From Candidatus Woesearchaeota archaeon (lineage in GTDB: Archaea > Nanobdellota > Nanobdellia > Woesearchaeales > GW2011-AR4): a stretch of DNA of 64,000 nucleotides. The notes beneath the pieces are model-generated. The model made no database searches, was not told the DNA's origin, and worked only from the letters and a program-made list of their open reading frames with translations. How positions within the stretch are numbered: the first letter of the stretch is position 1; the number at the start of each line of letters is the position of its first letter. Of this stretch, positions 1-64,000 are shown one piece after another. The position numbers were made by a program, and so were the translations under genes. The stretch spans positions 54,543 to 118,542 of the forward strand of contig NZDH01000004.1 in the NCBI GenBank assembly GCA_002688775.1. Reading direction: 5' to 3'.

Positions 1-607
1 AAAAATACTTGCTTCTGTGCTGAAACAAGACAAAGGAGAAATTACACATAAAGTAAAAGTCAGCTATAAGCCGCAATATCTTGAGCATTCTGATGCTTTG
101 GTTGTTGATGTCCTTAAAACTGCGTTCAATAAATATGAAAATCAAATAATAAATCCGTTGAATATTGCTCCGTTATCCTTGACTAAGTTAAATGAACTAA
201 GTGGGGGAGAGTTGCAGAGAGTTGCGATTGCCCATTGCCTGCAGCAGGATGCTAATCTGTATCTTCTTGACGAGCCATCTGCTTATCTTGATTCTGAGCA
301 GAGATTGATCTTGTCAAAAGTCATCAGGGATTTTGTAGAGCATAAAGGAGCATCTGCATTGATCGTTGACCACGATCTGCTGTTCATTGATTATATTTCC
401 GACAAATTGATTGTATTTGAAGGTAAGCCTGCTGTTTCCGGAAATGTTACCGGGCCTTTTGAAATGGAAGACGGCATGAATAAGTTCCTGAAAGAATTAA
501 ATATTACCTTGAGAAGAGATCCTGAATCAAATCGTCCTAGAGTTAATAAATTAGATTCTAGGTTAGATAGGGAACAGAAAGATAGCGGGAAGTATTATTA
601 TACTTAA
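1..607 (+). CDS. ABCE1/RLI-type ABC ATPase, C-terminal part (5' end lies outside the window)
   Basis: ABC signature LSGGELQRVAIA and Walker B LYLLDEPSAYLD. The C-terminal tail RPRVNKLDSRLDREQK is typical of ABCE1. The reading frame is open to the window start. Confidence 0.8.
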   Translation, partial: KILASVLKQDKGEITHKVKVSYKPQYLEHSDALVVDVLKTAFNKYENQIINPLNIAPLSLTKLNELSGGELQRVAIAHCLQQDANLYLLDEPSAYLDSEQRLILSKVIRDFVEHKGASALIVDHDLLFIDYISDKLIVFEGKPAVSGNVTGPFEMEDGMNKFLKELNITLRRDPESNRPRVNKLDSRLDREQKDSGKYYYT

Positions 608-1167
608 GCACTTCCTTTACTTTCACCAGCAACAACACCCTGAGCAATTAAATGCGCCAATCTTATTGGTTCTGGTAAAAAACTTCTTGTGCAGACAATT
701 TTCAGGATTTTTCTTGCTTTCTGTAAATCAATTCCTGTCAATTGAACAAAAATATCTCCTATTTTGGAAACTTCTCCTGCTTTTTCCAGCAGTTTTATTT
801 TTTCCTTCTTTTTTATCCTGATCAAAGTGCTTTTTATGTTTTTAATGTCTGGTTTTCTTCTAATTACTACTATTACTGGCAATTTTGTTTTTTTATTTAA
901 TTCCTGAACATCAATTATGTTAAAACCGCCGACTGCAATCCCGTCAAGGAAAATGCACTGTAATTGCGGCTTGAACTTGCATCTGTTTATCATTTTGATG
1001 ATGTTTTTTGTTGCATCACTCCCATCGACAGCTGCTTTTGTCGATAAGATGCCATCAATCCAGGAGCCGCCGCGCATAACAACACCAACAACAAGAATTT
1101 TTTTATCTTTAAATTTATTAAAAGGAGAATCATCAATTCCAATAACTCTTATTTCATCTTTTACCAT
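604..1167 (-). CDS. DUF99/UPF0215 family protein (archaeal)
   Basis: N-terminal IRVIGIDDSPF, then GGSWIDGIL and LPVIVV, a pattern I recall for archaeal DUF99 proteins. Its stop overlaps the stop of the upstream ABCE1 by 4 nt. Confidence 0.55.
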   Translation of the reverse strand: MVKDEIRVIGIDDSPFNKFKDKKILVVGVVMRGGSWIDGILSTKAAVDGSDATKNIIKMINRCKFKPQLQCIFLDGIAVGGFNIIDVQELNKKTKLPVIVVIRRKPDIKNIKSTLIRIKKKEKIKLLEKAGEVSKIGDIFVQLTGIDLQKARKILKIVCTRSFLPEPIRLAHLIAQGVVAGESKGSA

Positions 1168-2079
1168 TTACTCCCTAAATTCAATATCATCTATTATTCC
1201 GTCAGAATCCAAATCAATTCCTTCAACAACATTGGCCTTAATGTTCGGATTATGGACATTGCCGTTAGTTATTTTATCAAAATTCTTCAGGAAAGCTATT
1301 ATTGCAGCCCTTGTCCCTGAAAATCTTTTTCCTGCAACAACTAAGATTGACTTATCTTTATTAAATGGATTTTTTGTCTTGACTATCAAGCCGCATTCAT
1401 CCTGAGAATAGGTTTCATTTGAAATCGTTGACATTATTTTGCCGTGCTCAAACCTTATCGGCAGCTTGCCGTTTACTTTTTCCACTACTTTATTCACAAC
1501 TGGGCCTCCAAACAGGATTAGATTATTCTGCAGATCATCTTCTCTTACTTCTGTATCAAGCTTTACATTATATTTTGGAACGTAATTAAGGAATGTGCCT
1601 ATGAATAGAGCTAAATCCATGCCATAATAACCATCTCGGCTTCTCGCTTTATCCGGACCATGAGGATCTGGCGAACCGACAATGATCAAAGAATCCAGCT
1701 GGCCGTCATTGATGAAAGGCTCTAAATAAGTTGATTCATTCTTTATCTGGCCAATCTTGCTTGTTGTTTCAAAATCTTTGAACTTGATCACAAATGCAGG
1801 CTCTGTCAATGCATAGAAATTAGCTGTTGCGCCTTGCTTTGTTTCTTTCTTGACTACTTTTATGATTCCTGCTTTTTCCAGGTTCCTAATATGATAATAT
1901 ATTTTCTGTTCATGAACCTTTAGAGATTTAGCAATATCAATAGGATACATTGATTCTTTTGCCAGTAGATTCAGTATCTTATGCGCTAACGCAGAACTTA
2001 CAGTACCTGCATCTTCAGCACTTATTTCTTTTGCCGGCAATGAGTAAATTTCGTTCTTTTTCTTGTCTATTACGAACAT
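1168..2079 (-). CDS. ArsR-like winged-helix regulator fused to an uncharacterised C-terminal domain
   Basis: The N-terminal segment ILNLLAKESMYPIDIAKSLKVHEQKIYYHIRNLEKAGII is helix-turn-helix-like. I do not recognise the ~200-aa C-terminal domain. Confidence 0.5.
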   Translation of the reverse strand: MFVIDKKKNEIYSLPAKEISAEDAGTVSSALAHKILNLLAKESMYPIDIAKSLKVHEQKIYYHIRNLEKAGIIKVVKKETKQGATANFYALTEPAFVIKFKDFETTSKIGQIKNESTYLEPFINDGQLDSLIIVGSPDPHGPDKARSRDGYYGMDLALFIGTFLNYVPKYNVKLDTEVREDDLQNNLILFGGPVVNKVVEKVNGKLPIRFEHGKIMSTISNETYSQDECGLIVKTKNPFNKDKSILVVAGKRFSGTRAAIIAFLKNFDKITNGNVHNPNIKANVVEGIDLDSDGIIDDIEFRE

Positions 2080-2372
2080 AATATCCAGAAAGAGGAACTA
2101 CTATAAATATTTTTGTAATGGTGTTATAATTAAAATATTTATACTTTTTGGTCTAAAGAGTGATTTATGAGTAAAAATTGTTCAAAATTTAACATGGACA
2201 TTTAGTATTATAACTTTTTTTATAATACTATTACAAATTTATTAATAAGGTATATAAATAAGCTATGTTATACTATTCCATACATCTTTAGGACATCTCC
2301 AAGGTGCACCATTTCCTCTTTTGGTGCGCCGATTTTTTATTTAAAACAAAATCAAACTTAAAAACTAATAAA

Positions 2373-4205
2373 ATGTGTGGAATTGTTGGTGTTGTTTCAA
2401 GCAAAGAGGTTAATGAAAAGCTTTTCAAAGGCCTGACAAATTTAGAATATCGCGGCTATGATTCTGTTGGCATGTGTTTCATTCACAATAATAAATTTAA
2501 TGTTAAAAAAGGAGTTGGCAAGCTAGAAGAAGTACATAAAAAGGTTGATTTTCTAAACTCAAATGGGAATGTTGGAATAGGACATTGCAGGTGGAGCACC
2601 CATGGCGGAGTAACTGAAGATAATACACACCCTCATTTTGACTGCAGCAATAAAATTGGTGTTGTTCATAATGGAATTATTGAGAATTATTCTGAATTGA
2701 AAGAAGAATTAAAGAAAAAAGGCCATAAATTCAGTTCTGAAACTGACACTGAAGTCATTGCACATCTAATTGAAGAGAATCTTAAGGAAAATAAGATTGA
2801 AGAAGCTGTGAGATTATCGTTGAATAAGATAGAAGGCAGCTATGCTTTAGGAGTCTTATTTGCTGATGAGCCTGAAAAGCTGATTGGTGCAAGGAATGAG
2901 AGTCCTTTAATTCTTGGAATCGGAAACAATGAGAATTTTATCGCTTCTGATGTGCCGTCAATCCTGAGCTATACTAACAAGATCATATATCTTGAAGATA
3001 AGGAATTTGCAGTTCTTACAAAGGAGGGTCATAAAGTTTTTGGCTTGGATGGGAATGAAAGAAAACAAAAAGTGCACACTATAAACTGGAGTGCAGAAGC
3101 TGCGCAGAAAGGAGGATACAAACATTTCATGCTTAAGGAAATATATGAGCAGCCAAGCGCGATTACAGATACACTGAATGGAAGATTAATGGACGGCAAT
3201 GTTGCATTTGAAGATGAATTCAGTCTAAGTGATGATTTCCTGAAAAAAATAGACAGGATTGTCATTGTTGCCTGCGGCACTTCATGGCACTCAGCCCTAG
3301 TGGGAGAATTCATGTTTGAAGAGCTGGCAAAAATACCGACTGAAGTGGAATATGCCTCTGAATTCAGGTACAGGCATCCGATATTAAGCAAGAACACACT
3401 AGTTATTGCAGTTTCCCAATCAGGGGAGACAGCTGATACAAATTCTGCTTTGAAAGAAGCAAAAAAATACGGAGTAAAAACCTTATCGATATGCAATGTT
3501 TTTGGCAGTTCAATGACCAGGATATCTGATGGTGTAATCTATACCAGAGCCGGACCTGAAATTGGAGTTGCATCAACAAAGGCATTCACGACACAATTGA
3601 CCGTGCTGTATTTATTGACAATTATGCTATCAAAAATAAGAAAAGCATTAAACGAAGATCAAATCAAAAGCATGATAGAAGGAATAAGAAGAATTCCTTT
3701 GCAATTGCAGTCTGTTTTAGATGAAGATAAAGAAATCTTGAAATGCGCTGAGCTTTATCATAAAAATCTCAACTCCCTCTATCTGGGAAGGGGAATTAAT
3801 TTCCCTATTGCGCTTGAAGGTGCCTTGAAATTAAAAGAAGTCAGCTATATCCATGCAGAGGGCTATCCTGCTGCTGAGATGAAGCACGGCCCTATAGCGC
3901 TTATTGACAAAAATATGCCTGTTGTTTTTGTAGCTCCTCATGATGCATACACCCACAAAAAGATTTTAGGCAACATTGAAGAAGTAAAGGCCAGAGGCGG
4001 AATTATAATCTCCATAGTCACTAGTGATGAAAAAGAGATACAAAAGATATCAGATCATACTATATTCATACCGAAAACTTTGTATAGTTTAAGTTCTATA
4101 CTCTCAATTGTTCCGCTGCAACTATTGGCTTATCACATTTCTGTTTTAAGAGGATTGGATGTTGATCGGCCTAGAAATTTAGCAAAAAGTTGTACTGTCG
4201 AATAA
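2373..4205 (+). CDS. glmS: glutamine--fructose-6-phosphate aminotransferase (GlmS)
   Basis: The protein starts MCGIVG, giving the Ntn-hydrolase Cys2 nucleophile. Two SIS domains follow, and the C-terminus RPRNLAKSCTVE matches GlmS. The track ORF begins 69 nt upstream, but the start must be the MCGIVG Met. Confidence 0.9.
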   Translation: MCGIVGVVSSKEVNEKLFKGLTNLEYRGYDSVGMCFIHNNKFNVKKGVGKLEEVHKKVDFLNSNGNVGIGHCRWSTHGGVTEDNTHPHFDCSNKIGVVHNGIIENYSELKEELKKKGHKFSSETDTEVIAHLIEENLKENKIEEAVRLSLNKIEGSYALGVLFADEPEKLIGARNESPLILGIGNNENFIASDVPSILSYTNKIIYLEDKEFAVLTKEGHKVFGLDGNERKQKVHTINWSAEAAQKGGYKHFMLKEIYEQPSAITDTLNGRLMDGNVAFEDEFSLSDDFLKKIDRIVIVACGTSWHSALVGEFMFEELAKIPTEVEYASEFRYRHPILSKNTLVIAVSQSGETADTNSALKEAKKYGVKTLSICNVFGSSMTRISDGVIYTRAGPEIGVASTKAFTTQLTVLYLLTIMLSKIRKALNEDQIKSMIEGIRRIPLQLQSVLDEDKEILKCAELYHKNLNSLYLGRGINFPIALEGALKLKEVSYIHAEGYPAAEMKHGPIALIDKNMPVVFVAPHDAYTHKKILGNIEEVKARGGIIISIVTSDEKEIQKISDHTIFIPKTLYSLSSILSIVPLQLLAYHISVLRGLDVDRPRNLAKSCTVE

Positions 4206-4279
4206 ACCACTATTTCTTATTATTTGTGTAACAGTAGAAAGATTTAAATATTTATTTGTATTCCACTAAATAGATTATT

Positions 4280-5746
4280 ATGAATACAACAAAATTCAAA
4301 TCCACAGTTACAAAAGGAAATAATAGAGGCGCTGGTTTTATTCGCATTCCTTTACAGCTTAGAGATAATTTTTCAATTGGAGATCAATACAAAGTAAGTA
4401 TAGTTTCAAAAATAGAATATTATTCAAAAATAAGAGATTATCGTGGTAAAGGCATATTTGTTCCTACTCAAATTAATATAAAAAATAAATTGTATAAAAA
4501 GGAAGTTAAAGTTAAATTAAAGAAAATTGATGGATTTTATACAAAAGTTGGATCAGAAGGTAGAATCTATATACCTAACTCCTATAATCTTAAAAGAAGT
4601 GATATCATTTCAATAAGTGCTACAATCAAGGGAAAGGAAATAATAAAATATCCAAAAATTTATTTAAGAGAAAAAGGTACTTCAAAAGAATTTATCTTTT
4701 ATTTGAATCCAATTCTTCATAATGAGGAAGTCATTATTAAAGTAAATGAAATTTTTCCAAAGAATAAACTTACTCACTCAAATAAATTATTTAATTTGTT
4801 ATTAAAAGATTTTGATTTTGCAGAAATAGATAAGAACAAAATAATTATATTTTATGGGAATAGAGTTCCTATTATTATAAATAATAATATGGATATTAGT
4901 AATTTAGCTTATTATCTTGGATGTTATTTCGCAGATGGAACTAAAAAAGGAAATCATTGGGGTATTTGTGCTTCGACTTTTGAACTAGCAAATTATTTTA
5001 TTAAAAATCATAATAAAATTATATCCGATTCAAATATTATTTTCTCTTTAACATGTACTAAATATCATTTTGATAACATTGAAAAATTAAGAGATGACTT
5101 AATAAATATTTGGTCAAATAATATTAATTCTAATATTAAAATTCGAAGAGTAAGGATAATTAAAACTCATGCAAAACATTCTCCTAATAGAGGCCCATAT
5201 GGTACTTTATCAATGAATGAACCTCGACAGCTTACTCAGATATATTACAATCGGTTGCTTAAATACTTATTCGATAAGACTATGAAAGAATCAAATAAAG
5301 AATTAGCAACTGATTTTATTTGTGGTACTATGGAAGGTGACGGTTGCGTCAATTCAAAAACACATAGCCATATTTTGATATCTACAAATGCAGAAGAGAT
5401 TAAAATTCTAAAAAAGATATGTGATAATAGTTATCTCAAATCAGGAATACGAGCTTGGGAGGGTAGTAAGAATAGAGTTGATTTATTAATTGGCTCTTTA
5501 GAAATAATCAAAAATATTTCCATATTAAAAGATAAGTTATTTAAATATTACCCAAAAAGAAGAAAGATATTAAAAGAGAGGCTGGCAAATACTGGATGTT
5601 CAAGATTTTTATTAGGAAAAACTAAAAAAACTTCAAATTGGCTTATAGGCCAGTTAAATAATTATGGAATATTAGATGGAAAAGGGAATTTAACCAAGTT
5701 TGGAACTAAAATAAAAAAAGATTTAAAGAGCTTCCTAAGTGACTGA
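4280..5746 (+). CDS. free-standing double-motif LAGLIDADG homing-endonuclease-like protein with ~200-aa N-terminal extension
   Basis: Two LAGLIDADG-like motifs, LAYYLGCYFADGTKKG and FICGTMEGDGCVNSK, lie about 125 aa apart. The protein is extremely N/K/I-rich. The N-terminal GFIRIPLQLRDNFSIGDQYKV might be an AbrB-like swapped hairpin, which is a weak call. Confidence 0.55.
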   Translation: MNTTKFKSTVTKGNNRGAGFIRIPLQLRDNFSIGDQYKVSIVSKIEYYSKIRDYRGKGIFVPTQINIKNKLYKKEVKVKLKKIDGFYTKVGSEGRIYIPNSYNLKRSDIISISATIKGKEIIKYPKIYLREKGTSKEFIFYLNPILHNEEVIIKVNEIFPKNKLTHSNKLFNLLLKDFDFAEIDKNKIIIFYGNRVPIIINNNMDISNLAYYLGCYFADGTKKGNHWGICASTFELANYFIKNHNKIISDSNIIFSLTCTKYHFDNIEKLRDDLINIWSNNINSNIKIRRVRIIKTHAKHSPNRGPYGTLSMNEPRQLTQIYYNRLLKYLFDKTMKESNKELATDFICGTMEGDGCVNSKTHSHILISTNAEEIKILKKICDNSYLKSGIRAWEGSKNRVDLLIGSLEIIKNISILKDKLFKYYPKRRKILKERLANTGCSRFLLGKTKKTSNWLIGQLNNYGILDGKGNLTKFGTKIKKDLKSFLSD

Positions 5747-5748
5747 AA

Positions 5749-6222
5749 ATGCAAATAAGAAAAGCAAGCGCAAATGATGCAAAAGGAATCGCTAATGTCC
5801 TGGTCCAGAGTTATAATATCAAGGATATAGAAGAGGGAATGCAGGTTTTTGAAAATGAGACTGCAAAATTCCACCAATATATTGTTGCTGAAGAAGATGA
5901 TAAAATAATTGGAATTATAACTTGGATTGTGCATGGACTGCCTAAACATCAATTATGCGAGCTTGATAGGATTGCTGTACTGCCTGAATTTAGGGGAAAA
6001 GGTGTTTCTAAAGAATTATTTAATGCATTGGTAGAAAATGCCAAAATATTTTATGAAAGACATAATTCCAAACTAAGAAAATTATATTTGTTAACACACG
6101 ATGATAATGCAAGAGCGCATAAATTCTATGAAAAGCTAGGGTTTAAGCATGAAACAACTTTAAAGCAGCATTATTACAAGGATAAGGACGAGTTTGTTTT
6201 TAGTATGTTTTTTATTGATTAA
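5749..6222 (+). CDS. GNAT family N-acetyltransferase
   Basis: The acetyl-CoA-binding segment RIAVLPEFRGKGVSKELF is GNAT-like, and the size fits a GNAT fold. Confidence 0.7.
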   Translation: MQIRKASANDAKGIANVLVQSYNIKDIEEGMQVFENETAKFHQYIVAEEDDKIIGIITWIVHGLPKHQLCELDRIAVLPEFRGKGVSKELFNALVENAKIFYERHNSKLRKLYLLTHDDNARAHKFYEKLGFKHETTLKQHYYKDKDEFVFSMFFID

Positions 6223-6851
6223 CTCATCAAATTCATAAACTCTTCTTTTGTATTGCACTTAAAGTAAGGATTATTCTTTTTTTCATCTCCAATTGTTGAA
6301 GATGGTGTTGAGCCGTAATCGTGGCCGGGGTAAATTTCTATATTATCATCTAATTTTTTGAGTTTTTGCAGACTTTCAAATAATTGAATTGGGTTGCCGC
6401 CAGGCAAGTCTGTCCTGCCGATAGCGCTGACAAATAAGGTATCGCCTGTGATCAATTTGTTTTCAAAAAGAAGGCAGATTGCACCAATTGTATGGCCCGG
6501 TGTGTGGATAATCTTTATTTTTATGTTTCCGACTTTGATTTCTTCATTATCTTTCAATTTTATGAATTTGATTTCGTTTTTTATTGATCTTTTGATTTCA
6601 TCTATTTCCAGTTCATGAAAATAAATTTCTGCTTTTGTTTTATCTGCCAATTCACTGACTTTTTGCACATGATCATAATGGGAATGCGTCAATATTATCT
6701 TTTTTATCTGTAATTTTTCATTGTTTGCAGTTTCTATCAGCTTATCAATATCCCATCCTGCATCTACAATGGCAGCTTCTTTGCTGGCTTCATCTCCAAT
6801 CAAGTAGATGAAGTTCTGCATCGGCCCTACTGGTATTTGCTTGAAGAACAT
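6219..6851 (-). CDS. MBL-fold metallo-hydrolase (glyoxalase II-like)
   Basis: HSHYDH is the HxHxDH zinc motif, and a downstream HTPGHT follows. Confidence 0.75.
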   Translation of the reverse strand: MFFKQIPVGPMQNFIYLIGDEASKEAAIVDAGWDIDKLIETANNEKLQIKKIILTHSHYDHVQKVSELADKTKAEIYFHELEIDEIKRSIKNEIKFIKLKDNEEIKVGNIKIKIIHTPGHTIGAICLLFENKLITGDTLFVSAIGRTDLPGGNPIQLFESLQKLKKLDDNIEIYPGHDYGSTPSSTIGDEKKNNPYFKCNTKEEFMNLMS

Positions 6852-6900
6852 TGTATTAAATAATTTAGAATAATTTATAAATGTTGTTTATTTTTGAAGA

Positions 6901-7425
6901 TTGAATAAGAAAATGCAGAAGTATTCTAAAACCACAATTGAAAGTTATGACAAAACTGTTGATGATTATGCAGATATGGTTAGGACTTTATCCCCGTCTA
7001 AAGAATCTAAGATTTTTCTTTCGTTAATTGGCAGAAATTCCTCAATATTGGATCTTGGTTGCGGGCCTGGAAGAGACTCCAAAATATTTGCTGACAAAGG
7101 GTACAAAGTAGTTGGGATTGATTTATCAAGAAGGATGATAAAATCTGCTAAAAAATTTGTTAAGAATGCGGATTTTAAAGTTATTGATATGATGAATCTT
7201 AATTTAAAGACCAATTCATTTGATGGGATATGGGCTAACGCAGCTCTTCTCCATTTAAGAAAAAGAGATTTTCCTAAAGCACTTAAAGGGGTATACAGGA
7301 TTTTAAAGAAAGATGGGATTTTCTATTTAAGTCTTAAGCAAGGGAAGGGTGAGGGAATTGTATCGGACCACAGATACGGAGGGATTAAGAAATTCTGGTC
7401 ATTTTTTCAGAAAAATGAAATATAA
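6901..7425 (+). CDS. class I SAM-dependent methyltransferase
   Basis: ILDLGCGPGRDS is the glycine-rich motif I, and the acidic motif VVGIDLS follows. Confidence 0.75.
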   Translation: MNKKMQKYSKTTIESYDKTVDDYADMVRTLSPSKESKIFLSLIGRNSSILDLGCGPGRDSKIFADKGYKVVGIDLSRRMIKSAKKFVKNADFKVIDMMNLNLKTNSFDGIWANAALLHLRKRDFPKALKGVYRILKKDGIFYLSLKQGKGEGIVSDHRYGGIKKFWSFFQKNEI

Positions 7426-7535
7426 AAAATATTGGGAAAAAATAGGTTTAGAGTCATCAAAAGTTATGTTAAAAAAGATAAAAATGCTTATTATACCCAT
7501 CCATGGATAAGTGTATTCTGCAAAAAACAATGAAA

Positions 7536-8288
7536 TTATGTAACTTTTCTTGCAAAACTTAAAAATCCAGAATGAATTAAGCCACTACTTTTCGGCCTTA
7601 CTTTTCTGTCTTCAACTTCCCATTCTCTCTGTGTTATTTCAATTGTTTTAAGATAAACAAAATTTTCATTTTTCCTTAAAGTGTTGACAAAATCAGCAAT
7701 TTGAGGTATTGTTGGGCTGTAAGAAACTAAAAATCCTCCTGGTTTTAGCGCTTTTGAGCAACTTTCTAATGCTTTCCATGGTTCAGGCAGATCTAATGTT
7801 ATGACATCTATGTTTTTTTCATCACATTCTTCATAAATATTTTTATTTTCAATCTTTAAATTATTTAAATTCAATAATTCTATATTTTGTTTCACTATTT
7901 CAATAAAATCTTCCCTTATTTCATATGTTATGACTTCTTTTGCAATCTTTGCAAGAAAACAAGCTAAAGCTCCACTTCCAGAACCAGCATCAAGAACTAG
8001 GCTTCCCTTGTTAATGCCTGTTTCTGAAATGATTATCCCAATATCCTTTAATGGTATAATTTGAGCGTCTCTTTTTATTTTTCTATAGACATCTATGAAA
8101 GACGGATCAAATATATGGAATTCTTCATTAGTGTTTGATTTGAGCAAATCACCTTGTTTTGCATTTTTTAGCTCTTCTTTTGATACAAACCCATATTGAG
8201 TATGTAAATCCTGCCCAAGATCTTTGGCATAGAACTTCCTGCCTTGCTTTGTGATAAGTATTTTTTTGATTAGAGCCATAAATAACAA
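7536..8288 (-). CDS. trmI: tRNA (adenine-N1)-methyltransferase TrmI/Gcd14-like
   Basis: VLDAGSGSGALACFLA followed by YEIREDF matches TrmI family members. Confidence 0.7.
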   Translation of the reverse strand: MLFMALIKKILITKQGRKFYAKDLGQDLHTQYGFVSKEELKNAKQGDLLKSNTNEEFHIFDPSFIDVYRKIKRDAQIIPLKDIGIIISETGINKGSLVLDAGSGSGALACFLAKIAKEVITYEIREDFIEIVKQNIELLNLNNLKIENKNIYEECDEKNIDVITLDLPEPWKALESCSKALKPGGFLVSYSPTIPQIADFVNTLRKNENFVYLKTIEITQREWEVEDRKVRPKSSGLIHSGFLSFARKVT

Positions 8289-8322
8289 AGAAAAAGAAGT
8301 CTTATAAAAATTTAATTAAAGC

Positions 8323-8568
8323 TTACTTCCTGCCTTTCTTAGCTGGTGCTGGTGCACTGCAATGTCCACATGTAGGCTTTGCTAATTTAAGAAGACCTTT
8401 TAGCACTAACAAAGCACCGATCACTACCCAAATATCCCATTGGGTGTAGAGTCTTACCAGAATTAATATTGCACCTATAACTATGAACTTTGCGCCCCAG
8501 CACTTGCTGCAGACACCATCATGACATACTTCGCCCATATTAGACACCTCCTTTGAGTCTATATGCAC
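8323..8568 (-). CDS. small membrane protein with paired Cys motifs
   Basis: A 2-TM hairpin is flanked by CHDGVCSKC and CGHCS. Confidence 0.4.
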
Positions 8569-8813
8569 TTATTGGAATTAGCACTATATAAAGCTTTCTA
8601 TTTGAGTTTTACTGATAAAATAGAAACATTTAAAAATAATGAACATAAGTTCTTAATAAAAGTGTAGATTATTGTAAATAATGAACTAAAATATTATAAT
8701 AATAAACTATAATATTAAAAAAATGATTATGTATATGGTTAAAACAAATAGTATATAGTAATTAATGAATATGTATTGGAAAATAATGTATGAATATTAA
8801 TAAAAAATAAACA

Positions 8814-9332
8814 ATGCTATCATTATCGGATAATGAGTTCAGTGTACTTAGCTTTCTGGTTAGAAATTTCACTGAAAGGCTTACAATAAGGAGCATCGCC
8901 CAAAGGCTTGGTTTTAGTGCAGCTGGTGTCTTCAATATTCTAAAGAAACTTGAAAAACGGAATATTGTTGTTGGGCAAAAGCTTGGGACAGGATTGTTTT
9001 ATTCTGTCAATTTTGAAAACAAGATAGGCAAGCATCTGGCTGCGATTGTCCTATTATATTCTGATGAGAAAATAACTTTTGATGTTGAGCAAATAAAACA
9101 GGCAAAGGCTGCTATTTTTGATAAAAAAAGTCTGCTTCTTATTACTGATAATGTAACTGAGATTAGTGTTTCTATACCAGATGTAAATGTCATTGTAAAA
9201 ACAGAGGATGAAATTTCTGATTTATTTAAGAAAAAAGATCAGGAAACCCTTCAATTACTGAAAAAAGGATCTGTCTTGTTTGGAGAAGATAAATTTGTCG
9301 AAATAATTAAAAAATGCAGTTCAGGATTTTAA
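8814..9332 (+). CDS. winged-helix DNA-binding protein, translationally coupled to the giant protein downstream
   Basis: The N-terminal IRSIAQRLGFSAAGVFNILKKLEKRNIV is wHTH-like. The TAA stop is at 9330-9332 and the next ATG is at 9334. Confidence 0.5.
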   Translation: MLSLSDNEFSVLSFLVRNFTERLTIRSIAQRLGFSAAGVFNILKKLEKRNIVVGQKLGTGLFYSVNFENKIGKHLAAIVLLYSDEKITFDVEQIKQAKAAIFDKKSLLLITDNVTEISVSIPDVNVIVKTEDEISDLFKKKDQETLQLLKKGSVLFGEDKFVEIIKKCSSGF

Positions 9333-9333
9333 C

Positions 9334-12300
9334 ATGAAAAAACTGAATAAAATATTAAGTGTAATGATTTTGATACTTGCATTTGTGTTATTTTCATCTA
9401 TTGTTTATGCTGCTCCTCTGACTGACATGTTTGTAGGCGGATTAATACAAATTAATGATTTCTTTGAAAATGAGCAATTTGCTCCTTATGCAACTGCAAT
9501 TGACTTTTTCTTCTTTACATTACTGTTCACAGCTATATATATGATGGGTGCAAGGTATGCATTTAAGGAAATTAAAAGACCAGAGCAAGTAATTGTGATT
9601 TTACTCGGATTAATGACTGGGTTTTTGCTTGTGTTAGGTGGTTTTTCAGCAACTATCATTCTTCCTTACATACAATGGCTTTTGTATTTGCTGCTGTTCT
9701 GGATAATCTGGAAATTATTAAGCGGAATAAAAAATCCATTCTGGAGATTTATATTGGCATTGCTGTTGACTTTGCTGCTGATTGCATTGTGGCAAGGGAT
9801 GTTTAATGCATTAACTACACCAGATGTTGGAGCTCCACAAGTTGGTGGATTTTTTGGTTCTATTGGCAAATTCTTTAGAGATCTTGGAAGCAGTTTTACA
9901 GGAATTAAGATGCCAGGAGTCGGAGTGCCTGGAATTCCTGATGCTTTACAGGATCTGTTAGGAGAGCCTGGCGGGGTTGGAGCTGGGGAACCTACTGGGC
10001 CTGAAGGGTTGCCTGTGGTTACGACGCCAACTGGACCAACTGTTGTGGAAGAAGACGGGGGATTTTCTTTAGGGAATTTGTGGTGGATTCCTATTTTAGC
10101 GGCATTATTGTGGGCAGGTAATTATGCGCGCAAGAAGGGATGGCATAAATGGAGACCACGTAAAAAAGATAAACCAAAAACAATAGATGAAGTTAAAGCA
10201 GAGATAGATGATATAATTAGGAAAAAAGCAAATTCTAAAAGAAATATTATAGCAAGAAGCGATGAAAAGAATCAAATTATTCAAGCTGAAGATAGAAGAA
10301 CTGCTTTTTTAAGCAAATTAAGAGATAAAGATCCTGCAAATCTGTTTGGAGATGAAGCTAGAAGAGTAATTGATGCCGAAGGTGGAGCTTTTAAGGAACT
10401 TCTTGACAAAGAAATTCAATTAGTAGATGAACTTAAAAAATTGAAAGGTATAGAGAAAGATTTGTATTTGAAATTAGATCTATGGCAACGATCTCTTCAA
10501 GGTACAGTTGATATAAGTCCAGAAGTAAATGGCCTTAAAATTTTGATTGGTAATAAGACAACTATTCGTGACATAATAAATATGGGTATAATATGGCTAA
10601 CTGTAATCTGCTATGATATTGAAAAACGAAATGAGGTATTGACTAAAGAATTAGGAAGCTTATTGGATGATGAAGATAAAATTGAGGAGCTTGTCCAAGG
10701 CAAATTTACAACTGTTAAAAATGATGAAAGAAAATTAAGTCATTATAATTCAACTGAAATTGAATATATTGAATTATTAGAGCAAAAAATTGATGAGCAG
10801 ATAAATAAATTAAATGAATTAAAAAGAAAAATTGAAGGAACTCCACATACAGGACCTTATGGTGCACCATACGGAGCGCCTTATGGAGCGCCAGGTGGAA
10901 GGCGTGGAGGACCTTATGGAGCTCCTTACGGGGCACCTTATAGTGGTCCTGGTAGTGCAGGACCAACACCTTCTGGAGGGACTGGAAGTCCTTATGGGGC
11001 TCCCTATAGTGCTGCTGGAGCTGGAGGAACTTATGGGGCACCATACGGAGCGCCTTATGGGGCTCCTTATGGAGCGCCAGGTGGAAGGCGTGGAGGACCT
11101 GGTAGAACGACTCCACCTAGAGGTAGAAGAAGAAGTGGCAGACTTAGAATTCTAATGCTCAGCCCAACGCACCCACATGCAAGCAATGGGGTTTCTGAAG
11201 TTGTGAAAAATTTATCTTTAGCTCTAAATTCAATCGGTGTAGATGTTGAGGTACTAACTAAATGGTTTAATGAGCCATATTATTACTATGATAAAATAAA
11301 TTCTGCAGAACAAAAATTTGACACTATTGGAGAATTTTTAAATTCAAAGAACAAAGATTATTATGATTTCATACATTCTCACACATTTACATTTTCACAG
11401 ATTTCTGATACTGGCGATGGAGAAACACCTTGGAATAAATTGTTATCCCATTTTAATGTTCCATCAGCTTATACAGTTCATTCTTTAGATATTCATGAAG
11501 CTTTAACATGTAAGTGGACTTCAACAAATTACAATTATCATAAGTGGGTTGGTGAACAACTTCAACCAGTAGTTTTTGATAGTGTAAACTGCATAATTCA
11601 ATTGACAAAAACCTATAAGGAATTAACTGAAGAAATGTATCCAGGAAAAAATTACAAGTATAAATCGGTTATAATCCCTAACGGTATAATTTTAAAAAAT
11701 AGATATTCAAAACGAACACCAAATCCAAGTGAGATTAATATGCTATACTTGGGTAGATTCGAAAGAAGAAAGGGAATATACGAATTATGTGTTGCTTTTG
11801 GGACCCTTACAAAAAAATATCCAAATTTAAAGCTCCATCTTGTAGGTAGTGGTCAACCGAGAACTCCAATTCCATGGTTTAATCGGGTTGATGTAGAAAC
11901 TAAAGTCATGAAAAGAATACTTAAAAGAGGGAGTGTACCAAGTGATAGGTATGTGCTCCACGGTGTAAAGCGGGGTACAGAGAAGGAAAACATAATTAAT
12001 GATGCTGATTTTGTCATATTACCAAGCTATTTTGAAACTTTCTGCCTAGTTGGCTTAGAAGCGATCAATCAAGCTAGACCACTAATATCATCAAAGGGTC
12101 CGGCTCTTAATGAAGTATACATAGAGAGCGGATTGGCTTATCCAATAGACTTTGGGGAGTTAAGGTACAATTCCGGAGTAAATTCACAGGGCTTTGTTAG
12201 GCTTAGAGTTGAAAAAATAGTTGAAGCAGTTTCAGGTTTCATAGATAACCTTGATGAATATAGGCAAAGATCTGAACAAGTTTGGCAACTAGTCCAAAGA

Positions 12301-13317
12301 AATTCTGAATTATTTAACTGGGTGTCAATTGCAAAAAATACTAAAATAGTTTATGACAGTCTGATTCAAAACGGTTTAGTCCCAAATGTTGAAATTACAG
12401 TTCCAAATTTTATGCCACCTATTAGGCCAAGACCTCCGGGAAGTTCAGGTCCGGGATCTACTGGAAGGGGCACCACACCGCCTGGAGGTTCAGCACCCCC
12501 ACCATCTGGAGGAACTGGAAAAAGAACAACACCTGGAGGTCCTGCTAAGCTGAAGATAATTGAAGTAGATAATCAAAATCCTAAAATAATTGATAATGTT
12601 AGATTTACTTTAAAACTTGAACATCATAAAATACCTAGAGGAACAAGTTATGAAGTAGTCTTAATTGATAGGGATAGAAAAGGAGGAAAAACATTAGGGG
12701 AACGTGAGATCCAAAGATTTAGAATAAGTAAGCTTGTTAACTCTAAGTTTGCAGTTACTGTTGATGCGTCAAGAATTGGTGCTGGAGTGTATGATTATAT
12801 CTTAGTTAGAATCTTGAATATTTATCCTGATTCTGATAATAAAGATCTAGATTCTGATTCAATTACAATTAATGTGTCAGGATCAACTGAAGATGCAAGT
12901 GCTGAATGGCAAAATGCAAAATCTAAATATTCTAGTGATCGTGATTTTATTGGTTTTCTCACGACTGTAAACAGTTTTGATTGGATCAGAGGAAAGTATC
13001 CTAACATTGATTTGGTTAAAGAAGTCGTAAATTTAATAGTAGATGTCCTTATGGATACACCGAGGTATCATGACAACAAAAGAATAAAAAGGAAAGTTTT
13101 GCAAATGTTCCATCCTGATGTTGTTAAAGCATCATCTAAAGAAACTTACGAGTTATATGGGGAACTTTTCAAAAAGTTTAGTGAATATTTCACAAAAGAA
13201 AGACTTGCTAGTCCAACTAGTTATTCAAGAAAAGCTGATGCCTTAAAGCATGACGTTGATTCATTATTCATAGAATATGCAAGAAAGACTGGAAGGACTA
13301 GAAGAAGAGCAGCCTAA
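9334..13317 (+). CDS. 1327-aa mosaic membrane protein: signal peptide + multi-TM module + Gly/Pro linker + coiled coil + PYGAP tandem repeats + GT4 glycosyltransferase + Pro/Gly linker + beta-rich domain + J-domain-like HPD tail
   Basis: The protein starts with a signal-like N-terminus and 4-5 hydrophobic helices. The GT4 core runs RILMLSPTHPH ... LYLGRFERRKG ... LHLVGSG ... FVILPSYFETFCLVGLEAIN, which is the E-x7-E motif. The C-terminal KRKVLQMFHPDVV ... ELFKKFSEYF resembles a J-domain. Confidence 0.75.
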   Translation: MKKLNKILSVMILILAFVLFSSIVYAAPLTDMFVGGLIQINDFFENEQFAPYATAIDFFFFTLLFTAIYMMGARYAFKEIKRPEQVIVILLGLMTGFLLVLGGFSATIILPYIQWLLYLLLFWIIWKLLSGIKNPFWRFILALLLTLLLIALWQGMFNALTTPDVGAPQVGGFFGSIGKFFRDLGSSFTGIKMPGVGVPGIPDALQDLLGEPGGVGAGEPTGPEGLPVVTTPTGPTVVEEDGGFSLGNLWWIPILAALLWAGNYARKKGWHKWRPRKKDKPKTIDEVKAEIDDIIRKKANSKRNIIARSDEKNQIIQAEDRRTAFLSKLRDKDPANLFGDEARRVIDAEGGAFKELLDKEIQLVDELKKLKGIEKDLYLKLDLWQRSLQGTVDISPEVNGLKILIGNKTTIRDIINMGIIWLTVICYDIEKRNEVLTKELGSLLDDEDKIEELVQGKFTTVKNDERKLSHYNSTEIEYIELLEQKIDEQINKLNELKRKIEGTPHTGPYGAPYGAPYGAPGGRRGGPYGAPYGAPYSGPGSAGPTPSGGTGSPYGAPYSAAGAGGTYGAPYGAPYGAPYGAPGGRRGGPGRTTPPRGRRRSGRLRILMLSPTHPHASNGVSEVVKNLSLALNSIGVDVEVLTKWFNEPYYYYDKINSAEQKFDTIGEFLNSKNKDYYDFIHSHTFTFSQISDTGDGETPWNKLLSHFNVPSAYTVHSLDIHEALTCKWTSTNYNYHKWVGEQLQPVVFDSVNCIIQLTKTYKELTEEMYPGKNYKYKSVIIPNGIILKNRYSKRTPNPSEINMLYLGRFERRKGIYELCVAFGTLTKKYPNLKLHLVGSGQPRTPIPWFNRVDVETKVMKRILKRGSVPSDRYVLHGVKRGTEKENIINDADFVILPSYFETFCLVGLEAINQARPLISSKGPALNEVYIESGLAYPIDFGELRYNSGVNSQGFVRLRVEKIVEAVSGFIDNLDEYRQRSEQVWQLVQRNSELFNWVSIAKNTKIVYDSLIQNGLVPNVEITVPNFMPPIRPRPPGSSGPGSTGRGTTPPGGSAPPPSGGTGKRTTPGGPAKLKIIEVDNQNPKIIDNVRFTLKLEHHKIPRGTSYEVVLIDRDRKGGKTLGEREIQRFRISKLVNSKFAVTVDASRIGAGVYDYILVRILNIYPDSDNKDLDSDSITINVSGSTEDASAEWQNAKSKYSSDRDFIGFLTTVNSFDWIRGKYPNIDLVKEVVNLIVDVLMDTPRYHDNKRIKRKVLQMFHPDVVKASSKETYELYGELFKKFSEYFTKERLASPTSYSRKADALKHDVDSLFIEYARKTGRTRRRAA
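10851..11100 (+). repeat. in-frame tandem repeat encoding (P)YGAP units; two near-identical ~60-70-nt blocks at ~10854-10914 and ~11029-11100
   Basis: The nucleotide repeat ccttatgg(g/a)gc(a/g)cc(a/t)ta(c/t)gg... recurs directly. The protein repeats are PYGAPYGAPYGAPGGRRGGP, written twice. Both antisense track ORFs (10715..11116 and 10832..11155) are artefacts of this repeat. Confidence 0.85.
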
Positions 13318-13326
13318 TTTTTCTTA

Positions 13327-14052
13327 TCATCCCTTACTATGCAAGACATATTCCCTTGTGTGAGTAAAATCCAAAGAGAGTCTTGGATCTAAAATTGTTC
13401 TTGTTAATTGGTGTTCAGTTAATACCTGATCTGCTATTGGAAGCTTTCTTATTTTGCCAACCATAGTCGGATCATATCGATAACAATCTATAGCTACTTC
13501 TCTGGTCATAGGCATACCTATAAGGTGTGGTGGAGGTCTTACAAAAAATTCATATTCTATTGTCCCATATCTTTCAGCTGTTTCTTGAAAAGAAACATCA
13601 TCACCACGTTTGTCATCACTTGCGCCCATTAGATTGAGATGTACTAAATTACCCCCCCTATCTTCTATTGCTAACAATCCCCCTCTTGAGTTCTCATATC
13701 TTTCAGGAACATCAGCAACAGTCCAGGCTTCCAAACCAGGTTTAATAATTTGATCTAACATGCATGGATGGGAATGTGAAGCAAAAAGTACAAACCTATC
13801 ATCAGTTGCTAATTGTCGCCTATATGGTAAATTTGCTTGTAAAACTGTAGTCATAATTGATTCCAATCCAGGAATTGCATCCAAAGAGACACTTGTTTCT
13901 GTACCTCCATGAGGATCTGTACATTGTGTAACATATATTTCTGTATCAGAAACTCTTTCTCCAAGTAATAAAATTATATATTCTCTGTCAGTAAGAACCA
14001 TATTTGTCAATGTATCTTTTATCCACTGTGTTATGTATACTGTTTCTACCAT
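13327..14052 (-). CDS. hypothetical protein, compositional outlier, possible JAB/MPN-like HSHP motif
   Basis: The protein is K-poor and T/R/D-rich, unlike its neighbours. LFASHSHP resembles the JAMM core, but the downstream S-x2-D is not conserved. It is convergent with the giant gene. Confidence 0.35.
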   Translation of the reverse strand: MVETVYITQWIKDTLTNMVLTDREYIILLLGERVSDTEIYVTQCTDPHGGTETSVSLDAIPGLESIMTTVLQANLPYRRQLATDDRFVLFASHSHPCMLDQIIKPGLEAWTVADVPERYENSRGGLLAIEDRGGNLVHLNLMGASDDKRGDDVSFQETAERYGTIEYEFFVRPPPHLIGMPMTREVAIDCYRYDPTMVGKIRKLPIADQVLTEHQLTRTILDPRLSLDFTHTREYVLHSKG

Positions 14053-14137
14053 TTTTGAATTCGATTAATTTTGACCTTTTGAATTATTACAAAGTAAAAA
14101 CATTTATATAATATGATATTATTAAATCTTTGTAAAA

Positions 14138-14596
14138 ATGACAGTAGAACAACAATTACCACCCCCGCCAAAGAAGCATGAAGGATTCATGAAGTTCGGT
14201 CATTCACATCAGCAGCAGCAAGGGCCTGACATGAGCGGAATAAATTCTGAGATGAATACTTTAGGAAGAAGGTTAAGATTGTTGGAAGAGGGTTTCAGCA
14301 ATCTGAGAAGGTTTTTTCAGGTTACTGAAGAGAATATCATAGCAAAGAACAAGCATTACTCAGCTGAGATCAAAACAGTAACATCGGATATTACTGAATT
14401 AAGAAAAGAAATCCAGGAATTAAAAGATAAGATGCTCCTTATCATCAAAGAACTGCAGACAGTTGCGAGAAAAGATGAGGTCAAGGTTCTTGAGAGATAC
14501 ATAAACCTGTGGAATCCTGTCAGATTTGTAACCCAGAATGAGATTGACGGGATAATCAACGAAGTTCTTGAGAAAAAAAGCAATAGAAAGGTTTAA
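14138..14596 (+). CDS. coiled-coil protein, unknown function
   Basis: Heptad-like LRKEIQELKDKMLLIIKELQ follows a Q-rich N-terminus. Confidence 0.4.
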   Translation: MTVEQQLPPPPKKHEGFMKFGHSHQQQQGPDMSGINSEMNTLGRRLRLLEEGFSNLRRFFQVTEENIIAKNKHYSAEIKTVTSDITELRKEIQELKDKMLLIIKELQTVARKDEVKVLERYINLWNPVRFVTQNEIDGIINEVLEKKSNRKV

Positions 14597-14638
14597 ATAT
14601 GCTCATTAAAAGTATATTTTAAAAAGAGAGGTGAATGA

Positions 14639-15322
14639 ATGGCTTTCTTTAAGTTTGGAAAGAAGAAAGAGGAACCTTTAGATATTCCGATGCAATCTCC
14701 TATGCCGGAGATGCAGCCAAGTAATTCTCCAGTTGAGCAAGTTCAAATGATGAAGCAGCAAGGCTACACCAACAATCAGATTACCCAATCATTGCAAGGC
14801 CAGGGTTACAACAGTTCTCAGATATCCGACGCTATAAGTCAATCAAGCTTAAGCGGCAATTCACAAGGCGGCAAAGAAATGGGAATGCCGGATTACGGGC
14901 AGAGTTACGAGCAGCAACCTTATCCACAACCCCAAGTGCAGGATTTTCAGCCTCCAAGAGAAATTAGTGCACCTGCAACCGTAGATGAAGAAAGAATACA
15001 AGAAGTTACAGAAGCCATTATTGATGAAAAATGGGATGAATTTGCCAATGACATAAGGAAGGTAATAGACTGGAAAGAAAAAAGCGAGGACAGGATAGCA
15101 AAAATAGAGCAGCATTTAATTGATTTAAGCTCGAGGATTGATTCTCTGAGTAAGGGCATTATGAGCAAGATTTCAGCTTATGATCAGAACATTGTGGATG
15201 TGGGGACTGAAATAAAAGCGATGGAAAAAGTTTTCCAGAAAGTGCTTCCAAACTTAACAGAGAACGTGAATAAGCTTGACAGGATTACTAAAGGCTACAA
15301 AGAGACACAAAGAAAAGCTTAA
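14639..15322 (+). CDS. Q/S-rich N-terminus + C-terminal coiled-coil protein, unknown function
   Basis: The N-terminal half is low-complexity and the C-terminal ~110 aa are predicted coiled coil. An SD, gagaggtgaatgaATG, sits upstream. Confidence 0.4.
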   Translation: MAFFKFGKKKEEPLDIPMQSPMPEMQPSNSPVEQVQMMKQQGYTNNQITQSLQGQGYNSSQISDAISQSSLSGNSQGGKEMGMPDYGQSYEQQPYPQPQVQDFQPPREISAPATVDEERIQEVTEAIIDEKWDEFANDIRKVIDWKEKSEDRIAKIEQHLIDLSSRIDSLSKGIMSKISAYDQNIVDVGTEIKAMEKVFQKVLPNLTENVNKLDRITKGYKETQRKA

Positions 15323-15591
15323 TTTCATCTGATTAAAGGTAATTTAGTTCTAGTTAATTTTATTTTTTAAAAAGTATTTTTATTGATAAAAAGAGACCAG
15401 TACAATACAGAAGAAATAAGTGCACAAATAATTCATTAAGTGTTTGTGAACAAATCATTAATGTATCTGTGGCTAATCTCCAGTAACTAAAACTCATTAA
15501 AGAATTAAAAATAATTAAATAAAAAAATAAATCAAATGAAACGAAAAAATCAATATAGAGCGAACGGATTGAAAATAATCCAGAAATATTT

Positions 15592-16089
15592 CTATGAACC
15601 TCTAGAGGCAATCAAACCAATTGTAAAAATAGCTATTGCAAAAATCAAAACCGTGCCAAGAAATTTTGGATGCAGAATGAGATTTATTGATTTTGACAAG
15701 TCTTGTGGATTTTCTTGTTCTCCGATTTGATCTTTTACTTTTACTCCAGCACCGATTATAATTACAACTAAAACAATTACAAAAAATATGACTTTTACCG
15801 AATGGAAAGAATCTAAGTCGCCACCCAACATTTTCAATGCGACATTCAATAAAACTACAAACAAGAAAACAACTGCAATGAAGGGTGCTGTGCTTGCAAC
15901 TACGCTTGTTGCAATAGGCGATATCAATACAAAAATACCCATCAATAACCCTACAATGAGGTAAATGAACTTATTATCGCCAAGAGCTTTTGTCCATAAG
16001 ACAACAGCATATACTACTATCCAAACAAAAAGAAAAACAAATATGCTTGAGAAATACTGCAGACCTGATACATCTAAGAACGTTGCCAT
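15592..16089 (-). CDS. multi-pass membrane protein, paralog C of a three-gene tandem family
   Basis: IFVFLFVWIVVYAVVLWTKALG aligns with the other two paralogs. Confidence 0.6.
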   Translation of the reverse strand: MATFLDVSGLQYFSSIFVFLFVWIVVYAVVLWTKALGDNKFIYLIVGLLMGIFVLISPIATSVVASTAPFIAVVFLFVVLLNVALKMLGGDLDSFHSVKVIFFVIVLVVIIIGAGVKVKDQIGEQENPQDLSKSINLILHPKFLGTVLIFAIAIFTIGLIASRGS

Positions 16090-16115
16090 ATTAGTAAATC
16101 AATATTTATTGGGGC

Positions 16116-16736
16116 TTAATGTCCTCCTTTGCCGCCGCCAAAAAGCTTGCTGAAGTCTGCACCTAATCGGCCCATTGTCGATCTATCTTCTTTTTCTTTT
16201 GAATCGCTTGTGATCCATGCTATTATTATGCCGAATACCAAGAGCATTATAACAACAGCTATACTTTCACTTCCAAAGAAACGCGTCAATGTATTGCCGA
16301 AATAGCCAGACCACCATCCAGCAGCTCCGCCGAATATAAGTATAATTACAATAAAGGAAAAAAATGCAACCCATCCCGGCATAGATAACCCTAAAAATAC
16401 CTTATCCTGGGCAAACACACCTATTAAGATTAGTAGAAAAATTATTGCAACAAGGACTACTGAGATTGATGGCAGGGCGTTGCTTATAATCAACACAGGA
16501 TCAGCATAAGCAGGAAATCTGCCGGTTATATGGGGGATGACAACAAGCAAACCAACCACAATCGAAACGACAATGTTAAGGTTTTTCTTCGCTGCCCCTA
16601 GAATTTCTGATTTTTGAAGGATTGCGTAAATAATAACAAAGATAAGTAAAAAGACAAGTAATACCTCTACCCTCCATCTGTCCAAAAGTAATATGAAATA
16701 ATCAAGCTGATAAGCTGGAGCAGCCATTTTTTGCAC
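16116..16736 (-). CDS. multi-pass membrane protein, paralog B
   Basis: VLLVFLLIFVIIYAILQKSEILG...KKNLNIVVSIVVGLLVV aligns with paralog A. Confidence 0.6.
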   Translation of the reverse strand: MQKMAAPAYQLDYFILLLDRWRVEVLLVFLLIFVIIYAILQKSEILGAAKKNLNIVVSIVVGLLVVIPHITGRFPAYADPVLIISNALPSISVVLVAIIFLLILIGVFAQDKVFLGLSMPGWVAFFSFIVIILIFGGAAGWWSGYFGNTLTRFFGSESIAVVIMLLVFGIIIAWITSDSKEKEDRSTMGRLGADFSKLFGGGKGGH

Positions 16737-16781
16737 CTCTTTATATTAATTATTTTTATATTAGTATATAAACTTTATGAA

Positions 16782-17366
16782 TTATTTATGTTGTGATACT
16801 GCCTTTGATGGTTCTTTTGTAGCATAGACTATGAAAACTACCATCAATCCAAGTAAAATAATAGATCCAGCCAGTACATCACCGCCTCCTGAACCTGAAA
16901 ATCCACCTAAACGCTCCAGCCAGGTCTGACCATCGCTGGTTTTTATTGAATCAAGAAAAATACCAAGGATTGCTATGAATACTATGATCATAAATGTAAT
17001 TTTCCAGCCTCCTTGCAAATGAGTAGGTTCTCCTTCTTTGTGGAAAGAGCCTATTAATAGAAGGAATAGAACGCTGAAGAAAAGGACAATAACAGCTTTG
17101 GCTACAGTTTCATTTATAATTTCCACTAATTCCCTGGTTGCAATCACCAAGAACGCTATTACAAAAGAAGCAATTGCATTAAGGTTCTTCTTCGGAAAAT
17201 TTTTTCCTCCGATTTCTTCAGTGCCCAGAACTTTTGTCTTTTCAAGTATAGCAAAAACAATAGTAAAAACAAGCAGGAAAGGCAATACAACATCAAATAA
17301 TCCAATCTGGTCAAAGAAAGTGATTACTTCTCTAAAAGGAGAATCTGCTGTAACGTGGCTAGTCAT
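16782..17366 (-). CDS. multi-pass membrane protein, paralog A
   Basis: FLLVFTIVFAILEKTKVLG...KKNLNAIASFVIAFLVI aligns with paralog B. Confidence 0.6.
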   Translation of the reverse strand: MTSHVTADSPFREVITFFDQIGLFDVVLPFLLVFTIVFAILEKTKVLGTEEIGGKNFPKKNLNAIASFVIAFLVIATRELVEIINETVAKAVIVLFFSVLFLLLIGSFHKEGEPTHLQGGWKITFMIIVFIAILGIFLDSIKTSDGQTWLERLGGFSGSGGGDVLAGSIILLGLMVVFIVYATKEPSKAVSQHK

Positions 17367-17452
17367 ACTATTTTTACTCTGATATTGGTATTTAAATGTT
17401 TTGGTTTTTTCTATTAAAAACCTTTATAAATATAACAAGAACTTCAGATATT

Positions 17453-18022
17453 ATGCTAAACAAATCAGAATTCAAGAAAATAAGGAATGAAATGCATAAA
17501 CTAGATGTTGAAAGGGAGAAAGTGATCCAGACATCAAGAGAGATAATTTCAATCTCAAAGCAGATCATCTACGCTTCGCAGAGAAATGACCTTAAAACCG
17601 CTTCTTCTGCAATAAAAAAAATTAATGACAAAATAAAGAAATTAAGAAGTATCAAAGTTCCTGCTGATACAAACATTAATTCAGTTGCTTTCCAGGAATA
17701 TGTTGAAGCCATTTCTTTTTATGAATTTGTAAGGAACAAAAAAATACCAACAAGAAAAAGTCTTGGGGTAAGCGCCGATCATTATCTAAGCGGGCTTTGT
17801 GATTTGACTGGAGAGCTAGTAAGAAAGGCAATCTATGATGTAATCCACAAAAAATTTGAAGAAGCTGAAAAAATTAAAGAATTGGTGCATGACATCTATG
17901 GGGAATTCCTGAAGCTGCACTTAAGAAACGGCGAATTAAGAAAGAAAGCTGATTCTATAAAGTGGAATCTTAAGAAATTGGAAGAAGTGATGTATGATGT
18001 TTCTGTTAAAGGAAGAAGATAA
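17453..18022 (+). CDS. translin family protein (archaeal)
   Basis: YLSGLCDLTGELVRKAIY matches the translin Y-x-G-x-x-D-x-x-GEL-x-R signature. I set the start at the internal Met (MLNKSEF) rather than the hydrophobic track start. Confidence 0.65.
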   Translation: MLNKSEFKKIRNEMHKLDVEREKVIQTSREIISISKQIIYASQRNDLKTASSAIKKINDKIKKLRSIKVPADTNINSVAFQEYVEAISFYEFVRNKKIPTRKSLGVSADHYLSGLCDLTGELVRKAIYDVIHKKFEEAEKIKELVHDIYGEFLKLHLRNGELRKKADSIKWNLKKLEEVMYDVSVKGRR

Positions 18023-18065
18023 AATCTCCAATAAATTTAAATAACTTCTTTAAAAACTATATTTC

Positions 18066-20297
18066 ATGAAAAGAACGCATACTTGCGGAGATTTGACTGA
18101 TAAAGATGTCAATAAAAAGGTGACTTTATCGGGCTGGTGCTCTACAAGAAGAGACCATGGCGGTGTAATTTTCATTGACTTAAGGGACAGATATGGATTG
18201 ACACAAGTAGTTTTTGATCCGAGCCATAACCTGGAAAGCCATAAGACTGCAGAAACTTTGAGGAGAGAATATGTAATCACAGTTGAGGGTCATGTCAGGA
18301 AAAGACCTGAAGGCATGGAAAATAAAAATTTACCAACAGGCAAGATAGAAGTTCTTATGGACGAAATCCTTAGCGTCAACAAAGCACAAACTCCCCCTTT
18401 GGAGATTGATGATAACATTGAAGCTTCTGAAGATATAAGGCTGAAATACAGATATCTTGACCTGAGAAGGAATAAGATGCAAAAGCAGCTGATGTTCAGG
18501 CACCAGCTTTCAACTGCAATAAGGGAATACCTAAATCAGCAAGGCTTTATTGAGATTGAAACACCGATGATGATCAAGACTACTCCAGAAGGAGCCAGAG
18601 ACTATTTAGTGCCAAGCAGAATCCATCCTGGAAAATTTTATTCATTGCCGCAATCTCCGCAGATATACAAGCAGATCTTGATGATTGCTGGCTTTGATAA
18701 ATACTACCAGATAGCAAGATGCTTGAGAGACGAAGATTTGAGAACTGACAGGCAGCCAGAGCATACTCAAGTTGATCTAGAGATGTCTTTTGCTGATGTT
18801 GAAGATATATTTCACATTACAGAAGGCCTTATCAAAAATGCTTTCAGAAAACTTCTAAATAGAGATGTGAAAACTCCTTTCAAGAGATTTTCTTATGCCG
18901 AATCAATGGAAAAATACTGCACAGACAAGCCGGACATAAGATTTGGGATGGAATGCTGCACTGTTACAGACATAGTCAAAGATTCTGAATTCAAAGTGTT
19001 TCTTGAAGTCATAAAGAAAGGAATTGTAAAAGTGTTGAATGCAGAGAGTTGCGGAGAAAAATTAAGCAGGAAGCAAATCGACGAGTTAATTGAATTTGCC
19101 CAGCAGAATGGCGCAAAAGGACTTGCGTGGATGAAAGTAACAAAGAATGGATTGGAAAGCAATATTGCGAAGTTTTTTCCTGAAAAAGTGCAGAAAGAAT
19201 TAATCAAAAGAGCTAAAGCAAAGCATGGAGATTTACTGCTGTTTGCAGCTGACAATCCAAAAATAGTAAATGACGTGCTTTCAAAAATCAGGTTAAGATT
19301 AGGAAATTCCTTCGGATTGATAAAGAAAGATAATTTTGATTTTTGCTTTATAACAGACTATCCTATGTTTGAATGGAACGAAGACGAGCAAAAATGGGAT
19401 TTTAGCCATAATCCTTTCACAATGCCAAGGGAAGAATACTGGAAATATCTGGAAACAGATCCAGGCAAGGTAATCTCTTATCAATATGATTTTGTCATGA
19501 ACGGATCTGAACTTTTCTCAGGCTCTGTGCGAAACAATATTCCTGAGATGCAGATGAAAGCCTTCAAAGTTACCGGAATGCCTGAGAATGAGATAAAAGA
19601 AAAGTTTGGGTTTTTGCTTGAAGCGTATAAGTATGGAGCGCCAAGGCACGCTGGATTTGGTATGGGTTTTGACAGATTGGCATCGCTGATGCAGGGGATC
19701 CATGACATAAGGGAAGTTATCGCTTTTCCAAAGAACAAGGCAGCTGAAAATCCGATGGATGATTCGCCAAGCGAAGCAAGCGAAAGACAACTTCAGGAAC
19801 TCCATATCAAACTGGATTTTGTCAAAGATTCAGGAAATGTTGTGTTGGGTAAAATTAAAGATGTTTTGGATAAAGAAAAGATCGAGTATGAAGTTTTAGA
19901 GCATAAAGCTGTTTTCACAAGCAAGGAAGCTGCTCAAATTAGAGGAACAGAATTAAAGCAAGGTTGTAAAGCTTTGGTTTGCAAAACAGAAGAAGGTTTT
20001 ATTCAGGCTGTTGTTAGCGGTGAAAAAGAGCTTGACTTGAAAAAACTGCAGAAAATTACATTATTTAAAAATTTAGAGCTTGCTAATGCCAAAGATGTGA
20101 AAAAGGCAACTGGCTGCAATATAGGAAGTGTTCCACCATTTGGAAATCTACTGGGATTGAAGGTTTATTTCGATAAATCTGTTGCACAAAATGAAATTGT
20201 TGCCTTCAATGCAGGAGCACACACAAAAAGCATTAAAATGAAAGGCAAGGATTTGGTTAAAGTTGTTAATCCTATTGTTGGGGAGTTTTCTAAGTAG
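18066..20297 (+). CDS. aspS: bacterial-type aspartyl-tRNA synthetase (with GAD insertion domain) fused to a C-terminal YbaK/ProX-like aminoacyl-tRNA deacylase domain
   Basis: Class II aaRS motifs and an anticodon-binding N-terminus are present, the GAD domain spans ~aa 290-420, and the canonical AspRS end ERQLQELHIKL is intact. A further ~150 aa carry GCKALVCK and GCNIGSVPPFG, which are YbaK-like K-x-L-x-x-K and G-x-x-x-G-x-x-P-F-G. Confidence 0.8.
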   Translation: MKRTHTCGDLTDKDVNKKVTLSGWCSTRRDHGGVIFIDLRDRYGLTQVVFDPSHNLESHKTAETLRREYVITVEGHVRKRPEGMENKNLPTGKIEVLMDEILSVNKAQTPPLEIDDNIEASEDIRLKYRYLDLRRNKMQKQLMFRHQLSTAIREYLNQQGFIEIETPMMIKTTPEGARDYLVPSRIHPGKFYSLPQSPQIYKQILMIAGFDKYYQIARCLRDEDLRTDRQPEHTQVDLEMSFADVEDIFHITEGLIKNAFRKLLNRDVKTPFKRFSYAESMEKYCTDKPDIRFGMECCTVTDIVKDSEFKVFLEVIKKGIVKVLNAESCGEKLSRKQIDELIEFAQQNGAKGLAWMKVTKNGLESNIAKFFPEKVQKELIKRAKAKHGDLLLFAADNPKIVNDVLSKIRLRLGNSFGLIKKDNFDFCFITDYPMFEWNEDEQKWDFSHNPFTMPREEYWKYLETDPGKVISYQYDFVMNGSELFSGSVRNNIPEMQMKAFKVTGMPENEIKEKFGFLLEAYKYGAPRHAGFGMGFDRLASLMQGIHDIREVIAFPKNKAAENPMDDSPSEASERQLQELHIKLDFVKDSGNVVLGKIKDVLDKEKIEYEVLEHKAVFTSKEAAQIRGTELKQGCKALVCKTEEGFIQAVVSGEKELDLKKLQKITLFKNLELANAKDVKKATGCNIGSVPPFGNLLGLKVYFDKSVAQNEIVAFNAGAHTKSIKMKGKDLVKVVNPIVGEFSK

Positions 20298-20318
20298 GGA
20301 TTTAAAAAAATAGCCACA

Positions 20319-20798
20319 ATGCCCATCAGAAAAGCTAATTTAAAGGATGTTGAAAGTGTAGTTTTATTGTGGAAGGAATTCATGAGAGAAAATAATTCCT
20401 TTAAGAGCAAAGAAGTTTTAAAAGTTGACCAATTTAATAATGATGCATCCAATTTGTTTAGGAAATTTGTGATAAATAATATAAAATCAAAAAACAGTGT
20501 TGTTTTAGTTGCAGAGGAAAAATCAAAAATAGTGGGATTTATACAAGCACAGATCAAAGATAACCTGAAGGTGTATAAGGTTAAAAAAATAGGCCATATA
20601 AGTGATTTATTTGTTAAAAGGAATTACAGAAAAAGAAATATGAGTTCTGTATTGAAAAATTTTGCATTTAAGTGGTTCAAGTCCAAAAAAATAAAATATG
20701 TTTCATTACAAACAGAGATTAGGAATAAACTTGCTCACAAAATTTATGAAAAATGGGGTTTTTTTGAACATAATCTAACCCTATACAAGAAATTATAA
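20319..20798 (+). CDS. GNAT family N-acetyltransferase
   Basis: The size and the patterns VVLVAEEKSKIVGF and KWGFF fit a GNAT fold. Confidence 0.55.
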   Translation: MPIRKANLKDVESVVLLWKEFMRENNSFKSKEVLKVDQFNNDASNLFRKFVINNIKSKNSVVLVAEEKSKIVGFIQAQIKDNLKVYKVKKIGHISDLFVKRNYRKRNMSSVLKNFAFKWFKSKKIKYVSLQTEIRNKLAHKIYEKWGFFEHNLTLYKKL

Positions 20799-20799
20799 A

Positions 20800-21351
20800 A
20801 TGCAAATCAACTTCATAACCAGCAACTTAGGTAAAGTAAAAGAATTCAAGCAGATTCTAGAGCCTGATATTGAAGTAAACCATGTTGAAAATTCTTATCC
20901 TGAAATAAGAAGCGAGGATCCTGAGGAAATCGCAAGGCATTCTGCAAAAGAGCTTGCAGAGAAATTAAAGAAAAATGTTGTTGTTGAGGATTCAGGATTG
21001 TTCATCAAGTCATTGAATGATTTTCCAGGAACTTATTCTGCAACCATACACAAAAAAATAGGATTAAACGGGCTTATCAAGCTGCTGAAAGATGTAAAAG
21101 AAAGAGAATGCACTTACAAAAGCGCTGTCGCTTACTGCGAGCCTGGAAAAGAGCCGATAAGCTTTCTTGGAGAAGAGAAAGGTACAATAGCTGAGAGCAT
21201 AAGGGGAAAGTTTGGTTTTGGGCATGATCCTATATTTATCCCTGAAAACAGCGATAAAACCTATGGAGAAACGGAGAATTGCGAAGAAGCTAAGAAATTC
21301 AGGAGAAGAGCTGTTGAAAAGCTAAGGGATTATCTACTTAAGAAGAAATAA
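20800..21351 (+). CDS. non-canonical purine NTP pyrophosphatase (Ham1/ITPase/RdgB family)
   Basis: FITSNLGKV, SGLFIKSLNDFPGTYSA and FGFGHDPIFIP are Ham1 motifs. Confidence 0.8.
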   Translation: MQINFITSNLGKVKEFKQILEPDIEVNHVENSYPEIRSEDPEEIARHSAKELAEKLKKNVVVEDSGLFIKSLNDFPGTYSATIHKKIGLNGLIKLLKDVKERECTYKSAVAYCEPGKEPISFLGEEKGTIAESIRGKFGFGHDPIFIPENSDKTYGETENCEEAKKFRRRAVEKLRDYLLKKK

Positions 21352-21387
21352 TAATGTTTAAATATAACAAATGGACTTCTGTTTCCT

Positions 21388-21963
21388 ATGCTAGAGAAAA
21401 TAAAAGATCTGATGAAAACGAAAGAGGAAATTGACGTAATAAACAAAAACATAAAGGAAAGTACAGAGACTATTTCTGGATTAAAGGATGAACTTGGGAA
21501 ACTGAAGACCAGCCTAGACGATGTCAAGAAAGAGCAGAAGGAATTCCTGACTAGTTTCAAGGACAATATAGGTGTGATAAAAAACCTAAGGGAAGATTTT
21601 GGCAAAGAGCTTTATGAGTTTAAAATGCTGAAAGCCCAGATGCAGAGAAAGATTCTGGATAAGTTTGAAGAAGAGCTGCAAAAAGATTTGGAAGTGAACA
21701 GGGAAGCTTTAAGAAAGGATGTCCAGGATTATAATGAACTGAGGAAAAATGTCAGTGAAGTTGCTTCAAGACTGAACCTGACAACTGAAGAGATAAATAA
21801 ATTCCTGGAAATCAGCAAGAGCATAAAAAAAGAGGATTTTGAGCTGACAAAATTTGCAGGACATCTGCTGGAAATGGACAAGGAAAAGATAGAATTGATG
21901 AGGAAGATTGATATTCTGGAAAGGCTAGTTTCTAAGATAAGAAGAAGGGAAATGATTAGGTAA
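21388..21963 (+). CDS. coiled-coil protein, unknown function
   Basis: K/E-rich heptads run throughout. Confidence 0.4.
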   Translation: MLEKIKDLMKTKEEIDVINKNIKESTETISGLKDELGKLKTSLDDVKKEQKEFLTSFKDNIGVIKNLREDFGKELYEFKMLKAQMQRKILDKFEEELQKDLEVNREALRKDVQDYNELRKNVSEVASRLNLTTEEINKFLEISKSIKKEDFELTKFAGHLLEMDKEKIELMRKIDILERLVSKIRRREMIR

Positions 21964-22009
21964 TCTTAAAACAAAAATATATATAAACTGCTTTGTAATA
22001 ACCATTTAT

Positions 22010-22294
22010 ATGAATATAGACAGAAAACTATTAGAGCATGTAGCTGAAGTTGCAAGAATAAAGCTAAGTGAAGAAGAAATCAAGAAATTCTTGCCTCAGC
22101 TTGAAGAAGCTTTAGAATTCTTTTCAAAATTAAAGGAAGTTAATACAGATGATGTAAAGCCAAGCTTCCAGCCTGTTGAATTGAAAAATGCAATGAGGGA
22201 AGACAAGGAAAAAAAGTGCATTTCGCAGGATGATGCATTATCATTAACTGAGCATAAAAAAGACGGCTATTTCAAAGGGCCGAGGGCAGTTTGA
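22010..22294 (+). CDS. gatC: Asp/Glu-tRNA amidotransferase subunit C
   Basis: A 94-aa protein with [32 protein letters not shown] sits immediately upstream of gatA. Confidence 0.75.
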
Positions 22295-22791
22295 TGAAAT
22301 CCAGCTTATTTTTAATATTATTTTTGGTATTTATAATAGGATGCAACAGCGAGGTAAAAATGAAAATTGCAACAATAGAAACTGATAAAGGAATTATAAA
22401 AGCAGAGCTTTTCACGGATAAAGCACCCATCACAACAACAAATTTCATTGACTTGGCTAATTCCGGATTTTATAACGGATTAACTTTTCATAGAGTTGAG
22501 CCTGGTTTTGTTGTGCAGGGCGGTGATCCTAATGGAGATGGTACAGGGGGTTCTGGAAAAAATATTCAATTGGAGATCCATCAAGACTTAAAGCATGTGA
22601 AAGGTGTGCTGGCAATGGCAAGATCTCAAGATCCAAACAGCGCTTCATCACAATTTTACATTACATTAGCCTCAGCATCTTTTCTTGACGGGCAGTATGC
22701 AGTTTTTGGCAAAGTGATTGAAGGGATGGAATTTGTTGAACAAATTAAAGTTGGGGATAAGATGAACAAAATTACGATAAGTGAAAAATAA
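22291..22791 (+). CDS. secreted cyclophilin-type peptidyl-prolyl isomerase (signal peptide with lipobox-like IIGC)
   Basis: [15 protein letters not shown] is the cyclophilin core. A hydrophobic N-terminus ends in GCNS. It overlaps gatC by 4 nt and gatA by 1 nt. Confidence 0.8.
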
Positions 22792-24236
22792 TGCAATGCA
22801 GTGAATTTGTTGAAAAAGTAAAAAATAATGAGATAGATATTGTTGAGCATACTCATAAAGTCATTGAGGAGTGCAAAAAAATAAACAAGGATTATAATTA
22901 TTTCAATGTTGTCTCTGAAGAACTGGCTTTAGTCCAGGCAAACAAGCTAAAAAAACTGATAAACGGCAAGAAAGCAGATAATAAAAAATTACTGGGAGTT
23001 CCTGTTTCTGTTAAAGACAATATCTGCGTCAAGGGCGTTGAAAGCACTGCAGGCTCCAGAATCTTGAAGGGCTATAAGCCGTTATTCAATGCGACAGCGG
23101 TTGAAAATGCAATAAACCAAGGCGCAATCGTAATAGGAAAAACAAGCCAGGATGAATTCGGCTTTGGGGGCTTTTCTGTCAATGCTGGATTAGGATTTAA
23201 AATTCCTAAAAACCCTTTTGACAAGGAGAGAAGCTGCGGTGGAAGCTCCGGAGGTGCTGGTGGTTTAGCCCAGAAGGCTACTTTCCCCCACATTGCGCTG
23301 GGAGAGAGCACTGGCGGCAGTATTGCATGTCCTGCAAATTTTTGTGGAGTTTTTGGCTTAACACCAACTTATGGAATTGTTTCCAGATACGGCTTGATTG
23401 ATTATGGAAATTCCCTGGACAAGATAGGAACATTAGGAAAAAGTTCTAATGATGCTGGATTATTGCAAGAAGTTATTTCTGGTTATGATGAGAAAGACAG
23501 CACTTCCCTAAATGTTGAAAATGAAAGATATACTGAATACCTGGGAGGATCTGTGGAAGGTTTGAAGGTAGGCATCATAAAAGAAGCGTTTGGAAAGGGA
23601 AATGAAAAAGCAGTAGAAAATCAAGTTTACAAAGGAATTGAAACATTAAAGGAGAAAGGCGTTAAAGCTGAAGAAATATCCTTAGAAATGCCCATAAAAT
23701 ATGGATTAGCAACTTATTACATGATTGCAACTTCCGAAGCCTCTACAAACCTTGCCAAATACTGCGGAATGAGGTATGGAGCTGCTGAGAAATTAAGAGG
23801 GAGCTTTAATGAATATTTCACAAAAGTAAGAAGCAAAAATTTTGGCGATGAAGCTAAAAGAAGGGTAATTCTTGGAACTTTTGCAAGAATGGCCGGACAT
23901 AGAGATGCTTTTTACATTAAAGCTGCCAAAGTCAGGACAAAAATAATCAATGAATACAAGAAGGCTTTCAAACAATTTGATGCCTTGATCAGCCCAACAG
24001 TTCCAATATTGCCTCCGAAGTTTTCTGAAATTGAAAAATTAACGCCATTGCAGAATTACATGATAGACTCAATCCTGGTAGGCCCGAATATTGCTGGTTT
24101 GCCCCATCTAAGCGTGCCAATTGGTTATGATCAGAATCTTCCGGTCGGGATGCTGCTGACAGGAGATCATCTGCAAGAAAAAAAATTACTGCAATTGGGA
24201 AATTTGTTTGAAACAACAAAATTCCACTCATCTTAG
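22791..24236 (+). CDS. gatA: Asp/Glu-tRNA amidotransferase subunit A
   Basis: The amidase signature GGSSGG and the Ser-cisSer-Lys context are present. Confidence 0.85.
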   Translation: MQCSEFVEKVKNNEIDIVEHTHKVIEECKKINKDYNYFNVVSEELALVQANKLKKLINGKKADNKKLLGVPVSVKDNICVKGVESTAGSRILKGYKPLFNATAVENAINQGAIVIGKTSQDEFGFGGFSVNAGLGFKIPKNPFDKERSCGGSSGGAGGLAQKATFPHIALGESTGGSIACPANFCGVFGLTPTYGIVSRYGLIDYGNSLDKIGTLGKSSNDAGLLQEVISGYDEKDSTSLNVENERYTEYLGGSVEGLKVGIIKEAFGKGNEKAVENQVYKGIETLKEKGVKAEEISLEMPIKYGLATYYMIATSEASTNLAKYCGMRYGAAEKLRGSFNEYFTKVRSKNFGDEAKRRVILGTFARMAGHRDAFYIKAAKVRTKIINEYKKAFKQFDALISPTVPILPPKFSEIEKLTPLQNYMIDSILVGPNIAGLPHLSVPIGYDQNLPVGMLLTGDHLQEKKLLQLGNLFETTKFHSS

Positions 24237-24386
24237 ATGGGTGGTTAATTAGCTATATAACATTACATGGAATTTTGTGTGCTCAAAAACAACCCATCAA
24301 TAAGTGGAATTTTGAGTGTCAAAAACCACGCAATTATTATAATATATATAAACATCCACCCATCTATGATGGGTGGTTTTTGACAA

Positions 24387-25802
24387 ATGAAAAAATTCAC
24401 TAGCGATGTTGTCATTGGACTTGAGATCCATGTAGAGCTAGATACAAAAACTAAATTATTTTGTGGATGCTCTAAAAAGGGAGGTGAAGAACCAAACTCA
24501 AGGACTTGTGAAGTTTGTCTTGGCCATCCGGGAAGCAAGCCTGTATTGAACAAAAAAGCTGTTGAATTTGCCCTGAAATTAGGCCTGGCCTTGAATTGTG
24601 ACATCTCCAATGAATTGATTTTCTCAAGAAAATCCTATTTTTATCCTGACATGTCTAAGAATTATCAGATTACGCAATATGAAATCCCTCTTGGCAAGGG
24701 AGGAAATTTAAAATTGAAAGAAGGAAAGGAAATAGGGCTTATAAGAATCCATATGGAGGAAGATCCTGCTGCATTAGTTCATCCTGATGGATTAAAGGAA
24801 GGCTCTTATGTTTTGGTTGATTACAACAGAAGCGGGAATCCTTTGGTTGAGATCGTTACAGAACCGGATTTGACAAGCCCTGATGAAGCAAGGGATTTCA
24901 TGAAGCAATTGATCACTGTCTTAAGCTATCTTGAGATTTTTGACGAGAATAACGGAATAATAAAAGCTGATGCAAATGTCTCAGTAAAAGAAAGTGATTA
25001 TACACGAGTTGAGATAAAAAATATAACTGGATTTAAAGAAATTGAGAGAGCTTTGTTTTATGAAGTTGACAGGCAAAAAGAAGAAATTAAGCAAAGTAAA
25101 AAGGTTGAACAGGAAACAAGAGCCTGGGATTCTGAAAAAGGAGTTACTCTTTCTTTGAGAAAAAAAGAGACTGAAGAAGATTATGGCTATATAATTGATC
25201 CTGACCTGACTGTTACAGAAATTACCGATGAATTAATTGATAAAATCAAGAAAGAAATGCCTGAATTAGCCCAGGACAAAGTAAAGAAATTCATTGAAAA
25301 GCATAAAATCAAGAAAGAATATGCTGAGATTCTTGCTGCGCACAAGCAGCTTGCAGAAATGTTTGAGGATGTTGCAGAGCATATTGATCCTGTTTTAGCT
25401 GCAAAATGGATAAGAGGGGAATTAGTGAGAGTACTAAACTATGCCAAGAAAGAATTGCATGAAGTTGACATCAATAAAAAGCACATGATTGACCTGCTGA
25501 AATTGGTCGAAAGCAAAAAGATAACTGACAATGTTGCTGCAAAATTACTTGAGAAATTGATTGAAAAGCCTTTTGATGTCATTGAACATGTCAAGAAAGA
25601 AGGTCTTGAAGCTGTTTCTGATGTTTCAGAGCTGGAGAAGTACTGCAAAGAAGCGATAAAGGAGAATCCACAAGCTGTTGAGGACTACAAAAAAGGAGAA
25701 AAAAAGGCTTTGAATTTTATTGTTGGTTCTGTGATGAAGAAGACTCAAGGAAAGGCAACTCCTAAAGAGGTTAATGAGATTATTCTGAGATTAATAAGAT
25801 AA
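24387..25802 (+). CDS. gatB: Asp/Glu-tRNA amidotransferase subunit B
   Basis: VIGLEIHVELDTKTKLFCGCS is the GatB N-terminus, and a GatB/YqeY tail follows. Confidence 0.85.
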   Translation: MKKFTSDVVIGLEIHVELDTKTKLFCGCSKKGGEEPNSRTCEVCLGHPGSKPVLNKKAVEFALKLGLALNCDISNELIFSRKSYFYPDMSKNYQITQYEIPLGKGGNLKLKEGKEIGLIRIHMEEDPAALVHPDGLKEGSYVLVDYNRSGNPLVEIVTEPDLTSPDEARDFMKQLITVLSYLEIFDENNGIIKADANVSVKESDYTRVEIKNITGFKEIERALFYEVDRQKEEIKQSKKVEQETRAWDSEKGVTLSLRKKETEEDYGYIIDPDLTVTEITDELIDKIKKEMPELAQDKVKKFIEKHKIKKEYAEILAAHKQLAEMFEDVAEHIDPVLAAKWIRGELVRVLNYAKKELHEVDINKKHMIDLLKLVESKKITDNVAAKLLEKLIEKPFDVIEHVKKEGLEAVSDVSELEKYCKEAIKENPQAVEDYKKGEKKALNFIVGSVMKKTQGKATPKEVNEIILRLIR

Positions 25803-25812
25803 ATTTATATAT

Positions 25813-26121
25813 TTGATTTCTTTGTATTTACCAATGGACTTAAGAAAGCCAATGACAGAAACTGAGAAAAGGGTGTTCAAGGAGGCTGTTATAAGGGAGT
25901 ATAGGTTAAAGCATGATCACGGATTTGTAATCAAGATTTTGGAGGATCTCTCCAGAAAGCTCAAGAATCTGGTGCCATTCAACATTGCTATCGGCCTTAT
26001 AGCCTCTGGAATCCTTGTCTACTTTTACGGATGGAAAACTCTTGGCTATATCTTTCTTTTGGGCATAATATGGGTAACATTGATAACAACAGTCGTTTCG
26101 TTTTTTATAAAATCAAAATAG
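25813..26121 (+). CDS. small 2-TM membrane protein
   Basis: Two hydrophobic helices occupy the C-terminal half. Confidence 0.35.
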   Translation: MISLYLPMDLRKPMTETEKRVFKEAVIREYRLKHDHGFVIKILEDLSRKLKNLVPFNIAIGLIASGILVYFYGWKTLGYIFLLGIIWVTLITTVVSFFIKSK

Positions 26122-26123
26122 AA

Positions 26124-27347
26124 TTATAGGTCCAGTTCTAAAATTCTGCTTGCTTCTTCCCTAGCTCTTTTCTCAAAATCAGGGACTGTTTCTCCTTCCT
26201 GACGCTCTGTGCTTAATGTCTTCATGAGATTTCTTACTAATTCTTCCTCTTTTTCTAAAGTTAAATTCTCTAACTTTATTTGGCCAAGATGCTCCTTTAT
26301 GAGAAAAGATTCAATATCCTCCACATTTCTAGCGTCTGTTTTTATTTCCTCAAATTCTTTTGTTTTTACTGCATGAGAACTTTTCATAACAAAATAAGCG
26401 GATTTTTCATAAATTCTTGTGAATATTTCCCTAAAATCGATGTCGCTTGGCTTTCCTGATTCCAGAACGCCCTGCAATCTTATTAAAACAACAGTGTTGT
26501 TTAATTCTTTGTCTTTAATCTGGTCAAGAATTTCATCTTTTATCTTTTCAGGAGTTTTATGGTTGCAGTCAACAGGAATTTTGAGAGTATTGTAAATTTG
26601 AATTGGTTCCCATCGAATTTTATCGTCTTCAACAATATAGAATCCGCCTCTCTCGAGTTTTTCAAGTTCAGCAAAGCTGTTTGGGAATAATGGCCCAGGA
26701 TAAACAATCCTTCCATAATCTTCAATCTGCTTGTCTTCAACAATGTGGACATGACCACCTGCATAATAATCAAATCCTTTTGGCAATAAAGACAATGGCT
26801 GGGAAATTATATTTTCCATCTCTTTTGGCTTGAGCTCATCAATTCCTGAATGAAATAGGAATATCTTATAGCCTTTTTCATTCTCAAGATTATCCAAGAT
26901 TAATTTTTCATAATATTTTTTTTCCAGAGCGCCCCTTTTACCAAGAATTCCGGTGATTTTAGTTCCGGTTTTCTTATCCAAAGTGAAATTTAATTTTAAT
27001 TTTCCATTTTCAGCAGATCCCTTGAAGACGTTGATGAACAGACCAGCTTCTTCCAGAACATCAAGGATTGTTTTTCCGCTTGGGCTGTAGTCATGACTTC
27101 CAGGAACAATATAGACTGGAATATTCAGGTCTTTTAATTGCTTGAATTTAGTGACAACAGTTTTTAGATTATCTAATCTTGGGAAAGATGTATTAAATAA
27201 ATCACCAGCAATAAGCATGAAGTCTACTTTTTCTTTGATGCATTTATCAACTGCCTTACTAAAAGCTTTTGTGCTTGTATCCTTTAGTTTAGGGTCCCTC
27301 CATGATCCGATATGGCAATCTGCCAGATGAGCGAATTTCATGGACAA
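26124..27347 (-). CDS. mre11: Mre11/SbcD-type DNA repair nuclease
   Basis: The phosphoesterase motifs HLADCHIG, IAGDLFN and GSHD are present, and the size is 407 aa. Confidence 0.8.
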   Translation of the reverse strand: MSMKFAHLADCHIGSWRDPKLKDTSTKAFSKAVDKCIKEKVDFMLIAGDLFNTSFPRLDNLKTVVTKFKQLKDLNIPVYIVPGSHDYSPSGKTILDVLEEAGLFINVFKGSAENGKLKLNFTLDKKTGTKITGILGKRGALEKKYYEKLILDNLENEKGYKIFLFHSGIDELKPKEMENIISQPLSLLPKGFDYYAGGHVHIVEDKQIEDYGRIVYPGPLFPNSFAELEKLERGGFYIVEDDKIRWEPIQIYNTLKIPVDCNHKTPEKIKDEILDQIKDKELNNTVVLIRLQGVLESGKPSDIDFREIFTRIYEKSAYFVMKSSHAVKTKEFEEIKTDARNVEDIESFLIKEHLGQIKLENLTLEKEEELVRNLMKTLSTERQEGETVPDFEKRAREEASRILELDL

Positions 27348-27446
27348 AGGTAATGAAGAATATTATTTAAAAGTATAGGGTTAAAAACCACAAACTATTT
27401 AAGTAACGGTATGTTCTACTCGTCAAAAACTTAAAAAGGTGATTTA

Positions 27447-27692
27447 ATGGCACAAGTAGTATGTAGATGTGGGGTAAAAAGAAAATCTGGATATCTATAT
27501 TTTGTGAATAAGAAAGGCAATTGCTCCAGAGTTCAGATGGCAAGAGCTGGAAAAAGAACCAGCAAGAAGCAGGAAACTCTGCACAGTTGCGGAATTAAGA
27601 GAAAAAAAGGCTACCTTTACTTTGTCGATAAGAAAGGCAATGTTGCTATGGCAAAGATGAACAGAGGCGGCAGAAAAAGAAAAAGAAGATAA
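27447..27692 (+). CDS. small basic protein built of two tandem ~35-aa repeats
   Basis: The repeats are CRCGVKRKSGYLYFVNKKGNCSRVQMARAGKR and HSCGIKRKKGYLYFVDKKGNVAMAKMNRGGRK. An SD, aaaaggtga, lies upstream. Confidence 0.5.
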   Translation: MAQVVCRCGVKRKSGYLYFVNKKGNCSRVQMARAGKRTSKKQETLHSCGIKRKKGYLYFVDKKGNVAMAKMNRGGRKRKRR

Positions 27693-27711
27693 ATTCTTTT
27701 TTTTATTTTTT

Positions 27712-29253
27712 TTATTTTAACTCGCTAAATTCATACTTAACTTCTTCCTTATTTTTAATGGTATCCTTAACTACATCTTCGAAATAAGGAATACTTATAG
27801 GTGTTACAAATCTTGCAAAGTTGCTGGTTATCAAGGCTTCTCCAATGTCCAATGAGGCGATTGTCCTGTCGTCATCACTTAAGTCTTGTGATGCGCTTTC
27901 AATTATTGCCTGTCTTTCCGGTTTCATCTCGATACCCAAAATAATTTTGGTGTTCATGTTTGCAAGAATCTCCCTGGGTATCAACGAAGGCAATTGAGTT
28001 ATGGCTGTCAAGCCTACTTTGAATTTACGGCCTTCCCTTGCTACTGTTGAAAATATATTTGGACCTGCCTCTAATACTTCTTTTCCCAAAACTCGCGGAG
28101 CTTCTTCCAAAACAATAGAAATTACTGGTTTTGAATTAAGCGAGCCCTGCATCTTATAGCTTTTGTACTTGTTAAAAACTTCATTTGCTATCAAGCTGCC
28201 TATCAACAATTCAACCGCTCCTGAAAAGTTTGATGTGTCAATTACAGCTATCCTTCCATCCTCAAGCTGCTTGCATATATCCCTTATTGTTGTGAATCCT
28301 GAATTCAACTGAAAAACTCCTTTGCAGAATAATTGATTATTGCTGAATTCCAAGTCAAGCAAGTAAAGCAGTCTTCTTTTGACAACAGCCAGCGTATCAT
28401 CCTTGAATAATTTTCCAAGTTTAAGGTTTTTTTCTAAAATTATAGATTCTATCCACTTGTCTCCAAATTCTTTATAGTAAAGATTCAGTGATTGTTTTTG
28501 GGCATCGCTAAAATCAACAACCCCTTCAAAATGATGGGGCCTTATGACATCCAGATTTATTTTTAATGTGTTTGTTCCAATCGGGGCATTCTTAGACGTG
28601 TAATAAATGATATTTTCCTTATTTGGATGGTCTTTCAAGCCAGTCTTGTTCCTGCCGTAATATTCATCATGGGGGTCCAAAACCAAGATACCGCAATAAC
28701 CTCTTCCAACAGCGTTCCATAAAAGATTCGAGACTAAAACGCTTTTACCCCTTCCTGTGGTTCCTGCTATCAATATGTGGTGAGGGAATACTTTCTCACC
28801 GTCCAGATAGATCTGGACATCAAGCAATTTTGATCCTGATCTTAAGTTGCCGACAAATAACGGATTTTTGGGTTTTGTAAGAAAGGACAGATCAGATTCT
28901 TTTATCTCTCTTATTTCAGAAAAAAAACCAGGCATTGATTTGCTGACAAATGCATTTTTATCTTTTATAGTCACTAAACTTTTCATAATTGCTAGCATGT
29001 AATTCCGTAAATTAGGGTCAAAAAGCTCAAATTCTGTGTTTTCTTCAAGCTTCATGCCAGAAATCAGTTCCAGGTTTTGCTGTGATATCTGGCTTCCATA
29101 AACTAAATCATAGACCTGCAGCAATATTTTACTGTCATTGGAATCAGAAATTAATAATTCTCCTATCTCAATTGATTGGCCTGATTTTTGTCTTGCAATT
29201 ATTTTTCCAAACTCACCAGAAATAACCTGGCCCTTAGTCAAAATACCACCCAA
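27712..29253 (-). CDS. herA: HerA-type (FtsK/HerA superfamily) ATPase
   Basis: An N-terminal HAS-barrel-like [15 protein letters not shown] is followed by Walker [11 protein letters not shown] and Walker B VLDPHDEY. Confidence 0.7.
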
Positions 29254-29296
29254 AAGTGAAGAATAAAAATTAGATATATAAAATTTGCTGTTAGAA

Positions 29297-30454
29297 TTAA
29301 TGCGTATCCATTTTTTTAGGCATCACACCTTTCCTTTTTACAAACCAGTAAACCGAAACTACAGCTATCAATGTGGAGAAAAAAATGATCCACAGCATAA
29401 TTTGCCAGCTTAGCTGTTCCGCAATCGGGGCAACTCCAAATATGGTTGCTATTGTATTAGGAACAAGAACAGCAGTTCCAAGGACAGTGAGCCAGGTAAC
29501 AACCAAAGCAAGCCTGTTGTTTAATGTCTGCAGCTGATTGTTGTAAATGCTTTGTAAAACTTCCAATCCGGAAGCCAGCACAGTTGACATCTGTTCGCTA
29601 ATAGATATCTGTCTTGTTAAGTCTGTACTTAACATACCTACTTTTTGCAAAGTTATTGGATCGTCTGTGATTAACTCAGCATCCCCATATCTTAAGTAAT
29701 GAACAACGTCCAAGCTGGCCCACAAAGCTTCCAGATAGGATATTAAGGCATGCTTCATTTTATAAATATCTGCGCCTAATTCCTGCTTTGGGAATGTTGG
29801 ATGAATCAGATATTTGCTGATTTCTTCGCCTTGCTCCTGAATTGATCGAATGCCATCAAAATTTCTTTCATTGTTTTCATCAAGAATCCTTACCAGAACC
29901 AAAGAGATCTTGTCAACATCATCCAAATTTTTCGGCACTTTTTTGAAGAATGTAACTGCGTATCTTGCAAACTTTGCCAATCTTGTGACATGCTCGCCGT
30001 GGATTGTGACTATTATGTTATTCTTCATCAATATTATCAGCTTGTTGATTTCAACTTCGAGTTCATCCACACGAACAGCCGGAAGCAGCAAGCCAAGCTC
30101 TGTTGTCTGGTCTTCATATCCTGAAAATCTTTCTGATACCAATTCATGAACTATTGATGGTTTGAATCCCAGCACTGAAGCAACTTTACTTCCTTCTTCT
30201 TTTAAGTCATCAACCTTGACATTGATCCAGGCAAAATCTGCATCCTTCAATGTTTCCTGAAATTCTTCCAATTGGCCTTCTAGTTTCACATTGCTCCCAT
30301 TTTTGAGCATCGCAACGCAAAAGGTCGGGCTTATGCCGTTTGCAGCCTGCGGTTTCTGGGCTAAAGAAGATTTAATTTCAGTTTCTTCATCTTTATTTTT
30401 TGATTTCATATTGTCTGTATTTTTGTTGCTTGCTTTTTTGATTTTATCCGCCAT
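29297..30454 (-). CDS. CorA-like divalent cation transporter
   Basis: A cytoplasmic N-terminal domain precedes two C-terminal TM helices. The GxN-like loop reads IFGVAP, which diverges from GMN. Confidence 0.5.
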
Positions 30455-30558
30455 AAATTCCCATAATGGACATGATTATTTTAGTGTATAATTTAAGATG
30501 TATTCGAGAATTTTGGGGTTTGAATGTTATATAAAACTTTCTGTTAGCGGCATATATG

Positions 30559-31245
30559 CTACTTCTTTAAGAACTTATTAAAATCCGAAAGGTTCTTTTG
30601 GAATTTATTTTTGACCAAATCCTGATATGGGGCCCAGCTCTTTCTGAATATATCGGGATATTTCTCGAAATTGTCTTTAAGAAATTTGGCTGTTTTTGGA
30701 TCTGACATATATCCGGAACCAAAATCTTTTCCTATTTGTTTTTTTAGTTTTTCGATTTCCCTGTCCCCAGTAACTTTTGCTATGATTGAAGCTGCTGCAA
30801 CCAGTTGATAACGTTCAGCTTTATGTTCCAGGATTAAGTTTATTTTTTTATTTTTCAATAGATTTGTTAAATATTCCTTGTAAGATTTAATATTAATGCT
30901 TGGACAGTCTACTATTGATTTATTTGGCTGGAATTTATTTAGAATTTCTGCAGTTTTTTTTGCTTCCAGTTTGTTTAGGTTTAATCCGTCTTGTCCTTGT
31001 ACAGCCCTGTCTATCTCTTCTGGTTGAATGATTATGACTTTGTAGTGTTTTAGGACTTTGATTATTTTATCATATAATTCTTCGCGCTGAACTTTAGTTA
31101 GTAATTTAGAATCTTTAGGTTTTAGAGCTTCTAATTGTTTCATATTTTTTCCTTCGATTAGAGCTCCGCACAGAACCATACTTCCTATGACTGGGCCTCT
31201 CCTGGCTTCATCTATACCGCAAATTAGCATTAAACACCTTTTCAA
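30559..31245 (-). CDS. rnhB: ribonuclease HII
   Basis: ICGIDEARRGPVIGSMV is the RNase HII N-terminal DEDD core. Confidence 0.85.
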   Translation of the reverse strand: MKRCLMLICGIDEARRGPVIGSMVLCGALIEGKNMKQLEALKPKDSKLLTKVQREELYDKIIKVLKHYKVIIIQPEEIDRAVQGQDGLNLNKLEAKKTAEILNKFQPNKSIVDCPSINIKSYKEYLTNLLKNKKINLILEHKAERYQLVAAASIIAKVTGDREIEKLKKQIGKDFGSGYMSDPKTAKFLKDNFEKYPDIFRKSWAPYQDLVKNKFQKNLSDFNKFLKK

Positions 31246-31287
31246 TAAAATAAGAATTTTAGAATTATAAAAATGTTGTGAAAAGAA

Positions 31288-31389
31288 TAGCGGAGGCTAG
31301 ATTTGAACTAGCGACCTATGGGTTATGAGCCCATCGGGCACTCCTGATTGGGCGCCTGGAACAGAGTCCAAACTCTGCCCTACTCCGCT
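31288..31389 (-). tRNA. tRNA-Met(CAT), initiator-like (A1:U72, three G-C pairs closing the anticodon stem), with ~27-nt insertion in the D-arm region
   Basis: The minus-strand read is AGCGGAG-TA-[GGGC...48 nt...GCCC-G]-ATGGG-CTCATAA-CCCAT-AGGTC-GCTAG-TTCAAAT-CTAGC-CTCCGCT-A. The acceptor, anticodon and T arms are canonical. The D-arm segment is about 27 nt too long. Confidence 0.75.
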
Positions 31390-31429
31390 ATAAGTTCTGA
31401 GAATTAAAGTTTGTTTATAAAAGTTATGA

Positions 31430-32161
31430 CTATATTCCCAATTTATCCATGATTTCACTCCTATTTATTTGTTTGATTTGACCAATCTTTAGATGTTTTA
31501 ATTGAAGGCTGCCTATCGAAATCCTGTTCAAATGGATTACTTCGTAACCTAAAGTTTCAAACATTTTCCTAATTTGTTTTTTCTTGCCTTCTTCTATTGA
31601 AATTTGCAGTTTTCTTTTTCCCAATGGTAATATCTTGGTGGGTTTTGTCTTATAAGAGCGATTATTAACTTTAATTATAACTCCGTTTTCCAATTTTCTT
31701 ATTTGTTTTTTATTAATTTCTTTTTCCAGCATGACATTATATTTTTTAGTGATTTTATTGCTAGGTTGCATTACCGAATCCGATAATCTGCCATCGTTTG
31801 TAATGATTAGCAAACCTTCCGTATCCCTATCAAGTCTGCCAACAGAGAAGAGTGATAAAATTTGTTCTGGAGGTAGTTTTAATTTAGAGATTATATCATA
31901 AACAGACTTTTCATCCATAGATTTCTGGCATAGATGTCCTTTAGGTTTGTTGAGAATGAAATATAATTTCTTTATCGGTTTCAATTTTTCATTTTCTATT
32001 TTAACAATTGATTTTTTAGGATTGAAGAAATAATTGGGATTTATTACCGGCAAGCCATTTAGAGTTATTTTTCCTTTTCTAATTGCTTCTGTAGCTTCAT
32101 CTGCCCTACTGAATCTTCCAGTTTTCATTAGAAACTGCTTTAAGGATGTTTTTCTTGACAT
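31430..32161 (-). CDS. RsuA/RluB-family pseudouridine synthase (S4 domain + catalytic domain)
   Basis: An S4-like N-terminus precedes the catalytic GRLDRDTEGLLIITNDG. The start overlaps the aIF5A stop (TAATG). Confidence 0.75.
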   Translation of the reverse strand: MSRKTSLKQFLMKTGRFSRADEATEAIRKGKITLNGLPVINPNYFFNPKKSIVKIENEKLKPIKKLYFILNKPKGHLCQKSMDEKSVYDIISKLKLPPEQILSLFSVGRLDRDTEGLLIITNDGRLSDSVMQPSNKITKKYNVMLEKEINKKQIRKLENGVIIKVNNRSYKTKPTKILPLGKRKLQISIEEGKKKQIRKMFETLGYEVIHLNRISIGSLQLKHLKIGQIKQINRSEIMDKLGI

Positions 32162-32541
32162 TAGCTTCTTTTCTCTAGAATTTGAACATTGCCGTTGAAA
32201 TCAATAAAAGTAACTTGATCATTTTCATTTAGATCGTTGAATAACTCAGATGGTGCATTTCCATCAAAAGTTTCATAACTAACCATATCCATAACTTGTA
32301 CTTTATCATTTGTCTTAGAAATAACTTGGCCAAGCTTCCTTATTATATCTATAATTTCGACTTTGTCAGTATGATGCAGATTAATGCTTTTTTCTCCTTT
32401 TTCATGCAAGCCCTGAATAAAGAGCTTTAATTTGCTGTGAGAATGAGTCCCATAAACGACAACTTCTTTCCTAATTACCCTTACAGGCTCACCACCATGA
32501 ATAAAGTAACTTCCTTTTTGAAGTTCTGATGCTTCTGCCAT
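32161..32541 (-). CDS. eif5a: translation initiation factor 5A
   Basis: The hypusine-loop-like segment YGTHSHSKLK sits in a ~126-aa protein with an OB fold. Deoxyhypusine synthase is encoded at 49031. Confidence 0.65.
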   Translation of the reverse strand: MAEASELQKGSYFIHGGEPVRVIRKEVVVYGTHSHSKLKLFIQGLHEKGEKSINLHHTDKVEIIDIIRKLGQVISKTNDKVQVMDMVSYETFDGNAPSELFNDLNENDQVTFIDFNGNVQILEKRS

Positions 32542-32656
32542 TATATTTTGGTAATAATTCCCTTTTATAAAATTTATTGAATTTTTAGTCTAAATTTAGA
32601 GTACTACTGAATAACAACCTTTATAAATTGAGGATTGATTTCTTAAAGCTTTAAAG

Positions 32657-33796
32657 ATGAAATTAATAAAACGATTGATACCGGTAAGTGAAAGAAGAAC
32701 AGAGCAATATAGGCCAACAGAGGACTTGCCATTTGGTAAAGAAAGATCACCCCATATGGCACTAATGGACTTTGATGGTGAGTCGTGGGTTAATGCAAGA
32801 ATAGTCCCATATGGTAACCTAAGTATTGCACCTGGAGCTGGTACATTTGATTATGGACATGGAATTTTTGAATCACAAAGAGCTTTCTTGCATCCAGATG
32901 GAGAAGTACACATATTTAGATATGGTGATAATGCTCAAAGGATGAATTTTTCTGCTGATAGGCTTTGCATGCCAGAATTACCTGCTGAACTTCATGAAGA
33001 ATTAGTTAATATGTTGGTTGATGTTGATAGGCTGTCAGTTCCTGATAGACCAGACCATTCATTATATATAAGATCTAAAATGATTGGCACTGAAGATTCT
33101 CTTGGTGTCAGAGAGGGAAATACATATTTATTTTGTGCATACACTTCTCCAAGCGGTCCAATTTATCCAGGGGGACTATCAACACCAGTAAAACTTTTAC
33201 TAACATCTAAGTATCATCGAGCTGGACCTGGAGGTACTGGTGCTATAAAAGCAGGAGGAAATTACGCTGGATCTTTCAAGCCACGACAGCTTGCCAGAAG
33301 TATTGGTGCTGATGATGTGCTTTATTTAGATGTTACAGATCGTTTTCTTCAGGAAGTTGGTGCAACAAATTATTTTCAAGTTCTAGATGATGGTACTTTT
33401 GTGATTCCTAAATTTTCTGATACTATACTTAGATCCATTACTGCTTTAACTGCGTTAGAGATATGTAGAGATCTGGATATTCCTTTTAGGCAAGATATAT
33501 TGACATTAGATGGCTTGGTAGAGGGCCTTTCCCCACCTAGTCCTACAATTTTAGAAAATGGTGTTTTAGGTACTGCCGCAGGTATTAAAAATGTTGGATC
33601 ATTTGTTTTAAGTCCTGAATTGGCATCTCGATATGGAGTTAGTGATCTAATTGTTGGTGATGGTAATCTAGGAGAGATTACTAGGAGAGTTCATGAAAGA
33701 TATACCAAAGTCACAAGAGGACTTTTAGAGGATACACATAGATGGCTAAAAAAAGTTGAAAGAAATCAGGGAAGCAGACTAGAAATAGCTGTTTAA
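32657..33796 (+). CDS. ilvE: branched-chain amino acid aminotransferase (class IV PLP fold)
   Basis: FDYGHGIFE and GGNYAGS-like motifs are present. The protein is K-poor, unlike its neighbours. Confidence 0.7.
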   Translation: MKLIKRLIPVSERRTEQYRPTEDLPFGKERSPHMALMDFDGESWVNARIVPYGNLSIAPGAGTFDYGHGIFESQRAFLHPDGEVHIFRYGDNAQRMNFSADRLCMPELPAELHEELVNMLVDVDRLSVPDRPDHSLYIRSKMIGTEDSLGVREGNTYLFCAYTSPSGPIYPGGLSTPVKLLLTSKYHRAGPGGTGAIKAGGNYAGSFKPRQLARSIGADDVLYLDVTDRFLQEVGATNYFQVLDDGTFVIPKFSDTILRSITALTALEICRDLDIPFRQDILTLDGLVEGLSPPSPTILENGVLGTAAGIKNVGSFVLSPELASRYGVSDLIVGDGNLGEITRRVHERYTKVTRGLLEDTHRWLKKVERNQGSRLEIAV

Positions 33797-33809
33797 TTCT
33801 TATTAAAAT

Positions 33810-35072
33810 TCACCCCCTATAAGCCTTCTTAATCTCTTCAGCAATAATCTTAATTCCCTGCTCAACGTCCTCTAAAGGGGCTGCGCCGAAGTTTATTCTG
33901 ATACATTCATCTATGTGTTTCCATTTTTCATCTTTTAGACCGGTAAAAAAATATTCTCCCGGTACAATTATTACGTCTCTTTTCTTTAATCTGTTGTAGA
34001 TTTCTTTTGATTTGACTGGAATGTCTTTTAGCCAGATCCATAAAAAGAAAGTTCCTTCGCTTTTGTGTATGTAATAAGGAATTGAATTGTCAAAATATTT
34101 TTTTATGAAGCTAATTGCTTGGTTTGATCTTTCTTTATAATATGGTGTTACATATTTTTTGCTTATATCTATTATTGATGAGTCTTTAATTAACGGGTCC
34201 ATGATAGCAGGGCCAAAGTTCGCAACGGCCAATGATACAATTGCATCGGCTCTTCCTAATGCTTCAATTATTTTTTCATCTGCTATGATTATGCCTGTCC
34301 TTATTGAAGGCAAGCCTAATTTAGATAAGCTCATGGATAGAATCATATTATTATTCCATTGCAAATTAGCGTCTGTAAACATTATTTTAGGGAAGGGTGC
34401 ACCATATGCGTTATCAATGATCAAAGGTATTTTGTTTTCTTCTGCTAATTTAATCAGCTTATCCTGCTCTTCATTTGTTATTACATTTCCAGTAGGATTA
34501 GTGGGTCTTGAAATGCAAATTGCAGCAATTTCATCAGTAACTTTTAATTTATTGAAATCTATGTGGTACTTAAATGTATGATTATCAATAATTTCAAATT
34601 CTGGTTTGACAGAAACAAAAAGATCATCTTCTATGCCCTGGTCCATGTAACCTATATATTCTGGTACAATCGGCAACAAAATTTTCTTTTTCCTGCCGTC
34701 AGACATTTGGCCTGCAATCAGGTTGAATAAGATAAAAAATGCCGGCTGGCTGCCATTAGTGGTCTTGATATTCTTATTAGTAATATTCCATTTAAACTCC
34801 CTTTTAAAAAAATCAGCAAGTGTATCTATTAACTTTAAGTTGCCCTGAGGCGGATCATAACTGATTATCAAAGTCTCATATTCATTCTTATTATTCAGGA
34901 TTTCAACCATTCTTTTCCTAAACAATTTCTGCATTTCAGGAATATGAGCTGGGTTGCCGCCGCCAAGCATGAAATTTTTCTTTTTTTCCCTGGTAGCTTT
35001 GCCTAGATCATCCATCAATTCCAGAATACCTGAAAGATTTGTTATCTTTTTCCCGAACTTGGAAAATTCCAT
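33810..35072 (-). CDS. class I/II PLP-dependent aminotransferase (valine-pyruvate/AvtA-like)
   Basis: MSLSKLGLPSIRTG carries the SxSK PLP-lysine motif, and LGGGNPA is typical of AvtA-like enzymes. Confidence 0.65.
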   Translation of the reverse strand: MEFSKFGKKITNLSGILELMDDLGKATREKKKNFMLGGGNPAHIPEMQKLFRKRMVEILNNKNEYETLIISYDPPQGNLKLIDTLADFFKREFKWNITNKNIKTTNGSQPAFFILFNLIAGQMSDGRKKKILLPIVPEYIGYMDQGIEDDLFVSVKPEFEIIDNHTFKYHIDFNKLKVTDEIAAICISRPTNPTGNVITNEEQDKLIKLAEENKIPLIIDNAYGAPFPKIMFTDANLQWNNNMILSMSLSKLGLPSIRTGIIIADEKIIEALGRADAIVSLAVANFGPAIMDPLIKDSSIIDISKKYVTPYYKERSNQAISFIKKYFDNSIPYYIHKSEGTFFLWIWLKDIPVKSKEIYNRLKKRDVIIVPGEYFFTGLKDEKWKHIDECIRINFGAAPLEDVEQGIKIIAEEIKKAYRG

Positions 35073-35157
35073 GTTTTTACCCCCAATGATTTAAAAAAAT
35101 AACGCGTTAAAATTCGCTTCGCAAATTCACTGGCTTATTTTTCTTTGAAAAAATAAA

Positions 35158-35272
35158 CGCCGAGGGGGAGATTTGAACTCCCGTGCCCTTTCGGACAGAG
35201 GATAAAAACAACTATCCATAAGGGAAAAAGCCTTAGCAATCCTCCGCAATGGCCAGGCTATGCGACCTCGGC
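35158..35272 (-). tRNA. tRNA-Ser(GCT) with canonical-position (37/38) ~30-nt intron and long variable arm
   Basis: The minus-strand read is GCCGAGG...GAGGA-TT-GCT-A-[AGGC...TTTTT]-A-TCCTC-TGTCCGAAAGGGCAC-GGGAG-TTCAAAT-CTCCC-CCTCGGC-G. Confidence 0.75.
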
Positions 35273-35358
35273 ATATTAGAAGGTTAATTTTGGCTATTTA
35301 TAAAATTTTGCCAATATTGTTCAAATTATTAAAATTCCAACAAGGTTGAAAATTGAGT

Positions 35359-35452
35359 GCAGAGGAAATTTCCATACGAAGTCTCAAAAATCGAAGATTT
35401 TTGACGATGATCGGAAATCTCTGATTTACCGACATGTGAAAATTTCCTCTGC
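35359..35452. repeat. 94-bp palindromic element bounded by a perfect 13-bp inverted repeat (GCAGAGGAAATTT...AAATTTCCTCTGC), containing inner hairpin TCAAAAATC-gaa-GATTTTTGA
   Basis: Related copies occur at ~63395-63487 and 63689-63723 and share GATC(G/A)...GAAAAT...CGACA(C/T)(A/G)T. A further hairpin GGCTTTTC-atcaa-GAAAAGCC lies at 35458-35478. Confidence 0.6.
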
Positions 35453-35554
35453 GAATAGGCTTTTCATCAAGAAAAGCCGTGTTTGAAACCATTGTTGTTG
35501 GAATTTTAATTTCAATAACAAAACTTATAAATCGTTATACTAATTTAAAATAAA

Positions 35555-37609
35555 ATGAAAAAATTGGTGATATTGCTTATCATACTTCTAGTAATACCCC
35601 CCGTTATTGCTGATTGGTTCTATAACAGCCAGCATGTTACTGCCAATATTGATATTTATTCTGAAGCAGAGGTCGCACCAACAAGACCGAGTGGCTACAT
35701 CCAAAGTGCAACGATAAATATGACATTCTTTCCTAAAGAGACTGATACGCAAGAATTGCTTGAATTCGAGACAGTTCCTGATGCTGATGTTGATGATGAA
35801 ACAATAAAATTTACCTGGAAAAGGCCGGAAGATAAGATTGATTTTAGAGTTATTGTAGATGTCAAAACCACAAACTCAAGAGTCCAGGTCAGGGAAAAAA
35901 TAAATTTTCCAATTGAAGAACTCCCGGATGATATTGAAATATATACAAAATCCAGCAAAACGATAGATTCTGGTGATGAAGCTATAATAAGACTTGCTTC
36001 TGAGCTTGTCAAAGGCGAAGATGATTTATATGCTGCTGTATTTAAGGTAGCTGATTGGACTAAAAACAATATTGATTATAATCTAAGCACTTTAACAGCT
36101 GAAGTAAGCCAAAAAGCATCATGGGTATTGCAGAACAGACAGGGTGTTTGTGATGAACTGACTTCATTGTTCATTGCGTTATTAAGGTCTGTAGGTGTTC
36201 CTGCAAGATTCATAAGTGGAATTGCATACACAAACTCCGAGCTGTTTCCTGAAAATTGGGGTGCTCATGGATGGGCTGAAGTTTATTTTCCAGGTTTTGG
36301 ATGGGTGCCTTTTGACGTCACTTACGGAGAGTTTGGGTGGATTGACCCTACTCATTTCAAGTTCAAGGATTCTGTTGATTCTGATGAACCAGCTACTTAT
36401 TACCAATGGTTTGGTAGAAATGCTGATCTTAATACAAACAAACTTGATATAAAAACCAAGTTAATTGACAAGACTGGTTATTTCCCAACGCCATTGAACA
36501 TAGATGTTTCTGCTTTTAGGGAAGCTGTTAGTTTTGGGTCATATAATCTGGTTGAAGCGATGCTGGAGAATACGGATGACTATTATTATTCAACTGAACT
36601 CTATCTTATCAGGCCCAAAGAGGTTAAGGTAATTGGAAATGAGTTCAAAAGTATTCTGTTGCTACCAAATGAGAAAAAGAAAATTTTCTGGATTTTGAAA
36701 TTAGATGATGATCTAGATAAACAATATGCTTATACATTTCCGTTAATTGTAACTACAACAAACAATATTACTTCAGGAACCAGCTTTAAATCCAGCATAA
36801 GGGAAAAAGATGTTTCATTTGAAGAGGTTGAACAAGTAGCCAAATTGTTGGAAGAAGAAAAAGAAAAAAAGTATTCTGGAAATATTCTTTTGGATTGCAA
36901 AATATCGAATGAAGAGTTTTATGAATATGAAGATGCTGAAGTCTTCTGCACTGCCAAGAACACAGGAAATATATTCATTGAAAACGCAGATGTTTGTTTT
37001 GAAAATCAATGCACTAAAATTGATCTCGGGATTTCCCAGACAAAAAATGTGACTTTTGAAGTGAATAAGTCCAGTATTGGATCACTTGAAATACCAGTTA
37101 CAGTAAGAAACAGCCTGGTTTCAAAATCTCAATTTGTCAGTTATACCATAAAGGATACACCAAAAATTGAGATTGGGGAATTAGAATTTCCATCAGAAGT
37201 TTCTTATGATGATAAATTCTCAGCTGCTTTTACTGTTTCCAAAAATTCTGAATCAAACCCTGAAAATGTAAAGATAGTATTTACTCAAAACAGCCTTGAA
37301 AAAGAATGGTTTGTTGAAGAATTGACAGAAGACAGGAAGTTTGTGATAAATATTGAAGGAAACCAATTGAAATATGGGACAAATGATTATTTGATAAATG
37401 TTGATTTCAGTGATGGGGTAAACAAGCAATACATAACCAAAAAAGAGTTCATAATCAGTTTGACTGATGCCACTATTTTACAGAGAATGCTGCTATGGTT
37501 AAATGGGTTTGATGCTTTGACCCCTGAATCAATTGCCATAATTCTACTGACAGGTACAATCATATTCATTGTGATTGTTATAGTATTGTTTAGGAGAGGT
37601 AGGAGATAG
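35555..37609 (+). CDS. secreted transglutaminase-like cysteine protease-fold protein with C-terminal TM anchor
   Basis: A signal peptide opens the protein. The transglutaminase core is QGVCDELTSLFIALLRSVGVPARFISG...GAHGWAEVYFPGFGWVPFDVT. The C-terminal IAIILLTGTIIFIVIVIVLFRRGRR is a TM anchor. Confidence 0.7.
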   Translation: MKKLVILLIILLVIPPVIADWFYNSQHVTANIDIYSEAEVAPTRPSGYIQSATINMTFFPKETDTQELLEFETVPDADVDDETIKFTWKRPEDKIDFRVIVDVKTTNSRVQVREKINFPIEELPDDIEIYTKSSKTIDSGDEAIIRLASELVKGEDDLYAAVFKVADWTKNNIDYNLSTLTAEVSQKASWVLQNRQGVCDELTSLFIALLRSVGVPARFISGIAYTNSELFPENWGAHGWAEVYFPGFGWVPFDVTYGEFGWIDPTHFKFKDSVDSDEPATYYQWFGRNADLNTNKLDIKTKLIDKTGYFPTPLNIDVSAFREAVSFGSYNLVEAMLENTDDYYYSTELYLIRPKEVKVIGNEFKSILLLPNEKKKIFWILKLDDDLDKQYAYTFPLIVTTTNNITSGTSFKSSIREKDVSFEEVEQVAKLLEEEKEKKYSGNILLDCKISNEEFYEYEDAEVFCTAKNTGNIFIENADVCFENQCTKIDLGISQTKNVTFEVNKSSIGSLEIPVTVRNSLVSKSQFVSYTIKDTPKIEIGELEFPSEVSYDDKFSAAFTVSKNSESNPENVKIVFTQNSLEKEWFVEELTEDRKFVINIEGNQLKYGTNDYLINVDFSDGVNKQYITKKEFIISLTDATILQRMLLWLNGFDALTPESIAIILLTGTIIFIVIVIVLFRRGRR

Positions 37610-37727
37610 TATTTGATATTTTTTCCATACCGAAAATAATAAAATTCAACCATTTTGGAATATTCTTCTATATGGAAAATTAATAGAAAGCAAAGTATTA
37701 TATAGAATCAGCGTTTTCTGCTAGATT

Positions 37728-39587
37728 ATGGAACAGAGTAATATACAGATGATAGAAAAGATTGTTCCTGATACTTCTGTCATTATTGAAGGATTGTTGT
37801 CAGAAAAGATTAGGCACAATAGCATCAAGTGCAATGAAATCATTATCCATGAGGCTGTCATTGCTGAGCTTGAGCATCAAGCTAATTTAGGCAAGGCAAT
37901 TGGTTATCTTGGCCTGGATGAGATAAAAAGGATCAAAAATCTTTCTAAACAAAAGGGATTTGAACTTTCTTATAAGGGCTCCAGGCCAAAAGCAGCTGAA
38001 ATCAGGCATGCTTCTCTTGGTGAAATTGATTCTTTGATCAGGCAGCTGGCTTATGATGAAGATGCTACTTTGGTAACTTCAGACAAGGTTCAGAGTGAAG
38101 TTGCGTTAGCCAAAGGGATGAAATCAATTTACTACAAGCAGCCGGAAAAAGGTTTTAAGAAATTAAAGCTTGAGAGATTTTTTGATGAAACAACGATGAG
38201 TGTGCATTTAAGGGAAAATGTACCCCCTTATGCTAAAAAAGGAATGCCCGGCAAGTGGGAATTCAAGGAATTAAGAAAAGCATTGCTTAAGCAGGGAGAA
38301 ATCAGGGATATGTCCAGAGAGATAATAGAAGAGGCAAAGCTCAGAAAAGATGGTTTTATAGAAATTGAAAGGACCGGCTCAACCATTGTACAGCTTGGGA
38401 CTTTTAGGATTGTAATAACAAGGCCCCCTTTCTCTGATGGATGGGAGATTACAGCAGTAAGGCCTGTTAAGAAGCTAAATCTGCAGGATTATGATCTGAG
38501 TGAAAAATTAACTAAGAGAATTTCAGAGCAGGCTGATGGAATTTTAGTTGCAGGATCTCCTGGAATGGGAAAGACAACTTTTGCCCAGGGCTTGGCAGAA
38601 TATTATGCATCACAAAACAAGATTGTCAAAACAGTGGAAGCTCCGAGAGATCTGAATTTACCGGAAAATGTAACGCAATATGCAATCTCCCTTGCCGATT
38701 CCCAGGAAATCCATGACATCTTATTATTATCAAGACCCGATCACACTGTTTTTGACGAGATGAGAAACACAAATGACTTCAAGTTGTTTGCTGATTTAAG
38801 ATTGGCTGGTGTTGGAATGGTGGGAGTTGTACACGCAACCAATCCAATCGACGCTATCCAAAGGTTTTTAGGAAGGATTGAGATGGGAGTCATCCCTCAG
38901 GTTGTTGACACTGTAATTTTTATCAAAAATGGGGAGATAAACAAGGTTCTTGCATTGAAAATGACAGTCAAAGTCCCTTCTGGAATGACAGAAGCAGATC
39001 TGGCAAGGCCTGTTGTCGTTGTTGACGATTTTGAGAGCGGAAATGCAGCATTTGAGATTTACAGTTATGGCGAGCAGACTGTTGTTGTGCCTGTGCAGGA
39101 AGGCAGACAAAAAAGCGGAGCTCAAAAACTGGCTGAAACTACAATAATGCACGAATTCCAGAAATATTCAAGAGATGTTGAAGTTGAAGTCCTGTCTGAC
39201 AATAAGTGCATTGTTTATGTTGCTGAGCAGGATATTGCAAGGATAATCGGCAAGCAGGGGGCAAACATAATAAGACTTGAGGAAACTCTTGGGATCGGAA
39301 TTGACATAAAAAGCTTTGATGAGAAATATAGTGACAGTAAAATTAAAGGCACTGCAAAAGAGCAGAAAGAAATCCCTTTTGAAACAAGCTATAAAAAGAA
39401 CCAGTTGTTGCTTGAGCTTGGAATGGACATGCAGAACAAAGATGTTGATGTTTATGTTGGAGATGAATTCGTCTTAAGCGCTAAAGCCAGCAAAACCGGG
39501 ATAATAAAGATCAGGAGAAACAACAATATCGGAAGAAGATTGATCGATGCATTGAATAAACATGAGAAGTTAAGGATTGTGGTTTAA
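37728..39587 (+). CDS. COG1855-type PIN domain + PhoH-like ATPase + KH domain protein
   Basis: An N-terminal PIN domain (DTSVII) is followed by Walker A LVAGSPGMGKTT. The C-terminal KH segment is IIGKQGANIIRLEETLGIGIDI. Confidence 0.7.
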   Translation: MEQSNIQMIEKIVPDTSVIIEGLLSEKIRHNSIKCNEIIIHEAVIAELEHQANLGKAIGYLGLDEIKRIKNLSKQKGFELSYKGSRPKAAEIRHASLGEIDSLIRQLAYDEDATLVTSDKVQSEVALAKGMKSIYYKQPEKGFKKLKLERFFDETTMSVHLRENVPPYAKKGMPGKWEFKELRKALLKQGEIRDMSREIIEEAKLRKDGFIEIERTGSTIVQLGTFRIVITRPPFSDGWEITAVRPVKKLNLQDYDLSEKLTKRISEQADGILVAGSPGMGKTTFAQGLAEYYASQNKIVKTVEAPRDLNLPENVTQYAISLADSQEIHDILLLSRPDHTVFDEMRNTNDFKLFADLRLAGVGMVGVVHATNPIDAIQRFLGRIEMGVIPQVVDTVIFIKNGEINKVLALKMTVKVPSGMTEADLARPVVVVDDFESGNAAFEIYSYGEQTVVVPVQEGRQKSGAQKLAETTIMHEFQKYSRDVEVEVLSDNKCIVYVAEQDIARIIGKQGANIIRLEETLGIGIDIKSFDEKYSDSKIKGTAKEQKEIPFETSYKKNQLLLELGMDMQNKDVDVYVGDEFVLSAKASKTGIIKIRRNNNIGRRLIDALNKHEKLRIVV

Positions 39588-39626
39588 CCGTGCATTCCCC
39601 TGTACTGCCTTTGTGTATGATCTAAC

Positions 39627-39956
39627 TTAGAAACTTATTCTTTCAGTTAATTCATCAATGTTTTCTCCGGGATAAGGTACTATATTTCCCAAATGAATGA
39701 ATCTTTGTTTTGGATCTGTGCTTACTCGAACAAACTCGCCAATATACCTATCATCATAAACTAGAGATACTCGATAAGATTCACCTCGAATTTGAACTGT
39801 TCCAGTTCTGCCATGAAGAAGTATCCCATTATCATTGGTATGCACTACATCATCAACTGAAACTGGTTTAGGAAGTGATGTTGGAATTTCTATTCTAACA
39901 AAATCAGGTGGGACTTCAACTGTTGGAGGTGCAACTGCTGTAGCAGCACTTGCCAT
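39627..39956 (-). CDS. hypothetical protein
   Basis: An intact ORF with a Pro/Val-rich N-terminus. I recognise no motif. Confidence 0.3.
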   Translation of the reverse strand: MASAATAVAPPTVEVPPDFVRIEIPTSLPKPVSVDDVVHTNDNGILLHGRTGTVQIRGESYRVSLVYDDRYIGEFVRVSTDPKQRFIHLGNIVPYPGENIDELTERISF

Positions 39957-40156
39957 TAAAACACCCCAGAATAAAAAAGCCTAATAGAACTATTATCTAC
40001 CGTGTATCTAAGCTGGAATTCACCAACTAGTGTCATTAATTCGCCTCTTCTTCTCAAACACTGTACCCACTCAGTATCCTTATTATTCCTGAAAATATTC
40101 CTATATAAACTTTTCTGTTAGAAACATTTTTATAGAATTCGTAATGAATTATCCCT

Positions 40157-41431
40157 ATGCTTGACATAAAATTTATTAGAGAAAATCCTAAGGTTATAAA
40201 GAAAGATCTTGAGAAAAGGCACGAAAAAGAAAAGCTAAAATGGGTAGATGACCTGCTAAAAAAAGATGTAGAGTACAGGAAATTACTGCAGGACAATCAA
40301 AAACTCAGGCAAAGGAGAAATGAAATTACAGACGAGATAAACAAATTAAAAAAACAAGGTGAAGATATAAAAGAAAAGATCAAGGAAGCAAAAGAATTGC
40401 CTGATACGATCAAGCAGAGCACTGAAAAAGTTGAGGAATTAAGGAATAAGATCCAATATTACCTGATGAGACTGCCCAACATACTGCATGAATCAGTCCC
40501 GATCGGGAAGGATGAAAATGACAATGTTGTTGTAAAAAAATGGGGCACGAAGCCAAAATTTGATTTTGAGTTGAAACCTCATGGCGAGCTGCTTGAAAAA
40601 TTGGGTTTAGCTAATTTTGACAAGGCTGCCGAGGTTAGTGGGCATGGTTTTTATTATTTGCTTGGAGATATTGCAAAGCTTGAACTGGCTTTGATACATT
40701 TTGCAGTTGATTTTCTGACTAAAGAGAATTATGTTTTAGTCGAACCGCCGTTAATGCTCAGAAGAAAACCATATGAAGGCGTGACTGACCTAAAAGATTT
40801 TGAAACCATGATGTACAAAGTCCAGGATGAAGATTTATTGCTGATTGCTACATCAGAGCATCCGATTGCAGCGATGCTTATGAACGGGATTTATGATGAA
40901 AAACAACTGCCGTTGAAATTTGTTGGATACAGCCCATGCTTCAGAAAGGAACTTGGAAGCCATAGCATCGACACAAGGGGGATTTTCAGGGTGCATCATT
41001 TCAATAAGATTGAGCAATTTGTGTTTTGCAAGCCTGAAGATTCGTGGAAATTTCATGAAGAATTGCTGAAAAACGCTGAAACCTTGTTCCAGAAATTGAA
41101 AATCCATTACAGGGTAGTCAATGTCTGTACAGGAGATATAGGGACAGTAGCTGCAAAAAAATATGACATTGAAGCATGGTCTCCAAGGGAAAATTTGTAC
41201 AGGGAGGTAGTCAGCTGCTCTAACTGCACTTCATACCAGGCAACAAGGCTGAATATAAAATATAGAAAAGGCAAGGAAAAAGAATTTGCCCATACTCTGA
41301 ACAGCACAGCAATAGCAACTTCAAGAGCTTTAAGAGCAATAATCGAGAATTACCAGCAAAAAGATGGAAGCATCAAGGTTCCAACTGTTTTGCAGAAATA
41401 TATGGGGAAGAAAGTAATAGCTAAAAGATAA
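40157..41431 (+). CDS. serS: seryl-tRNA synthetase
   Basis: An N-terminal coiled-coil arm (MLDIKFIRENP) precedes the class II core motifs. Confidence 0.85.
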   Translation: MLDIKFIRENPKVIKKDLEKRHEKEKLKWVDDLLKKDVEYRKLLQDNQKLRQRRNEITDEINKLKKQGEDIKEKIKEAKELPDTIKQSTEKVEELRNKIQYYLMRLPNILHESVPIGKDENDNVVVKKWGTKPKFDFELKPHGELLEKLGLANFDKAAEVSGHGFYYLLGDIAKLELALIHFAVDFLTKENYVLVEPPLMLRRKPYEGVTDLKDFETMMYKVQDEDLLLIATSEHPIAAMLMNGIYDEKQLPLKFVGYSPCFRKELGSHSIDTRGIFRVHHFNKIEQFVFCKPEDSWKFHEELLKNAETLFQKLKIHYRVVNVCTGDIGTVAAKKYDIEAWSPRENLYREVVSCSNCTSYQATRLNIKYRKGKEKEFAHTLNSTAIATSRALRAIIENYQQKDGSIKVPTVLQKYMGKKVIAKR

Positions 41432-41432
41432 A

Positions 41433-41711
41433 ATGGCCAAAATCCACGGTTTGGTTTATATTGTAGTTGGATTGTTTGTTTCTATTGCTTCATTGAGGAT
41501 AGATTATGGAGAATTATACTTATTCTTTTATGTTGGAATAATATTTATTGTAGTTGGATCTACAAAGTTAGTAAATAAATATTTGGAAAATCAAGATAAA
41601 AAATTACATAAGGCCAAGCATCACGCGCATAGACTGAAGTACTGCCATAATTGCCGTAATGTTATCAGAACTAATGATAAGTTCTGCAATAAGTGCGGGG
41701 TTAGAGCTTAA
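41433..41711 (+). CDS. membrane-anchored zinc-ribbon protein
   Basis: Two TM helices precede CHNCRNV...CNKCG. Confidence 0.45.
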   Translation: MAKIHGLVYIVVGLFVSIASLRIDYGELYLFFYVGIIFIVVGSTKLVNKYLENQDKKLHKAKHHAHRLKYCHNCRNVIRTNDKFCNKCGVRA

Positions 41712-41750
41712 CAAAAACTATATAAACAATAAAGGATAATATTTAATAAA

Positions 41751-42824
41751 ATGGGGGAGTTATTTAAGGATATCTTAGGAAGCAATGAAACTTTGTTCAA
41801 GAATGATGTTGCGCTAGATTTTTCTTTTGTGCCGAAGATTGTACCATACAGGGAGAAAGAGCAGAGGATCATTGCGTCATGCATAAAACCACTATTTCAG
41901 GAAAAATCAGGGAAGAATCTGTTTATATCTGGGCAGCCTGGAGTTGGAAAAACAGTTGCCTTAAAGAAAGTCCTGGATGAGCTGGAGGAAGAATCAGAAG
42001 ATATTATACCTATATACATAAACTGCTGGCAGAGAAATACCACTTACAAGATAATTCTTGAGATCTGTGAATTGATGGAGTTTAAATTTGTGCAAAACAA
42101 GAAAACAGAAGAGCTTTTCAGATGGGTCAAGCAGAATCTGAACAAGAAATCAGTCGTTTTTGTCTTTGATGAGGTTGATAAGCTTGAAGATTTGGATGTG
42201 TTGTACATGATTTTGGAAGAAATCTACAGGAAGACAATAATTTTGATCACAAACTACAAAGACTGGCTTTTGAATTTAGATCAGAGAATAAAATCAAGAT
42301 TATTGCCGGAAATGATTGAGTTCAAGCCGTACAATGTGGAAGAAACAAAGGGAATTTTGAAGCAAAGAGCTGAATATGCTTTTCATCCGACTGTATTGAG
42401 CAATGATGCCTTTGAATTGATTGTGAAGAAAACATTCGAGCTGCAGGACATAAGGACAGGACTGCATCTGATGAAGGAAGCAGGCACTATTGCAGAAGAC
42501 AAATCATCAAGAAAGATAACCTTAGAACATTCAAAGCAGGCATTGGACAAGATTCAGGAATTTAGCATCAAAAATACAGATGAATTATCATCAGATGAGA
42601 AAATCATTTTGGACTTAGTAAAAGACAATTCCGGCAAAAGGATCGGAGATGTCTTTAAAATATATCAAGACAATGGCGGAAAGCTTGTCTACAAATCGTT
42701 TCAGAGGAAAATAGATAAACTACAGAAAAACAGGTTTATAGAAGTTGAGAAAATTGCTGGCGGTGATGACGGCAATACAACAATCTTAAAATGTATATAT
42801 GAGAAAAAGCTGACTGAGTTTTAG
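41751..42824 (+). CDS. cdc6: Orc1/Cdc6 AAA+ replication initiator
   Basis: Walker A ISGQPGVGKT, Walker B VFVFDEVD and a C-terminal winged helix are present. Confidence 0.8.
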   Translation: MGELFKDILGSNETLFKNDVALDFSFVPKIVPYREKEQRIIASCIKPLFQEKSGKNLFISGQPGVGKTVALKKVLDELEEESEDIIPIYINCWQRNTTYKIILEICELMEFKFVQNKKTEELFRWVKQNLNKKSVVFVFDEVDKLEDLDVLYMILEEIYRKTIILITNYKDWLLNLDQRIKSRLLPEMIEFKPYNVEETKGILKQRAEYAFHPTVLSNDAFELIVKKTFELQDIRTGLHLMKEAGTIAEDKSSRKITLEHSKQALDKIQEFSIKNTDELSSDEKIILDLVKDNSGKRIGDVFKIYQDNGGKLVYKSFQRKIDKLQKNRFIEVEKIAGGDDGNTTILKCIYEKKLTEF

Positions 42825-42834
42825 ATTATTTAGA

Positions 42835-43770
42835 TCAAGATTGTAGTAGACTGTGTATAAATTCATTAAAATGATCAAAATGGTATGACTTCCTAAATGC
42901 AATCATTATTAATTGAAGTTCTTGATCATCCGATTTTCTATGAAATTCTCTGATTATAGAAGATAATACTTCATCATCATAAAGGTATCCTTCAAATCCC
43001 TCTATCCACCCATAGAAAGCATCGTCGTCCTTTAGGGGAAGACCGGCCATTTCTGCCAGTCTAGAAAAAATATGTTTTCCTAATCTTCTATAGTAATGTT
43101 CAGAACTATCATTCCCTATTTGATCAACTATGCCACTAACAAATTTATTTTCAGCGGATTGTTCCTCTTCTTTCAATTCTTCCTCTAGAATAATTGCTCT
43201 TGCGATGTGATTAATTTTATCACCAACTGATTCATCAATAAAAGATTCACGATTGAAAGTATTATATAGAAACCCCAACTGATGAAAAAGCAATTTAAAA
43301 AGGTAATTTAACAATTCCCCAATATTATCTGGCCTTTTTTTGATTAGATTTATAGTATGAATCGCTAGTTTCAATGTATCGTGTATTTTTCTAAAAATTG
43401 GTATAAGTTTTTTTTGATCGTGATGTTCGATTGCAATAGTTCTTATTAATATATGAGTGTGCTCTTTACTTTCCTCTGATGTTAACCTCCTTAAATCACC
43501 CAATATTTCATGCTCGAGTTTCTCTTCATCCCCAATATCTATTAATTCCTTAGAGATTAATGATGCAATATTATCAAGAACTTCATCTAAAGCATCTAAA
43601 TCCTGCAAAGCTTTCTCAATATTGTTAGGTGAGAAATATTTTGAGAGTTCAGATATCCCTTCGTAATCCTTAAGAGCCCGTCCCCAAATTTGAATTCTCC
43701 TTTCACTATCAATTTTTAATTCTTTTGCTATACTTCCTTTATCTCCAAAAAGATGATTAAATAATCCCAT
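42835..43770 (-). CDS. hypothetical alpha-helical protein
   Basis: The ORF is intact and I recognise no motif. Confidence 0.3.
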   Translation of the reverse strand: MGLFNHLFGDKGSIAKELKIDSERRIQIWGRALKDYEGISELSKYFSPNNIEKALQDLDALDEVLDNIASLISKELIDIGDEEKLEHEILGDLRRLTSEESKEHTHILIRTIAIEHHDQKKLIPIFRKIHDTLKLAIHTINLIKKRPDNIGELLNYLFKLLFHQLGFLYNTFNRESFIDESVGDKINHIARAIILEEELKEEEQSAENKFVSGIVDQIGNDSSEHYYRRLGKHIFSRLAEMAGLPLKDDDAFYGWIEGFEGYLYDDEVLSSIIREFHRKSDDQELQLIMIAFRKSYHFDHFNEFIHSLLQS

Positions 43771-43804
43771 AAATAAAGAATAAATCTAGAATTAATAATA
43801 TTAT

Positions 43805-44071
43805 CTACTTTATATCAAAATCTGTAAAATCTTCCAATTCTTTATGCTTTACATCAATATTTGTAACTTTTGCAGAGCCTGGCCCATTTCTGATAAATTC
43901 AATCAATTCGTTTAGTTTATCTTCATTGCCTTGAGCTGCAATTTCAACATTTCCATCAGCTAAATTGTTTGCATAGCCATGTAAACCAAGTTCTAAAGCT
44001 TTATCTTTGATATTAGACCTAAAGAATACGCCTTGGACTTTGCCTGAGACTATAAGATGAATGCATTTCAT
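43805..44071 (-). CDS. acyP: acylphosphatase
   Basis: VSGKVQGVFFR is the acylphosphatase signature, and the protein is 88 aa. Confidence 0.8.
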   Translation of the reverse strand: MKCIHLIVSGKVQGVFFRSNIKDKALELGLHGYANNLADGNVEIAAQGNEDKLNELIEFIRNGPGSAKVTNIDVKHKELEDFTDFDIK

Positions 44072-44389
44072 ACTTATGAAGAAATTGTCGATTTTATATA
44101 TATTTTATTTCTTTTCCATATTGCAAATAACCACTGGACACTGGACATGGGCGTGTGAAATATTTAAAGGAAAGGCTCCACAATATTGGTAGCAGGAAAA
44201 TGGTTGAACTAAAGTGTTTGAATCCCTCTTTTCACCCCCAAGCATTTCCTGCTTTTAAATTCATAAAACAAAATGTCAAAATTAAAAACAGAATTTCGTG
44301 AAAATTATCCAGTCATAATCTCAAATATCCAAGGATTCAGATCCTGGAAGAGATTGATATTATTTAAATAAAAATAGGAGGAAAGTAAA

Positions 44390-44509
44390 ATGCAAACAAA
44401 CCATAAATTGATAGAAGAATTGTATTGGAAACAGATGAAAGCACTGACAATAAGGACAAATAAGGAATTAAGAAGCTTTGATGCCCATTGCAACGGCATC
44501 AAGATATGA
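44390..44509 (+). CDS. 39-aa small ORF with near-perfect SD (AGGAGGaaagtaaaATG): MQTNHKLIEELYWKQMKALTIRTNKELRSFDAHCNGIKI
   Basis: The GGAGG lies 8 nt upstream of the ATG. The ORF is below the track's length cutoff and is antisense to track ORF 44305..44502. Confidence 0.4.
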   Translation: MQTNHKLIEELYWKQMKALTIRTNKELRSFDAHCNGIKI

Positions 44510-44524
44510 AAGGAGGTGAATTAA

Positions 44525-44656
44525 ATGATACAAAAATTCTTGGATGAATTCGATGAGGACTTCAACTTTTACAATGAAAGCGCTATAAAGCAAAATCTTG
44601 AAGACGATGAAATCAGTGATGCAGAAGAAGGCTTCATGATGGGTTATTTAGATTAA
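44525..44656 (+). CDS. 43-aa acidic small ORF with SD (AGGAGGtgaattaaATG): MIQKFLDEFDEDFNFYNESAIKQNLEDDEISDAEEGFMMGYLD
   Basis: An AGGAGG overlaps the end of the preceding small ORF, so the two are arranged as a two-gene cassette. Confidence 0.4.
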   Translation: MIQKFLDEFDEDFNFYNESAIKQNLEDDEISDAEEGFMMGYLD

Positions 44657-44724
44657 AACTCATTTATATTTTTTTATTTTTCTTAATACAAACTTTTTTA
44701 TACTGATTTTCTTTCCACTTATGT

Positions 44725-45291
44725 ATGCGAATATTAAATTTTAATGAATTTATGCTAGAAGAGATACCAATCATAAATTCTATAAGGGATGGTGCTGTAT
44801 TTATTCATCCAACTGACACAATATATGGAATTGGATGTAATGCTCAAAATTCAGAAGCTATCAAAAAAATCAGAGAACTTAAAGCAAGATCAACAAGTCC
44901 TTTTTCTGTGATTCCGCCTTCATTAAAATGGATCAAGGAAAATTGCCTTGTAACAGAAGAAGCTGAAAAATGGGTCAGGGAACTTCCAGGACCTTTCACT
45001 TTAATTTTAAAATTAAAAAAGGATTGTGTCGCAAAAGAAGTCAATCCTGGGTTGAAGACAATTGGAGTAAGGATGCCAAGGCATAGAATCAGCAAGATAG
45101 TTGCCAAAGCAAATGTGCCGATTGTAACGACATCTGTTAATAGGGGAGGCGAAGATTACATGACTTGCCTGGAAGATTTGGATCCTGCTATAAAAGGAGG
45201 GGTTAAATTTCTGTTATATGAAGGAAAAAAGGAAGGAAGGCCCAGCAAAATAGTTGATTTAACAAGTAATGTCAAGATAATAGAGAGATAA
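44725..45291 (+). CDS. tsaC: L-threonylcarbamoyladenylate synthase (YrdC/Sua5/TsaC family)
   Basis: FIHPTDTIYGIGCNA and TTSVNRGGE are YrdC-fold motifs. Confidence 0.8.
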   Translation: MRILNFNEFMLEEIPIINSIRDGAVFIHPTDTIYGIGCNAQNSEAIKKIRELKARSTSPFSVIPPSLKWIKENCLVTEEAEKWVRELPGPFTLILKLKKDCVAKEVNPGLKTIGVRMPRHRISKIVAKANVPIVTTSVNRGGEDYMTCLEDLDPAIKGGVKFLLYEGKKEGRPSKIVDLTSNVKIIER

Positions 45292-45324
45292 GTTTTTAAA
45301 ATAGTTCTACATTTATTATGCAAT

Positions 45325-45945
45325 ATGAAAGAAAAAACAAAACTCAAAATACTTGCTGCCGGTGATATTCATGGAGATACCAATCAAGCCAAGAGACTGG
45401 CTGAGCAGGCAGAGAAGGAGAACATTGATCTGGTTGTATTATCAGGAGACCTGACCTATGCAGAAACGTCCACAGAAGGCATAATAGGGCCATTTGTCAA
45501 GAAAGGCAAGAAAGTTATCCTGATCCCGGGAAATCACGAAACTGTTGCAACTGCTGACTTTTTAGCTGAGTTATATGGAGCAACTAATCTGCACGGCTAT
45601 TCCATCAAATACAAGGATGTCGGCTTGTTTGGATGCGGGGGGGCAAATATTGGGCTGTTCAAGCTTGGTGAAGATGAGATTTTTGATTTAATCAAGAAAG
45701 GATATGACAGGATCAAAGACACAAAGAAAAAGATTTTAGTAACGCATGTTCATCCTTCTGGATCCCTTATGGAAAAATTTACAGACATTTTTCCAGGCAG
45801 TGGTGGTGTTAAAAAAGCAATTGACACTTTTAAGCCGGATATTTTAATATGCAGCCATGTTCATGAAGCAGAAGGCATAGAAGAAAAGCTTGGAAAAACA
45901 AGGGTTATCAATGTCGGCAAGAAGGGGAAAATAATTGAGGTTTAG
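45325..45945 (+). CDS. calcineurin-like metallophosphoesterase
   Basis: AAGDIHGD, LSGDL, GNHE and a C-terminal HVH are present. Confidence 0.75.
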   Translation: MKEKTKLKILAAGDIHGDTNQAKRLAEQAEKENIDLVVLSGDLTYAETSTEGIIGPFVKKGKKVILIPGNHETVATADFLAELYGATNLHGYSIKYKDVGLFGCGGANIGLFKLGEDEIFDLIKKGYDRIKDTKKKILVTHVHPSGSLMEKFTDIFPGSGGVKKAIDTFKPDILICSHVHEAEGIEEKLGKTRVINVGKKGKIIEV

Positions 45946-46352
45946 TATAATTGTACACCAGTATTATCTTTAGAATCATCATTTTTAACTTCCTTTTTTT
46001 CTCCAGTCTTGTCCATTTTCTTTAATTCATCTTTACTGAACAAATCTGCGAATAATTCTTCTGTGGATTCAGAAGCCCCTTCTGGTTGTGTTGTGCTTGG
46101 TGTTTCTGCAGAAGATGCTTGTGATTCTGGTGCTGGTGTTGATTGTGGCAAAGCATCTGAAGAGTTTGAAGGTGGAGGAGAAGCAGTATCGCCAAAAATA
46201 TTGGCAAATGGACTTGCTGCAGGTTCGCTAGTGCCTGACTCTGGCTGGTTTGTAAAGGTTTCTTGTGACTCTCCAACAAGATTTTGAAGCATATTGATTA
46301 CTTTCCTTAATTCCTCGTGAGAATCCTCTTTAGTATCTATGCTTATTTTCAT
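45942..46352 (-). CDS. acidic Ser/Pro/Glu-rich low-complexity protein
   Basis: The ORF is intact and its composition is strongly biased. Confidence 0.3.
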   Translation of the reverse strand: MKISIDTKEDSHEELRKVINMLQNLVGESQETFTNQPESGTSEPAASPFANIFGDTASPPPSNSSDALPQSTPAPESQASSAETPSTTQPEGASESTEELFADLFSKDELKKMDKTGEKKEVKNDDSKDNTGVQLY

Positions 46353-46375
46353 GATACAGTAAGAACTTATTATCC

Positions 46376-48046
46376 TTAAATATCTTTTGGTTTATTATCT
46401 GTTTCACCTACATTCAAAAGATTCTCTTGTTGTTGAGCCTGCTTTTTTCTTTTTCTTATTTTATAAATAATGAATGGTACAAGGAATAGGGCGATAAAAA
46501 TAATTGCAACTAATAATAATAATTTCCTGTTTAATAGATCCAACTTTGATTTTTCTGGCGTTAAATCTTCCACTATTGTGGTGATTTCTTCTTCACTTTC
46601 ATCTTCAGGTTCAGATAGACCTATGATGGTTTCTTCTGTTTCAGTATCTTGAGAACTCTGAACTTCGCTTTTAATAGATTCTGTACCTGAGCTGGGCGGA
46701 GCTGATAATTTTAGCTTAATATCCTTTGTATGATTTATTGATTTTTGGCCTCCATTAATAGTATAATCTGCAGTGACATAAATTTTCAATATGTCCTCGT
46801 TTATACTGGTCAGATCTTTTGGTACAATGAAATTATTGCTCATAGCTATATAAGACTGATTTGGCTTGATTTTGGCTAAATCCTGCTGCACTTCCATATT
46901 GTAAGGGACGTTTAGTCTAGATTTTACGTCTGTAAAATCAAAAAATTTGCTTGGATTTGATATTTTTACAATTACAATGAACTTTTGACCCGGTAACAGC
47001 TCAGAGTATTCTGTAGTCAGATTTATCAATGGTTTTGGATCTACAGCATCTATAACTGTGCTGTTTTGTATGGAATTTCTCAGGTTTTTTATTGTATAAT
47101 CAAAATCTTGTTTTAGTATATAGCCCCCTCCTGCTCTTGCTTCAAGCAACAATGAAAAATTTTTTCCTGTTTCCGGTTTTAGTATTAAATTTTTTTTCAG
47201 ATTGTTATTGCTGTTTGTAAATCCGGATTTATCTTTCAGGACTACTATATGCCTTGGCAGCTCCAGGGTGATGAACGGACTTATATCTTCATCCTCATTA
47301 TTATTTTTCAATGAGAGATTATAGTAAAAAGGATGATTGACCTCAATATATGAATCAATTATTTGATTTATCTCTAATTGTTTTTGCAAGACTGTTATCG
47401 CTACAGATGGTGTTGTCTCTTGTACGCTTTCAACTCCGTTAAAATAGGTAATATTTCCAGCTAAACTGTATGTACCCCCATTATCTGCAATAACAGTTGC
47501 GGTGCATGTATGATCATAATTCGGTTTTAGAAAACCCTTCCATGCAAGTTGATATCCATTAAATGTGCAACCTTTGACTTCTTTTATTATAAACGAAGAA
47601 AGATCTAAATTGTAATTGATACTGGTAACTTCCAAATTAGTTGGATTTGTCAGAGTTATAGTCAGATCAGTTGATTCTCCTTGCAATAATGTGCCAGATT
47701 TTACTTTGCTATCAACTGACAAACTGCCTGTGAGTTTTGAAATGGTCACATCAACTTCATAATAAAACACATAAGTCGTTATATTCTTATGAGAAAAATT
47801 AGCGCCATTTATGCATACCCTATATTCAATATTTGACTTGCATGCACCATTGTCTATAATCATGTTTGTAGTAGGTGTTTGTGCAAAAGCCTTGTTGAGG
47901 TTTTGGTCGTACTTGAACTTGAATATTAATCCATCTGCTGATACATCGGCATCTGTTATAACCTTGCCTGAGAAGATTTCAGTTGCTGCAGCAACAAATT
48001 GTGATAATAATATAAATAACAAAAAATATACTACCTCTTTTTTCAT
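46376..48046 (-). CDS. cell-surface protein: signal peptide, beta-rich ectodomain, Ser/Glu-rich stalk, C-terminal TM anchor + basic tail
   Basis: The N-terminal MKKEVVYFLLFILLSQFVAAA is signal-like. The C-terminal LLLLVAIIFIALFLVPFIIYKIRKRKK is a TM anchor with a basic tail. Confidence 0.6.
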   Translation of the reverse strand: MKKEVVYFLLFILLSQFVAAATEIFSGKVITDADVSADGLIFKFKYDQNLNKAFAQTPTTNMIIDNGACKSNIEYRVCINGANFSHKNITTYVFYYEVDVTISKLTGSLSVDSKVKSGTLLQGESTDLTITLTNPTNLEVTSINYNLDLSSFIIKEVKGCTFNGYQLAWKGFLKPNYDHTCTATVIADNGGTYSLAGNITYFNGVESVQETTPSVAITVLQKQLEINQIIDSYIEVNHPFYYNLSLKNNNEDEDISPFITLELPRHIVVLKDKSGFTNSNNNLKKNLILKPETGKNFSLLLEARAGGGYILKQDFDYTIKNLRNSIQNSTVIDAVDPKPLINLTTEYSELLPGQKFIVIVKISNPSKFFDFTDVKSRLNVPYNMEVQQDLAKIKPNQSYIAMSNNFIVPKDLTSINEDILKIYVTADYTINGGQKSINHTKDIKLKLSAPPSSGTESIKSEVQSSQDTETEETIIGLSEPEDESEEEITTIVEDLTPEKSKLDLLNRKLLLLVAIIFIALFLVPFIIYKIRKRKKQAQQQENLLNVGETDNKPKDI

Positions 48047-48091
48047 ATTTGAGTTATTAGATATAACATATTTAAATATAGTGGTAAATTA

Positions 48092-48865
48092 TTATTCGAA
48101 TACTTTCTGCCAGTTGGAATAGATGTTGTTTACTACTTCTATTATGTCCATTTTCTTTAATTCCGCTATTTTCCTGTAGCTTTCAATCACGTAAGCGGGT
48201 TCATTCCACTTGCCTTTGTATGGACCTAGATATGGGCTGTCTGTCTCGCAGAATAATTGTGTTATAGGGACGTTTCTTGCATTAGCCTGGAATTGCTCGC
48301 TTCTCACGACTGATGTAGGTATTGTTAAAAACCAGCCGTTTTCTGTGATTCTTTTAACTAAGGACTTTTTACCGCAAAAGCAATGCATTACTACCTTTTT
48401 TAGATTAGATTTTTCCAGAATTTCAATGCATTTTTGCTCTGCTTTTCTGGAATGGACAACTATTGGTTTTTTGAGTTCTTCAGCAAGCTTGATCATCTTT
48501 TCAAAATCCTCGATTTGCTGCTGATTTTGGCCGTCGACAAAGTCAAGGCCCACTTCACTAATAGCAACTATGTTATTTGCATTTTTTCTTATAAAATCGA
48601 TCTCTTCATCTATATCAAAATCCTCAAAATTTAATTGAGATTCAGCTTCTTTTTTCAGTGCATTTCTCGGGTATATTCCCATTGCACATCTCACAATATC
48701 ATATTTCTTAGAAAGCTCGAGGCATTTCCTGTTTGTTTCTGGGTTTATGCCGTTTGTTATAATATGCTTCAATCCAATATTCTTTGCTCTTATGACTATT
48801 TCATCTATTTTTGTGATTAATAATTCGTGGTCCAGATGGGAATGAATGTCTATCAATAGATTCAT
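48092..48865 (-). CDS. tatD: TatD-family metal-dependent hydrolase/DNase
   Basis: DIHSHLDH opens a TIM-barrel hydrolase pattern. Confidence 0.8.
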   Translation of the reverse strand: MNLLIDIHSHLDHELLITKIDEIVIRAKNIGLKHIITNGINPETNRKCLELSKKYDIVRCAMGIYPRNALKKEAESQLNFEDFDIDEEIDFIRKNANNIVAISEVGLDFVDGQNQQQIEDFEKMIKLAEELKKPIVVHSRKAEQKCIEILEKSNLKKVVMHCFCGKKSLVKRITENGWFLTIPTSVVRSEQFQANARNVPITQLFCETDSPYLGPYKGKWNEPAYVIESYRKIAELKKMDIIEVVNNIYSNWQKVFE

Positions 48866-49030
48866 TTTTACCCTATAGATTTTAATAAGATTTAAATAAC
48901 TATTGCGTTTACTAATGTATATGGATACTGTAAGACAGCAAGGAGTATAATTTTATCGAATTCTTAGTTTATTAGTTATATTGTTTTTATTTTTTTAAAA
49001 TATAGTTTTTTATTGTTAATAAAATAAAAA

Positions 49031-49948
49031 ATGAAGCCTGTCAACCATATAAAAATAAAAAAATCAATCACAGTAAATGAATTAGCTAGCCAGATGGATT
49101 TAGCTGGAGTTCTAGGTGCTGGGCGGCTTGGAAAAGCGCTTAATATTTGTGAAACTATGATTAAAGACAAAAATTGTAATGTATTTCTTGGATTAGCAGG
49201 GCCTTTAGTTCCTGGGGGGATGAGGGAAATCATCATTGATATGATAGAAAACAAATGGGTCGATGTTGTTGTTACAACAGGCGCTACTTTGACTCATGAT
49301 TTGGGAGAAGCGCTTGGCTATAGGCATTACCAAGGCAGTGCTGATGCAGATGACGCAGAACTTCACAAGAAAGGTTTTGACAGGGTCTATGAGTCTTACA
49401 TGCCAAACAAGATCTATGAAGGCATGGAAGAGTTTATTGCAGATAATTTTGATAAATTAAAGGACAAGAAATCAATCAAGGAGTTTTTATGGGAGCTTGG
49501 AATGTTAACTCCAAAAAGATCGATATGCAAAGCTTGTTTTGAAAATAAAATCCCTATATTCTGTCCTGCAATCTCTGATTCTGGCATTGGATTGATGATC
49601 TGGGGGCAGCTGGCAAGAGGGAAGGATATTGAAACAAGGACTTTTGACGACTTAAAAGAAATAATTGACATCGCTTGGACTTCGAAAAAGGCAGGAGTTA
49701 TCTATTTTGGTGGCGGAGTGCCTAAAAATTACATACAGCAAGCAATGCAGCTTACTCCAAAATCAGCTTCATACGGCGTTCAAATCACAATGGACAGGCC
49801 TGAGCCCGGCGGAAGTTCAGGTGCAGAGTTAAAAGAGGGAATTTCATGGGGCAAGATGAATCCAAAAGCGAGATTTGTTGATCTGATATGTGATGCAACA
49901 ATTGCAATGCCTATTATTTTTGCTGCACTGAAGGAGAGGATAAAATAG
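49031..49948 (+). CDS. dys: deoxyhypusine synthase
   Basis: FLGLAGPLVPGGMREIIIDMIENKWVDVVVTTGA fits the DHS NAD-binding core. Confidence 0.8.
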   Translation: MKPVNHIKIKKSITVNELASQMDLAGVLGAGRLGKALNICETMIKDKNCNVFLGLAGPLVPGGMREIIIDMIENKWVDVVVTTGATLTHDLGEALGYRHYQGSADADDAELHKKGFDRVYESYMPNKIYEGMEEFIADNFDKLKDKKSIKEFLWELGMLTPKRSICKACFENKIPIFCPAISDSGIGLMIWGQLARGKDIETRTFDDLKEIIDIAWTSKKAGVIYFGGGVPKNYIQQAMQLTPKSASYGVQITMDRPEPGGSSGAELKEGISWGKMNPKARFVDLICDATIAMPIIFAALKERIK

Positions 49949-50026
49949 CTTTTAGTTGAATTTTCAATTAGAATATTTTGTTAAGAAAATAAACTTTATA
50001 TACCAATATCTTTTCTAATGTAATAT

Positions 50027-51262
50027 ATGAACCCCATCTTCAAAGATAAAACCATAGTAATTGGAGTAACCGGAGGTATTGCGTGCTATAAAGTATTGGA
50101 TCTTATTAAAGAGCTGCGAAAACTAGGTTCTGAAGTTCATGTAATAATGACAGAGCATTCAACTCATTTAGTTGATGTTAAAGATTTTGAGAAAACATCA
50201 GGAAATGAAGTCCAGGTAAATTTATTCCATCCGAAGATAAATTATATTCAGTATGTTAAAAAGAATAAACCAATCAAGCACATTTCACTTGCAGATATTG
50301 CTGATTTATTTCTTGTCTGTCCTGCAACAGCTAATTTAGTCGGCAAGATAGCAAATGGAATTGCTGATGATTTATTGACAACTTCTATTGTTGCAACAAT
50401 TGCGCCTGTTTTGATCTGCCCTGCTATGAATGTGAAGATGTGGAAGAATCCAATTGTGCAGGGTAATGTAAAAAAGCTGAAAAAGCTGAATTATCATTTT
50501 GTTGATCCTGAATATGGTGAATTGGCATGCGGATACAAAGGGGTTGGAAGGCTTGCAAATTCAAAAAAGATCATTGATAGAATTGAATTATTGCTAAAAC
50601 AGAAGAATGATCTAAAAGGAAAAAAAATTTTAGTAACAGCAGGAGCAACTTTTGAGGAAATTGACAAAATAAGGATAATCACTAACAAAAGCTCTGGAAA
50701 GATGGGGTTAAATATTGCTGAGCAGGCATTCTTAAGGGGCGCAGGTGTTTTTTTATTGAGGGGGCATAATTCAGTTGAGCCGAACTACAACATTAGGAAT
50801 GAAAAATACGATTCTGTCAAGGATTTACATAATAAAATAAAAAATAAAATAAAAAATTTTGATATTGTAATCCATTCTGCCGCTGTTTCTGATTTTGAAC
50901 TTAACAATAAAAAAAAGTCTAAAATAAAAAGCACAGAAGATTTGCATTTGGAATTAGCTCCAACAACAAAGATTTTTGAAAAATTGAAAAATATGAATGA
51001 AAAAATATTTTTGGTTGGATTCAAGGCAGAGTTCAATGTAAGCTCAAAAGATCTTATAAATAGGGCTTATGATCTACTAAAAAGTGCTAATGCGGACATT
51101 GTTGTTGCTAATGATGTGGGTAAAAAGAATGCTGGTTTTGACGTCGATACAAATGAAGTTTATATTATTGACAAAAATAAAAAAGTCCAACATATAGGAT
51201 TGTCTGAGAAGCGATCTGTTGCTGACAGGCTATTAGACAATATAGCTGATAAGATTAAATAA
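50027..51262 (+). CDS. coaBC: bifunctional phosphopantothenoylcysteine decarboxylase / phosphopantothenate-cysteine ligase
   Basis: The N-terminal flavoprotein domain (IGVTGGIACYK) is followed by a C-terminal CoaB domain. Confidence 0.8.
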   Translation: MNPIFKDKTIVIGVTGGIACYKVLDLIKELRKLGSEVHVIMTEHSTHLVDVKDFEKTSGNEVQVNLFHPKINYIQYVKKNKPIKHISLADIADLFLVCPATANLVGKIANGIADDLLTTSIVATIAPVLICPAMNVKMWKNPIVQGNVKKLKKLNYHFVDPEYGELACGYKGVGRLANSKKIIDRIELLLKQKNDLKGKKILVTAGATFEEIDKIRIITNKSSGKMGLNIAEQAFLRGAGVFLLRGHNSVEPNYNIRNEKYDSVKDLHNKIKNKIKNFDIVIHSAAVSDFELNNKKKSKIKSTEDLHLELAPTTKIFEKLKNMNEKIFLVGFKAEFNVSSKDLINRAYDLLKSANADIVVANDVGKKNAGFDVDTNEVYIIDKNKKVQHIGLSEKRSVADRLLDNIADKIK

Positions 51263-51932
51263 TATGCTTAAGAATCTCTCTTAAATCTTTTTTCTCAATA
51301 ACTACATCAGCTGCTTGTTTTAGTTCATCATGCTTGCAATTAAATGCTATGCCCAATCCTGCTTCCTGTATTATTTTCATATCGTTCAGGTAATCTCCAA
51401 CAAATACACACTCACTAAGGCTTATTTTTTCTCTTTCAGCGATTTTCTTAAGGGCTAATGCCTTTGCGTCCATGTCAAATTCTGTGGCTTCTACATGATT
51501 TATACTTCCATTCCCATCAAAATAGATTTTGCTTAGAAAAACATCATCGAAAAATTCATTGTAATCATGGATGAATTTTTCAAGCAAAAGGTTTATGGAA
51601 CCAGAAATGACTGCCAGCTTTAATCCATTTCTCTTTAGTTCAGTTAATGTCCCCATAGCACCTTCCATCAGTTTAAGGTCTTTTAATGCCCTGAAGAAAT
51701 CCTCTTTGCTGGCTTTCTTCTCCTTCCACATGCTTATATCATGCTCTGCCCATTGTTTGTATGTTATATGGCCATTAAAGAACTTATTTCTTGCATCTTC
51801 CCTTTTATGCTTATCAGTCTGAAAATAATCATGGAAAATCTGCCATGAGAACTGCACATTGTCTATTAAAGTTCCATCCACATCAAAGCATACTAGTTTG
51901 TATTTTGGCATATTGTAGAAGAATACAGCCAC
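51255..51932 (-). CDS. HAD-superfamily phosphatase
   Basis: CFDVDGTLID is HAD motif I, and a downstream GDYLNDM follows. Confidence 0.75.
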   Translation of the reverse strand: MAVFFYNMPKYKLVCFDVDGTLIDNVQFSWQIFHDYFQTDKHKREDARNKFFNGHITYKQWAEHDISMWKEKKASKEDFFRALKDLKLMEGAMGTLTELKRNGLKLAVISGSINLLLEKFIHDYNEFFDDVFLSKIYFDGNGSINHVEATEFDMDAKALALKKIAEREKISLSECVFVGDYLNDMKIIQEAGLGIAFNCKHDELKQAADVVIEKKDLREILKHII

Positions 51933-51999
51933 TATTTTAAATTTTGTTGCTGTTCAAATCAAGCAAAACTAATTTAAATGGCCAAATATTATTACTGTT

Positions 52000-52962
52000 A
52001 TGCTGCCTTTATTAGTCTGGGTGGGAATTTTCCTTGTAAGTCTTTTTGTCTTAATCAAGGCATCTGATTATTTTACAGAGGCTGCTGAGAAGATAGGCTT
52101 GTTTTTTAGGGTTCCTGCATTCATTATTGGTGTGACAATAATTGCCATCGGTACTTCGTTACCTGAACTTATATCATCAATTATTGCAGTTCTTAAAGGG
52201 TCCTCAGAAATAGTAATAGCCAATGTCATAGGCTCCAATATTGCAAATATTTTCTTGATTTTGGGCATTGCGGCTATCTTAAGTAAGAAATTAAAGATTA
52301 ATTTTGAATTAATCCATGTGGACTTGCCATTTTTAGTTGGATCGGCATTTTTACTTGCTATCACAGTTTGGGATGGTGTTTTTACATTAGCAGAAGGGTT
52401 GCTCTCTATTGTGGGGATAATTATTTATTCTATTTATACTATAAAATCTGAAGAAAGGCTTAAAGATAAAGAGATAAAAAAGGAGATGAAGGGGTATCTC
52501 AAAAAAAGGAGAAAACTTGGAATTAAAACAGTATTTGTTCTTATCATCAGCGGAGTTTTCATATATATTGGGGCAAATTATACAATAGAATCTGTCATAA
52601 AGCTTTCAGAAATATTGAACATAGGCAAAGAGTTGATAGCAATTACCGCTGTTGCCTTAGGCACTTCGCTGCCGGAACTTACTGTTACACTAAATTTGGC
52701 AAAAAAAGGAAAACCCGAGATGGCAGTCGGCAATATTTTGGGTTCAAGTATTTTTAATGCATTGGCTGTAATGGGGATCCCTGCATTATTTGGAGCATTA
52801 ATAATCCCACAAAGTATCTTAACATTTGGATTGCCGATGATGCTGATTGCAACATTGCTGTACTTCTTCATCACCCAAGATAATGAGATAACAATTTGGG
52901 AAGGTTATATGCTGATAATTTTTTATGTCTTCTTTATTGGGAAATTGTTTAATATATTTTGA
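52000..52962 (+). CDS. CaCA-family Na+/Ca2+ exchanger membrane protein (YrbG-like)
   Basis: Two alpha-repeats are present, GTSLPELISS and GTSLPELTVT. Confidence 0.8.
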   Translation: MLPLLVWVGIFLVSLFVLIKASDYFTEAAEKIGLFFRVPAFIIGVTIIAIGTSLPELISSIIAVLKGSSEIVIANVIGSNIANIFLILGIAAILSKKLKINFELIHVDLPFLVGSAFLLAITVWDGVFTLAEGLLSIVGIIIYSIYTIKSEERLKDKEIKKEMKGYLKKRRKLGIKTVFVLIISGVFIYIGANYTIESVIKLSEILNIGKELIAITAVALGTSLPELTVTLNLAKKGKPEMAVGNILGSSIFNALAVMGIPALFGALIIPQSILTFGLPMMLIATLLYFFITQDNEITIWEGYMLIIFYVFFIGKLFNIF

Positions 52963-53009
52963 TTATTTAATAGAAAAGATTTTTAAAGAAGTGGGTATTA
53001 AAATAAACT

Positions 53010-53426
53010 ATGATAAAAAGTATAATGCTTCCTGTGGATGGCTCTTCATTCTCTGAAAAGGCTGGAGAACACGCAATTTTTCTTGCTAAGGGTCTGAATG
53101 CCAAACTGACAGCTGTTCATGTGCTAAAATTAGGCAACACACAAAAGCTTGATGATGAGAATATTGAAAATGCTAAGATGAAGGAGGCTGATACGGTCTT
53201 TAGCTCTATCAAAGAGAAGGCTACAAAGCAATCGGTTGAAATGGAAACAAAGATACTAGTTTCAAGAGATATTGTAGAGACAATTCTTGAAGAAGCTAAG
53301 GATGGGAACTATGATGTTATTGTTATGGGGTCACATGGATTAAGCGGTCTAAAAAAGCTAATTCTTGGTAGTGTTACGGAAGAAGTCCTAAAAAGGTCAA
53401 CAATACCTGTTTTTGTATCGAGATAA
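53010..53426 (+). CDS. universal stress protein (UspA family)
   Basis: VIVMGSHGLSGLKKLILGSVTEEV is the UspA ATP-binding motif. Confidence 0.8.
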   Translation: MIKSIMLPVDGSSFSEKAGEHAIFLAKGLNAKLTAVHVLKLGNTQKLDDENIENAKMKEADTVFSSIKEKATKQSVEMETKILVSRDIVETILEEAKDGNYDVIVMGSHGLSGLKKLILGSVTEEVLKRSTIPVFVSR

Positions 53427-53450
53427 AAATTTATAAAGTTCCAAATAATT

Positions 53451-54917
53451 TTGTTTATTATGCTAAGGCCAGTAAGGTTAGTCAGGATTCTCTGTACATT
53501 TCCAAAAAAGTTTACAGGGAATGTTATTTCAAAGCTGCAAGACATTGGGATTGTTCACTTAATTAGAACAGGAGAAATCAACGGTTTTAAACCAGTAAAA
53601 TTAGATAATGATGAATATAATAAATTACCCCTATTACTTAAAAGAACTAATTCTTTGATAAAGTTGATTGAATCTAGAACCTTAAAACCTGTAATGAGAA
53701 AATTTTTTGGTCCTATGTATGTTTCTGTTTCGTCCAAGGATTATGATGACTTAGGAAGATTAGTGAAACAATTAAAGCAGTTAGAAACCAAATACATGGA
53801 ATTAAAATATGTAAGAACTAAGATAAACATAAGTGACTATAATCAACTTTTAATATTTAGGGATGTAATTAACGATAAACTAGATCGCCTTAAAGCTTTG
53901 CAGCTTTTTTCCGAGTCAAAATTCCTTATGCTTTTTCAAGGATGGGTGCAACATGATAAAGTAGAAAGAGTAAAAAATGTTATAAATATCGCAACAGAGG
54001 ACAAATCCGCTTTTGAAGTGCATAATCCTAAACCTGATGAAGACCCCCCTACATTGCTTAGAAATCTTAGGATGGTTAAACCTTTTGAAATTTTCACCGA
54101 GTATTATGGTACCCCGGGGTATAAGGAGATTGACCCTACATTTATAATAGCATTTTCTTTTACTTTTATATTCGGGCTTATGTTTGCTGATATTGGATAT
54201 GGACTGAGCTTAGTTGTATTGAGCATTTTTGCTTATTTTTATACAACAAAAGAATCGATGTTTAGAAGAAATTTAAATCTCGTACTTGTTTATTTTGGAT
54301 TGTCTTCTATGTTTTTTGGCTTTCTTGTTGGAGAATTTTTTGGCATACATTTTAGAAAAGGGGTGCTAGATCCGGTAAATGATATATTATTATTCTTAAT
54401 AATATCCGTATTGATTGGATTAGTGCATATGAGCATAGGTATTTTATCGAAAATATTAACGAACATTAAAGATAAAAAAAATTTAATTCATGCCCTATCC
54501 CTTCTTCTGGTAATGTGGTCTGCTTTCTCCATTTACTTTCAACGAGATTTAGTATTAAACAAAATATTATTAGGGATAGGAATATTGGGTCTTTTAATCA
54601 TAAAAAAATTTGAAATACTTAAAGAACTATCGTCTGTGCTTGTTGGTGCTGTCTCTTATATGAGAATTGCAATTTTGGGCCTAGGCCATTTAATAATAAA
54701 CAGGTTATTGATTTCTTCATTTTCAAACTTAAGTGGAAGTTTAATAGAAATTAGTTTATTTCTAATATTATTTTTTATTGGATCTCTTATAGTGCTAACT
54801 TTTGGAGTTTTTGTAGCTGCTATACAGGTCTTAAGACTGCATTGGCTTGAATTCTACTCCCAGTTTTTTATTGGGAAAGGCAAAAAATTTGAGGCATTTA
54901 AGCATTCTGTATTTTAG
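53451..54917 (+). CDS. A/V-type ATPase subunit I (a-subunit) homolog, short form, without neighbouring ATPase genes
   Basis: A soluble N-terminus precedes the multi-TM C-terminus. VSYMRIAILGLGH matches the a-subunit SYLRLWALSLAH segment that carries the essential Arg. Confidence 0.6.
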   Translation: MFIMLRPVRLVRILCTFPKKFTGNVISKLQDIGIVHLIRTGEINGFKPVKLDNDEYNKLPLLLKRTNSLIKLIESRTLKPVMRKFFGPMYVSVSSKDYDDLGRLVKQLKQLETKYMELKYVRTKINISDYNQLLIFRDVINDKLDRLKALQLFSESKFLMLFQGWVQHDKVERVKNVINIATEDKSAFEVHNPKPDEDPPTLLRNLRMVKPFEIFTEYYGTPGYKEIDPTFIIAFSFTFIFGLMFADIGYGLSLVVLSIFAYFYTTKESMFRRNLNLVLVYFGLSSMFFGFLVGEFFGIHFRKGVLDPVNDILLFLIISVLIGLVHMSIGILSKILTNIKDKKNLIHALSLLLVMWSAFSIYFQRDLVLNKILLGIGILGLLIIKKFEILKELSSVLVGAVSYMRIAILGLGHLIINRLLISSFSNLSGSLIEISLFLILFFIGSLIVLTFGVFVAAIQVLRLHWLEFYSQFFIGKGKKFEAFKHSVF

Positions 54918-54936
54918 GATTAATTTATCTGAAGAA

Positions 54937-55008
54937 TGCCCCTGCCGAGATTTGAACTCGGGTTAAAAGCTCCGCAAGCTCTCGTGTTGTCGACTACACT
55001 ACAGGGGC
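54937..55008 (-). tRNA. tRNA-Arg(GCG)
   Basis: The minus-strand read is GCCCCTG-TA-GTG-TAGTCGACAA-CAC-G-AGAGC-TTGCGGA-GCTTT-TAAC-CCGAG-TTCAAAT-CTCGG-CAGGGGC-A. Confidence 0.75.
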
Positions 55009-55120
55009 GTAAACTGGAGTTTAGAAATACGATATATAAAGTTTGTTGAAGCTAAATTTTACTACTTGATTATAGTAACAAATAGAAAGCTTTATAAAGG
55101 GTTGTTTAGGAACAATATAT

Positions 55121-55855
55121 ATGATAAAAGATCCAACACTAGATGACATTATAACATTTTCATGTGGAATTGGAAGGTCTTACGAGGAAGCAGAGAGAGC
55201 TTTAAGGAAAGCTAAAGCCAGGAAGGATGCTTTTAAAGGACCTAGCAGGACAGATCCAAATGTTGTTGTTTATCAAGGAGATAGAATTCAAGACAGAGAA
55301 GATTGGGCTAATGCATTAGATTACAGAAGAATCCTAAGAATAGTTGAAGAGAACCATAATGATCGAAGGGACTTGGATGCAGTTGAAAGAATGGCAAGAG
55401 ACCCTCAAACTGGATTATACAATGCTATGGGCTATGCTCATAGGCGCCTTGAATTAAGTGAACTGGGGATTAATAACGGCTATTACATACTTCTTGATGG
55501 AAACAATATGAAACAAGAAAACGCCAGGATTGGATCATCTCATGTTAATGATTTATTGGCCGAGGCTGGCAAAGGTTTGATTGAAGCTACAAGATCAGGA
55601 ACTGAAAGAAGGGTTTCTACAGAACAACCCACAAATGAGGATAGAAGGAAAAAAGAGGATAGAAGGAAATATCAAGATGAAGGAGACATCATAGCGCATA
55701 GGGTACATGGTGATGGTGATGAATTTTTGGTTTTTGTTCCAACAGAGTATAGAAGAAAAAATATCAGGGAGAATATGCAATCTGTGGCTGAACGTATTTC
55801 GGGATTTATGCATGTTTATCAAGGCAGATATATAAGAAAAAACTTTATGATTTAA
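55121..55855 (+). CDS. GGDEF-family (diguanylate-cyclase-like) nucleotidyl cyclase domain protein with variant HGDGDEF motif
   Basis: DPQTGLYNAMGYAHRR matches D-x-L-TGL-x-NRR. YYILLDGNNMKQENARIGSSHVNDLL lines up with IDHFKxINDxxGHxxGD. IAHRVHGDGDEFLVFV lines up with the R-x-GGDEF strand. The protein is R/D/E-rich and K-poor. Confidence 0.55.
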   Translation: MIKDPTLDDIITFSCGIGRSYEEAERALRKAKARKDAFKGPSRTDPNVVVYQGDRIQDREDWANALDYRRILRIVEENHNDRRDLDAVERMARDPQTGLYNAMGYAHRRLELSELGINNGYYILLDGNNMKQENARIGSSHVNDLLAEAGKGLIEATRSGTERRVSTEQPTNEDRRKKEDRRKYQDEGDIIAHRVHGDGDEFLVFVPTEYRRKNIRENMQSVAERISGFMHVYQGRYIRKNFMI

Positions 55856-55881
55856 CTACAACGCCTCAGTTTTAAGAAAAC

Positions 55882-57441
55882 TCATTCACCGTAGTCCCTC
55901 AAACTAATCTGGCCTTTTCTTTTATTTTGTGGAACAGATTTTAGTTCCTGCCCGAGCTGCTTCTTTATGCTCAGCGCAGTCTTCTCGCCTATCAGCTGGG
56001 TCAAAGTAGAAAGATCTGTATTTTTGATGTCTTTGATGTCTTTCAGCCTGTTCCTGAATAGAATTCTAGCTCTAACTCGCCCAATGTTTTCCATTCTAAC
56101 TAATGGCAATAATTCTTCCTTGACACCATATTTTAATCTCAATCTTAATTTTACAATTTCTTTAATTAATGACTGATAGTGCATTATTTTGGATATCTCT
56201 TCTGTTGCGTAGAGCAGCCAATCAGCAATATCAAGCTTAACTTTTATTTCGCCCGGCCTTATGTTGTATTCCTCAAGAAGAAATTCTTCATCTTTCTCGC
56301 TTATCCAGTGATTGAACATCATGGCAGTTTTTATAGAATTCAGGAAATCTTCATATTCTGGTTCATACATTGAAGGCTCGTTCTCAAGCAACAAATCGCT
56401 GAATTCAAACAATGATTCTTGTATCTTGTCATGTTCCCTGATTCCTACCCTCATGATTGGCCTTATCTCCAAAGTGCGTGAAATCATCTGTAAAAAGGAG
56501 AATGCATCAACTTTTTTGTCAGAAGCATTTCTCATGCATGTAATGATGAAATAAGCAGTTAAAGGATCTATATACAGCTCTGCAACTCTTTTTCCAATCA
56601 AAGTTGCCTTTAGTTTTTCATCCTCTAGCTCGTTAGCGCTTGAAAATTCATCCCGGGAGCTCATTATGAATTCCCAATCATCCAGTAAATCAATCACCTT
56701 GTTGATTGTCCCATGAAGCCTTCTTAAATCCTTGAATTGGTAAGCGTAAAATGTCCTGTCAAAGAATTCATAGAGCTCTTTTTTTGTTGTTATAAAATTA
56801 GCTGCAATTAATGATAAAACATGAGTTCTGAGAACCGGTTCCACTGCCAGCTTTGAATAGATGTCTTCTGGTGAACCTTCCAGGTATCTCTCTTCTATTT
56901 TTTCCTTCTCCGAATTTGTCAGTGCTATTACAATTGATTGTCCTTCTTTGTCATAATTGGGACGGCCAGCTCTTCCAGACATCTGCATGTAATCCAGAAT
57001 AGGAATCCAGCTTAATCCGTGCATAGTGTATCTTCTTAAGTCTTTAATTATGGCCCTGTATGCAGGCAGATCAACACCGTAAGCAAGAGTCGGTGTGCAG
57101 CAGATTATGCTTATTGCACCTTTTCTAAAATTATCTTCTATAATGTCTTTTTGTTTCTGGGTCAATCCAGCATGGTGAAAAGCAATGCCTTTTTTTAAGC
57201 AGAATGCCAGTCTTTCGCACTGCTTGGTTGGCTTTGAAAGAACATCCAGGGCTTTGTCAGCTAAATTTATTAATTCTGTGCTGTCTGTCTTAAGTTTTTT
57301 TGAAATATCCTCGGCGGTTTTCTCAGCTGATTTTTTTGTATTTACGAACACCAAAGCCTGTTTTCCAATTTTTATAGTATCTAAAGCAATATTCAGAACA
57401 CCGCTGTCAAATTTGTCATCTATATTGATGGGCTTGGACAT
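55882..57441 (-). CDS. Hel308/Ski2-like helicase C-terminal half only (RecA domain 2 + winged helix + ratchet/Sec63-like + HhH); N-terminal DEAD/DEAH domain 1 absent
   Basis: GIAFHHAGL and QMSGRAGR (motif VI) mark helicase domain 2. The protein begins at the start of domain 2, and the upstream ORF is unrelated. Confidence 0.65.
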   Translation of the reverse strand: MSKPINIDDKFDSGVLNIALDTIKIGKQALVFVNTKKSAEKTAEDISKKLKTDSTELINLADKALDVLSKPTKQCERLAFCLKKGIAFHHAGLTQKQKDIIEDNFRKGAISIICCTPTLAYGVDLPAYRAIIKDLRRYTMHGLSWIPILDYMQMSGRAGRPNYDKEGQSIVIALTNSEKEKIEERYLEGSPEDIYSKLAVEPVLRTHVLSLIAANFITTKKELYEFFDRTFYAYQFKDLRRLHGTINKVIDLLDDWEFIMSSRDEFSSANELEDEKLKATLIGKRVAELYIDPLTAYFIITCMRNASDKKVDAFSFLQMISRTLEIRPIMRVGIREHDKIQESLFEFSDLLLENEPSMYEPEYEDFLNSIKTAMMFNHWISEKDEEFLLEEYNIRPGEIKVKLDIADWLLYATEEISKIMHYQSLIKEIVKLRLRLKYGVKEELLPLVRMENIGRVRARILFRNRLKDIKDIKNTDLSTLTQLIGEKTALSIKKQLGQELKSVPQNKRKGQISLRDYGE

Positions 57442-57484
57442 AAAATCATAAAAGAAAAGGTTGTTTATAAATATTGTTGAAATA

Positions 57485-57859
57485 TTATTTATGTGGAGGA
57501 TTTTTTAAAACTTTAAATGCTTCATCATCATCCATTGACAATGTCCTAAATTCTATTTTACCGGTTAAAGGATGTTTTACAATTTCTATTTTTGTAAAAT
57601 ATACAGGGCCACCCATCTTAGTTATTGTAAGATCATCGCGAATTTCATTGTCGCTTCCTCCTGCGCCTCCAAGAACACCAGACACCTCGCTATAAATCAC
57701 ATCCAACAGCATGTTTATTGTGACTCTTAGTTTTTCTAATGCTTCTGTTGTATATCTTCCTCTTCGAGAAGCTGCAAAATTTTGTTTTTCCAATTCAGTT
57801 ATGCAGCTCTGAAGCAACTGCAGGAAACTCCATACATTATCAATCACAATCTTTGTCAT
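57485..57859 (-). CDS. hypothetical protein
   Basis: The ORF is intact and I recognise no motif. Confidence 0.3.
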   Translation of the reverse strand: MTKIVIDNVWSFLQLLQSCITELEKQNFAASRRGRYTTEALEKLRVTINMLLDVIYSEVSGVLGGAGGSDNEIRDDLTITKMGGPVYFTKIEIVKHPLTGKIEFRTLSMDDDEAFKVLKNPPHK

Positions 57860-57931
57860 TTTATTTATAATACGTATTATTTTTAAATTACTTAATAAAG
57901 TTTTCTTTTAGTGATCTACAGAAAAATTGTT

Positions 57932-60220
57932 TCAAACAACATTAACATTAATCAATTGCGTAACAGAATGAGTGCCATCGCTTACAGTTACTTTAACAGC
58001 TTTATTTCCTCTGCTTGTGAAAGTTCTTTGATGGTATTGCGTCCCTTTGTGCCTGTCAAAAAGACCGAAATCCCAGGTGTAAGTCAATTGGTTGTTGTCA
58101 TCGTCAACTGCTTTGACGAACATAAGGACTGGATCATTGACTTTTACAACTAAGTTTCTGCTATAATCAACTATTCTTGGAACTGTGCTTTGTGCAGCTG
58201 CCACTTGGCTGCTGCCATCCTGAATTACAACCTGATTGAATACTTTTGTTTCCCTGACTGTGACATTTATTTTACGAATTGACAGGTAGACTGTATCATT
58301 GAATAATAATCCTAATTCCTTGTCCGAATCGCGTACGAACACGTTCATCACATGATGCGCTTCATCTATTCCATCGCTTACAGTCACTATGACAGTTTTT
58401 GATCCAGGCGTAGTATAAACTCTTTGAAGATTTTCACCAGCTTTGTATTTCTCCAAAAGACCGAAATCCCAGGTGTAAGTCAATTGGTTGTTGTCATCGT
58501 CAACTGCTTTGACGAACATAAATACTGGCTGGTTTACATCTGTTATAAGGCCTTGAGTTGCATTAATGATTCTTGGAGGCCTGTTTTTATCGGTTACTTC
58601 AACTTTAGCGACTTGTTTTGAGGTTGCCTGGCCGTCGCTTGCAGCAAATACAAAATCAAAAGTTTTTGGCCCTTGGTAATTGGCAATAAATGAATGAGGC
58701 ACCCAAGTGAAAACATTTTCCTTTAATGTGAAGTCTGCAGGGGGGTTCTCTATGGAATAAGAAATATGGTCGCCATCTGGATCATGCGCATCAAGTACAA
58801 TAGTTACAGTATCCCCTTCATTTGCTTTAATATCCTTAATCTTATTTAATACTGGGGCCCTGTTAGATTGTCGAATGATTATTTGCACATTCTTTGAATC
58901 TTCCAATCTTCCATCGCTTACAGTCACTGTGACAGTATGGTTTCCTGCATCGTCAAATCCTGATTCATAGGTGTCAGAATTCATGAATCCCGAATAACTG
59001 AAGCTTAATTTATCGCCATCAAGATCGTATGCTTTAGGGGCAATGTTTACTGTTTCTCCTTCATTGATTGTCATAGTATCAAAATCTTCCAAAATTGGTG
59101 CCCTATTCACGTCTCTGACGGTTATTATAACATTACGGACAACTCTTTGGTCCTGTGAAGAAGCAACAAATTTTACGTAAAAGCTTTTAGTCAATATGTT
59201 AAGCTTGTCCATCACATAATCCACGAAATCATCTTTTTTGACAGTATCAAATCCAGGAGTCCATGTAAAAACATTCTCTTTAAATTCTGCCCCTGCAGGA
59301 ATCCTTTCTACACTATAGGTGACTTCTTCGCCATCAGGGTCTGTTGCGCTTAAAGTTATGATTATCTCCTGGTTTTCATTGATAACTTTACTGCCGATCC
59401 TGTCAAAAATTGGCGGCCTGTCTACGTTATTCACAACAACTTCCGCATCTGTTTCACCGCTAAATCCATTTCCTTCTGCTTTTACATTTATGTTGTAAGA
59501 GCCTTCACCATCATAAGTTGTCTGCCACTCGTTTCTGTTGCCAAGAGGCTCAGAAATTGTGTAGGTAAGGCCGTATTTTTCAAAATCAAGAAGTTCCAAT
59601 CTTGCAATCTCATTTTCATTGACAGTTACGTCTTGGATATCATCAAGTAATCTTTGAATATCAATATCCTGCACATTTACATCTCTTTCTTCACTTACTT
59701 TATGCAGACCATCTGATACTATTACAATCACTTTGTGGGTGCCTGCATCGCTGTACGAAGTGCTATAGAAATATTCCTGGCCTTCTTTGACTATTGTTCC
59801 ATCTAAATACCATTCGTAAGTTAAAGGATCATTGTTTAAGTCGCTTGCAGAAACTCTGAATTGTATTGTATCACTTTCCTTAGTGTTTACAGGATCCTCT
59901 TCTGGAACAAAAAGATCAATGGTTGGAGGTTCTTCTTTTCTTTCAACAATTATTAGTATATCCTCAGAATCGATTGCAAGGCCATCAGAAACAGTTATTG
60001 CTGTTTTGTATTCTCCAGCATCGCCGTATGTGGTCTGCCACGATCCATTTTCGTTTAATGGAGAATCATAGGTTGTGACCAAGTCATCATTATCCGGATC
60101 TATAGCTTCCGGCTTTAAGTTTATTTCATCAGTCTCTTGGATTACAAATGTGGTAAGAGAGTATACAAAATAGGGAAACACCAGAAATATAATTACTAGT
60201 AATGCAATGTTTCTCTTCAT
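57932..60220 (-). CDS. secreted surface protein with multiple PKD-like Ig-fold repeats
   Basis: A signal peptide opens the protein. The unit LTYxWxxDG...Y.Y.TxY.DAGxHxVxVxVSDG recurs, with TYTWDFGL as the PKD signature. Confidence 0.7.
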   Translation of the reverse strand: MKRNIALLVIIFLVFPYFVYSLTTFVIQETDEINLKPEAIDPDNDDLVTTYDSPLNENGSWQTTYGDAGEYKTAITVSDGLAIDSEDILIIVERKEEPPTIDLFVPEEDPVNTKESDTIQFRVSASDLNNDPLTYEWYLDGTIVKEGQEYFYSTSYSDAGTHKVIVIVSDGLHKVSEERDVNVQDIDIQRLLDDIQDVTVNENEIARLELLDFEKYGLTYTISEPLGNRNEWQTTYDGEGSYNINVKAEGNGFSGETDAEVVVNNVDRPPIFDRIGSKVINENQEIIITLSATDPDGEEVTYSVERIPAGAEFKENVFTWTPGFDTVKKDDFVDYVMDKLNILTKSFYVKFVASSQDQRVVRNVIITVRDVNRAPILEDFDTMTINEGETVNIAPKAYDLDGDKLSFSYSGFMNSDTYESGFDDAGNHTVTVTVSDGRLEDSKNVQIIIRQSNRAPVLNKIKDIKANEGDTVTIVLDAHDPDGDHISYSIENPPADFTLKENVFTWVPHSFIANYQGPKTFDFVFAASDGQATSKQVAKVEVTDKNRPPRIINATQGLITDVNQPVFMFVKAVDDDNNQLTYTWDFGLLEKYKAGENLQRVYTTPGSKTVIVTVSDGIDEAHHVMNVFVRDSDKELGLLFNDTVYLSIRKINVTVRETKVFNQVVIQDGSSQVAAAQSTVPRIVDYSRNLVVKVNDPVLMFVKAVDDDNNQLTYTWDFGLFDRHKGTQYHQRTFTSRGNKAVKVTVSDGTHSVTQLINVNVV
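58058..58522. repeat. intragenic ~70-bp near-identical direct duplication (copies at ~58058-58125 and ~58455-58522) within the PKD gene
   Basis: The shared sequence is aagaccgaaatcccaggtgtaagtcaattggttgttgtcatcgtcaactgctttgacgaacataa. The antisense track ORFs 57911..58153 and 58424..58621 share KTEIPGVSQLVVVIVNCFDEHK. Confidence 0.8.
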
Positions 60221-60376
60221 TTATTTCCCCCAACGGTTTAAAATTTAAAAATGTCAAAAATTTTCCACCAGTTTTAAACTGGTAGCTGGAAAGCTAAGTA
60301 TCAACTCTTTGTAGAAAATTTTTGATCATGCTCAAGAATCACTGGTCTGTGACCGGTGATTCTTGACAAATAAATA

Positions 60377-61462
60377 TCACTCTTTTTGCAATACATCTGT
60401 TATGACTGGAGGCCTGTTTTGATTCTCAACAGCTACTGTAAAAGTCTGTGAGGATTCATCTTGACCATCGCTTGCAGTTACAGTAACTTCGTAAGTGCCT
60501 GCACTGTCATAATCTGTTTGCCATCTGAAAACATTATCTTCCTGCTCAAATCTGCCATCGTCTATTTCATAAGTTACAGGATCTTCGTCATCATCTGTTG
60601 CTAATGCAGTTATTATAACTAAGTCGGTTTCTTTAACTTCTATGTGGTCTAAATCCTCTAAAACTGGCCTTCTGTTAACATTTCTAACTTCTACAGACCA
60701 AATCTTACTTGCACTTGACAATCCATCTGAAACATCAATTTTAACAGTGTGTGTGCCTGCGTCATCATAGGTTGTCTGGTATGTGTATTCTGCGTCATCT
60801 CCAACATCCAGGCCGTCAAGTTTCCATGAATAGGATAAAGGATCGTTGTTCAAGTCGCTTGCAACAACACTAAAATCTATAGATTCTGTCTCATCAATAA
60901 CTAATCCACTTTCAATTGGCCATGCACTGTCAATTGTTGGTGATTCTTCTTTTTTATTAACAATAATCAAAACATCTCTTGTTGTTGCTAATTCTCCGTC
61001 TGAAACAGTAACAGTAATTGTATACTCTCCGGAATCACCATAAATTGTCTGCCATTCGCCGGCATCGCTTATTGGAGAAGTAAATGTAAAAGTCAAATCA
61101 TCCCTATCAGGATCTTCTGCTTTTGGTATTAAGCTGATAAGATCTGTTTCCTGAACAACTAAAACAATAGGATTTTCTTTTTCTTCATCAACTACAATAA
61201 TGGTTGGTTCCTCTTCAGTTTCTTCTTCATCTGATACTTCTTCTTCAACATCTTCTTCTGTCTCTTCTTCCATGTCTTCTTCTGAATCTTCATCATCATC
61301 TACAGTTTCCTCGTCCCCATTATCCTGGACATCTGGCCCTTGTGTAGTATTTCCATAAAGAGTTTGATAAACCTCGCAACTGCTTAATAAAAATATAGAA
61401 AGCACTAATAATACAATCAATGATTTTGTTTTGAAATTGATCATAAACCCTCCCATTGCCAT
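60377..61462 (-). CDS. secreted surface protein with PKD-like repeats and an acidic D/E-rich N-terminal stretch
   Basis: A signal peptide is followed by DDDEDSEEDMEEETEEDVEEE and PKD-like units with SDG-ending strands. Confidence 0.65.
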   Translation of the reverse strand: MAMGGFMINFKTKSLIVLLVLSIFLLSSCEVYQTLYGNTTQGPDVQDNGDEETVDDDEDSEEDMEEETEEDVEEEVSDEEETEEEPTIIVVDEEKENPIVLVVQETDLISLIPKAEDPDRDDLTFTFTSPISDAGEWQTIYGDSGEYTITVTVSDGELATTRDVLIIVNKKEESPTIDSAWPIESGLVIDETESIDFSVVASDLNNDPLSYSWKLDGLDVGDDAEYTYQTTYDDAGTHTVKIDVSDGLSSASKIWSVEVRNVNRRPVLEDLDHIEVKETDLVIITALATDDDEDPVTYEIDDGRFEQEDNVFRWQTDYDSAGTYEVTVTASDGQDESSQTFTVAVENQNRPPVITDVLQKE

Positions 61463-61575
61463 ATATTAATATCAAATAAACTGTTGCTATTTAAAAATAG
61501 CAACTTATATTTAAACTTTGTGGTAGTTAAAGCTTATTTTAGGTAGAAATTCCGGCTTTATACGGAAGTATATTA

Positions 61576-61683
61576 TGGGCCTGCTCAGATTTGAACTGAG
61601 GACCAATCGATTATCAGTCGATCATTCTAATTGTCTAGTTAACCGGCAATTTGCTGGCAACTTCCAGACTGAACTACAGGCCC
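61576..61683 (-). tRNA. tRNA-Ile(GAT) with ~35-nt insertion in the D-arm/D-loop
   Basis: The minus-strand read is GGGCCTG-TA-GTTC-[AGTCTGG...52 nt...GAAT]-G-ATCGA-CTGATAA-TCGAT-TGGTC-CTCAG-TTCAAAT-CTGAG-CAGGCCC-A. The acceptor, anticodon and T arms are canonical. Confidence 0.7.
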
Positions 61684-61691
61684 AAAATAAA

Positions 61692-61764
61692 CGCCTCCGA
61701 CCAGACTCGAACTGGTGACCTTATCGTTAACAGCGATACGCTCTACCTACTGAGCTACAGAGGC
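61692..61764 (-). tRNA. tRNA-Asn(GTT)
   Basis: The minus-strand read is GCCTCTG-TA-GCTC-AGTAGGTA-GAGC-G-TATCG-CTGTTAA-CGATA-AGGTC-ACCAG-TTCGAGT-CTGGT-CGGAGGC-G. Confidence 0.8.
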
Positions 61765-61820
61765 ACATACATTTTTAGATTAAAAGTTTAATTTATATAG
61801 GTTTCGATGAGAGAAAGTAA

Positions 61821-63311
61821 TTAAAAATTAACATCTTCAATTTCTTTTTTTATCACAACTTTTCCCGTTATTGATCTCAGCATATGACCTGTAATCTCAA
61901 TATCATAAAACTTTTTTAACTCAAGTCTTCCCTTTACACCAACAATCAAGGGATAAGTGCCGAATTGCCTGCAGAAAGTTGTTTTGCCATCATAAATTTC
62001 AGCATAGCAATTTGTGAGCACTGTTTCTCTGGGAACAATCCTTTGGAGCATTGGCCAGTCAATATTTTGCCTGATGTCGTTTCTCCATTTCCAGTAAAAT
62101 TTTTTGTTCTTTCTCAGGAATTTATCTTTTCCTTCATTGTAAAGGGAAGTGCCTTCAAAAATTGCAACTTGTCTTATGTTTATTCTTCTAAGCATCAGGC
62201 CTTCATCATAAATTTTCTTTAGCCATTTCATGTTTTCTTCATGGGTTTTTTTGCTTTCTGCCCTTAATCCGAAGATGATGTTAATGCCGGGCAGGTATCT
62301 TGGCATTCCATCTTGGCCTGTGTCTGCACCGTATTTGTTGAGGATCCTTATTGCTTCATAGGCTATGTTTGGAGCGGTATTTAGGGTATTGGCCTTCACA
62401 ACTTCCATATCGAAGCTTTCAATTCCAAAAGCAGCTATATTACCAGAAGTGCAATACTTTACAACGGCTTTTGTAATTTCGTGGTTTTTATCCATAACGA
62501 CTTTAACCGGGTTGACATTGTCTATATGCAGAACTTTTAGTTCCGGACAATTTTTTCTGATTTCTTTTAACAGATCAATTGCATAAGGCAAGGTGTAAAA
62601 ACAAGTTTGTTTTCCCAGTCTAAAAAAGCGTGCTCCTAATTTGTAGAATTCCGTGATTTCTTTTAATACGTCGTCTTTATCTCTGAATTCAACCCTATTT
62701 TTTATTGGCTCTGTGCAAAAGCTGCACTTCCCAATATCGCAGCCATGGCCTGTCTCAATCTCTATCATTCTATAATCAGGTATTTGTTTCAGGATTTGTG
62801 CACCTTCAACAGAATAATCTTTCACATCAGAATATTTGAATCTGAAAAGGGAGTAATCTATTTTGTCGAATAATGTCAGATCTGCTTTTTCACGAAATTT
62901 GCCCCCGTGCAATTGAGTGCCAAAAACAGCAGGTCCTGTAAGTATTTTTTTACATTTCAAATCTTTAATCAAGGGCATTATTTCATGCAAAGTTCCAGGC
63001 ACAGCAGATAAGTATTTGCCAGGCACGTGGATACCCAGAACAACAATTAAAGTATCGGTTTCCTCTAATATTTTTTTGACATCTTTATAGTTTGATGTTA
63101 AATTATAAGTTGTAATATCTGTTTTCTGTGATGGTTTTGTTTCTTTGACTCTTGAATTATGCTTTCTCCAAAGTCTTAAATCATCAATTGTTAGATAATG
63201 CACATCTTCATCAAGATAGCCTGCTATATATCTGGGATAAGTTCCGAGATATGGGGGAACTCCTAATCCTGCTGGTTCATCTGTATAGCAGTCCAATATT
63301 GTGTATTTCAT
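61821..63311 (-). CDS. radical-SAM-like Fe-S enzyme with N-terminal B12-binding-like domain (function unknown)
   Basis: ETGHGCDIGKCSFCTE gives a C-x4-C-x2-C cluster motif. I recall the N-terminal DCYTDEPAGLGVPPY from an archaeal radical-SAM subgroup. Confidence 0.45.
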   Translation of the reverse strand: MKYTILDCYTDEPAGLGVPPYLGTYPRYIAGYLDEDVHYLTIDDLRLWRKHNSRVKETKPSQKTDITTYNLTSNYKDVKKILEETDTLIVVLGIHVPGKYLSAVPGTLHEIMPLIKDLKCKKILTGPAVFGTQLHGGKFREKADLTLFDKIDYSLFRFKYSDVKDYSVEGAQILKQIPDYRMIEIETGHGCDIGKCSFCTEPIKNRVEFRDKDDVLKEITEFYKLGARFFRLGKQTCFYTLPYAIDLLKEIRKNCPELKVLHIDNVNPVKVVMDKNHEITKAVVKYCTSGNIAAFGIESFDMEVVKANTLNTAPNIAYEAIRILNKYGADTGQDGMPRYLPGINIIFGLRAESKKTHEENMKWLKKIYDEGLMLRRINIRQVAIFEGTSLYNEGKDKFLRKNKKFYWKWRNDIRQNIDWPMLQRIVPRETVLTNCYAEIYDGKTTFCRQFGTYPLIVGVKGRLELKKFYDIEITGHMLRSITGKVVIKKEIEDVNF

Positions 63312-63514
63312 AGTTATTTAGTATGGTTTATCATCTTAAAAAGGTTTTGAATGTGATAAAAACGTCAAAAACCAACAGACAATTTTGTCTCGGTTTTTGA
63401 GCGTGATCGAAAATACACCATAATACCCAGCTGCATATGAGTTATATGCGTCCATTAAAGACTGATGGTGTATTATTCGACACATTTAAATTAACACAGT
63501 GAATCTATTTTCAT

Positions 63515-64000
63515 ATGCTAACATTAATTGCGATTATTTTATTTCTAATAATTATGGTAATCTTATTTTTGATAAACTTCTATAAGGATCCTGAAAGGAA
63601 GATTCCAAAAGGCAGCAATATAGTTGCTCCGGCAGATGGAAGAGTGATAAGTATAATAGACATGTCGGCAAATCACAAAGTGATTTCCGATCATGCTCGA
63701 AAATCTTCGATTTTCGACACATCAAAGAAATATATAACAATAAAAAAAGGCATTCTTGGAAAAATCAAAGTATGGTCGAAGGATATAGCGAAAGAATGTT
63801 TGGTTGTTTCAATTTTCATGTCGCCTTTTGATGCACATATAAACAGAGCGCCGATAGAAGGCATTGTAAAATCAACAAAGCATACAAAAGGCAGATTCTT
63901 CAAGGCTTATGATTTAGAAAAAAGTTTTAGGAATGAAAACAACCAGATTGTAATTTCAAATAAAAAAATAAAAATTAAAGTTATACAAATTGCTGGATTT
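63515..64000 (+). CDS. psd: phosphatidylserine decarboxylase-like protein (3' end outside window)
   Basis: The ORF is open from the ATG at 63515 to the window end. An N-terminal TM helix precedes FMSPFDAHINRAPIEG, which matches the PSD MSPxDxHRxxAP motif. It is absent from the ORF track because it has no stop. Confidence 0.6.
   Translation, partial: MLTLIAIILFLIIMVILFLINFYKDPERKIPKGSNIVAPADGRVISIIDMSANHKVISDHARKSSIFDTSKKYITIKKGILGKIKVWSKDIAKECLVVSIFMSPFDAHINRAPIEGIVKSTKHTKGRFFKAYDLEKSFRNENNQIVISNKKIKIKVIQIAGF

Follow-up and report, generated by a model that had tools for sequence, protein, structure and literature searches.

The initiator tRNA locus and its host

The window, by which is meant the whole stretch of 64,000 nucleotides of woesearchaeotal DNA that was analysed, carries an archaeal initiator tRNA-Met (tRNA-iMet) gene on its minus strand, between a pseudouridine synthase gene and an RNase HII gene. 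The gene can be read directly from the sequence as a 102-nt pre-tRNA (Table 1). In reverse complement, the first half reads AGCGGAG UA GGGC AG AGUUUGGACUCUGUUCCAGGCGCCCAA UCAGGAGU GCCC G, followed by AUGGG CUCAUAA CCCAU AGGUC GCUAG UUCAAAU CUAGC CUCCGCU A as the second half. A preliminary description, made from the letters of this DNA, had recognized an initiator-type tRNA-Met with canonical acceptor stem, anticodon arm and T arm, and all of these are indeed present: the acceptor stem, also read directly, has 7 bp and includes A1:U72, the anticodon arm AUGGG/CUCAUAA/CCCAU has the consecutive G:C pairs G29-31:C39-41 and a CAU anticodon (in the window sequence and in the Rfam alignment of an intron-less orthologue, L023), and the T arm is regular. 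CCA is absent from the gene, and the length after splicing is 75 nt.

The acceptor and anticodon stems are 48 nt apart, compared to 21 nt in the intron-less orthologues, much as the preliminary description had estimated. The insertion of some 27 nt that it had placed inside the D arm is a single one of exactly 27 nt, located in the D-loop between tRNA positions 15 and 16. The same 102-nt sequence is found, with no differences, in three independently assembled contigs (L001-L003), so that an assembly artefact can be rejected.

Table 1. Window coordinates of the tRNA-iMet gene, its intron and the other features discussed in the text
Feature	Position	Strand	Basis or remark
Initiator tRNA-Met gene	31288-31389	minus	Direct reading; spliced form is tRNA-Met(cat) by ARAGORN; matches intron-less orthologues
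5' exon, tRNA positions 1-15, AGCGGAGUAGGGCAG	31375-31389	minus	Alignment with intron-less orthologues
27-nt intron AGUUUGGACUCUGUUCCAGGCGCCCAA, site 15/16	31348-31374	minus	Comparison with 75-nt orthologues; bulge-helix-bulge geometry
3' exon, tRNA positions 16-73, UCAGGAGUGCCC...CUCCGCUA	31288-31347	minus	Orthologue comparison
Anticodon CAU	31325-31327	minus	Sequence, Rfam, ARAGORN
Helix H, exon strand GGGC (D-stem 5' strand, positions 10-13)	31377-31380	minus	Pairing kept in 7/7 alleles
Helix H, intron strand GCCC (mimic of the real D-stem 3' strand)	31350-31353	minus	GCCC, GCCU or GUCC in the alleles
5' splice-site bulge, A14 G15 / A, cut after G15	31374-31376	minus	3 nt, closed by H and h'
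3' splice-site trinucleotide, A A / U16, cut after second A	31347-31349	minus	Open side, without outer helix
Inner hairpin h', 7 bp GUUUGGA/UCCAGGC, loop CUCUGU	31354-31373	minus	Structure scan and allele alignment
TTTATAAA box, -32 to -25, putative archaeal TATA box	31414-31421	minus	Octamer recurs at orthologous loci
T-rich tract UUCUUUUC, directly after discriminator base, putative terminator	31280-31287	minus	T-rich tracts follow most orthologous genes
RNase HII gene	30559-31230	minus	223 aa
tRNA-Ser(GCU) gene	35158-35272	minus	ARAGORN intron mode and T-arm/acceptor scan only
tRNA-Ile(GAU) gene	61576-61683	minus	Directly downstream of tRNA-Asn
D-loop insertion in tRNA-Ile(GAU)	61631-61663	minus	33 nt, about position 19/20
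Aspartyl-tRNA synthetase fusion gene	18066-20297	plus	743 aa
GatA and GatB genes	22791-25802		After the aspartyl-tRNA synthetase fusion gene

The G+C content of the window is about 35%, and its archaeal markers include aIF5A, HerA/Mre11, Hel308, a PINA ATPase, a Cdc6-type AAA+ ATPase and deoxyhypusine synthase. The RNase HII has a match at 100% identity that bears the NCBI name Candidatus Woesearchaeota archaeon, and its close homologues are named Woesearchaeota or Nanoarchaeia. Contigs with the tRNA-iMet locus come from Tara Oceans and other marine metagenomes. The RNase HII match places the host, a marine Woesearchaeota archaeon, in the Archaea and in the DPANN group (Nanobdellati).

The TTTATAAA octamer lies 21-33 nt upstream of the gene in nearly all of 30 distinct orthologous loci, intron-containing and intron-less ones alike. 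It is a putative promoter element, just as the T-rich tract UUCUUUUC is a putative terminator, and the gene is probably expressed and functional. The neighboring RNase HII is short: among the matches listed (P0003-P0120), nearly all homologues at 70-76% identity have 289-297 aa. In a pairwise comparison with one of these (P0111, 289 aa), the extra ~66 aa form a C-terminal extension that is absent from the protein of the window.

Orthologous genes and intron positions

A metagenome scan with the pattern of the 5' exon yielded 33 further loci. Five of these are 75-nt intron-less genes, representing four distinct sequences (L023, L028, L046 and L048), which differ from the joined exons of the window in the T-stem and, in some cases, also at acceptor pair 6:67 or at anticodon-stem base 42. 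The D-loop AGUCAGGAGU occurs in all intron-less orthologues and is contiguous in the window. In L018, which has the same gene order and an RNase HII that is 71% identical, the same tRNA has an uninterrupted D arm, GGGCAGUCAGGAGUGCCC. This sequence, shared by L018 and the four intron-less sequences, equals the window exons joined at 15/16. When a genome collection was scanned for the pattern of the 3' exon, the matches were all bacterial tRNA-fMet genes or came from Vulcanisaeta, with no relative among them.

Across the orthologous tRNA-iMet genes, six intron positions are in use (15/16, 29/30, 37/38, 43/44, 53/54 and 59/60), and each gene has between none and three introns, every one with a bulge-helix-bulge (BHB)-like motif. 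Loci with other introns are found among L018-L054, such as L022, where the gene is 142 nt long, L026, L051, L032 and L049; positions 53/54 and 59/60 are occupied in L026 and L051. The introns at 53/54 carry the splice-site signature GG|A ... AA|U, which they have in common with the D-loop introns. The L034 gene (at about 5675-5800 of that contig, minus strand) has two introns, at 15/16 and 53/54, and its anticodon loop reads GGGCCCAUAACCC, with C33 in place of the near-universal U33.

In four other relatives, an open reading frame (ORF) of the LAGLIDADG family is located directly upstream of the RNase HII gene (L015, 1212-1931; L016, 809-1528; L017, 1212-1931; L021, 732-1916), in the place that the pseudouridine synthase and tRNA-iMet genes have in the window. 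No tRNA was found in these four contigs by ARAGORN, by Rfam or by an anticodon-arm pattern; the same three checks missed the disrupted copy in L018, which was found by reading the intergenic sequence.

Detection of the gene by tRNA finders

How do tRNA finders treat such a gene? In its default mode, ARAGORN reported no gene at the tRNA-iMet locus. When the 27 nt were deleted from the sequence, it called a 75-nt tRNA-Met(CAU); with the 27 nt kept, there was no call. The Rfam tRNA model scored the window copy at 30.3 bits, with a gathering score of 29, in a partial local alignment that skipped the D arm and borrowed the GGAG of the D-loop as an acceptor strand. The intron-less orthologues, whose exons are alike and differ mainly in the T-stem, scored 61.7-64.4 bits over their full length, and four other alleles with a D-loop intron were undetected by this model. 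A chance insertion can be rejected, because excision restores the ARAGORN call and because the intron-less orthologues score full-length and the interrupted copy only partially. The preliminary description had also considered that a covariance model might fold the region as a normal tRNA in a different register; no model did so, and all that Rfam produced was this partial match with the D arm deleted.

Other registers were drawn nevertheless. GCCC occurs twice in the precursor, so that a D-stem can be drawn with either copy, and ARAGORN with its intron option (-i) returned a gene at 31287-31390. On the one hand, this allows a reading with two short introns, one in the D-loop (about 15 nt) and the other at 25/26 (about 14 nt); on the other hand, it might point to another tRNA identity. 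Both are extremely improbable. Using the first GCCC as the real D-stem strand implies a D-loop AGCCAGGC that is found in no orthologue, and the two-intron reading is rejected because the intron-less orthologues show AGUCAGGAGU and no BHB can be drawn for the second short intron. As to identity, the ARAGORN call shifts with the length of the flanks, from tRNA-Cys(gca) on the whole window to tRNA-Leu(cag) on a 141-nt excerpt, and it takes the perfectly conserved Met anticodon arm as a variable arm. These calls, each of which includes a 15-nt intron, are unstable and were rejected as false; they illustrate how such tRNA genes get mis-annotated.

For annotation, the tRNA-iMet and at least one further tRNA of the window are thus invisible to ARAGORN and barely visible to Rfam. 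Since finders miss such tRNAs, essential tRNAs would be counted as absent from genomes of this lineage. The non-canonical intron models of tRNAscan-SE were trained on Crenarchaeota, Euryarchaeota and Thaumarchaeota (PMC8450103). It has been noted that tRNA prediction is incomplete for new DPANN genomes, and such false gaps among the essential tRNAs were already suspected there (PMC5829648).

Intron boundaries and the bulge-helix-bulge fold

The precursor was scanned for any 4-bp helix with cuts 2 nt to the 3' side of each strand, plus an outer or an inner helix. In the top-ranked solution, there is a 4-bp central helix (H), a 7-bp inner helix (h') and no outer helix. Helix H is formed by the exon GGGC (precursor nucleotides 10-13) and the intron GCCC (37-40), with four of four pairs; the bulges are AGA (14-16) and AAU (41-43), and the inner helix pairs nucleotides 17-23 with 30-36. 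This geometry predicts removal of precursor nucleotides 16-42, which is the intron interval of Table 1. The cuts, after G15 and after the final AA of the intron, coincide with the boundary obtained from the intron-less orthologues, which is itself unique because the bases that flank the junction differ.

The outer helix has 0 bp in all seven alleles, with A9 opposite C17, and the motif is therefore of the relaxed HBh' form rather than the strict hBHBh'. It departs from strict hBHBh' introns in its site as well, 15/16 instead of 37/38. Of the bulge-helix-bulge expected at the junctions, the central helix, the closed 5' bulge and the inner helix are thus found, and the outer helix that would close the 3' bulge is not. 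The suggestion that this is a non-canonical D-loop intron of the bulge-helix-bulge class is borne out all the same, in that the junctions can be folded into a BHB-like motif whose conservation is accompanied by covariation.

An exact fit to the BHB rule at both boundaries also bears on two quite different origins of the 27 nt, a self-splicing group I or group II intron and a scar left by integration of a mobile element or virus. Integration often takes place at tRNA genes, and LAGLIDADG ORFs adjoin the RNase HII gene in some relatives. However, 27 nt are far too few for a ribozyme intron, the core of which would need hundreds of nucleotides; no Rfam intron family matches at the locus; and terminal repeats are absent. 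Either origin is hardly credible.

In terms of thermodynamics, the HBh' fold is not the most stable one for the window sequence, at -40.1 kcal/mol vs. -44.4 kcal/mol for an alternative with two hairpins, a gap of 4.3 kcal/mol. It is the minimum-energy fold for the allele of L034 and lies 1-6 kcal/mol above the minimum for the other alleles. The minimum-energy fold of the window precursor is stable and cloverleaf-like, with the two hairpins replacing the D arm, and could be taken to mean that the 27 nt are retained, giving a mature tRNA with an enlarged D arm and an extra hairpin. This is highly improbable: the other alleles do not share the two-hairpin fold, the D arm is normal in close relatives, and the parts that are conserved (the decoy GYCC strand, AG|N and AA|U) would be purposeless in a retained arm. 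Moreover, if the insertion were kept, G15 would be set apart from G18/G19, and the conserved tertiary core of the tRNA would be disrupted.

Conservation of the HBh' fold was followed in seven distinct alleles of the 15/16 intron, of 20, 21, 27, 27, 28, 29 and 29 nt, from the window, L034, L043, L025, L038, L027 and L052. They were aligned with MAFFT, and eight pairs were tested. The decoy strand of the intron is complementary to GGGC in 7/7 alleles, the only changes being from G-C to G-U, on the intron side. The 5' trinucleotide is AG|A or AG|U and the 3' trinucleotide AA|U in every allele. The inner hairpin differs in sequence from allele to allele; it has 7 bp in the window, and every other allele has 3 or more contiguous bp. 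Overall, 96.4% of the cells for the eight pairs are paired, and there are compensatory changes, with both sides changing, at all four of the h' pairs tested, which are those nearest to the bulge. When the partner columns were slid by 1-3, pairing fell to 36-52%. None of 500 column shuffles matched the observed covariation score, a figure that overstates independence because the seven alleles are related sequences, and that is not to be read as a probability. The compensatory pattern in the 15/16 intron is plain all the same.

The compensatory changes in seven alleles, together with an insertion geometry that fits precise excision, make a decaying pseudogene very unlikely. According to that explanation, the 27-nt insertion would have inactivated the gene, and a working copy would be found elsewhere in the genome. 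The standard finders make no call here, and a second copy may lie outside the analysed stretch. On the other hand, one initiator tRNA gene is usual per archaeal genome, the exons are intact, the promoter-like box and the T-tract are conserved, and the order pseudouridine synthase - tRNA - RNase HII is kept, as in L018.

Proposed splicing and the search for the endonuclease

The analysis shows a tRNA-iMet gene with exact intron boundaries, a conserved and covarying fold and a conserved promoter-like box, as well as its phylogenetic setting. Very probably, it is a functional, single-intron initiator tRNA-Met gene of a marine Woesearchaeota (DPANN) archaeon, spliced by the tRNA splicing endonuclease EndA and a ligase. 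That EndA would make the cuts and that the exons would then be joined, as well as the enzyme type, is inferred by analogy with known systems. Transcription from the putative TATA-box promoter would yield the 102-nt precursor, in which the D-stem 5' strand GGGC would pair with the decoy GCCC of the intron instead of its true partner, forming the 4-bp central helix of the HBh' motif. The 5' splice site AG|A would then be presented in a 3-nt bulge between the central helix and the 7-bp intron hairpin, and the 3' splice site AA|U in an open stretch, 2 nt to the 3' side of the other strand of the helix. Both sites would be cut by EndA, which would necessarily be of broad specificity, and the exons would be joined by an RtcB-type ligase. 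After splicing, the true D-stem GGGC:GCCC and the D-loop AGUCAGGAGU could form, giving a normal 75-nt initiator tRNA.

Neither endA nor rtcB turned up in the window or in the 10 kb that adjoin it on either side. A search of 50 window ORFs against Pfam and NCBIfam revealed no tRNA_int_endo domain, nor did the domain annotations of the genes called in the 10-kb flanks. (The 50 ORFs comprise one short ORF and all those of at least 150 aa, except RNase HII, CorA, HerA, two aminotransferases and a further two, which overlap with larger genes.) With M. jannaschii EndA as the query, validated against PDB 1a79, tblastn and phmmer searches of the window and of L001-L054 (six-frame ORFs for phmmer) gave only noise; one weak match in L034 is antisense within another gene. 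The endA search covered about 84 kb of a genome that is expected to be on the order of 1 Mb.

Which type of EndA would be expected? Relaxed motifs were reported to need (alpha-beta)2 or epsilon2 enzymes (PMC3239211), but specificity was later tied to inserted loops rather than to subunit type (PMC5829648). Strict alpha4 and alpha'2 enzymes are reported to cut substrates without an outer helix poorly. Broad-specificity EndA in DPANN is reported to be an alpha4 enzyme with an extra loop (L3) or an epsilon2 enzyme, and not (alpha-beta)2 alone (PMC5829648, PMC3239211). Several DPANN lineages in which many tRNA genes are disrupted were reported to have the alpha4 EndA with the L3 loop, in an analysis that included one Woesearchaeota genome (PMC5829648). 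To look for a heterotetrameric endA alone, as the preliminary description proposed, is too narrow, given these alpha4-L3 and epsilon2 enzymes. For enzymology, the fold predicts that the EndA of this mesophilic archaeon, with its small genome, accepts a D-loop substrate that lacks the outer helix.

Other interrupted tRNA genes in the window

Five tRNA genes lie in the window, and three of them are interrupted; the proportion is three of six if one adds tRNA-Thr(CGU), which has no intron and is located just outside the left end. In tRNA-Ile(GAU), the D-loop insertion is associated with an HBh'-like motif that combines GUCU:AGAC and an inner helix of 5 bp with the bulges GG|A and AA|U. When spliced, the resulting 75-mer is identified as tRNA-Ile(gat) by ARAGORN; unspliced, the gene is missed by ARAGORN and given a partial match of 25.9 bits by Rfam. 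Short HBh' introns with the shared signature RG|A ... AA|U are seen at 19/20 in tRNA-Ile and, in tRNA-iMet, at both 15/16 and 53/54. The third gene, tRNA-Ser(GCU), which was detected only by ARAGORN in intron mode and by a scan for the T arm and acceptor, has a 30-nt insertion beside the anticodon loop, for which no clean BHB could be drawn.

Elsewhere in the window, there is a bacterial-type aspartyl-tRNA synthetase fused to a C-terminal domain resembling the YbaK/Cys-tRNA(Pro) deacylase, followed by the GatA and GatB genes. Five consecutive ORFs of 152-227 aa (14138-17366) have zero Pfam matches, and no Pfam assignment was obtained for the ORFs at 4280-5746, 13327-14052, 21388-21963, 42835-43770 and 46376-48046 either.

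Relationship to known tRNA introns

Elements of this kind are already published, as are their mechanism, their presence in D-loops and their enrichment in DPANN. No concept is changed by the present gene, a correct and neat finding that would not surprise a specialist. In the searchable literature, no description was found of an initiator tRNA with a D-loop intron at 15/16 or of the marine Woesearchaeota lineage, nor of this gene or of a six-position turnover in one initiator tRNA. The set of orthologues, with 0-3 introns at six positions in near-identical exons, provides compact data on intron gain and loss, and would be useful for training intron models outside Crenarchaeota and Thaumarchaeota. 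The preliminary description held that non-canonical introns are known only in a few archaeal lineages, which understates the published range: they are found in Crenarchaeota, Thaumarchaeota, Nanoarchaeota and Korarchaeota, and further in Methanopyrus kandleri, ARMAN-2, other DPANN, Asgard and Hadesarchaea.

The pre-tRNA-Glu(UUC) of M. kandleri has an HBh' intron at 20b/21 in the D-loop, and the mature tRNA was seen by RNA-seq (PMC5829648). Both this intron and that of the window are short, non-canonical D-loop introns with a relaxed HBh' motif. However, the M. kandleri intron is found at a different site, in an elongator tRNA that also has a canonical intron, whereas the present one is the single intron of an initiator tRNA, at 15/16. 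M. kandleri is a hyperthermophilic euryarchaeon with an (alpha-beta)2 EndA without specificity loop; the host here is a mesophilic marine DPANN archaeon.

A D-loop intron is also present in pre-tRNA-Thr2(UGU) of Aeropyrum pernix, where it is spliced in vivo and in vitro and EndA alone suffices (PMC3241643). It needs a broad-specificity EndA, and the narrow enzyme of A. fulgidus hardly cuts it (PMC3241643). According to its authors, the A. pernix intron has a canonical BHB at a non-standard position (PMC3241643), unlike the present motif, in which the outer helix is missing. A. pernix is a crenarchaeon, and its EndA has the Crenarchaea-specific loop, in contrast to the DPANN host considered here.

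Closer in phylogenetic terms are ARMAN-2 and other members of the DPANN superphylum, in which many tRNA genes are likewise interrupted at non-canonical positions (PMC3239211, PMC5829648). The sites 53/54 and 59/60 of the ARMAN-2 tRNA-Pro(GGG) recur in the tRNA-iMet orthologues L026 and L051, and the EndA of ARMAN-2 is a three-unit epsilon2 enzyme (PMC3239211, PMC5829648). DPANN lineages with a loop-bearing EndA show increased disruption of their tRNA genes (PMC5829648).

The Thermoproteales are known for tRNA genes with multiple introns, for which intron transposition has been proposed (Sugahara 2008 and Fujishima 2010, as reviewed in PMC4090602). There, too, orthologous genes vary in the number and position of their introns, as they do here within one tRNA family, with 0-3 introns at six positions. 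Sites 29/30, 53/54 and 59/60 are included in the list of non-canonical sites quoted in that review; 15/16 and 43/44 are absent from the list as quoted, which ends with "etc." (PMC4090602). The Thermoproteales belong to a different phylum, and the hosts here are mesophilic. Tentatively, and with rather more doubt than confidence, it may be proposed that marine and groundwater Woesearchaeota are a second, independent hot spot of tRNA-intron proliferation like the Thermoproteales, in which HBh' introns would be in flux, by gain, loss or movement, across at least six sites in an essential, presumably single-copy tRNA-iMet gene, and the EndA would not be heterotetrameric but, for example, an alpha4 enzyme with the DPANN L3 loop. 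If true, this hot spot would amount to a natural experiment, at the level of populations, on how tRNA introns spread.

Follow-up and report, generated by a model that had tools for sequence, protein, structure and literature searches.

A dispersed two-hairpin palindromic DNA family in Woesearchaeota-type archaea, with an in-frame copy in psd

Short dispersed palindromic repeats that lie between genes and also in frame in unrelated housekeeping genes, the RPEs, have been described in Rickettsia (PMC10969869, PMC3733652), and REPIN-RAYT systems are documented for bacteria (PMC3116915, 10.1101/2022.05.22.493013). The literature also describes MITEs in a few cultured archaea, and one Woesearchaea genome has been reported as MITE-dense, as a bare statistic only (PMC11602168). 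No description of the family presented here, or of in-frame palindromic insertion in archaea, was found in the literature searched, and the family appears to be undescribed in archaea. A preliminary description of a 64-kb stretch of DNA (here called the window) had proposed that a 94-bp intergenic palindrome belongs to a dispersed MITE- or RPE-like family with one copy inside psd.

Like RPEs, the archaeal core, a pair of adjacent hairpins, is dispersed, occurs in frame in housekeeping genes, adds a tolerated peptide, and is constrained as a nucleotide palindrome. Unlike RPEs, which are about 100 to 150 bp long and belong to Rickettsia, the core has only 57 to 63 nt, is a doublet of two hairpins, and has DPANN archaea as hosts; beyond what RPEs offer, it gives direct evidence of nesting in hairpin loops and of recurrent use of one codon position. 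To our knowledge, the core consensus has no sequence relationship to the Rickettsia RPE-1 to RPE-10 families. The core resembles REP and REPIN sequences in its imperfect, bulged hairpins, its doublet of opposite polarity, its multicopy, largely intergenic and, within the lineage, long-lived occurrence, and its short conserved motif at the 5' foot, and its linker is divided 2 + 2 nt between the two stems. It differs from REPIN/RAYT systems in its 5' tag, which is A-N-A-TG rather than GTAG or CGTC, and in that one third of its copies lie in open reading frames. By sequence, tag, or host, the element is a member of neither the RPEs nor the REPIN/RAYT systems.

Table 1. Coordinates of the element copies, their surroundings, and the transposase genes discussed in the text (window positions unless a locus is named)
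Feature	Position	Strand	Evidence or remark
94-nt palindrome	35359..35452	.	Locus-specific closing stem P1 around the two-hairpin core
Two-hairpin core, intergenic copy	35379..35437	-	Covariance model R1, 70.9 bits, E = 1.4e-11
Accessory hairpin Pa, GGCTTTTC atcaa GAAAAGCC	35458..35478	.	Part of the composite; predicted fold
Composite element of ~190 nt carrying the core	35320..35515	-	Homologous copies in L143, L160, L114, and L038
Degenerate or related copy	60307..60371	+	R1, 31.7 bits, E = 4e-4
Expanded, diverged family copy, intergenic, upstream of psd	63363..63482	+	R1 partial match
psd, archaeal-type phosphatidylserine decarboxylase (host gene)	63515..64000	+	Pfam PF02666, E = 8e-23; runs off the window end
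57-nt core, in frame in psd	63663..63719	+	R1, 66.9 bits; empty-site comparison
Y1_Tnp (IS200-type)	L087 3632-4090; L096 167-580; L153 2445-2972		Pfam E = 1e-27 to 1e-31

The intergenic palindrome (Table 1) lies in a window of ~35% G+C and is bounded by a perfect 13-nt inverted repeat, GCAGAGGAAATTT at 35359-35371 with its exact complement at 35440-35452. Stem P1, which extends this repeat to 16 bp with one G.T (35359-35374 paired with 35437-35452), encloses the hairpin TCAAAAATC-gaa-GATTTTTGA at 35384-35404 and a second hairpin, TCGGAAATC-tct-GATTTaCCGA, at 35411-35432. The inverted repeats and the first of these hairpins are present just as originally described. Against shuffled sequences, the folding z score of the region was -5.3 on the plus strand and -6.4 on the minus strand, and 0 of 200 shuffles equaled it. 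Read on the minus strand, the core consists of hairpin P2 (35411-35432), a 6-nt linker (35405-35410), and hairpin P3 (35384-35404), and each stem has a 2-bp extension past a 1-nt bulge. The window holds no second full-length 94-nt unit, and the part that is repeated is the inner core of ~57 nt. The proposed dispersal therefore holds for the inner two-hairpin core and not for the 94-bp unit to which it had been assigned.

The second clear copy in the window is the bare core in psd, where it encodes most of ..DMSANHKVISDHARKSSIFD.. and is translated as a 19-aa insertion. P0001, a TARA mesopelagic sequence of 219 aa, shares 100% identity with the window Psd product, whose closest named homologues belong to Woesearchaeota or Nanoarchaeota. 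Since GACA flanks both ends of the insert, its register can shift by as much as 4 nt. The outer 13-nt inverted repeat is missing from the psd copy, relative to which the intergenic copy is inverted: 35378-35422 and 63679-63723 form the best and longest inverted repeat of the 64-kb window (45 nt, 84%). If an indel of 4 nt in a loop is allowed, homology extends over both hairpins, between 35379-35437 (minus strand) and 63660-63722 (plus strand), and the same covariance model fits both copies (Table 1). The in-frame recurrence in psd had been noticed before, but in a register that paired hairpin 1 of the element with hairpin 2 of psd; this weaker register worked only through the likeness between the two hairpins. 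Because of the 4-nt loop indel, the frames of the two copies disagree, which indicates that their similarity is not protein-derived.

Diverged members of the family were also found in the window. The expanded copy upstream of the gene matches R1 with 24 bits (E = 0.012) over 63360-63420 and folds with a z score of -5.4. Both of its hairpins are enlarged (hairpin 1, TCAAAAACC...GGTTTTTGA; hairpin 2, TCGAAAATACACCAT...ATGGTGTATTATTCGA), and its linker, GCGTGA, pairs with the flanks as in the rest of the family. The preliminary description had rightly related this region to the element but had placed it at 63395-63487, so that its true start was missed. In the degenerate or related copy, the linker is GATCATGC, the P3-like hairpin is TCAAGAATCACTGGTC tgt GACCGGTGATTCTTGA, and P2 has collapsed; this copy occupies a 156-nt gap between two minus-strand surface-protein genes. 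The flanking genes (57932-61462, minus strand) encode two adjacent large secreted proteins with repeated domains of ~130 aa, and their DNA contains repeats at 396- and 1014-nt spacing. A further intergenic region, 24190-24390, is dense in related palindromes, to which R1 gives weak matches of 11 to 14 bits. It contains two CCACyCATCT..GATGGGTGG hairpins (24224-24244 and 24356-24376), one of them surrounded by the long-range pair GTCAAAAACCAC / GTGGTTTTTGAC; in other genomes, this CCAC hairpin hosts the two-hairpin core.

With only two clear copies in the 64-kb window and a genome of 35% G+C, the resemblance might be put down to chance among AT-rich palindromes or to a psd fragment that was duplicated once into the intergenic region. 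Both versions are contradicted by the model E values of ~1e-11, by hundreds of copies in other genomes and contexts, by the lack of the insert in most psd genes, and by the loop indel that puts the copies in different frames; we regard this explanation as scarcely credible.

Copies beyond the window, as had been predicted, were found in number. A strict scan pattern built from six copies (TTTCYGA-N6-TCRAAAATC-N3-GATTTTYGA) had 106 matching stretches in 185,579 species-representative genomes, at least 120 in metagenomes, and 0 in 2.9 million viral contigs. All titled genome records with the pattern are archaeal MAGs, mostly of Woesearchaeota, Pacearchaeota, or Nanoarchaeota, with up to 6 copies (counted as contigs matched) per MAG. 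The covariance model R1 added diverged copies, as in a single 8-kb locus with 4 model matches, and 209 distinct copies were analyzed. Many third-party MAGs named "uncultured Methanosarcinales archaeon" (CAZ- and CAY-prefixed records, e.g., L006, L007, and L025) also carry the element; this NCBI name is probably wrong for them.

The anatomy of the core was derived from an alignment of 60 copies, in which part of the observed stem invariance is imposed by the search pattern. The core spans ~57 to 63 nt and comprises two adjacent hairpins of opposite polarity, P2 and P3, with the consensus [A-N-A] TG-TCRGAAAT(C)..loop..(G)ATTTCYGA-n-CA / YR-n-TCRAAAATC-NNN-GATTTTYGA-YR. Both are 11-bp stems with one bulged base 2 bp above the foot, which lies on the 3' strand in P2 and on the 5' strand in P3. 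Because the bulges lie on opposite strands, the module amounts to a single type of hairpin present twice, in opposite polarity. The 6-nt linker consists, in order, of a bulge, 2 nt that pair with the 5' flank, 2 nt that pair with the 3' flank, and a bulge, and the covariation between linker and flanks is without exception (TG/CA, CA/TG, TC/GA, CG/CG, and CT/AG). The distal part of P2 is variable, with loops of 3 to ~45 nt; in P3, an upper stem fixed at 9 bp carries a triloop. Overall, 99.6% of the alignment cells are paired, 8 pairs show double changes, and 174 cells are compensatory; 0 of 500 shuffles reached the observed covariation, and slid registers came nowhere near it. Among the changes in P2, G.T outnumbers A.C by 10:1. 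The alignment, which had been suggested as a means of defining the termini, showed that sequence conservation stops at the hairpin feet, except for a 5' A-N-A just upstream of the P2-foot TG (profile A(0.74)-N-A(0.79)-T-G). Copies of JACQNA01 aligned within that genome have a larger composite in common, with no sharp boundary visible. A search of Rfam 15 at gathering and permissive thresholds returned no family (best score, at most 19 bits against thresholds of 40 to 195), and ARAGORN found nothing relevant in the element regions. C/D-box, K-turn, hammerhead, SRP, and RNase P readings were judged by eye and rejected, as their motifs do not fit.

In psd, filled sites can be compared with empty ones. 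An uninterrupted ..ISII/DTSK.. stands in 108 of the 118 full-length Psd orthologues, which thus lack the insert, and its carriers are scattered phylogenetically; the segment is therefore an insertion, as had been suspected. Five of the 118 carry the element, with inserts of 19 to 31 aa (the window protein P0001, P0002, P0003, P0019, and P0054), and in another 5 a palindromic insert of a different, GC-rich kind lies a few residues farther downstream. When the insert columns were masked, the nearest relatives were all without the insert (identity, 88% for P0002, 83% for P0003, 86% for P0019, and 75% for P0001), and the five carriers were neither a clade nor mutual closest relatives. To account for this scatter, either the element was gained independently several times at this one codon or it was precisely lost more than once. 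Deletion of the 57 nt (Table 1) from filled sites restores the codon register and junction sequence of the empty site; slight differences remain in the flanks because the sites come from different genomes, and no filled/empty event between near-identical genomes was present among the sequences compared. The psd junctions share 4 to 9 nt (GACA, up to GACACGTCA), and this shared sequence resembles the element's own joined ends (..TTGACA/TGTCRG..). A direct repeat of 5 to 9 nt at the junctions fits a target duplication, a site-specific core, or a chance resemblance between the D-T-S codons and the element end.

The psd insert evolves differently from its host gene. Between L003 and L004, nucleotide identity was 93% in the insert versus 82% in the rest of psd, and identity at third codon positions was 94% versus 66%, with amino acid identities of 81% and 82%, respectively. 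The two loci probably inherited the insert together. The far higher third-codon identity within the insert demonstrates constraint on the nucleotide sequence and not on the peptide. In an AlphaFold2 prediction, the insert falls in a segment with a pLDDT of <50 between two confident strands, which fits a tolerated loop, although the shallow alignment at these columns also lowers pLDDT.

The GC-rich inserts of the other Psd orthologues represent a second palindromic insertion family, AGTCGAATGCGAG...CTCGCTCACAACTCAC, with the peptide ..SRMR...LAHNS... This family is in frame in Psd P0013, P0016, P0027, P0042, and P0064, a few codons downstream of the first site, and also occurs inside loops of the AT-rich element (L234 460-540, the P2 loop of L055, and L038 3735-3790). 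Its presence in both settings indicates that several small palindromic families co-circulate.

Across the family, 143 of the 209 copies lie outside and 66 inside open frames of at least 100 codons. Of these 66, 36 share the psd sense frame, which yields a short hydrophilic peptide (..MSEIxxISEHAQKSxIFD..), 6 are in the other open sense frame, and 13 are in one antisense frame that would give a similar hydrophilic peptide. The in-frame tolerance proposed by analogy with RPEs is borne out by copies inside Pfam domains of genuine genes, namely, the CarA GATase domain, the ribonucleotide reductase barrel, and PGA_cap. Further in-frame copies lie at the N terminus of a class I LysRS and, in L176 (ORF 1014-2079, reverse-complement locus coordinates), just downstream of an RVT_1 domain. 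The element persists in essential genes only in frames that yield the short hydrophilic peptide.

DPANN genomes are rich in unusual introns, and the in-gene copies could in principle be archaeal introns that the tRNA-splicing endonuclease cuts from the mRNA, leaving Psd uninterrupted. The insert is indeed a compact structured RNA, and two tRNA genes of the window seem to bear noncanonical insertions. However, the core does not contain a bulge-helix-bulge (3-nt bulges and a 4-bp helix) but has single-nucleotide bulges at the bases of two separate hairpins. The preference for a frame with a hydrophilic, stop-free peptide (36 copies versus 6 in the other open sense frame) also counts against splicing, because a spliced-out segment would have no need of it. 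We therefore judge the intron explanation to be very improbable. The tRNA-like genes, at 61582-61685 and 31296-31385 (both minus strand), have apparent D-arm insertions of ~30 to 40 nt, a noncanonical intron position; one reads Ile (GAU-like anticodon loop CTGATAA), and the other reads Met (CAT). ARAGORN missed both genes, and Rfam matched the 3' part of one (31292-31344, 30 bits).

In the window, the intergenic core is carried by a composite of ~190 nt (Table 1), laid out as an outer repeat, the accessory hairpin Pa, P1, and the core in the apical loop. The outer inverted repeat (15 nt) is TTAAAATTCCAACAA at 35329-35343 and 35495-35509, and the conserved ends are ..AAATTCCAACAAGGnTGAAAAyTGAGTGCAGAGG.. 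and ..CCGTGTTTGA..TTGTTGTTGGAATTT.. Hairpin Pa is kept, with compensatory change, in L114, L143, and L038, and P1 covaries among the homologous composites, with 8 pairs altered on both sides. No recurrence of the P1 arm sequence was found elsewhere, and the outer stems are locus specific. All four homologous composites adjoin unrelated genes, and tblastn revealed no synteny between the composite loci. On this ground, the composite was rejected as an orthologous intergenic region or as a riboswitch of the neighboring aminotransferase gene.

The position of the core varies from one host palindrome to another. In L168 and L036, it is located in the loop of the accessory hairpin instead, and in L052 and L127 it lies within a CCACCCATC..GATGGGTGG hairpin. 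These differences indicate that the core moves independently of its carriers. L038 has two composite copies, mutually inverted, one of which has an internal deletion. Nested copies were found within the P3 arm of another copy in L017, L018, and L195, and copies also sit inside the loops of other palindromes; flanking complementarity of 7 nt or more was seen for 25% of copies versus 6.5% of permuted controls. Between codirectional genes, 29 copies are in the sense and 33 in the antisense orientation, i.e., there is no orientation preference.

These data bear on whether the core is instead a functional structured RNA, either an sRNA gene or a pair of mRNA hairpins for cis-regulation or processing. 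In the former case, 35359-35478 would be an sRNA that, made from the plus strand, is ~84% complementary to the insert in the psd mRNA and regulates psd in trans. The strong stem covariation, the conserved single-stranded joining segments of the ~190-nt composite, the 10-to-1 excess of G.U-compatible over A.C changes in P2, the TATA-like A/T boxes read from the sequence on both sides of the composite, and the complementarity of the intergenic copy and psd over 45 to 59 nt would all suit an RNA. Nevertheless, the core matches no Rfam family, its intergenic orientation is unbiased, and the composite copies are nonsyntenic; moreover, copies occur in both orientations in unrelated coding genes, nested, and with deletion derivatives and inverted duplicates. 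An antisense sRNA acting on psd was downgraded because inverted copies of any dispersed repeat are automatically complementary and because orientation is unbiased. We consider a structured RNA as the basis of the family to be quite unlikely.

Genes near the element loci were also surveyed for a mobilizing enzyme. When 1,907 ORFs within 2.5 kb of copies were clustered, no recurrent transposase or other gene was found beside the copies. The clustering gave only a group of reverse transcriptases from 4 loci and a group from 6 loci with a representative that, judged by its sequence, appears to be PIN-like. RVT_1 reverse-transcriptase genes lie near the element in 4 loci, including L176 and L215 (191-1343); they look retroelement-like and may come from a diversity-generating retroelement. 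A phmmer search with an approximate IS200 TnpA-like query identified three Y1_Tnp genes in 1.5 Mb of element loci (Table 1). The hairpins that flank these genes, such as CCCTACACTTTAGTGTAGGG and CCCCACAGCTTGCTGTGG, are unrelated to the core. Neither a RAYT-like gene flanked by core copies nor an autonomous IS with the ends of the core was seen in these loci.

Like IS200/IS605-derived PATEs and MITEs, the core is nonautonomous and has a hairpin at each end; its psd insertion lies beside a short motif without an obvious large duplication, and Y1_Tnp genes occur in the same genome group. Unlike IS200/IS605-derived elements, it is too compact for IS608-type guide sequences and does not share the end hairpins of the Y1_Tnp genes found. 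In comparison with classical MITEs, the core showed no conserved terminal inverted repeats or clear target-site duplication: it ends at the hairpin feet, the 5 to 9 nt shared at the psd junctions also resemble the element ends, and TIR-like ends were seen only on the ~190-nt composite. Of the original MITE/RPE-like label, the RPE-like part stands, and the data do not establish a MITE proper, with cognate transposase, target-site duplication, and terminal inverted repeats that are conserved.

The failure to find an adjacent transposase would also be expected if the hairpins were domesticated host sites, bound as DNA or cruciforms by a conserved DPANN protein (nucleoid, topoisomerase, or replication related) and maintained by selection rather than by ongoing transposition. 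Enterobacterial BIMEs, to which IHF and gyrase bind, are an example of such binding. Sites of this kind would agree with the unbiased orientation, with the nucleotide-level constraint on the psd insert, and with the conservation of the 9-nt stem sequences in many Woese-, Pace-, and Nanoarchaeota MAGs. On the other hand, part of the stem conservation is imposed by the search pattern, and the patchy, recurrent insertion at one psd codon, the nesting, and the copies in catalytic domains would go unexplained. Binding is also compatible with mobility, and REPINs combine both properties. Host sites maintained without transposition are thus an improbable account of the family.

Taken together, the multicopy and patchy occurrence, the recurrent site, the nesting, the deletion derivatives, the nucleotide constraint, and the orientation neutrality point to selfish, probably mobile palindromic DNA. 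With a probability of roughly 0.75, we interpret the element as a dispersed, noncoding, selfish palindromic DNA family of Woesearchaeota-type (DPANN) archaea; the family is probably mobile and REPIN/RPE-like. An RNA-level function or binding by a host protein could coexist with mobility, and the phylum-wide stem conservation and the G.T excess in P2 could reflect a host function or RNA role instead.

Under the selfish-DNA reading, the core would spread in the form of folded single-stranded DNA on which a structure-specific HUH/Y1 enzyme acts in trans, for which a RAYT or an IS200-like protein is a candidate only. It would insert just 3' of A-N-A, with a preference for hairpin loops or for GACAYGTC sites, which resemble its own joined ends, and without a large target duplication. 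The intergenic copy in the window is a core in the apical loop of a ~190-nt composite, and the psd copy is a bare core. We prefer a single-stranded DNA mechanism with an HUH/Y1 enzyme because the element is defined by structure, prefers hairpin loops, and inserts at a short motif without a clear duplication.

A more speculative proposal is that the core, more than selfish DNA alone, is a lineage-wide signal for a conserved DPANN factor acting at the DNA or RNA level. In that case, dozens of unrelated housekeeping genes (psd, carA, nrd, lysS, and others) would receive from their in-frame copies a shared tag of ~19 aa (..MSEIxxISEHAQKSxIFD..) and a shared pair of RNA hairpins as a coordinated regulatory or processing handle, possibly with pairing in trans, e.g., of 35379-35437 with psd mRNA. 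We consider this unlikely.

If the element is indeed selfish palindromic DNA, in-frame palindromic insertion would have had a separate origin in symbiotic DPANN archaea, whose genomes are reduced, and many odd "insertions" in annotated DPANN proteins would be explained. The core would serve as a compact sequence marker for the lineage. With its 57 nt, recurrent target, and hairpin-loop preference, it would also be a tractable system for REP-like movement without an adjacent transposase and would permit tests of whether the inserts are neutral, act in regulation, or supply new protein loops. The family likewise calls for caution in gene calling and in the discovery of intergenic RNA motifs in DPANN MAGs. 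Elsewhere in the window, 10839-11112 is a coding tandem repeat with 12-nt periodicity that, by eye, is rich in Gly, Ala, Pro, and Tyr (..GAPYGAPY..).

Follow-up and report, generated by a model that had tools for sequence, protein, structure and literature searches.

According to reviews, diguanylate cyclases occur almost only in bacteria (PMC10249747, PMC5847659), and c-di-GMP is undetected in any archaeon (PMC10249747; PMC8646023). Canonical GGDEF cyclases (PF00990) include PleD (1w25), WspR (3bre/3i5c), DgcZ (3tvk/4h54) and the T. maritima protein (4urs). Guanine is recognised by an Asn and an Asp nine residues further on, N335 and D344 in PleD, and the corresponding residues of GacA are N339 and S348 (PMC6456294). 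Hypr GGDEF enzymes (GacA of Geobacter, PDB 5VS9, and Bd0367) make 3',3'-cGAMP. Their Asn339 and Ser348 were described by Hallberg et al. 2019, canonical enzymes having Asp at position 348 (PMC6456294), and the Ser/Thr form functions with GGDEF only and not with GGEEF (PMC6456294). The palm domains of mCpol (PF18182 / NF033576; Panoptes OptS 9mnr) and Cas10 belong to the same palm superfamily as the protein described here. Contamination or recent transfer has been suspected as the source of GGDEF matches in archaea.

Here we describe a GGDEF-like gene in a 64-kb stretch of DNA, the whole of which is referred to as the window. Our preferred reading, which we hold to be probable, is that its product is a stand-alone nucleotidyl cyclase with a circularly permuted GGDEF domain (palm fold), and that the gene is vertically inherited in a lineage of the Woesearchaeota (DPANN archaea). 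The protein shares with canonical GGDEF domains the DPxTGL turn, D126, N134, R194, the G-D-E-F residues, K32 and a helical stalk before the core. Unlike them it has its last beta-alpha-beta unit first, the first Gly of the motif replaced, a longer motif hairpin, and an RxxD site split by an insert (2-38 residues in the family; 30, and Arg-rich, in the window protein). It also has no sensor domain, an archaeal host and a score below the Pfam gathering score.

The window protein has a GGDEF fold

The gene is the sole long open reading frame at its place and encodes 244 residues from an ATG start.

55121 to 55855, plus strand: circularly permuted GGDEF-domain protein, whole gene

Its translation contains the motifs that an earlier note on this DNA had listed, namely D94-P-Q-T-G-L-Y-N101...R108R109, L124LDGNNMKQENARIGSSHVNDLL146 and H196GDGDEF202; these are not chance resemblances, as they form conserved columns across a family of at least 78 sequences. 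That the protein is an archaeal homologue of GGDEF-type palm-domain nucleotidyl cyclases, as the same note proposed, is agreed by Pfam, by hhalign and by the NCBI label of an identical protein ('Candidatus Woesearchaeota archaeon'). Eight of nine close family members match Pfam GGDEF (PF00990; best E 1.4e-12), although the window protein alone reaches 16.6 bits (E 0.007) and falls short of the gathering score of 23.8. Profile alignment of the family to canonical GGDEF domains with hhalign gave Prob 99.4-99.7 and E values from 5e-22 to 9e-27. The top 13 matches in a PDB profile search were all GGDEF domains; a Geobacter GGDEF domain present as a T4-lysozyme fusion (6d9m) was among the best structural matches, and a single-sequence search of PDB sequences gave no relevant match. 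The AlphaFold model (model 2; pLDDT 81.8, pTM 0.80) is a single compact fold with the palm (ferredoxin-like) arrangement of diguanylate cyclases. These comparisons show that the fold is that of a GGDEF domain. The Pol-beta-like nucleotidyltransferase fold of the CD-NTases (cGAS/DncV-like) was not found, and in the comparison with mCpol and Cas10 palms residues 10-37 alone matched PF18182, at E values of 0.004-0.5 that lie below threshold.

Circular permutation of the GGDEF domain

In canonical domains the SiGva strand and the ALYxAK helix come after the GGDEF motif; in the window protein this unit precedes the core, and the chain ends with a helix.

55142 to 55276, plus strand: counterpart of the final beta-alpha-beta unit in canonical GGDEF domains, here N-terminal (residues 8-52)
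55277 to 55396, plus strand: linker (residues 53-92) with helices 63-78 and 82-90, from the secondary structure of model 2
55763 to 55846, plus strand: long C-terminal helix (residues 215-242), from model 2 and hhalign

Residues 8-52 comprise a strand (FSCGIG), a helix (EEAERALRKAKARK) and a second strand (NVVVY), matching the canonical pattern of SxGxG strand, A..AL..AK helix and last strand, with K32 as the counterpart of the phosphate-binding Lys in 'ALYxAK'. When this N-terminal block was aligned alone with canonical GGDEF domains by hhalign, it matched template columns 148-185 (SiGia...AD.ALY.AK) with Prob 91.3 and a score of 35.6, against 9.3 +/- 2.3 (maximum 14.9) for 40 column shuffles of the block. 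In its native order the protein aligned over 115 columns (template 25-140 of 201) with a score of 144.9, compared with 150 columns (template 25-185) and a score of 173.3 once its first 38 residues had been shifted to the C-terminus. The N-terminal unit is the most confident region of the model (pLDDT 94-96); within it G16 and G18 are invariant (78/78), and A24, A27, A31 and K32 are nearly so.

The permuted order is shown by at least 77 protein clusters (77 of the 168 proteins collected), with lengths of about 200-280 aa, and all named permuted members are from Woesearchaeota or an 'uncultured archaeon'. The canonical-order relatives P0066, P0122, P0072, P0063 and P0112 differ from the window protein in carrying the SxGxG-helix unit after GDEF, as ordinary GGDEF domains do; the equivalent segment was located there in P0122, P0066 and P0072. 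P0066 (258 aa) resembles the permuted family in its motifs DGD..H..N, RVNGSKGDEY, SVGVG...EALMKAK and YVLY. It is a database singleton that adjoins a RelA_SpoT gene, and this non-permuted protein has no other homologue above threshold. Beside P0047, a distant family member, lie integrase, TrbC and reverse-transcriptase genes. A search of genome contigs with the alignment A1 returned no loci, and a single-protein query returned only the MAG of P0003 itself.

On the strength of these profile alignments and of the order seen across the family, the GGDEF domain of the window protein is shown to be circularly permuted. The earlier note was right that the GGDEF motifs are present in order, but it missed the permutation, and no description of a permuted GGDEF domain was found in the searched literature. 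The N-terminal strand would complete the palm sheet beside beta1. Permutation explains why standard domain models under-call the family, most members of which are annotated 'hypothetical'. The linker is the counterpart of the helical 'stalk' found ahead of the core in canonical GGDEF domains, and it is probably a dimerisation element; its length varies across the family, and the hhalign alignment begins at residue 82. The C-terminal helix corresponds to canonical helix alpha3 but is extended, and the protein stops where the strand 'SiGva' would begin.

Permuted domains usually arise by duplication and subsequent truncation, and an intermediate on that route could resemble the window protein. 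It might then be a non-functional remnant, in which the tail of a decayed GGDEF domain is joined to a second domain truncated at its C-terminus, or else a mis-called ORF. Pfam/HMMER scores, which hardly altered on in-silico permutation (from 16.6 to 17.8, 24.8 to 26.8 and 33.4 to 32.7 bits, the HMMER local alignment stopping at the insert), would be compatible with this. However, the same architecture and length recur in 77 clusters, the Gly, Ala and Lys residues of the N-terminal unit are conserved as above, the model is one compact fold with that unit as its best-predicted part, and the conserved promoter and tRNA upstream leave no space for a longer ORF. We consider a remnant very improbable.

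Active-site residues and the Arg-rich insert

The remaining segments of the permuted domain carry the catalytic motifs.

55397 to 55591, plus strand: first half of the GGDEF core (residues 93-157), from Pfam GGDEF positions 3-72, PDB profiles and hhalign
55592 to 55687, plus strand: Arg-rich insert (residues 158-189), from hhalign gap placement and model pLDDT
55688 to 55741, plus strand: beta2-beta3 hairpin with R194 and G199-D200-E201-F202 (residues 190-207), from hhalign and conservation

The first half of the core holds the DPxTGL turn, strand beta1 with the metal-binding D126, and N134, which contacts the base on its sugar face. Together with D200 and E201 in the hairpin, D126 supplies the beta1 Asp and the acidic motif residues of a metal site. 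D126, N134, G104, D189, D200 and E201 are invariant (78/78); R194 and G199 are each found in 77 of 78 sequences, and the F of GDEF and K32 in 70 of 78. Invariance of the residues for metal binding, base contact and the GDEF motif makes it likely, judged by sequence, that the window protein is an active cyclase. The first Gly of GGDEF is replaced by Asp in the window protein (Ser 44, Asp 14, Thr 6 and Gly 5 among the family) and the hairpin exceeds the canonical one by 2-3 residues, features that could mean altered activity. Natural AGDEF and SGDEF enzymes are reported as active.

The insert interrupts the canonical RxxD site of allosteric product inhibition, which normally stands five residues before GGDEF, R158 and D189 aligning with its R and D but standing 30 residues apart; R158 is present in 71 of 78 sequences. 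The spacing from N to GDEF is 64 residues; 49 of 64 canonical domains have a spacing of 33. The model has pLDDT <50 at residues 161-169 and 178-187, and the insert is probably disordered. Inside it a tandem 18-nt duplication (55633-55668) encodes NEDRRK-KEDRRK. Insert length ranges from 2 to 38 aa across the family and the sequence is unconserved beyond the close clade. P0063 and P0112 also carry an Arg-rich insert, that of P0063 reading TRSGxDRR...RR as in the window protein. The Arg-rich loop probably modulates product feedback or binds some other anionic ligand.

These departures from the canonical motif also bear on whether the domain is catalytically dead, a GGDEF-like nucleotide receptor or a protein- or nucleic-acid-binding scaffold in which the Arg-rich loop is the functional part. 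Such a role would agree with a GGDEF motif degenerate at its first position, with a 30-residue disordered insert bearing a recent tandem duplication in the I-site loop, and with a window protein under the Pfam threshold; inactivated GGDEF domains have been noted in the DPANN archaeon 'Ca. Micrarchaeum' (PMC5847659). Yet all 78 divergent sequences keep D126, N134, D200 and E201, and all but one keep R194, whereas the insert is variable and unconserved beyond the close clade. Degenerate receptor GGDEF domains usually lose their metal- or substrate-binding residues. A dead domain thus appears improbable.

Nucleotide specificity

Position 143, the contact to the Watson-Crick face, lies 9 residues from N134, the same spacing as Asn339-Ser348, and is Asn in the window protein. 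Across the family it is Asp in 44, Thr in 23, Ser in 6 and Asn in 5; the 44 relatives of 78 with Asp include most close orthologues, and the 29 of 78 with Ser or Thr always combine it with GDEF. These 29 members share with the Hypr enzymes the Asn-x8-(Ser/Thr) pair and the obligatory GGDEF, not GGEEF (PMC6456294). The window protein itself differs from Hypr enzymes in having Asn-143 (Asp in most close orthologues), no receiver domain and a permuted topology.

A GGDEF-fold enzyme of other chemistry or product could account for these residues, for example a Hypr-like cGAMP/c-di-AMP synthase, an enzyme producing linear pppNpN or short oligonucleotides, or an NTPase; analogues are the Cas10 and mCpol palms (oligonucleotides) and the GdpP/YybT GGDEF domain (NTPase). 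Asn-143, the Hypr signature of Ser/Thr with GDEF (PMC6456294), the replaced first Gly and the lengthened hairpin are in its favour, as is the weak score of the N-terminal unit against mCpol, in which the C-terminal strand-helix of mCpol aligns with the N-terminal strand-helix of the window protein (positions 83-106 of 114 in the Pfam mCpol model and 95-122 of 131 in a PDB mCpol profile; E 0.004-0.03). Genes for c-di-GMP turnover or reception were also not seen in the window: no EAL, HD-GYP or PilZ protein occurred in its 64 kb, where 53 of the 56 non-overlapping ORFs with 100 aa or more were covered. Neither a cGAMP riboswitch nor any other cyclic-dinucleotide riboswitch was found in the window or four related loci. 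Against other chemistry, the profile-profile match of 99.7% is to classical GGDEF and not to mCpol or Cas10, and the canonical Asp-143 predominates among the close orthologues. The likeness to mCpol, moreover, is confined to a 25-residue unit below threshold while the remainder matches GGDEF proper, and the loci show no CARF, SAVED or other effector neighbours, no CRISPR context and no PADLOC match, unlike mCpol systems. We regard this alternative as unlikely.

A conserved intergenic region with putative divergent promoters

The gene is divergent from a tRNA-Arg gene, whose presence beside it the earlier note had correctly recorded, and the intervening DNA contains three conserved elements.

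54937 to 55008, minus strand: tRNA-Arg(GCG) (ARAGORN; Rfam RF00005, 63 bits)
55033 to 55040, minus strand: distal TATA box, TATATAAA (TTTATAAA in relatives), a conserved column block
55059 to 55078, no strand: inverted repeat TTACTA-N8-TAGTAA, between both TATA boxes
55080 to 55098, plus strand: BRE-like AAATAGAAAG then TATA box TTTATAAA (55091-55098), invariant in five loci

The 5' end of the tRNA points toward the gene and its 3' end away from it. An orthologous tRNA sequence occupies the equivalent position in loci L001, L003, L006 and L007; in L001, L003 and L007 the tRNA is uncalled by ARAGORN or Rfam and is seen, with insertions, in the DNA alignment. Some 28 nt separate the distal TATA box from the 5' end of the tRNA, a position that would make the box the tRNA promoter. 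The BRE-like/TATA element is presumably the gene's own promoter, and the distance of some 26 nt from its TATA centre down to the ATG suggests an mRNA with no leader or almost none. In all five loci the inverted repeat is kept, neither arm having more than one mismatch; it is exact also in L003, L004 and L005, and has no other exact copy within the window. It is a candidate regulator-binding site, and a conserved palindrome between divergent promoters suggests transcriptional control.

Gene order, composition and inheritance

Downstream, the gene converges on part of a helicase gene.

55882 to 57441, minus strand: C-terminal 'half' of Hel308 (RecA2, winged helix, ratchet, HhH), convergent neighbour (Pfam, NCBIfam)

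Of the 739 positions of the Hel308 model, this half matches 227-714. The earlier note had called it a truncated helicase, and the first RecA domain is indeed absent; it is not decayed, however, since its length is equal (516-519 aa) in five genomes, and it is better described as a stable split gene. The N-terminal half was found neither in the window nor in the fetched loci. We treat the C-half as conserved context and claim no functional partnership. Synteny of the tRNA-Arg and GGDEF-like genes with the Hel308 C-half and genes for PKD proteins is seen in the window, L001, L003, L006 and L007. The intergenic promoter region is conserved along with this synteny in the five loci, and in one of the five Woesearchaeota genomes the GGDEF-like orthologue is just 24-28% identical. 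No second copy (paralogue) of the GGDEF-like gene was present in the window or the fetched related loci. A 124-aa ORF at 57485 to 57859 is not homologous to the small membrane proteins found at the equivalent place in relatives, and so lies outside the conserved unit.

The window protein is poor in Lys and rich in Arg, as had been noted: Arg makes up 12.7% of its residues and Lys 4.9%, where the window averages 4.0% (sd 2.0) and 9.9% (sd 3.6), respectively. Close orthologues are likewise Arg-rich (8.6-12.7%). The bias is a property of the protein and not an anomaly of nucleotide composition: GC (0.376) and GC3 (0.265) are typical of the window, the Arg codons are AGA/AGG as in the remainder of the window, and the tetranucleotide distance stands at the 57th percentile among all 735-bp windows.

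These observations leave little of the proposal that the gene is a horizontally acquired signalling or defence cyclase, set beside tRNA-Arg on an island that disrupted the helicase gene. Adjacency to a tRNA, the unusual amino-acid composition, the rarity of GGDEF in archaea and the mobile-element genes around the distant member P0047 speak for it. Insertion is contradicted by the presence of the gene at the same place in five genomes, with synteny and promoters retained down to the 24-28% protein identity given above and the helicase C-half 516-519 aa long in all five. Codon usage and tetranucleotides are not atypical. Nor is the tRNA an evident integration site: repeats of its ends are absent from the window, its 3' end faces away from the gene, no direct repeats of relevance occur between 54 and 61 kb, and no integrase is among the gene's neighbours. 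As to defence, PADLOC gave no match for the GGDEF-like protein or the 124-aa neighbour, and no relatives were found on viral contigs in our scan. Horizontal acquisition is accordingly a most doubtful explanation, and the gene looks like one inherited within the Woesearchaeota lineage and not like a foreign insert. That gene order and promoters are kept among divergent Woesearchaeota, and that the catalytic residues do not vary, speaks for a native enzyme that is functional.

Proposed function and significance

For a vertically inherited, permuted GGDEF cyclase we propose the following mechanism. Expressed from its own TATA/BRE promoter, divergent from tRNA-Arg, the protein would dimerise, two protomers pairing via the stalk and C-terminal helices. 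Each protomer would bind one purine NTP-Mg2+, and the dimer would make a 3',5'-cyclic dinucleotide. The product would be c-di-GMP if position 143 acts like the canonical Asp. It could instead be mixed or contain adenine, given the Asn at this position in the window protein and the Ser/Thr of 29 of 78 relatives, a choice of residue known from Hypr GGDEF enzymes. More specifically, and only tentatively, Woesearchaeota may carry a lineage-wide, vertically inherited permuted enzyme that is catalytically active, making c-di-GMP in Asp-143 members and mixed or adenine-containing products in those with Ser, Thr or Asn at 143.

The gene points to possible cyclic-dinucleotide signalling in archaea, among members that are host-dependent and genome-reduced. 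If this is true, archaea would have a first GGDEF-based second-messenger system of their own, working without known EAL, HD-GYP or PilZ partners and with a chain topology undescribed for the enzyme family. As a small (244 aa), sensor-less protein, it offers a concrete subject for testing archaeal cyclic-dinucleotide synthesis, and the permuted family is a natural experiment in the tolerance of the palm fold to re-threading.

The GGDEF-like gene and its composition

The GGDEF-like gene (55121..55855, plus strand) is a genuine ORF, the sole long ORF at that place, and its translation contains all three GGDEF motifs that the earlier note had named.

Motifs in the translation of the window protein
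residues 94-109, DPQTGLYN...RR
residues 124-146, LLDGNNMKQENARIGSSHVNDLL
residues 196-202, HGDGDEF

The neighbouring tRNA gene noted with it was also found.

54937..55008, minus strand, tRNA-Arg(GCG), adjoining the GGDEF-like gene

The protein is indeed rich in arginine (12.7%, where the window averages 4.0 ± 2.0%) and poor in lysine (4.9%, window average 9.9 ± 3.6%). Its close orthologues are Arg-rich too (8.6-12.7%), and the richness is therefore a trait at the protein level. The DNA composition of the gene is ordinary and gave no sign of the suspected foreign origin: GC is 0.376 and GC3 0.265, the Arg codons are AGA/AGG as in the rest of the window, and the tetranucleotide distance lies at the 57th percentile among all 735-bp windows.

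Three more ORFs (13327-14052, minus strand; 32657-33796, plus strand; 39627-39956, minus strand) also contain more Arg than Lys. They differ from the remainder of the window in combining R/(K+R) of 0.69-0.80 with a very low GC3 (0.14-0.19). Pfam assigns one of them to the class IV aminotransferases and matches neither of the others; tblastn showed no kinship of the three with the GGDEF-like family. Elsewhere, 9334-13317 (plus strand) encodes a 1327-aa protein with a GT4 glycosyltransferase domain; the protein additionally matches the Pfam 'GT4-conflict' model (E 7e-7), and its long N- and C-terminal regions match no family.

Fold and family

Searched alone, the window protein matched Pfam GGDEF over residues 93-159 with 16.6 bits (E 0.007; gathering score 23.8), and residues 11-34 gave a weak match to the last part of the mCpol model; nothing further came from NCBIfam, PADLOC or a single-sequence search of the PDB. 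A word-indexed protein search gave eight homologues with 43-59% identity. Within this set of nine, Pfam GGDEF is matched by eight (best E 1.4e-12) and mCpol by the N-terminus of seven, and the two named proteins are both 'Candidatus Woesearchaeota archaeon'. The first 13 PDB matches of the nine-protein profile were all GGDEF structures, and profile positions 10-37 also matched mCpol residues 95-122. Among 1.84 billion representatives, an exhaustive profile search detected 425 proteins with E <= 1e-3, of which 56 reached E <= 1e-10; those ranked best were 200-280-aa proteins aligned end to end. The GGDEF fold is assigned with high confidence, and these matches and labels bear out a GGDEF-type cyclase homologue in an archaeon.

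In Galperin et al. 2018 essentially a single archaeal GGDEF was known, and others were suspected of being contamination (PMC5847659). Braun et al. 2021 found over 300 archaeal BLAST matches, chiefly in Asgard and DPANN, and no c-di-GMP in two model archaea (PMC8646023); a 2023 review describes c-di-GMP as undetected in archaea (PMC10249747).

Circular permutation of the domain

The N-terminal segment of the window protein, IITFSCGIGRSYEEAERALRKAKARK...NVVVY, resembles the closing part of a GGDEF domain (tvSiGva...AD.ALY.AK..GrNrvvv), and the chain ends directly after the helix that succeeds GDEF. We compared a 45-member family alignment by hhalign with an alignment of 62 canonical-order matches from the exhaustive search. 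Native order scored 144.9 and aligned 115 columns (25-140 of the 201 in the template); with the first 38 residues shifted to the C-terminus it was 173.3 over 150 columns (template 25-185). The N-terminal block alone aligned to template columns 148-185 (Prob 91.3, score 35.6), while 40 column-shuffled control blocks scored 9.3 ± 2.3, with 14.9 as the highest value, and reversing the block gave 13.3. Rescoring by Pfam/HMMER after the N-terminal block had been moved in silico changed the scores little (16.6 to 17.8, 24.8 to 26.8 and 33.4 to 32.7 bits), HMMER's local alignment ending at the insert.

The same segment follows GDEF in the canonical-order homologue P0122 (SFSAGIGRSPIEADAALSEAKRDK at 176-201), and a similar one does so in canonical-order P0066 and P0072, the former also carrying other family motifs, including the trailing YVLY strand. 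Model confidence is highest for the N-terminal strand and helix (pLDDT 94-96); we infer the place of strand 13-18 in the sheet. Permuted order occurs in 77 of 168 collected proteins. At the level of sequence, circular permutation is put forward with high confidence; no permuted GGDEF domain turned up in the literature searched.

Catalytic residues and specificity

Conservation was counted over 78 aligned sequences of permuted order. G16, G18, G104, D126, N134, D189, D200 and E201 are invariant, R194 and G199 are kept in 77, and K32 and F202 in 70 each.

D126, beta1 metal ligand, 78/78
N134, base contact, 78/78

The residue preceding GDEF varies (Ser in 44, Asp in 14, Thr in 6, Gly in 5; Asp in the window protein), and the hairpin exceeds that of canonical GGDEF domains by 2-3 residues. 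Position 143, nine residues past N134, is Asp in 44, Thr in 23, Ser in 6 and Asn in 5, and Asn in the window protein. At its equivalent the canonical Asp reads the guanine Watson-Crick face and Hypr GGDEFs have Ser348; the Ser/Thr form needs GGDEF, not GGEEF (PMC6456294). Purine specificity possibly differs among family members. Given the conserved catalytic positions, including the invariant Asp of GDEF, the permuted family looks catalytically competent. We hold cyclase activity with moderate confidence, and the identity of the product with low confidence.

The canonical RxxD inhibitory site has its R and D aligned by hhalign with R158 and D189, which in the window protein are 30 residues apart; Asn-to-GDEF spacing is 64, whereas 49 of the 64 canonical domains have 33. 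Predicted to be disordered, the insert is rich in Arg and has [DE]RR units. Within it, a tandem 18-nt duplication (55633-55668; AAATGAGGATAGAAGGAA / AAAAGAGGATAGAAGGAA) encodes NEDRRK-KEDRRK, and this Arg-rich loop is evolving through local duplication. Among the 78 permuted sequences the insert is anywhere between 2 and 38 residues long, and a few canonical-order GGDEFs (P0063, P0112) have a similar TRSGxDRR...RR insert. Our guess is that it modulates product feedback.

The locus in five genomes

Orthologues in three related loci (L001, L003, L006) are 52-59% identical to the window protein, and that of a fourth, L007 (P0158), 24-28% depending on the alignment. In all four the GGDEF-like gene is followed by the C-terminal half of a Hel308-type helicase, convergent to it and 4-27 bp away, and then by PKD-domain proteins; to the left, DFP and HAD hydrolase genes are common to the window and L003.

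Hel308 C-terminal halves
window 55882-57441, minus strand
L001 4905-6464
L003 8743-10302
L006 4624-6183
L007 7744-9294

The helicase gene was rightly called truncated, for it lacks the entire first RecA (DEAD/DExH) domain, matching model positions 227-714 of 739; with 516-519 aa in each of five genomes, however, it is a split gene that has stayed stable, and not a decayed one. The GxGKT and DExH motifs do not occur together in any ORF near the gene in the window or in the fetched loci, and the N-terminal half is therefore encoded elsewhere or absent.

The PKD/cadherin-like repeat proteins beside the Hel308 half in all related loci are probably surface proteins; in the window they are large (57932-60220 and 60377-61462, both minus strand), with internal DNA repeats at 396-, 1014- and 2220-nt spacing.

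Aligned upstream intergenic regions of all five loci share a minus-strand tRNA, alike in the sequence of its acceptor and anticodon arms, and two conserved TATA boxes, the distal some 28 nt away from the tRNA 5' end, the proximal centred about 26 nt before the ATG, with AAATAGAAAG ahead of it. Between the boxes lies an inverted repeat, TTACTA-N8-TAGTAA (55059-55078). This repeat, unique in the window and kept in all five loci even where protein identity falls to 24-28%, is a candidate operator of some regulator.

tRNA-Arg orthologues, by DNA alignment
L001 about 3920-4040, minus strand
L003 about 7760-7890, minus strand
L006 3631-3769, minus strand (also Rfam)
L007 about 6750-6890, minus strand

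These copies carry insertions, presumably introns, that in L003 appearing to lie in the T-loop; the window copy is intron-less. ARAGORN called none of the four, and Rfam the 139-nt L006 copy alone. A marginal partial tRNA-model match at 31292-31344 (minus strand; 30.3 bits, gathering score 29) spans model positions 4-67 in just 53 nt without an ARAGORN call; it could be a piece or half of a tRNA, or simply a match by chance.

Partner genes and inheritance

Pfam found no EAL, HD-GYP or PilZ domain, the c-di-GMP phosphodiesterases and receptors that had been proposed as a check, in 53 non-overlapping ORFs of the window, which cover all those of 100 aa or more (56) except 57932-60220, 60377-61462 and 61821-63311 at its right-hand end, and there was no cyclic-dinucleotide riboswitch in the window or the four loci. 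Coming from 64 kb of sequence, these negatives carry little weight.

Distant members have mobile or nucleotide-signalling neighbours: P0047 (in the region L009 1269-7771) adjoins integrase, TrbC pilin and reverse-transcriptase genes, P0065 (in L011 4992-7771) has a class III cyclase gene nearby, and non-permuted P0066 (in L013 836-2578) starts 24 nt past a RelA_SpoT (alarmone synthetase-like) gene.

The earlier note had proposed horizontal acquisition at the tRNA-Arg gene. The tRNA 3' end is directed away from the GGDEF-like gene, neither end of the tRNA recurs within the window, and the stretch from 54 to 61 kb is free of relevant direct repeats. A viral-contig scan found no family relatives. 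Archaeal housekeeping genes make up the remainder of the window (AspRS, SerRS, GatA/GatB, Cdc6, HerA, deoxyhypusine synthase, RNase HII, V-ATPase subunit I), and named family members are all Woesearchaeota or 'uncultured archaeon'. From synteny across five loci, conserved promoters, ordinary DNA, the lack of repeats and the archaeal neighbours and labels we therefore reject an acquired island gene for this lineage, and vertical inheritance among Woesearchaeota is held with high confidence. Judged from sequence, the gene encodes a circularly permuted GGDEF enzyme that is conserved in a Woesearchaeota lineage and is probably enzymatically active.
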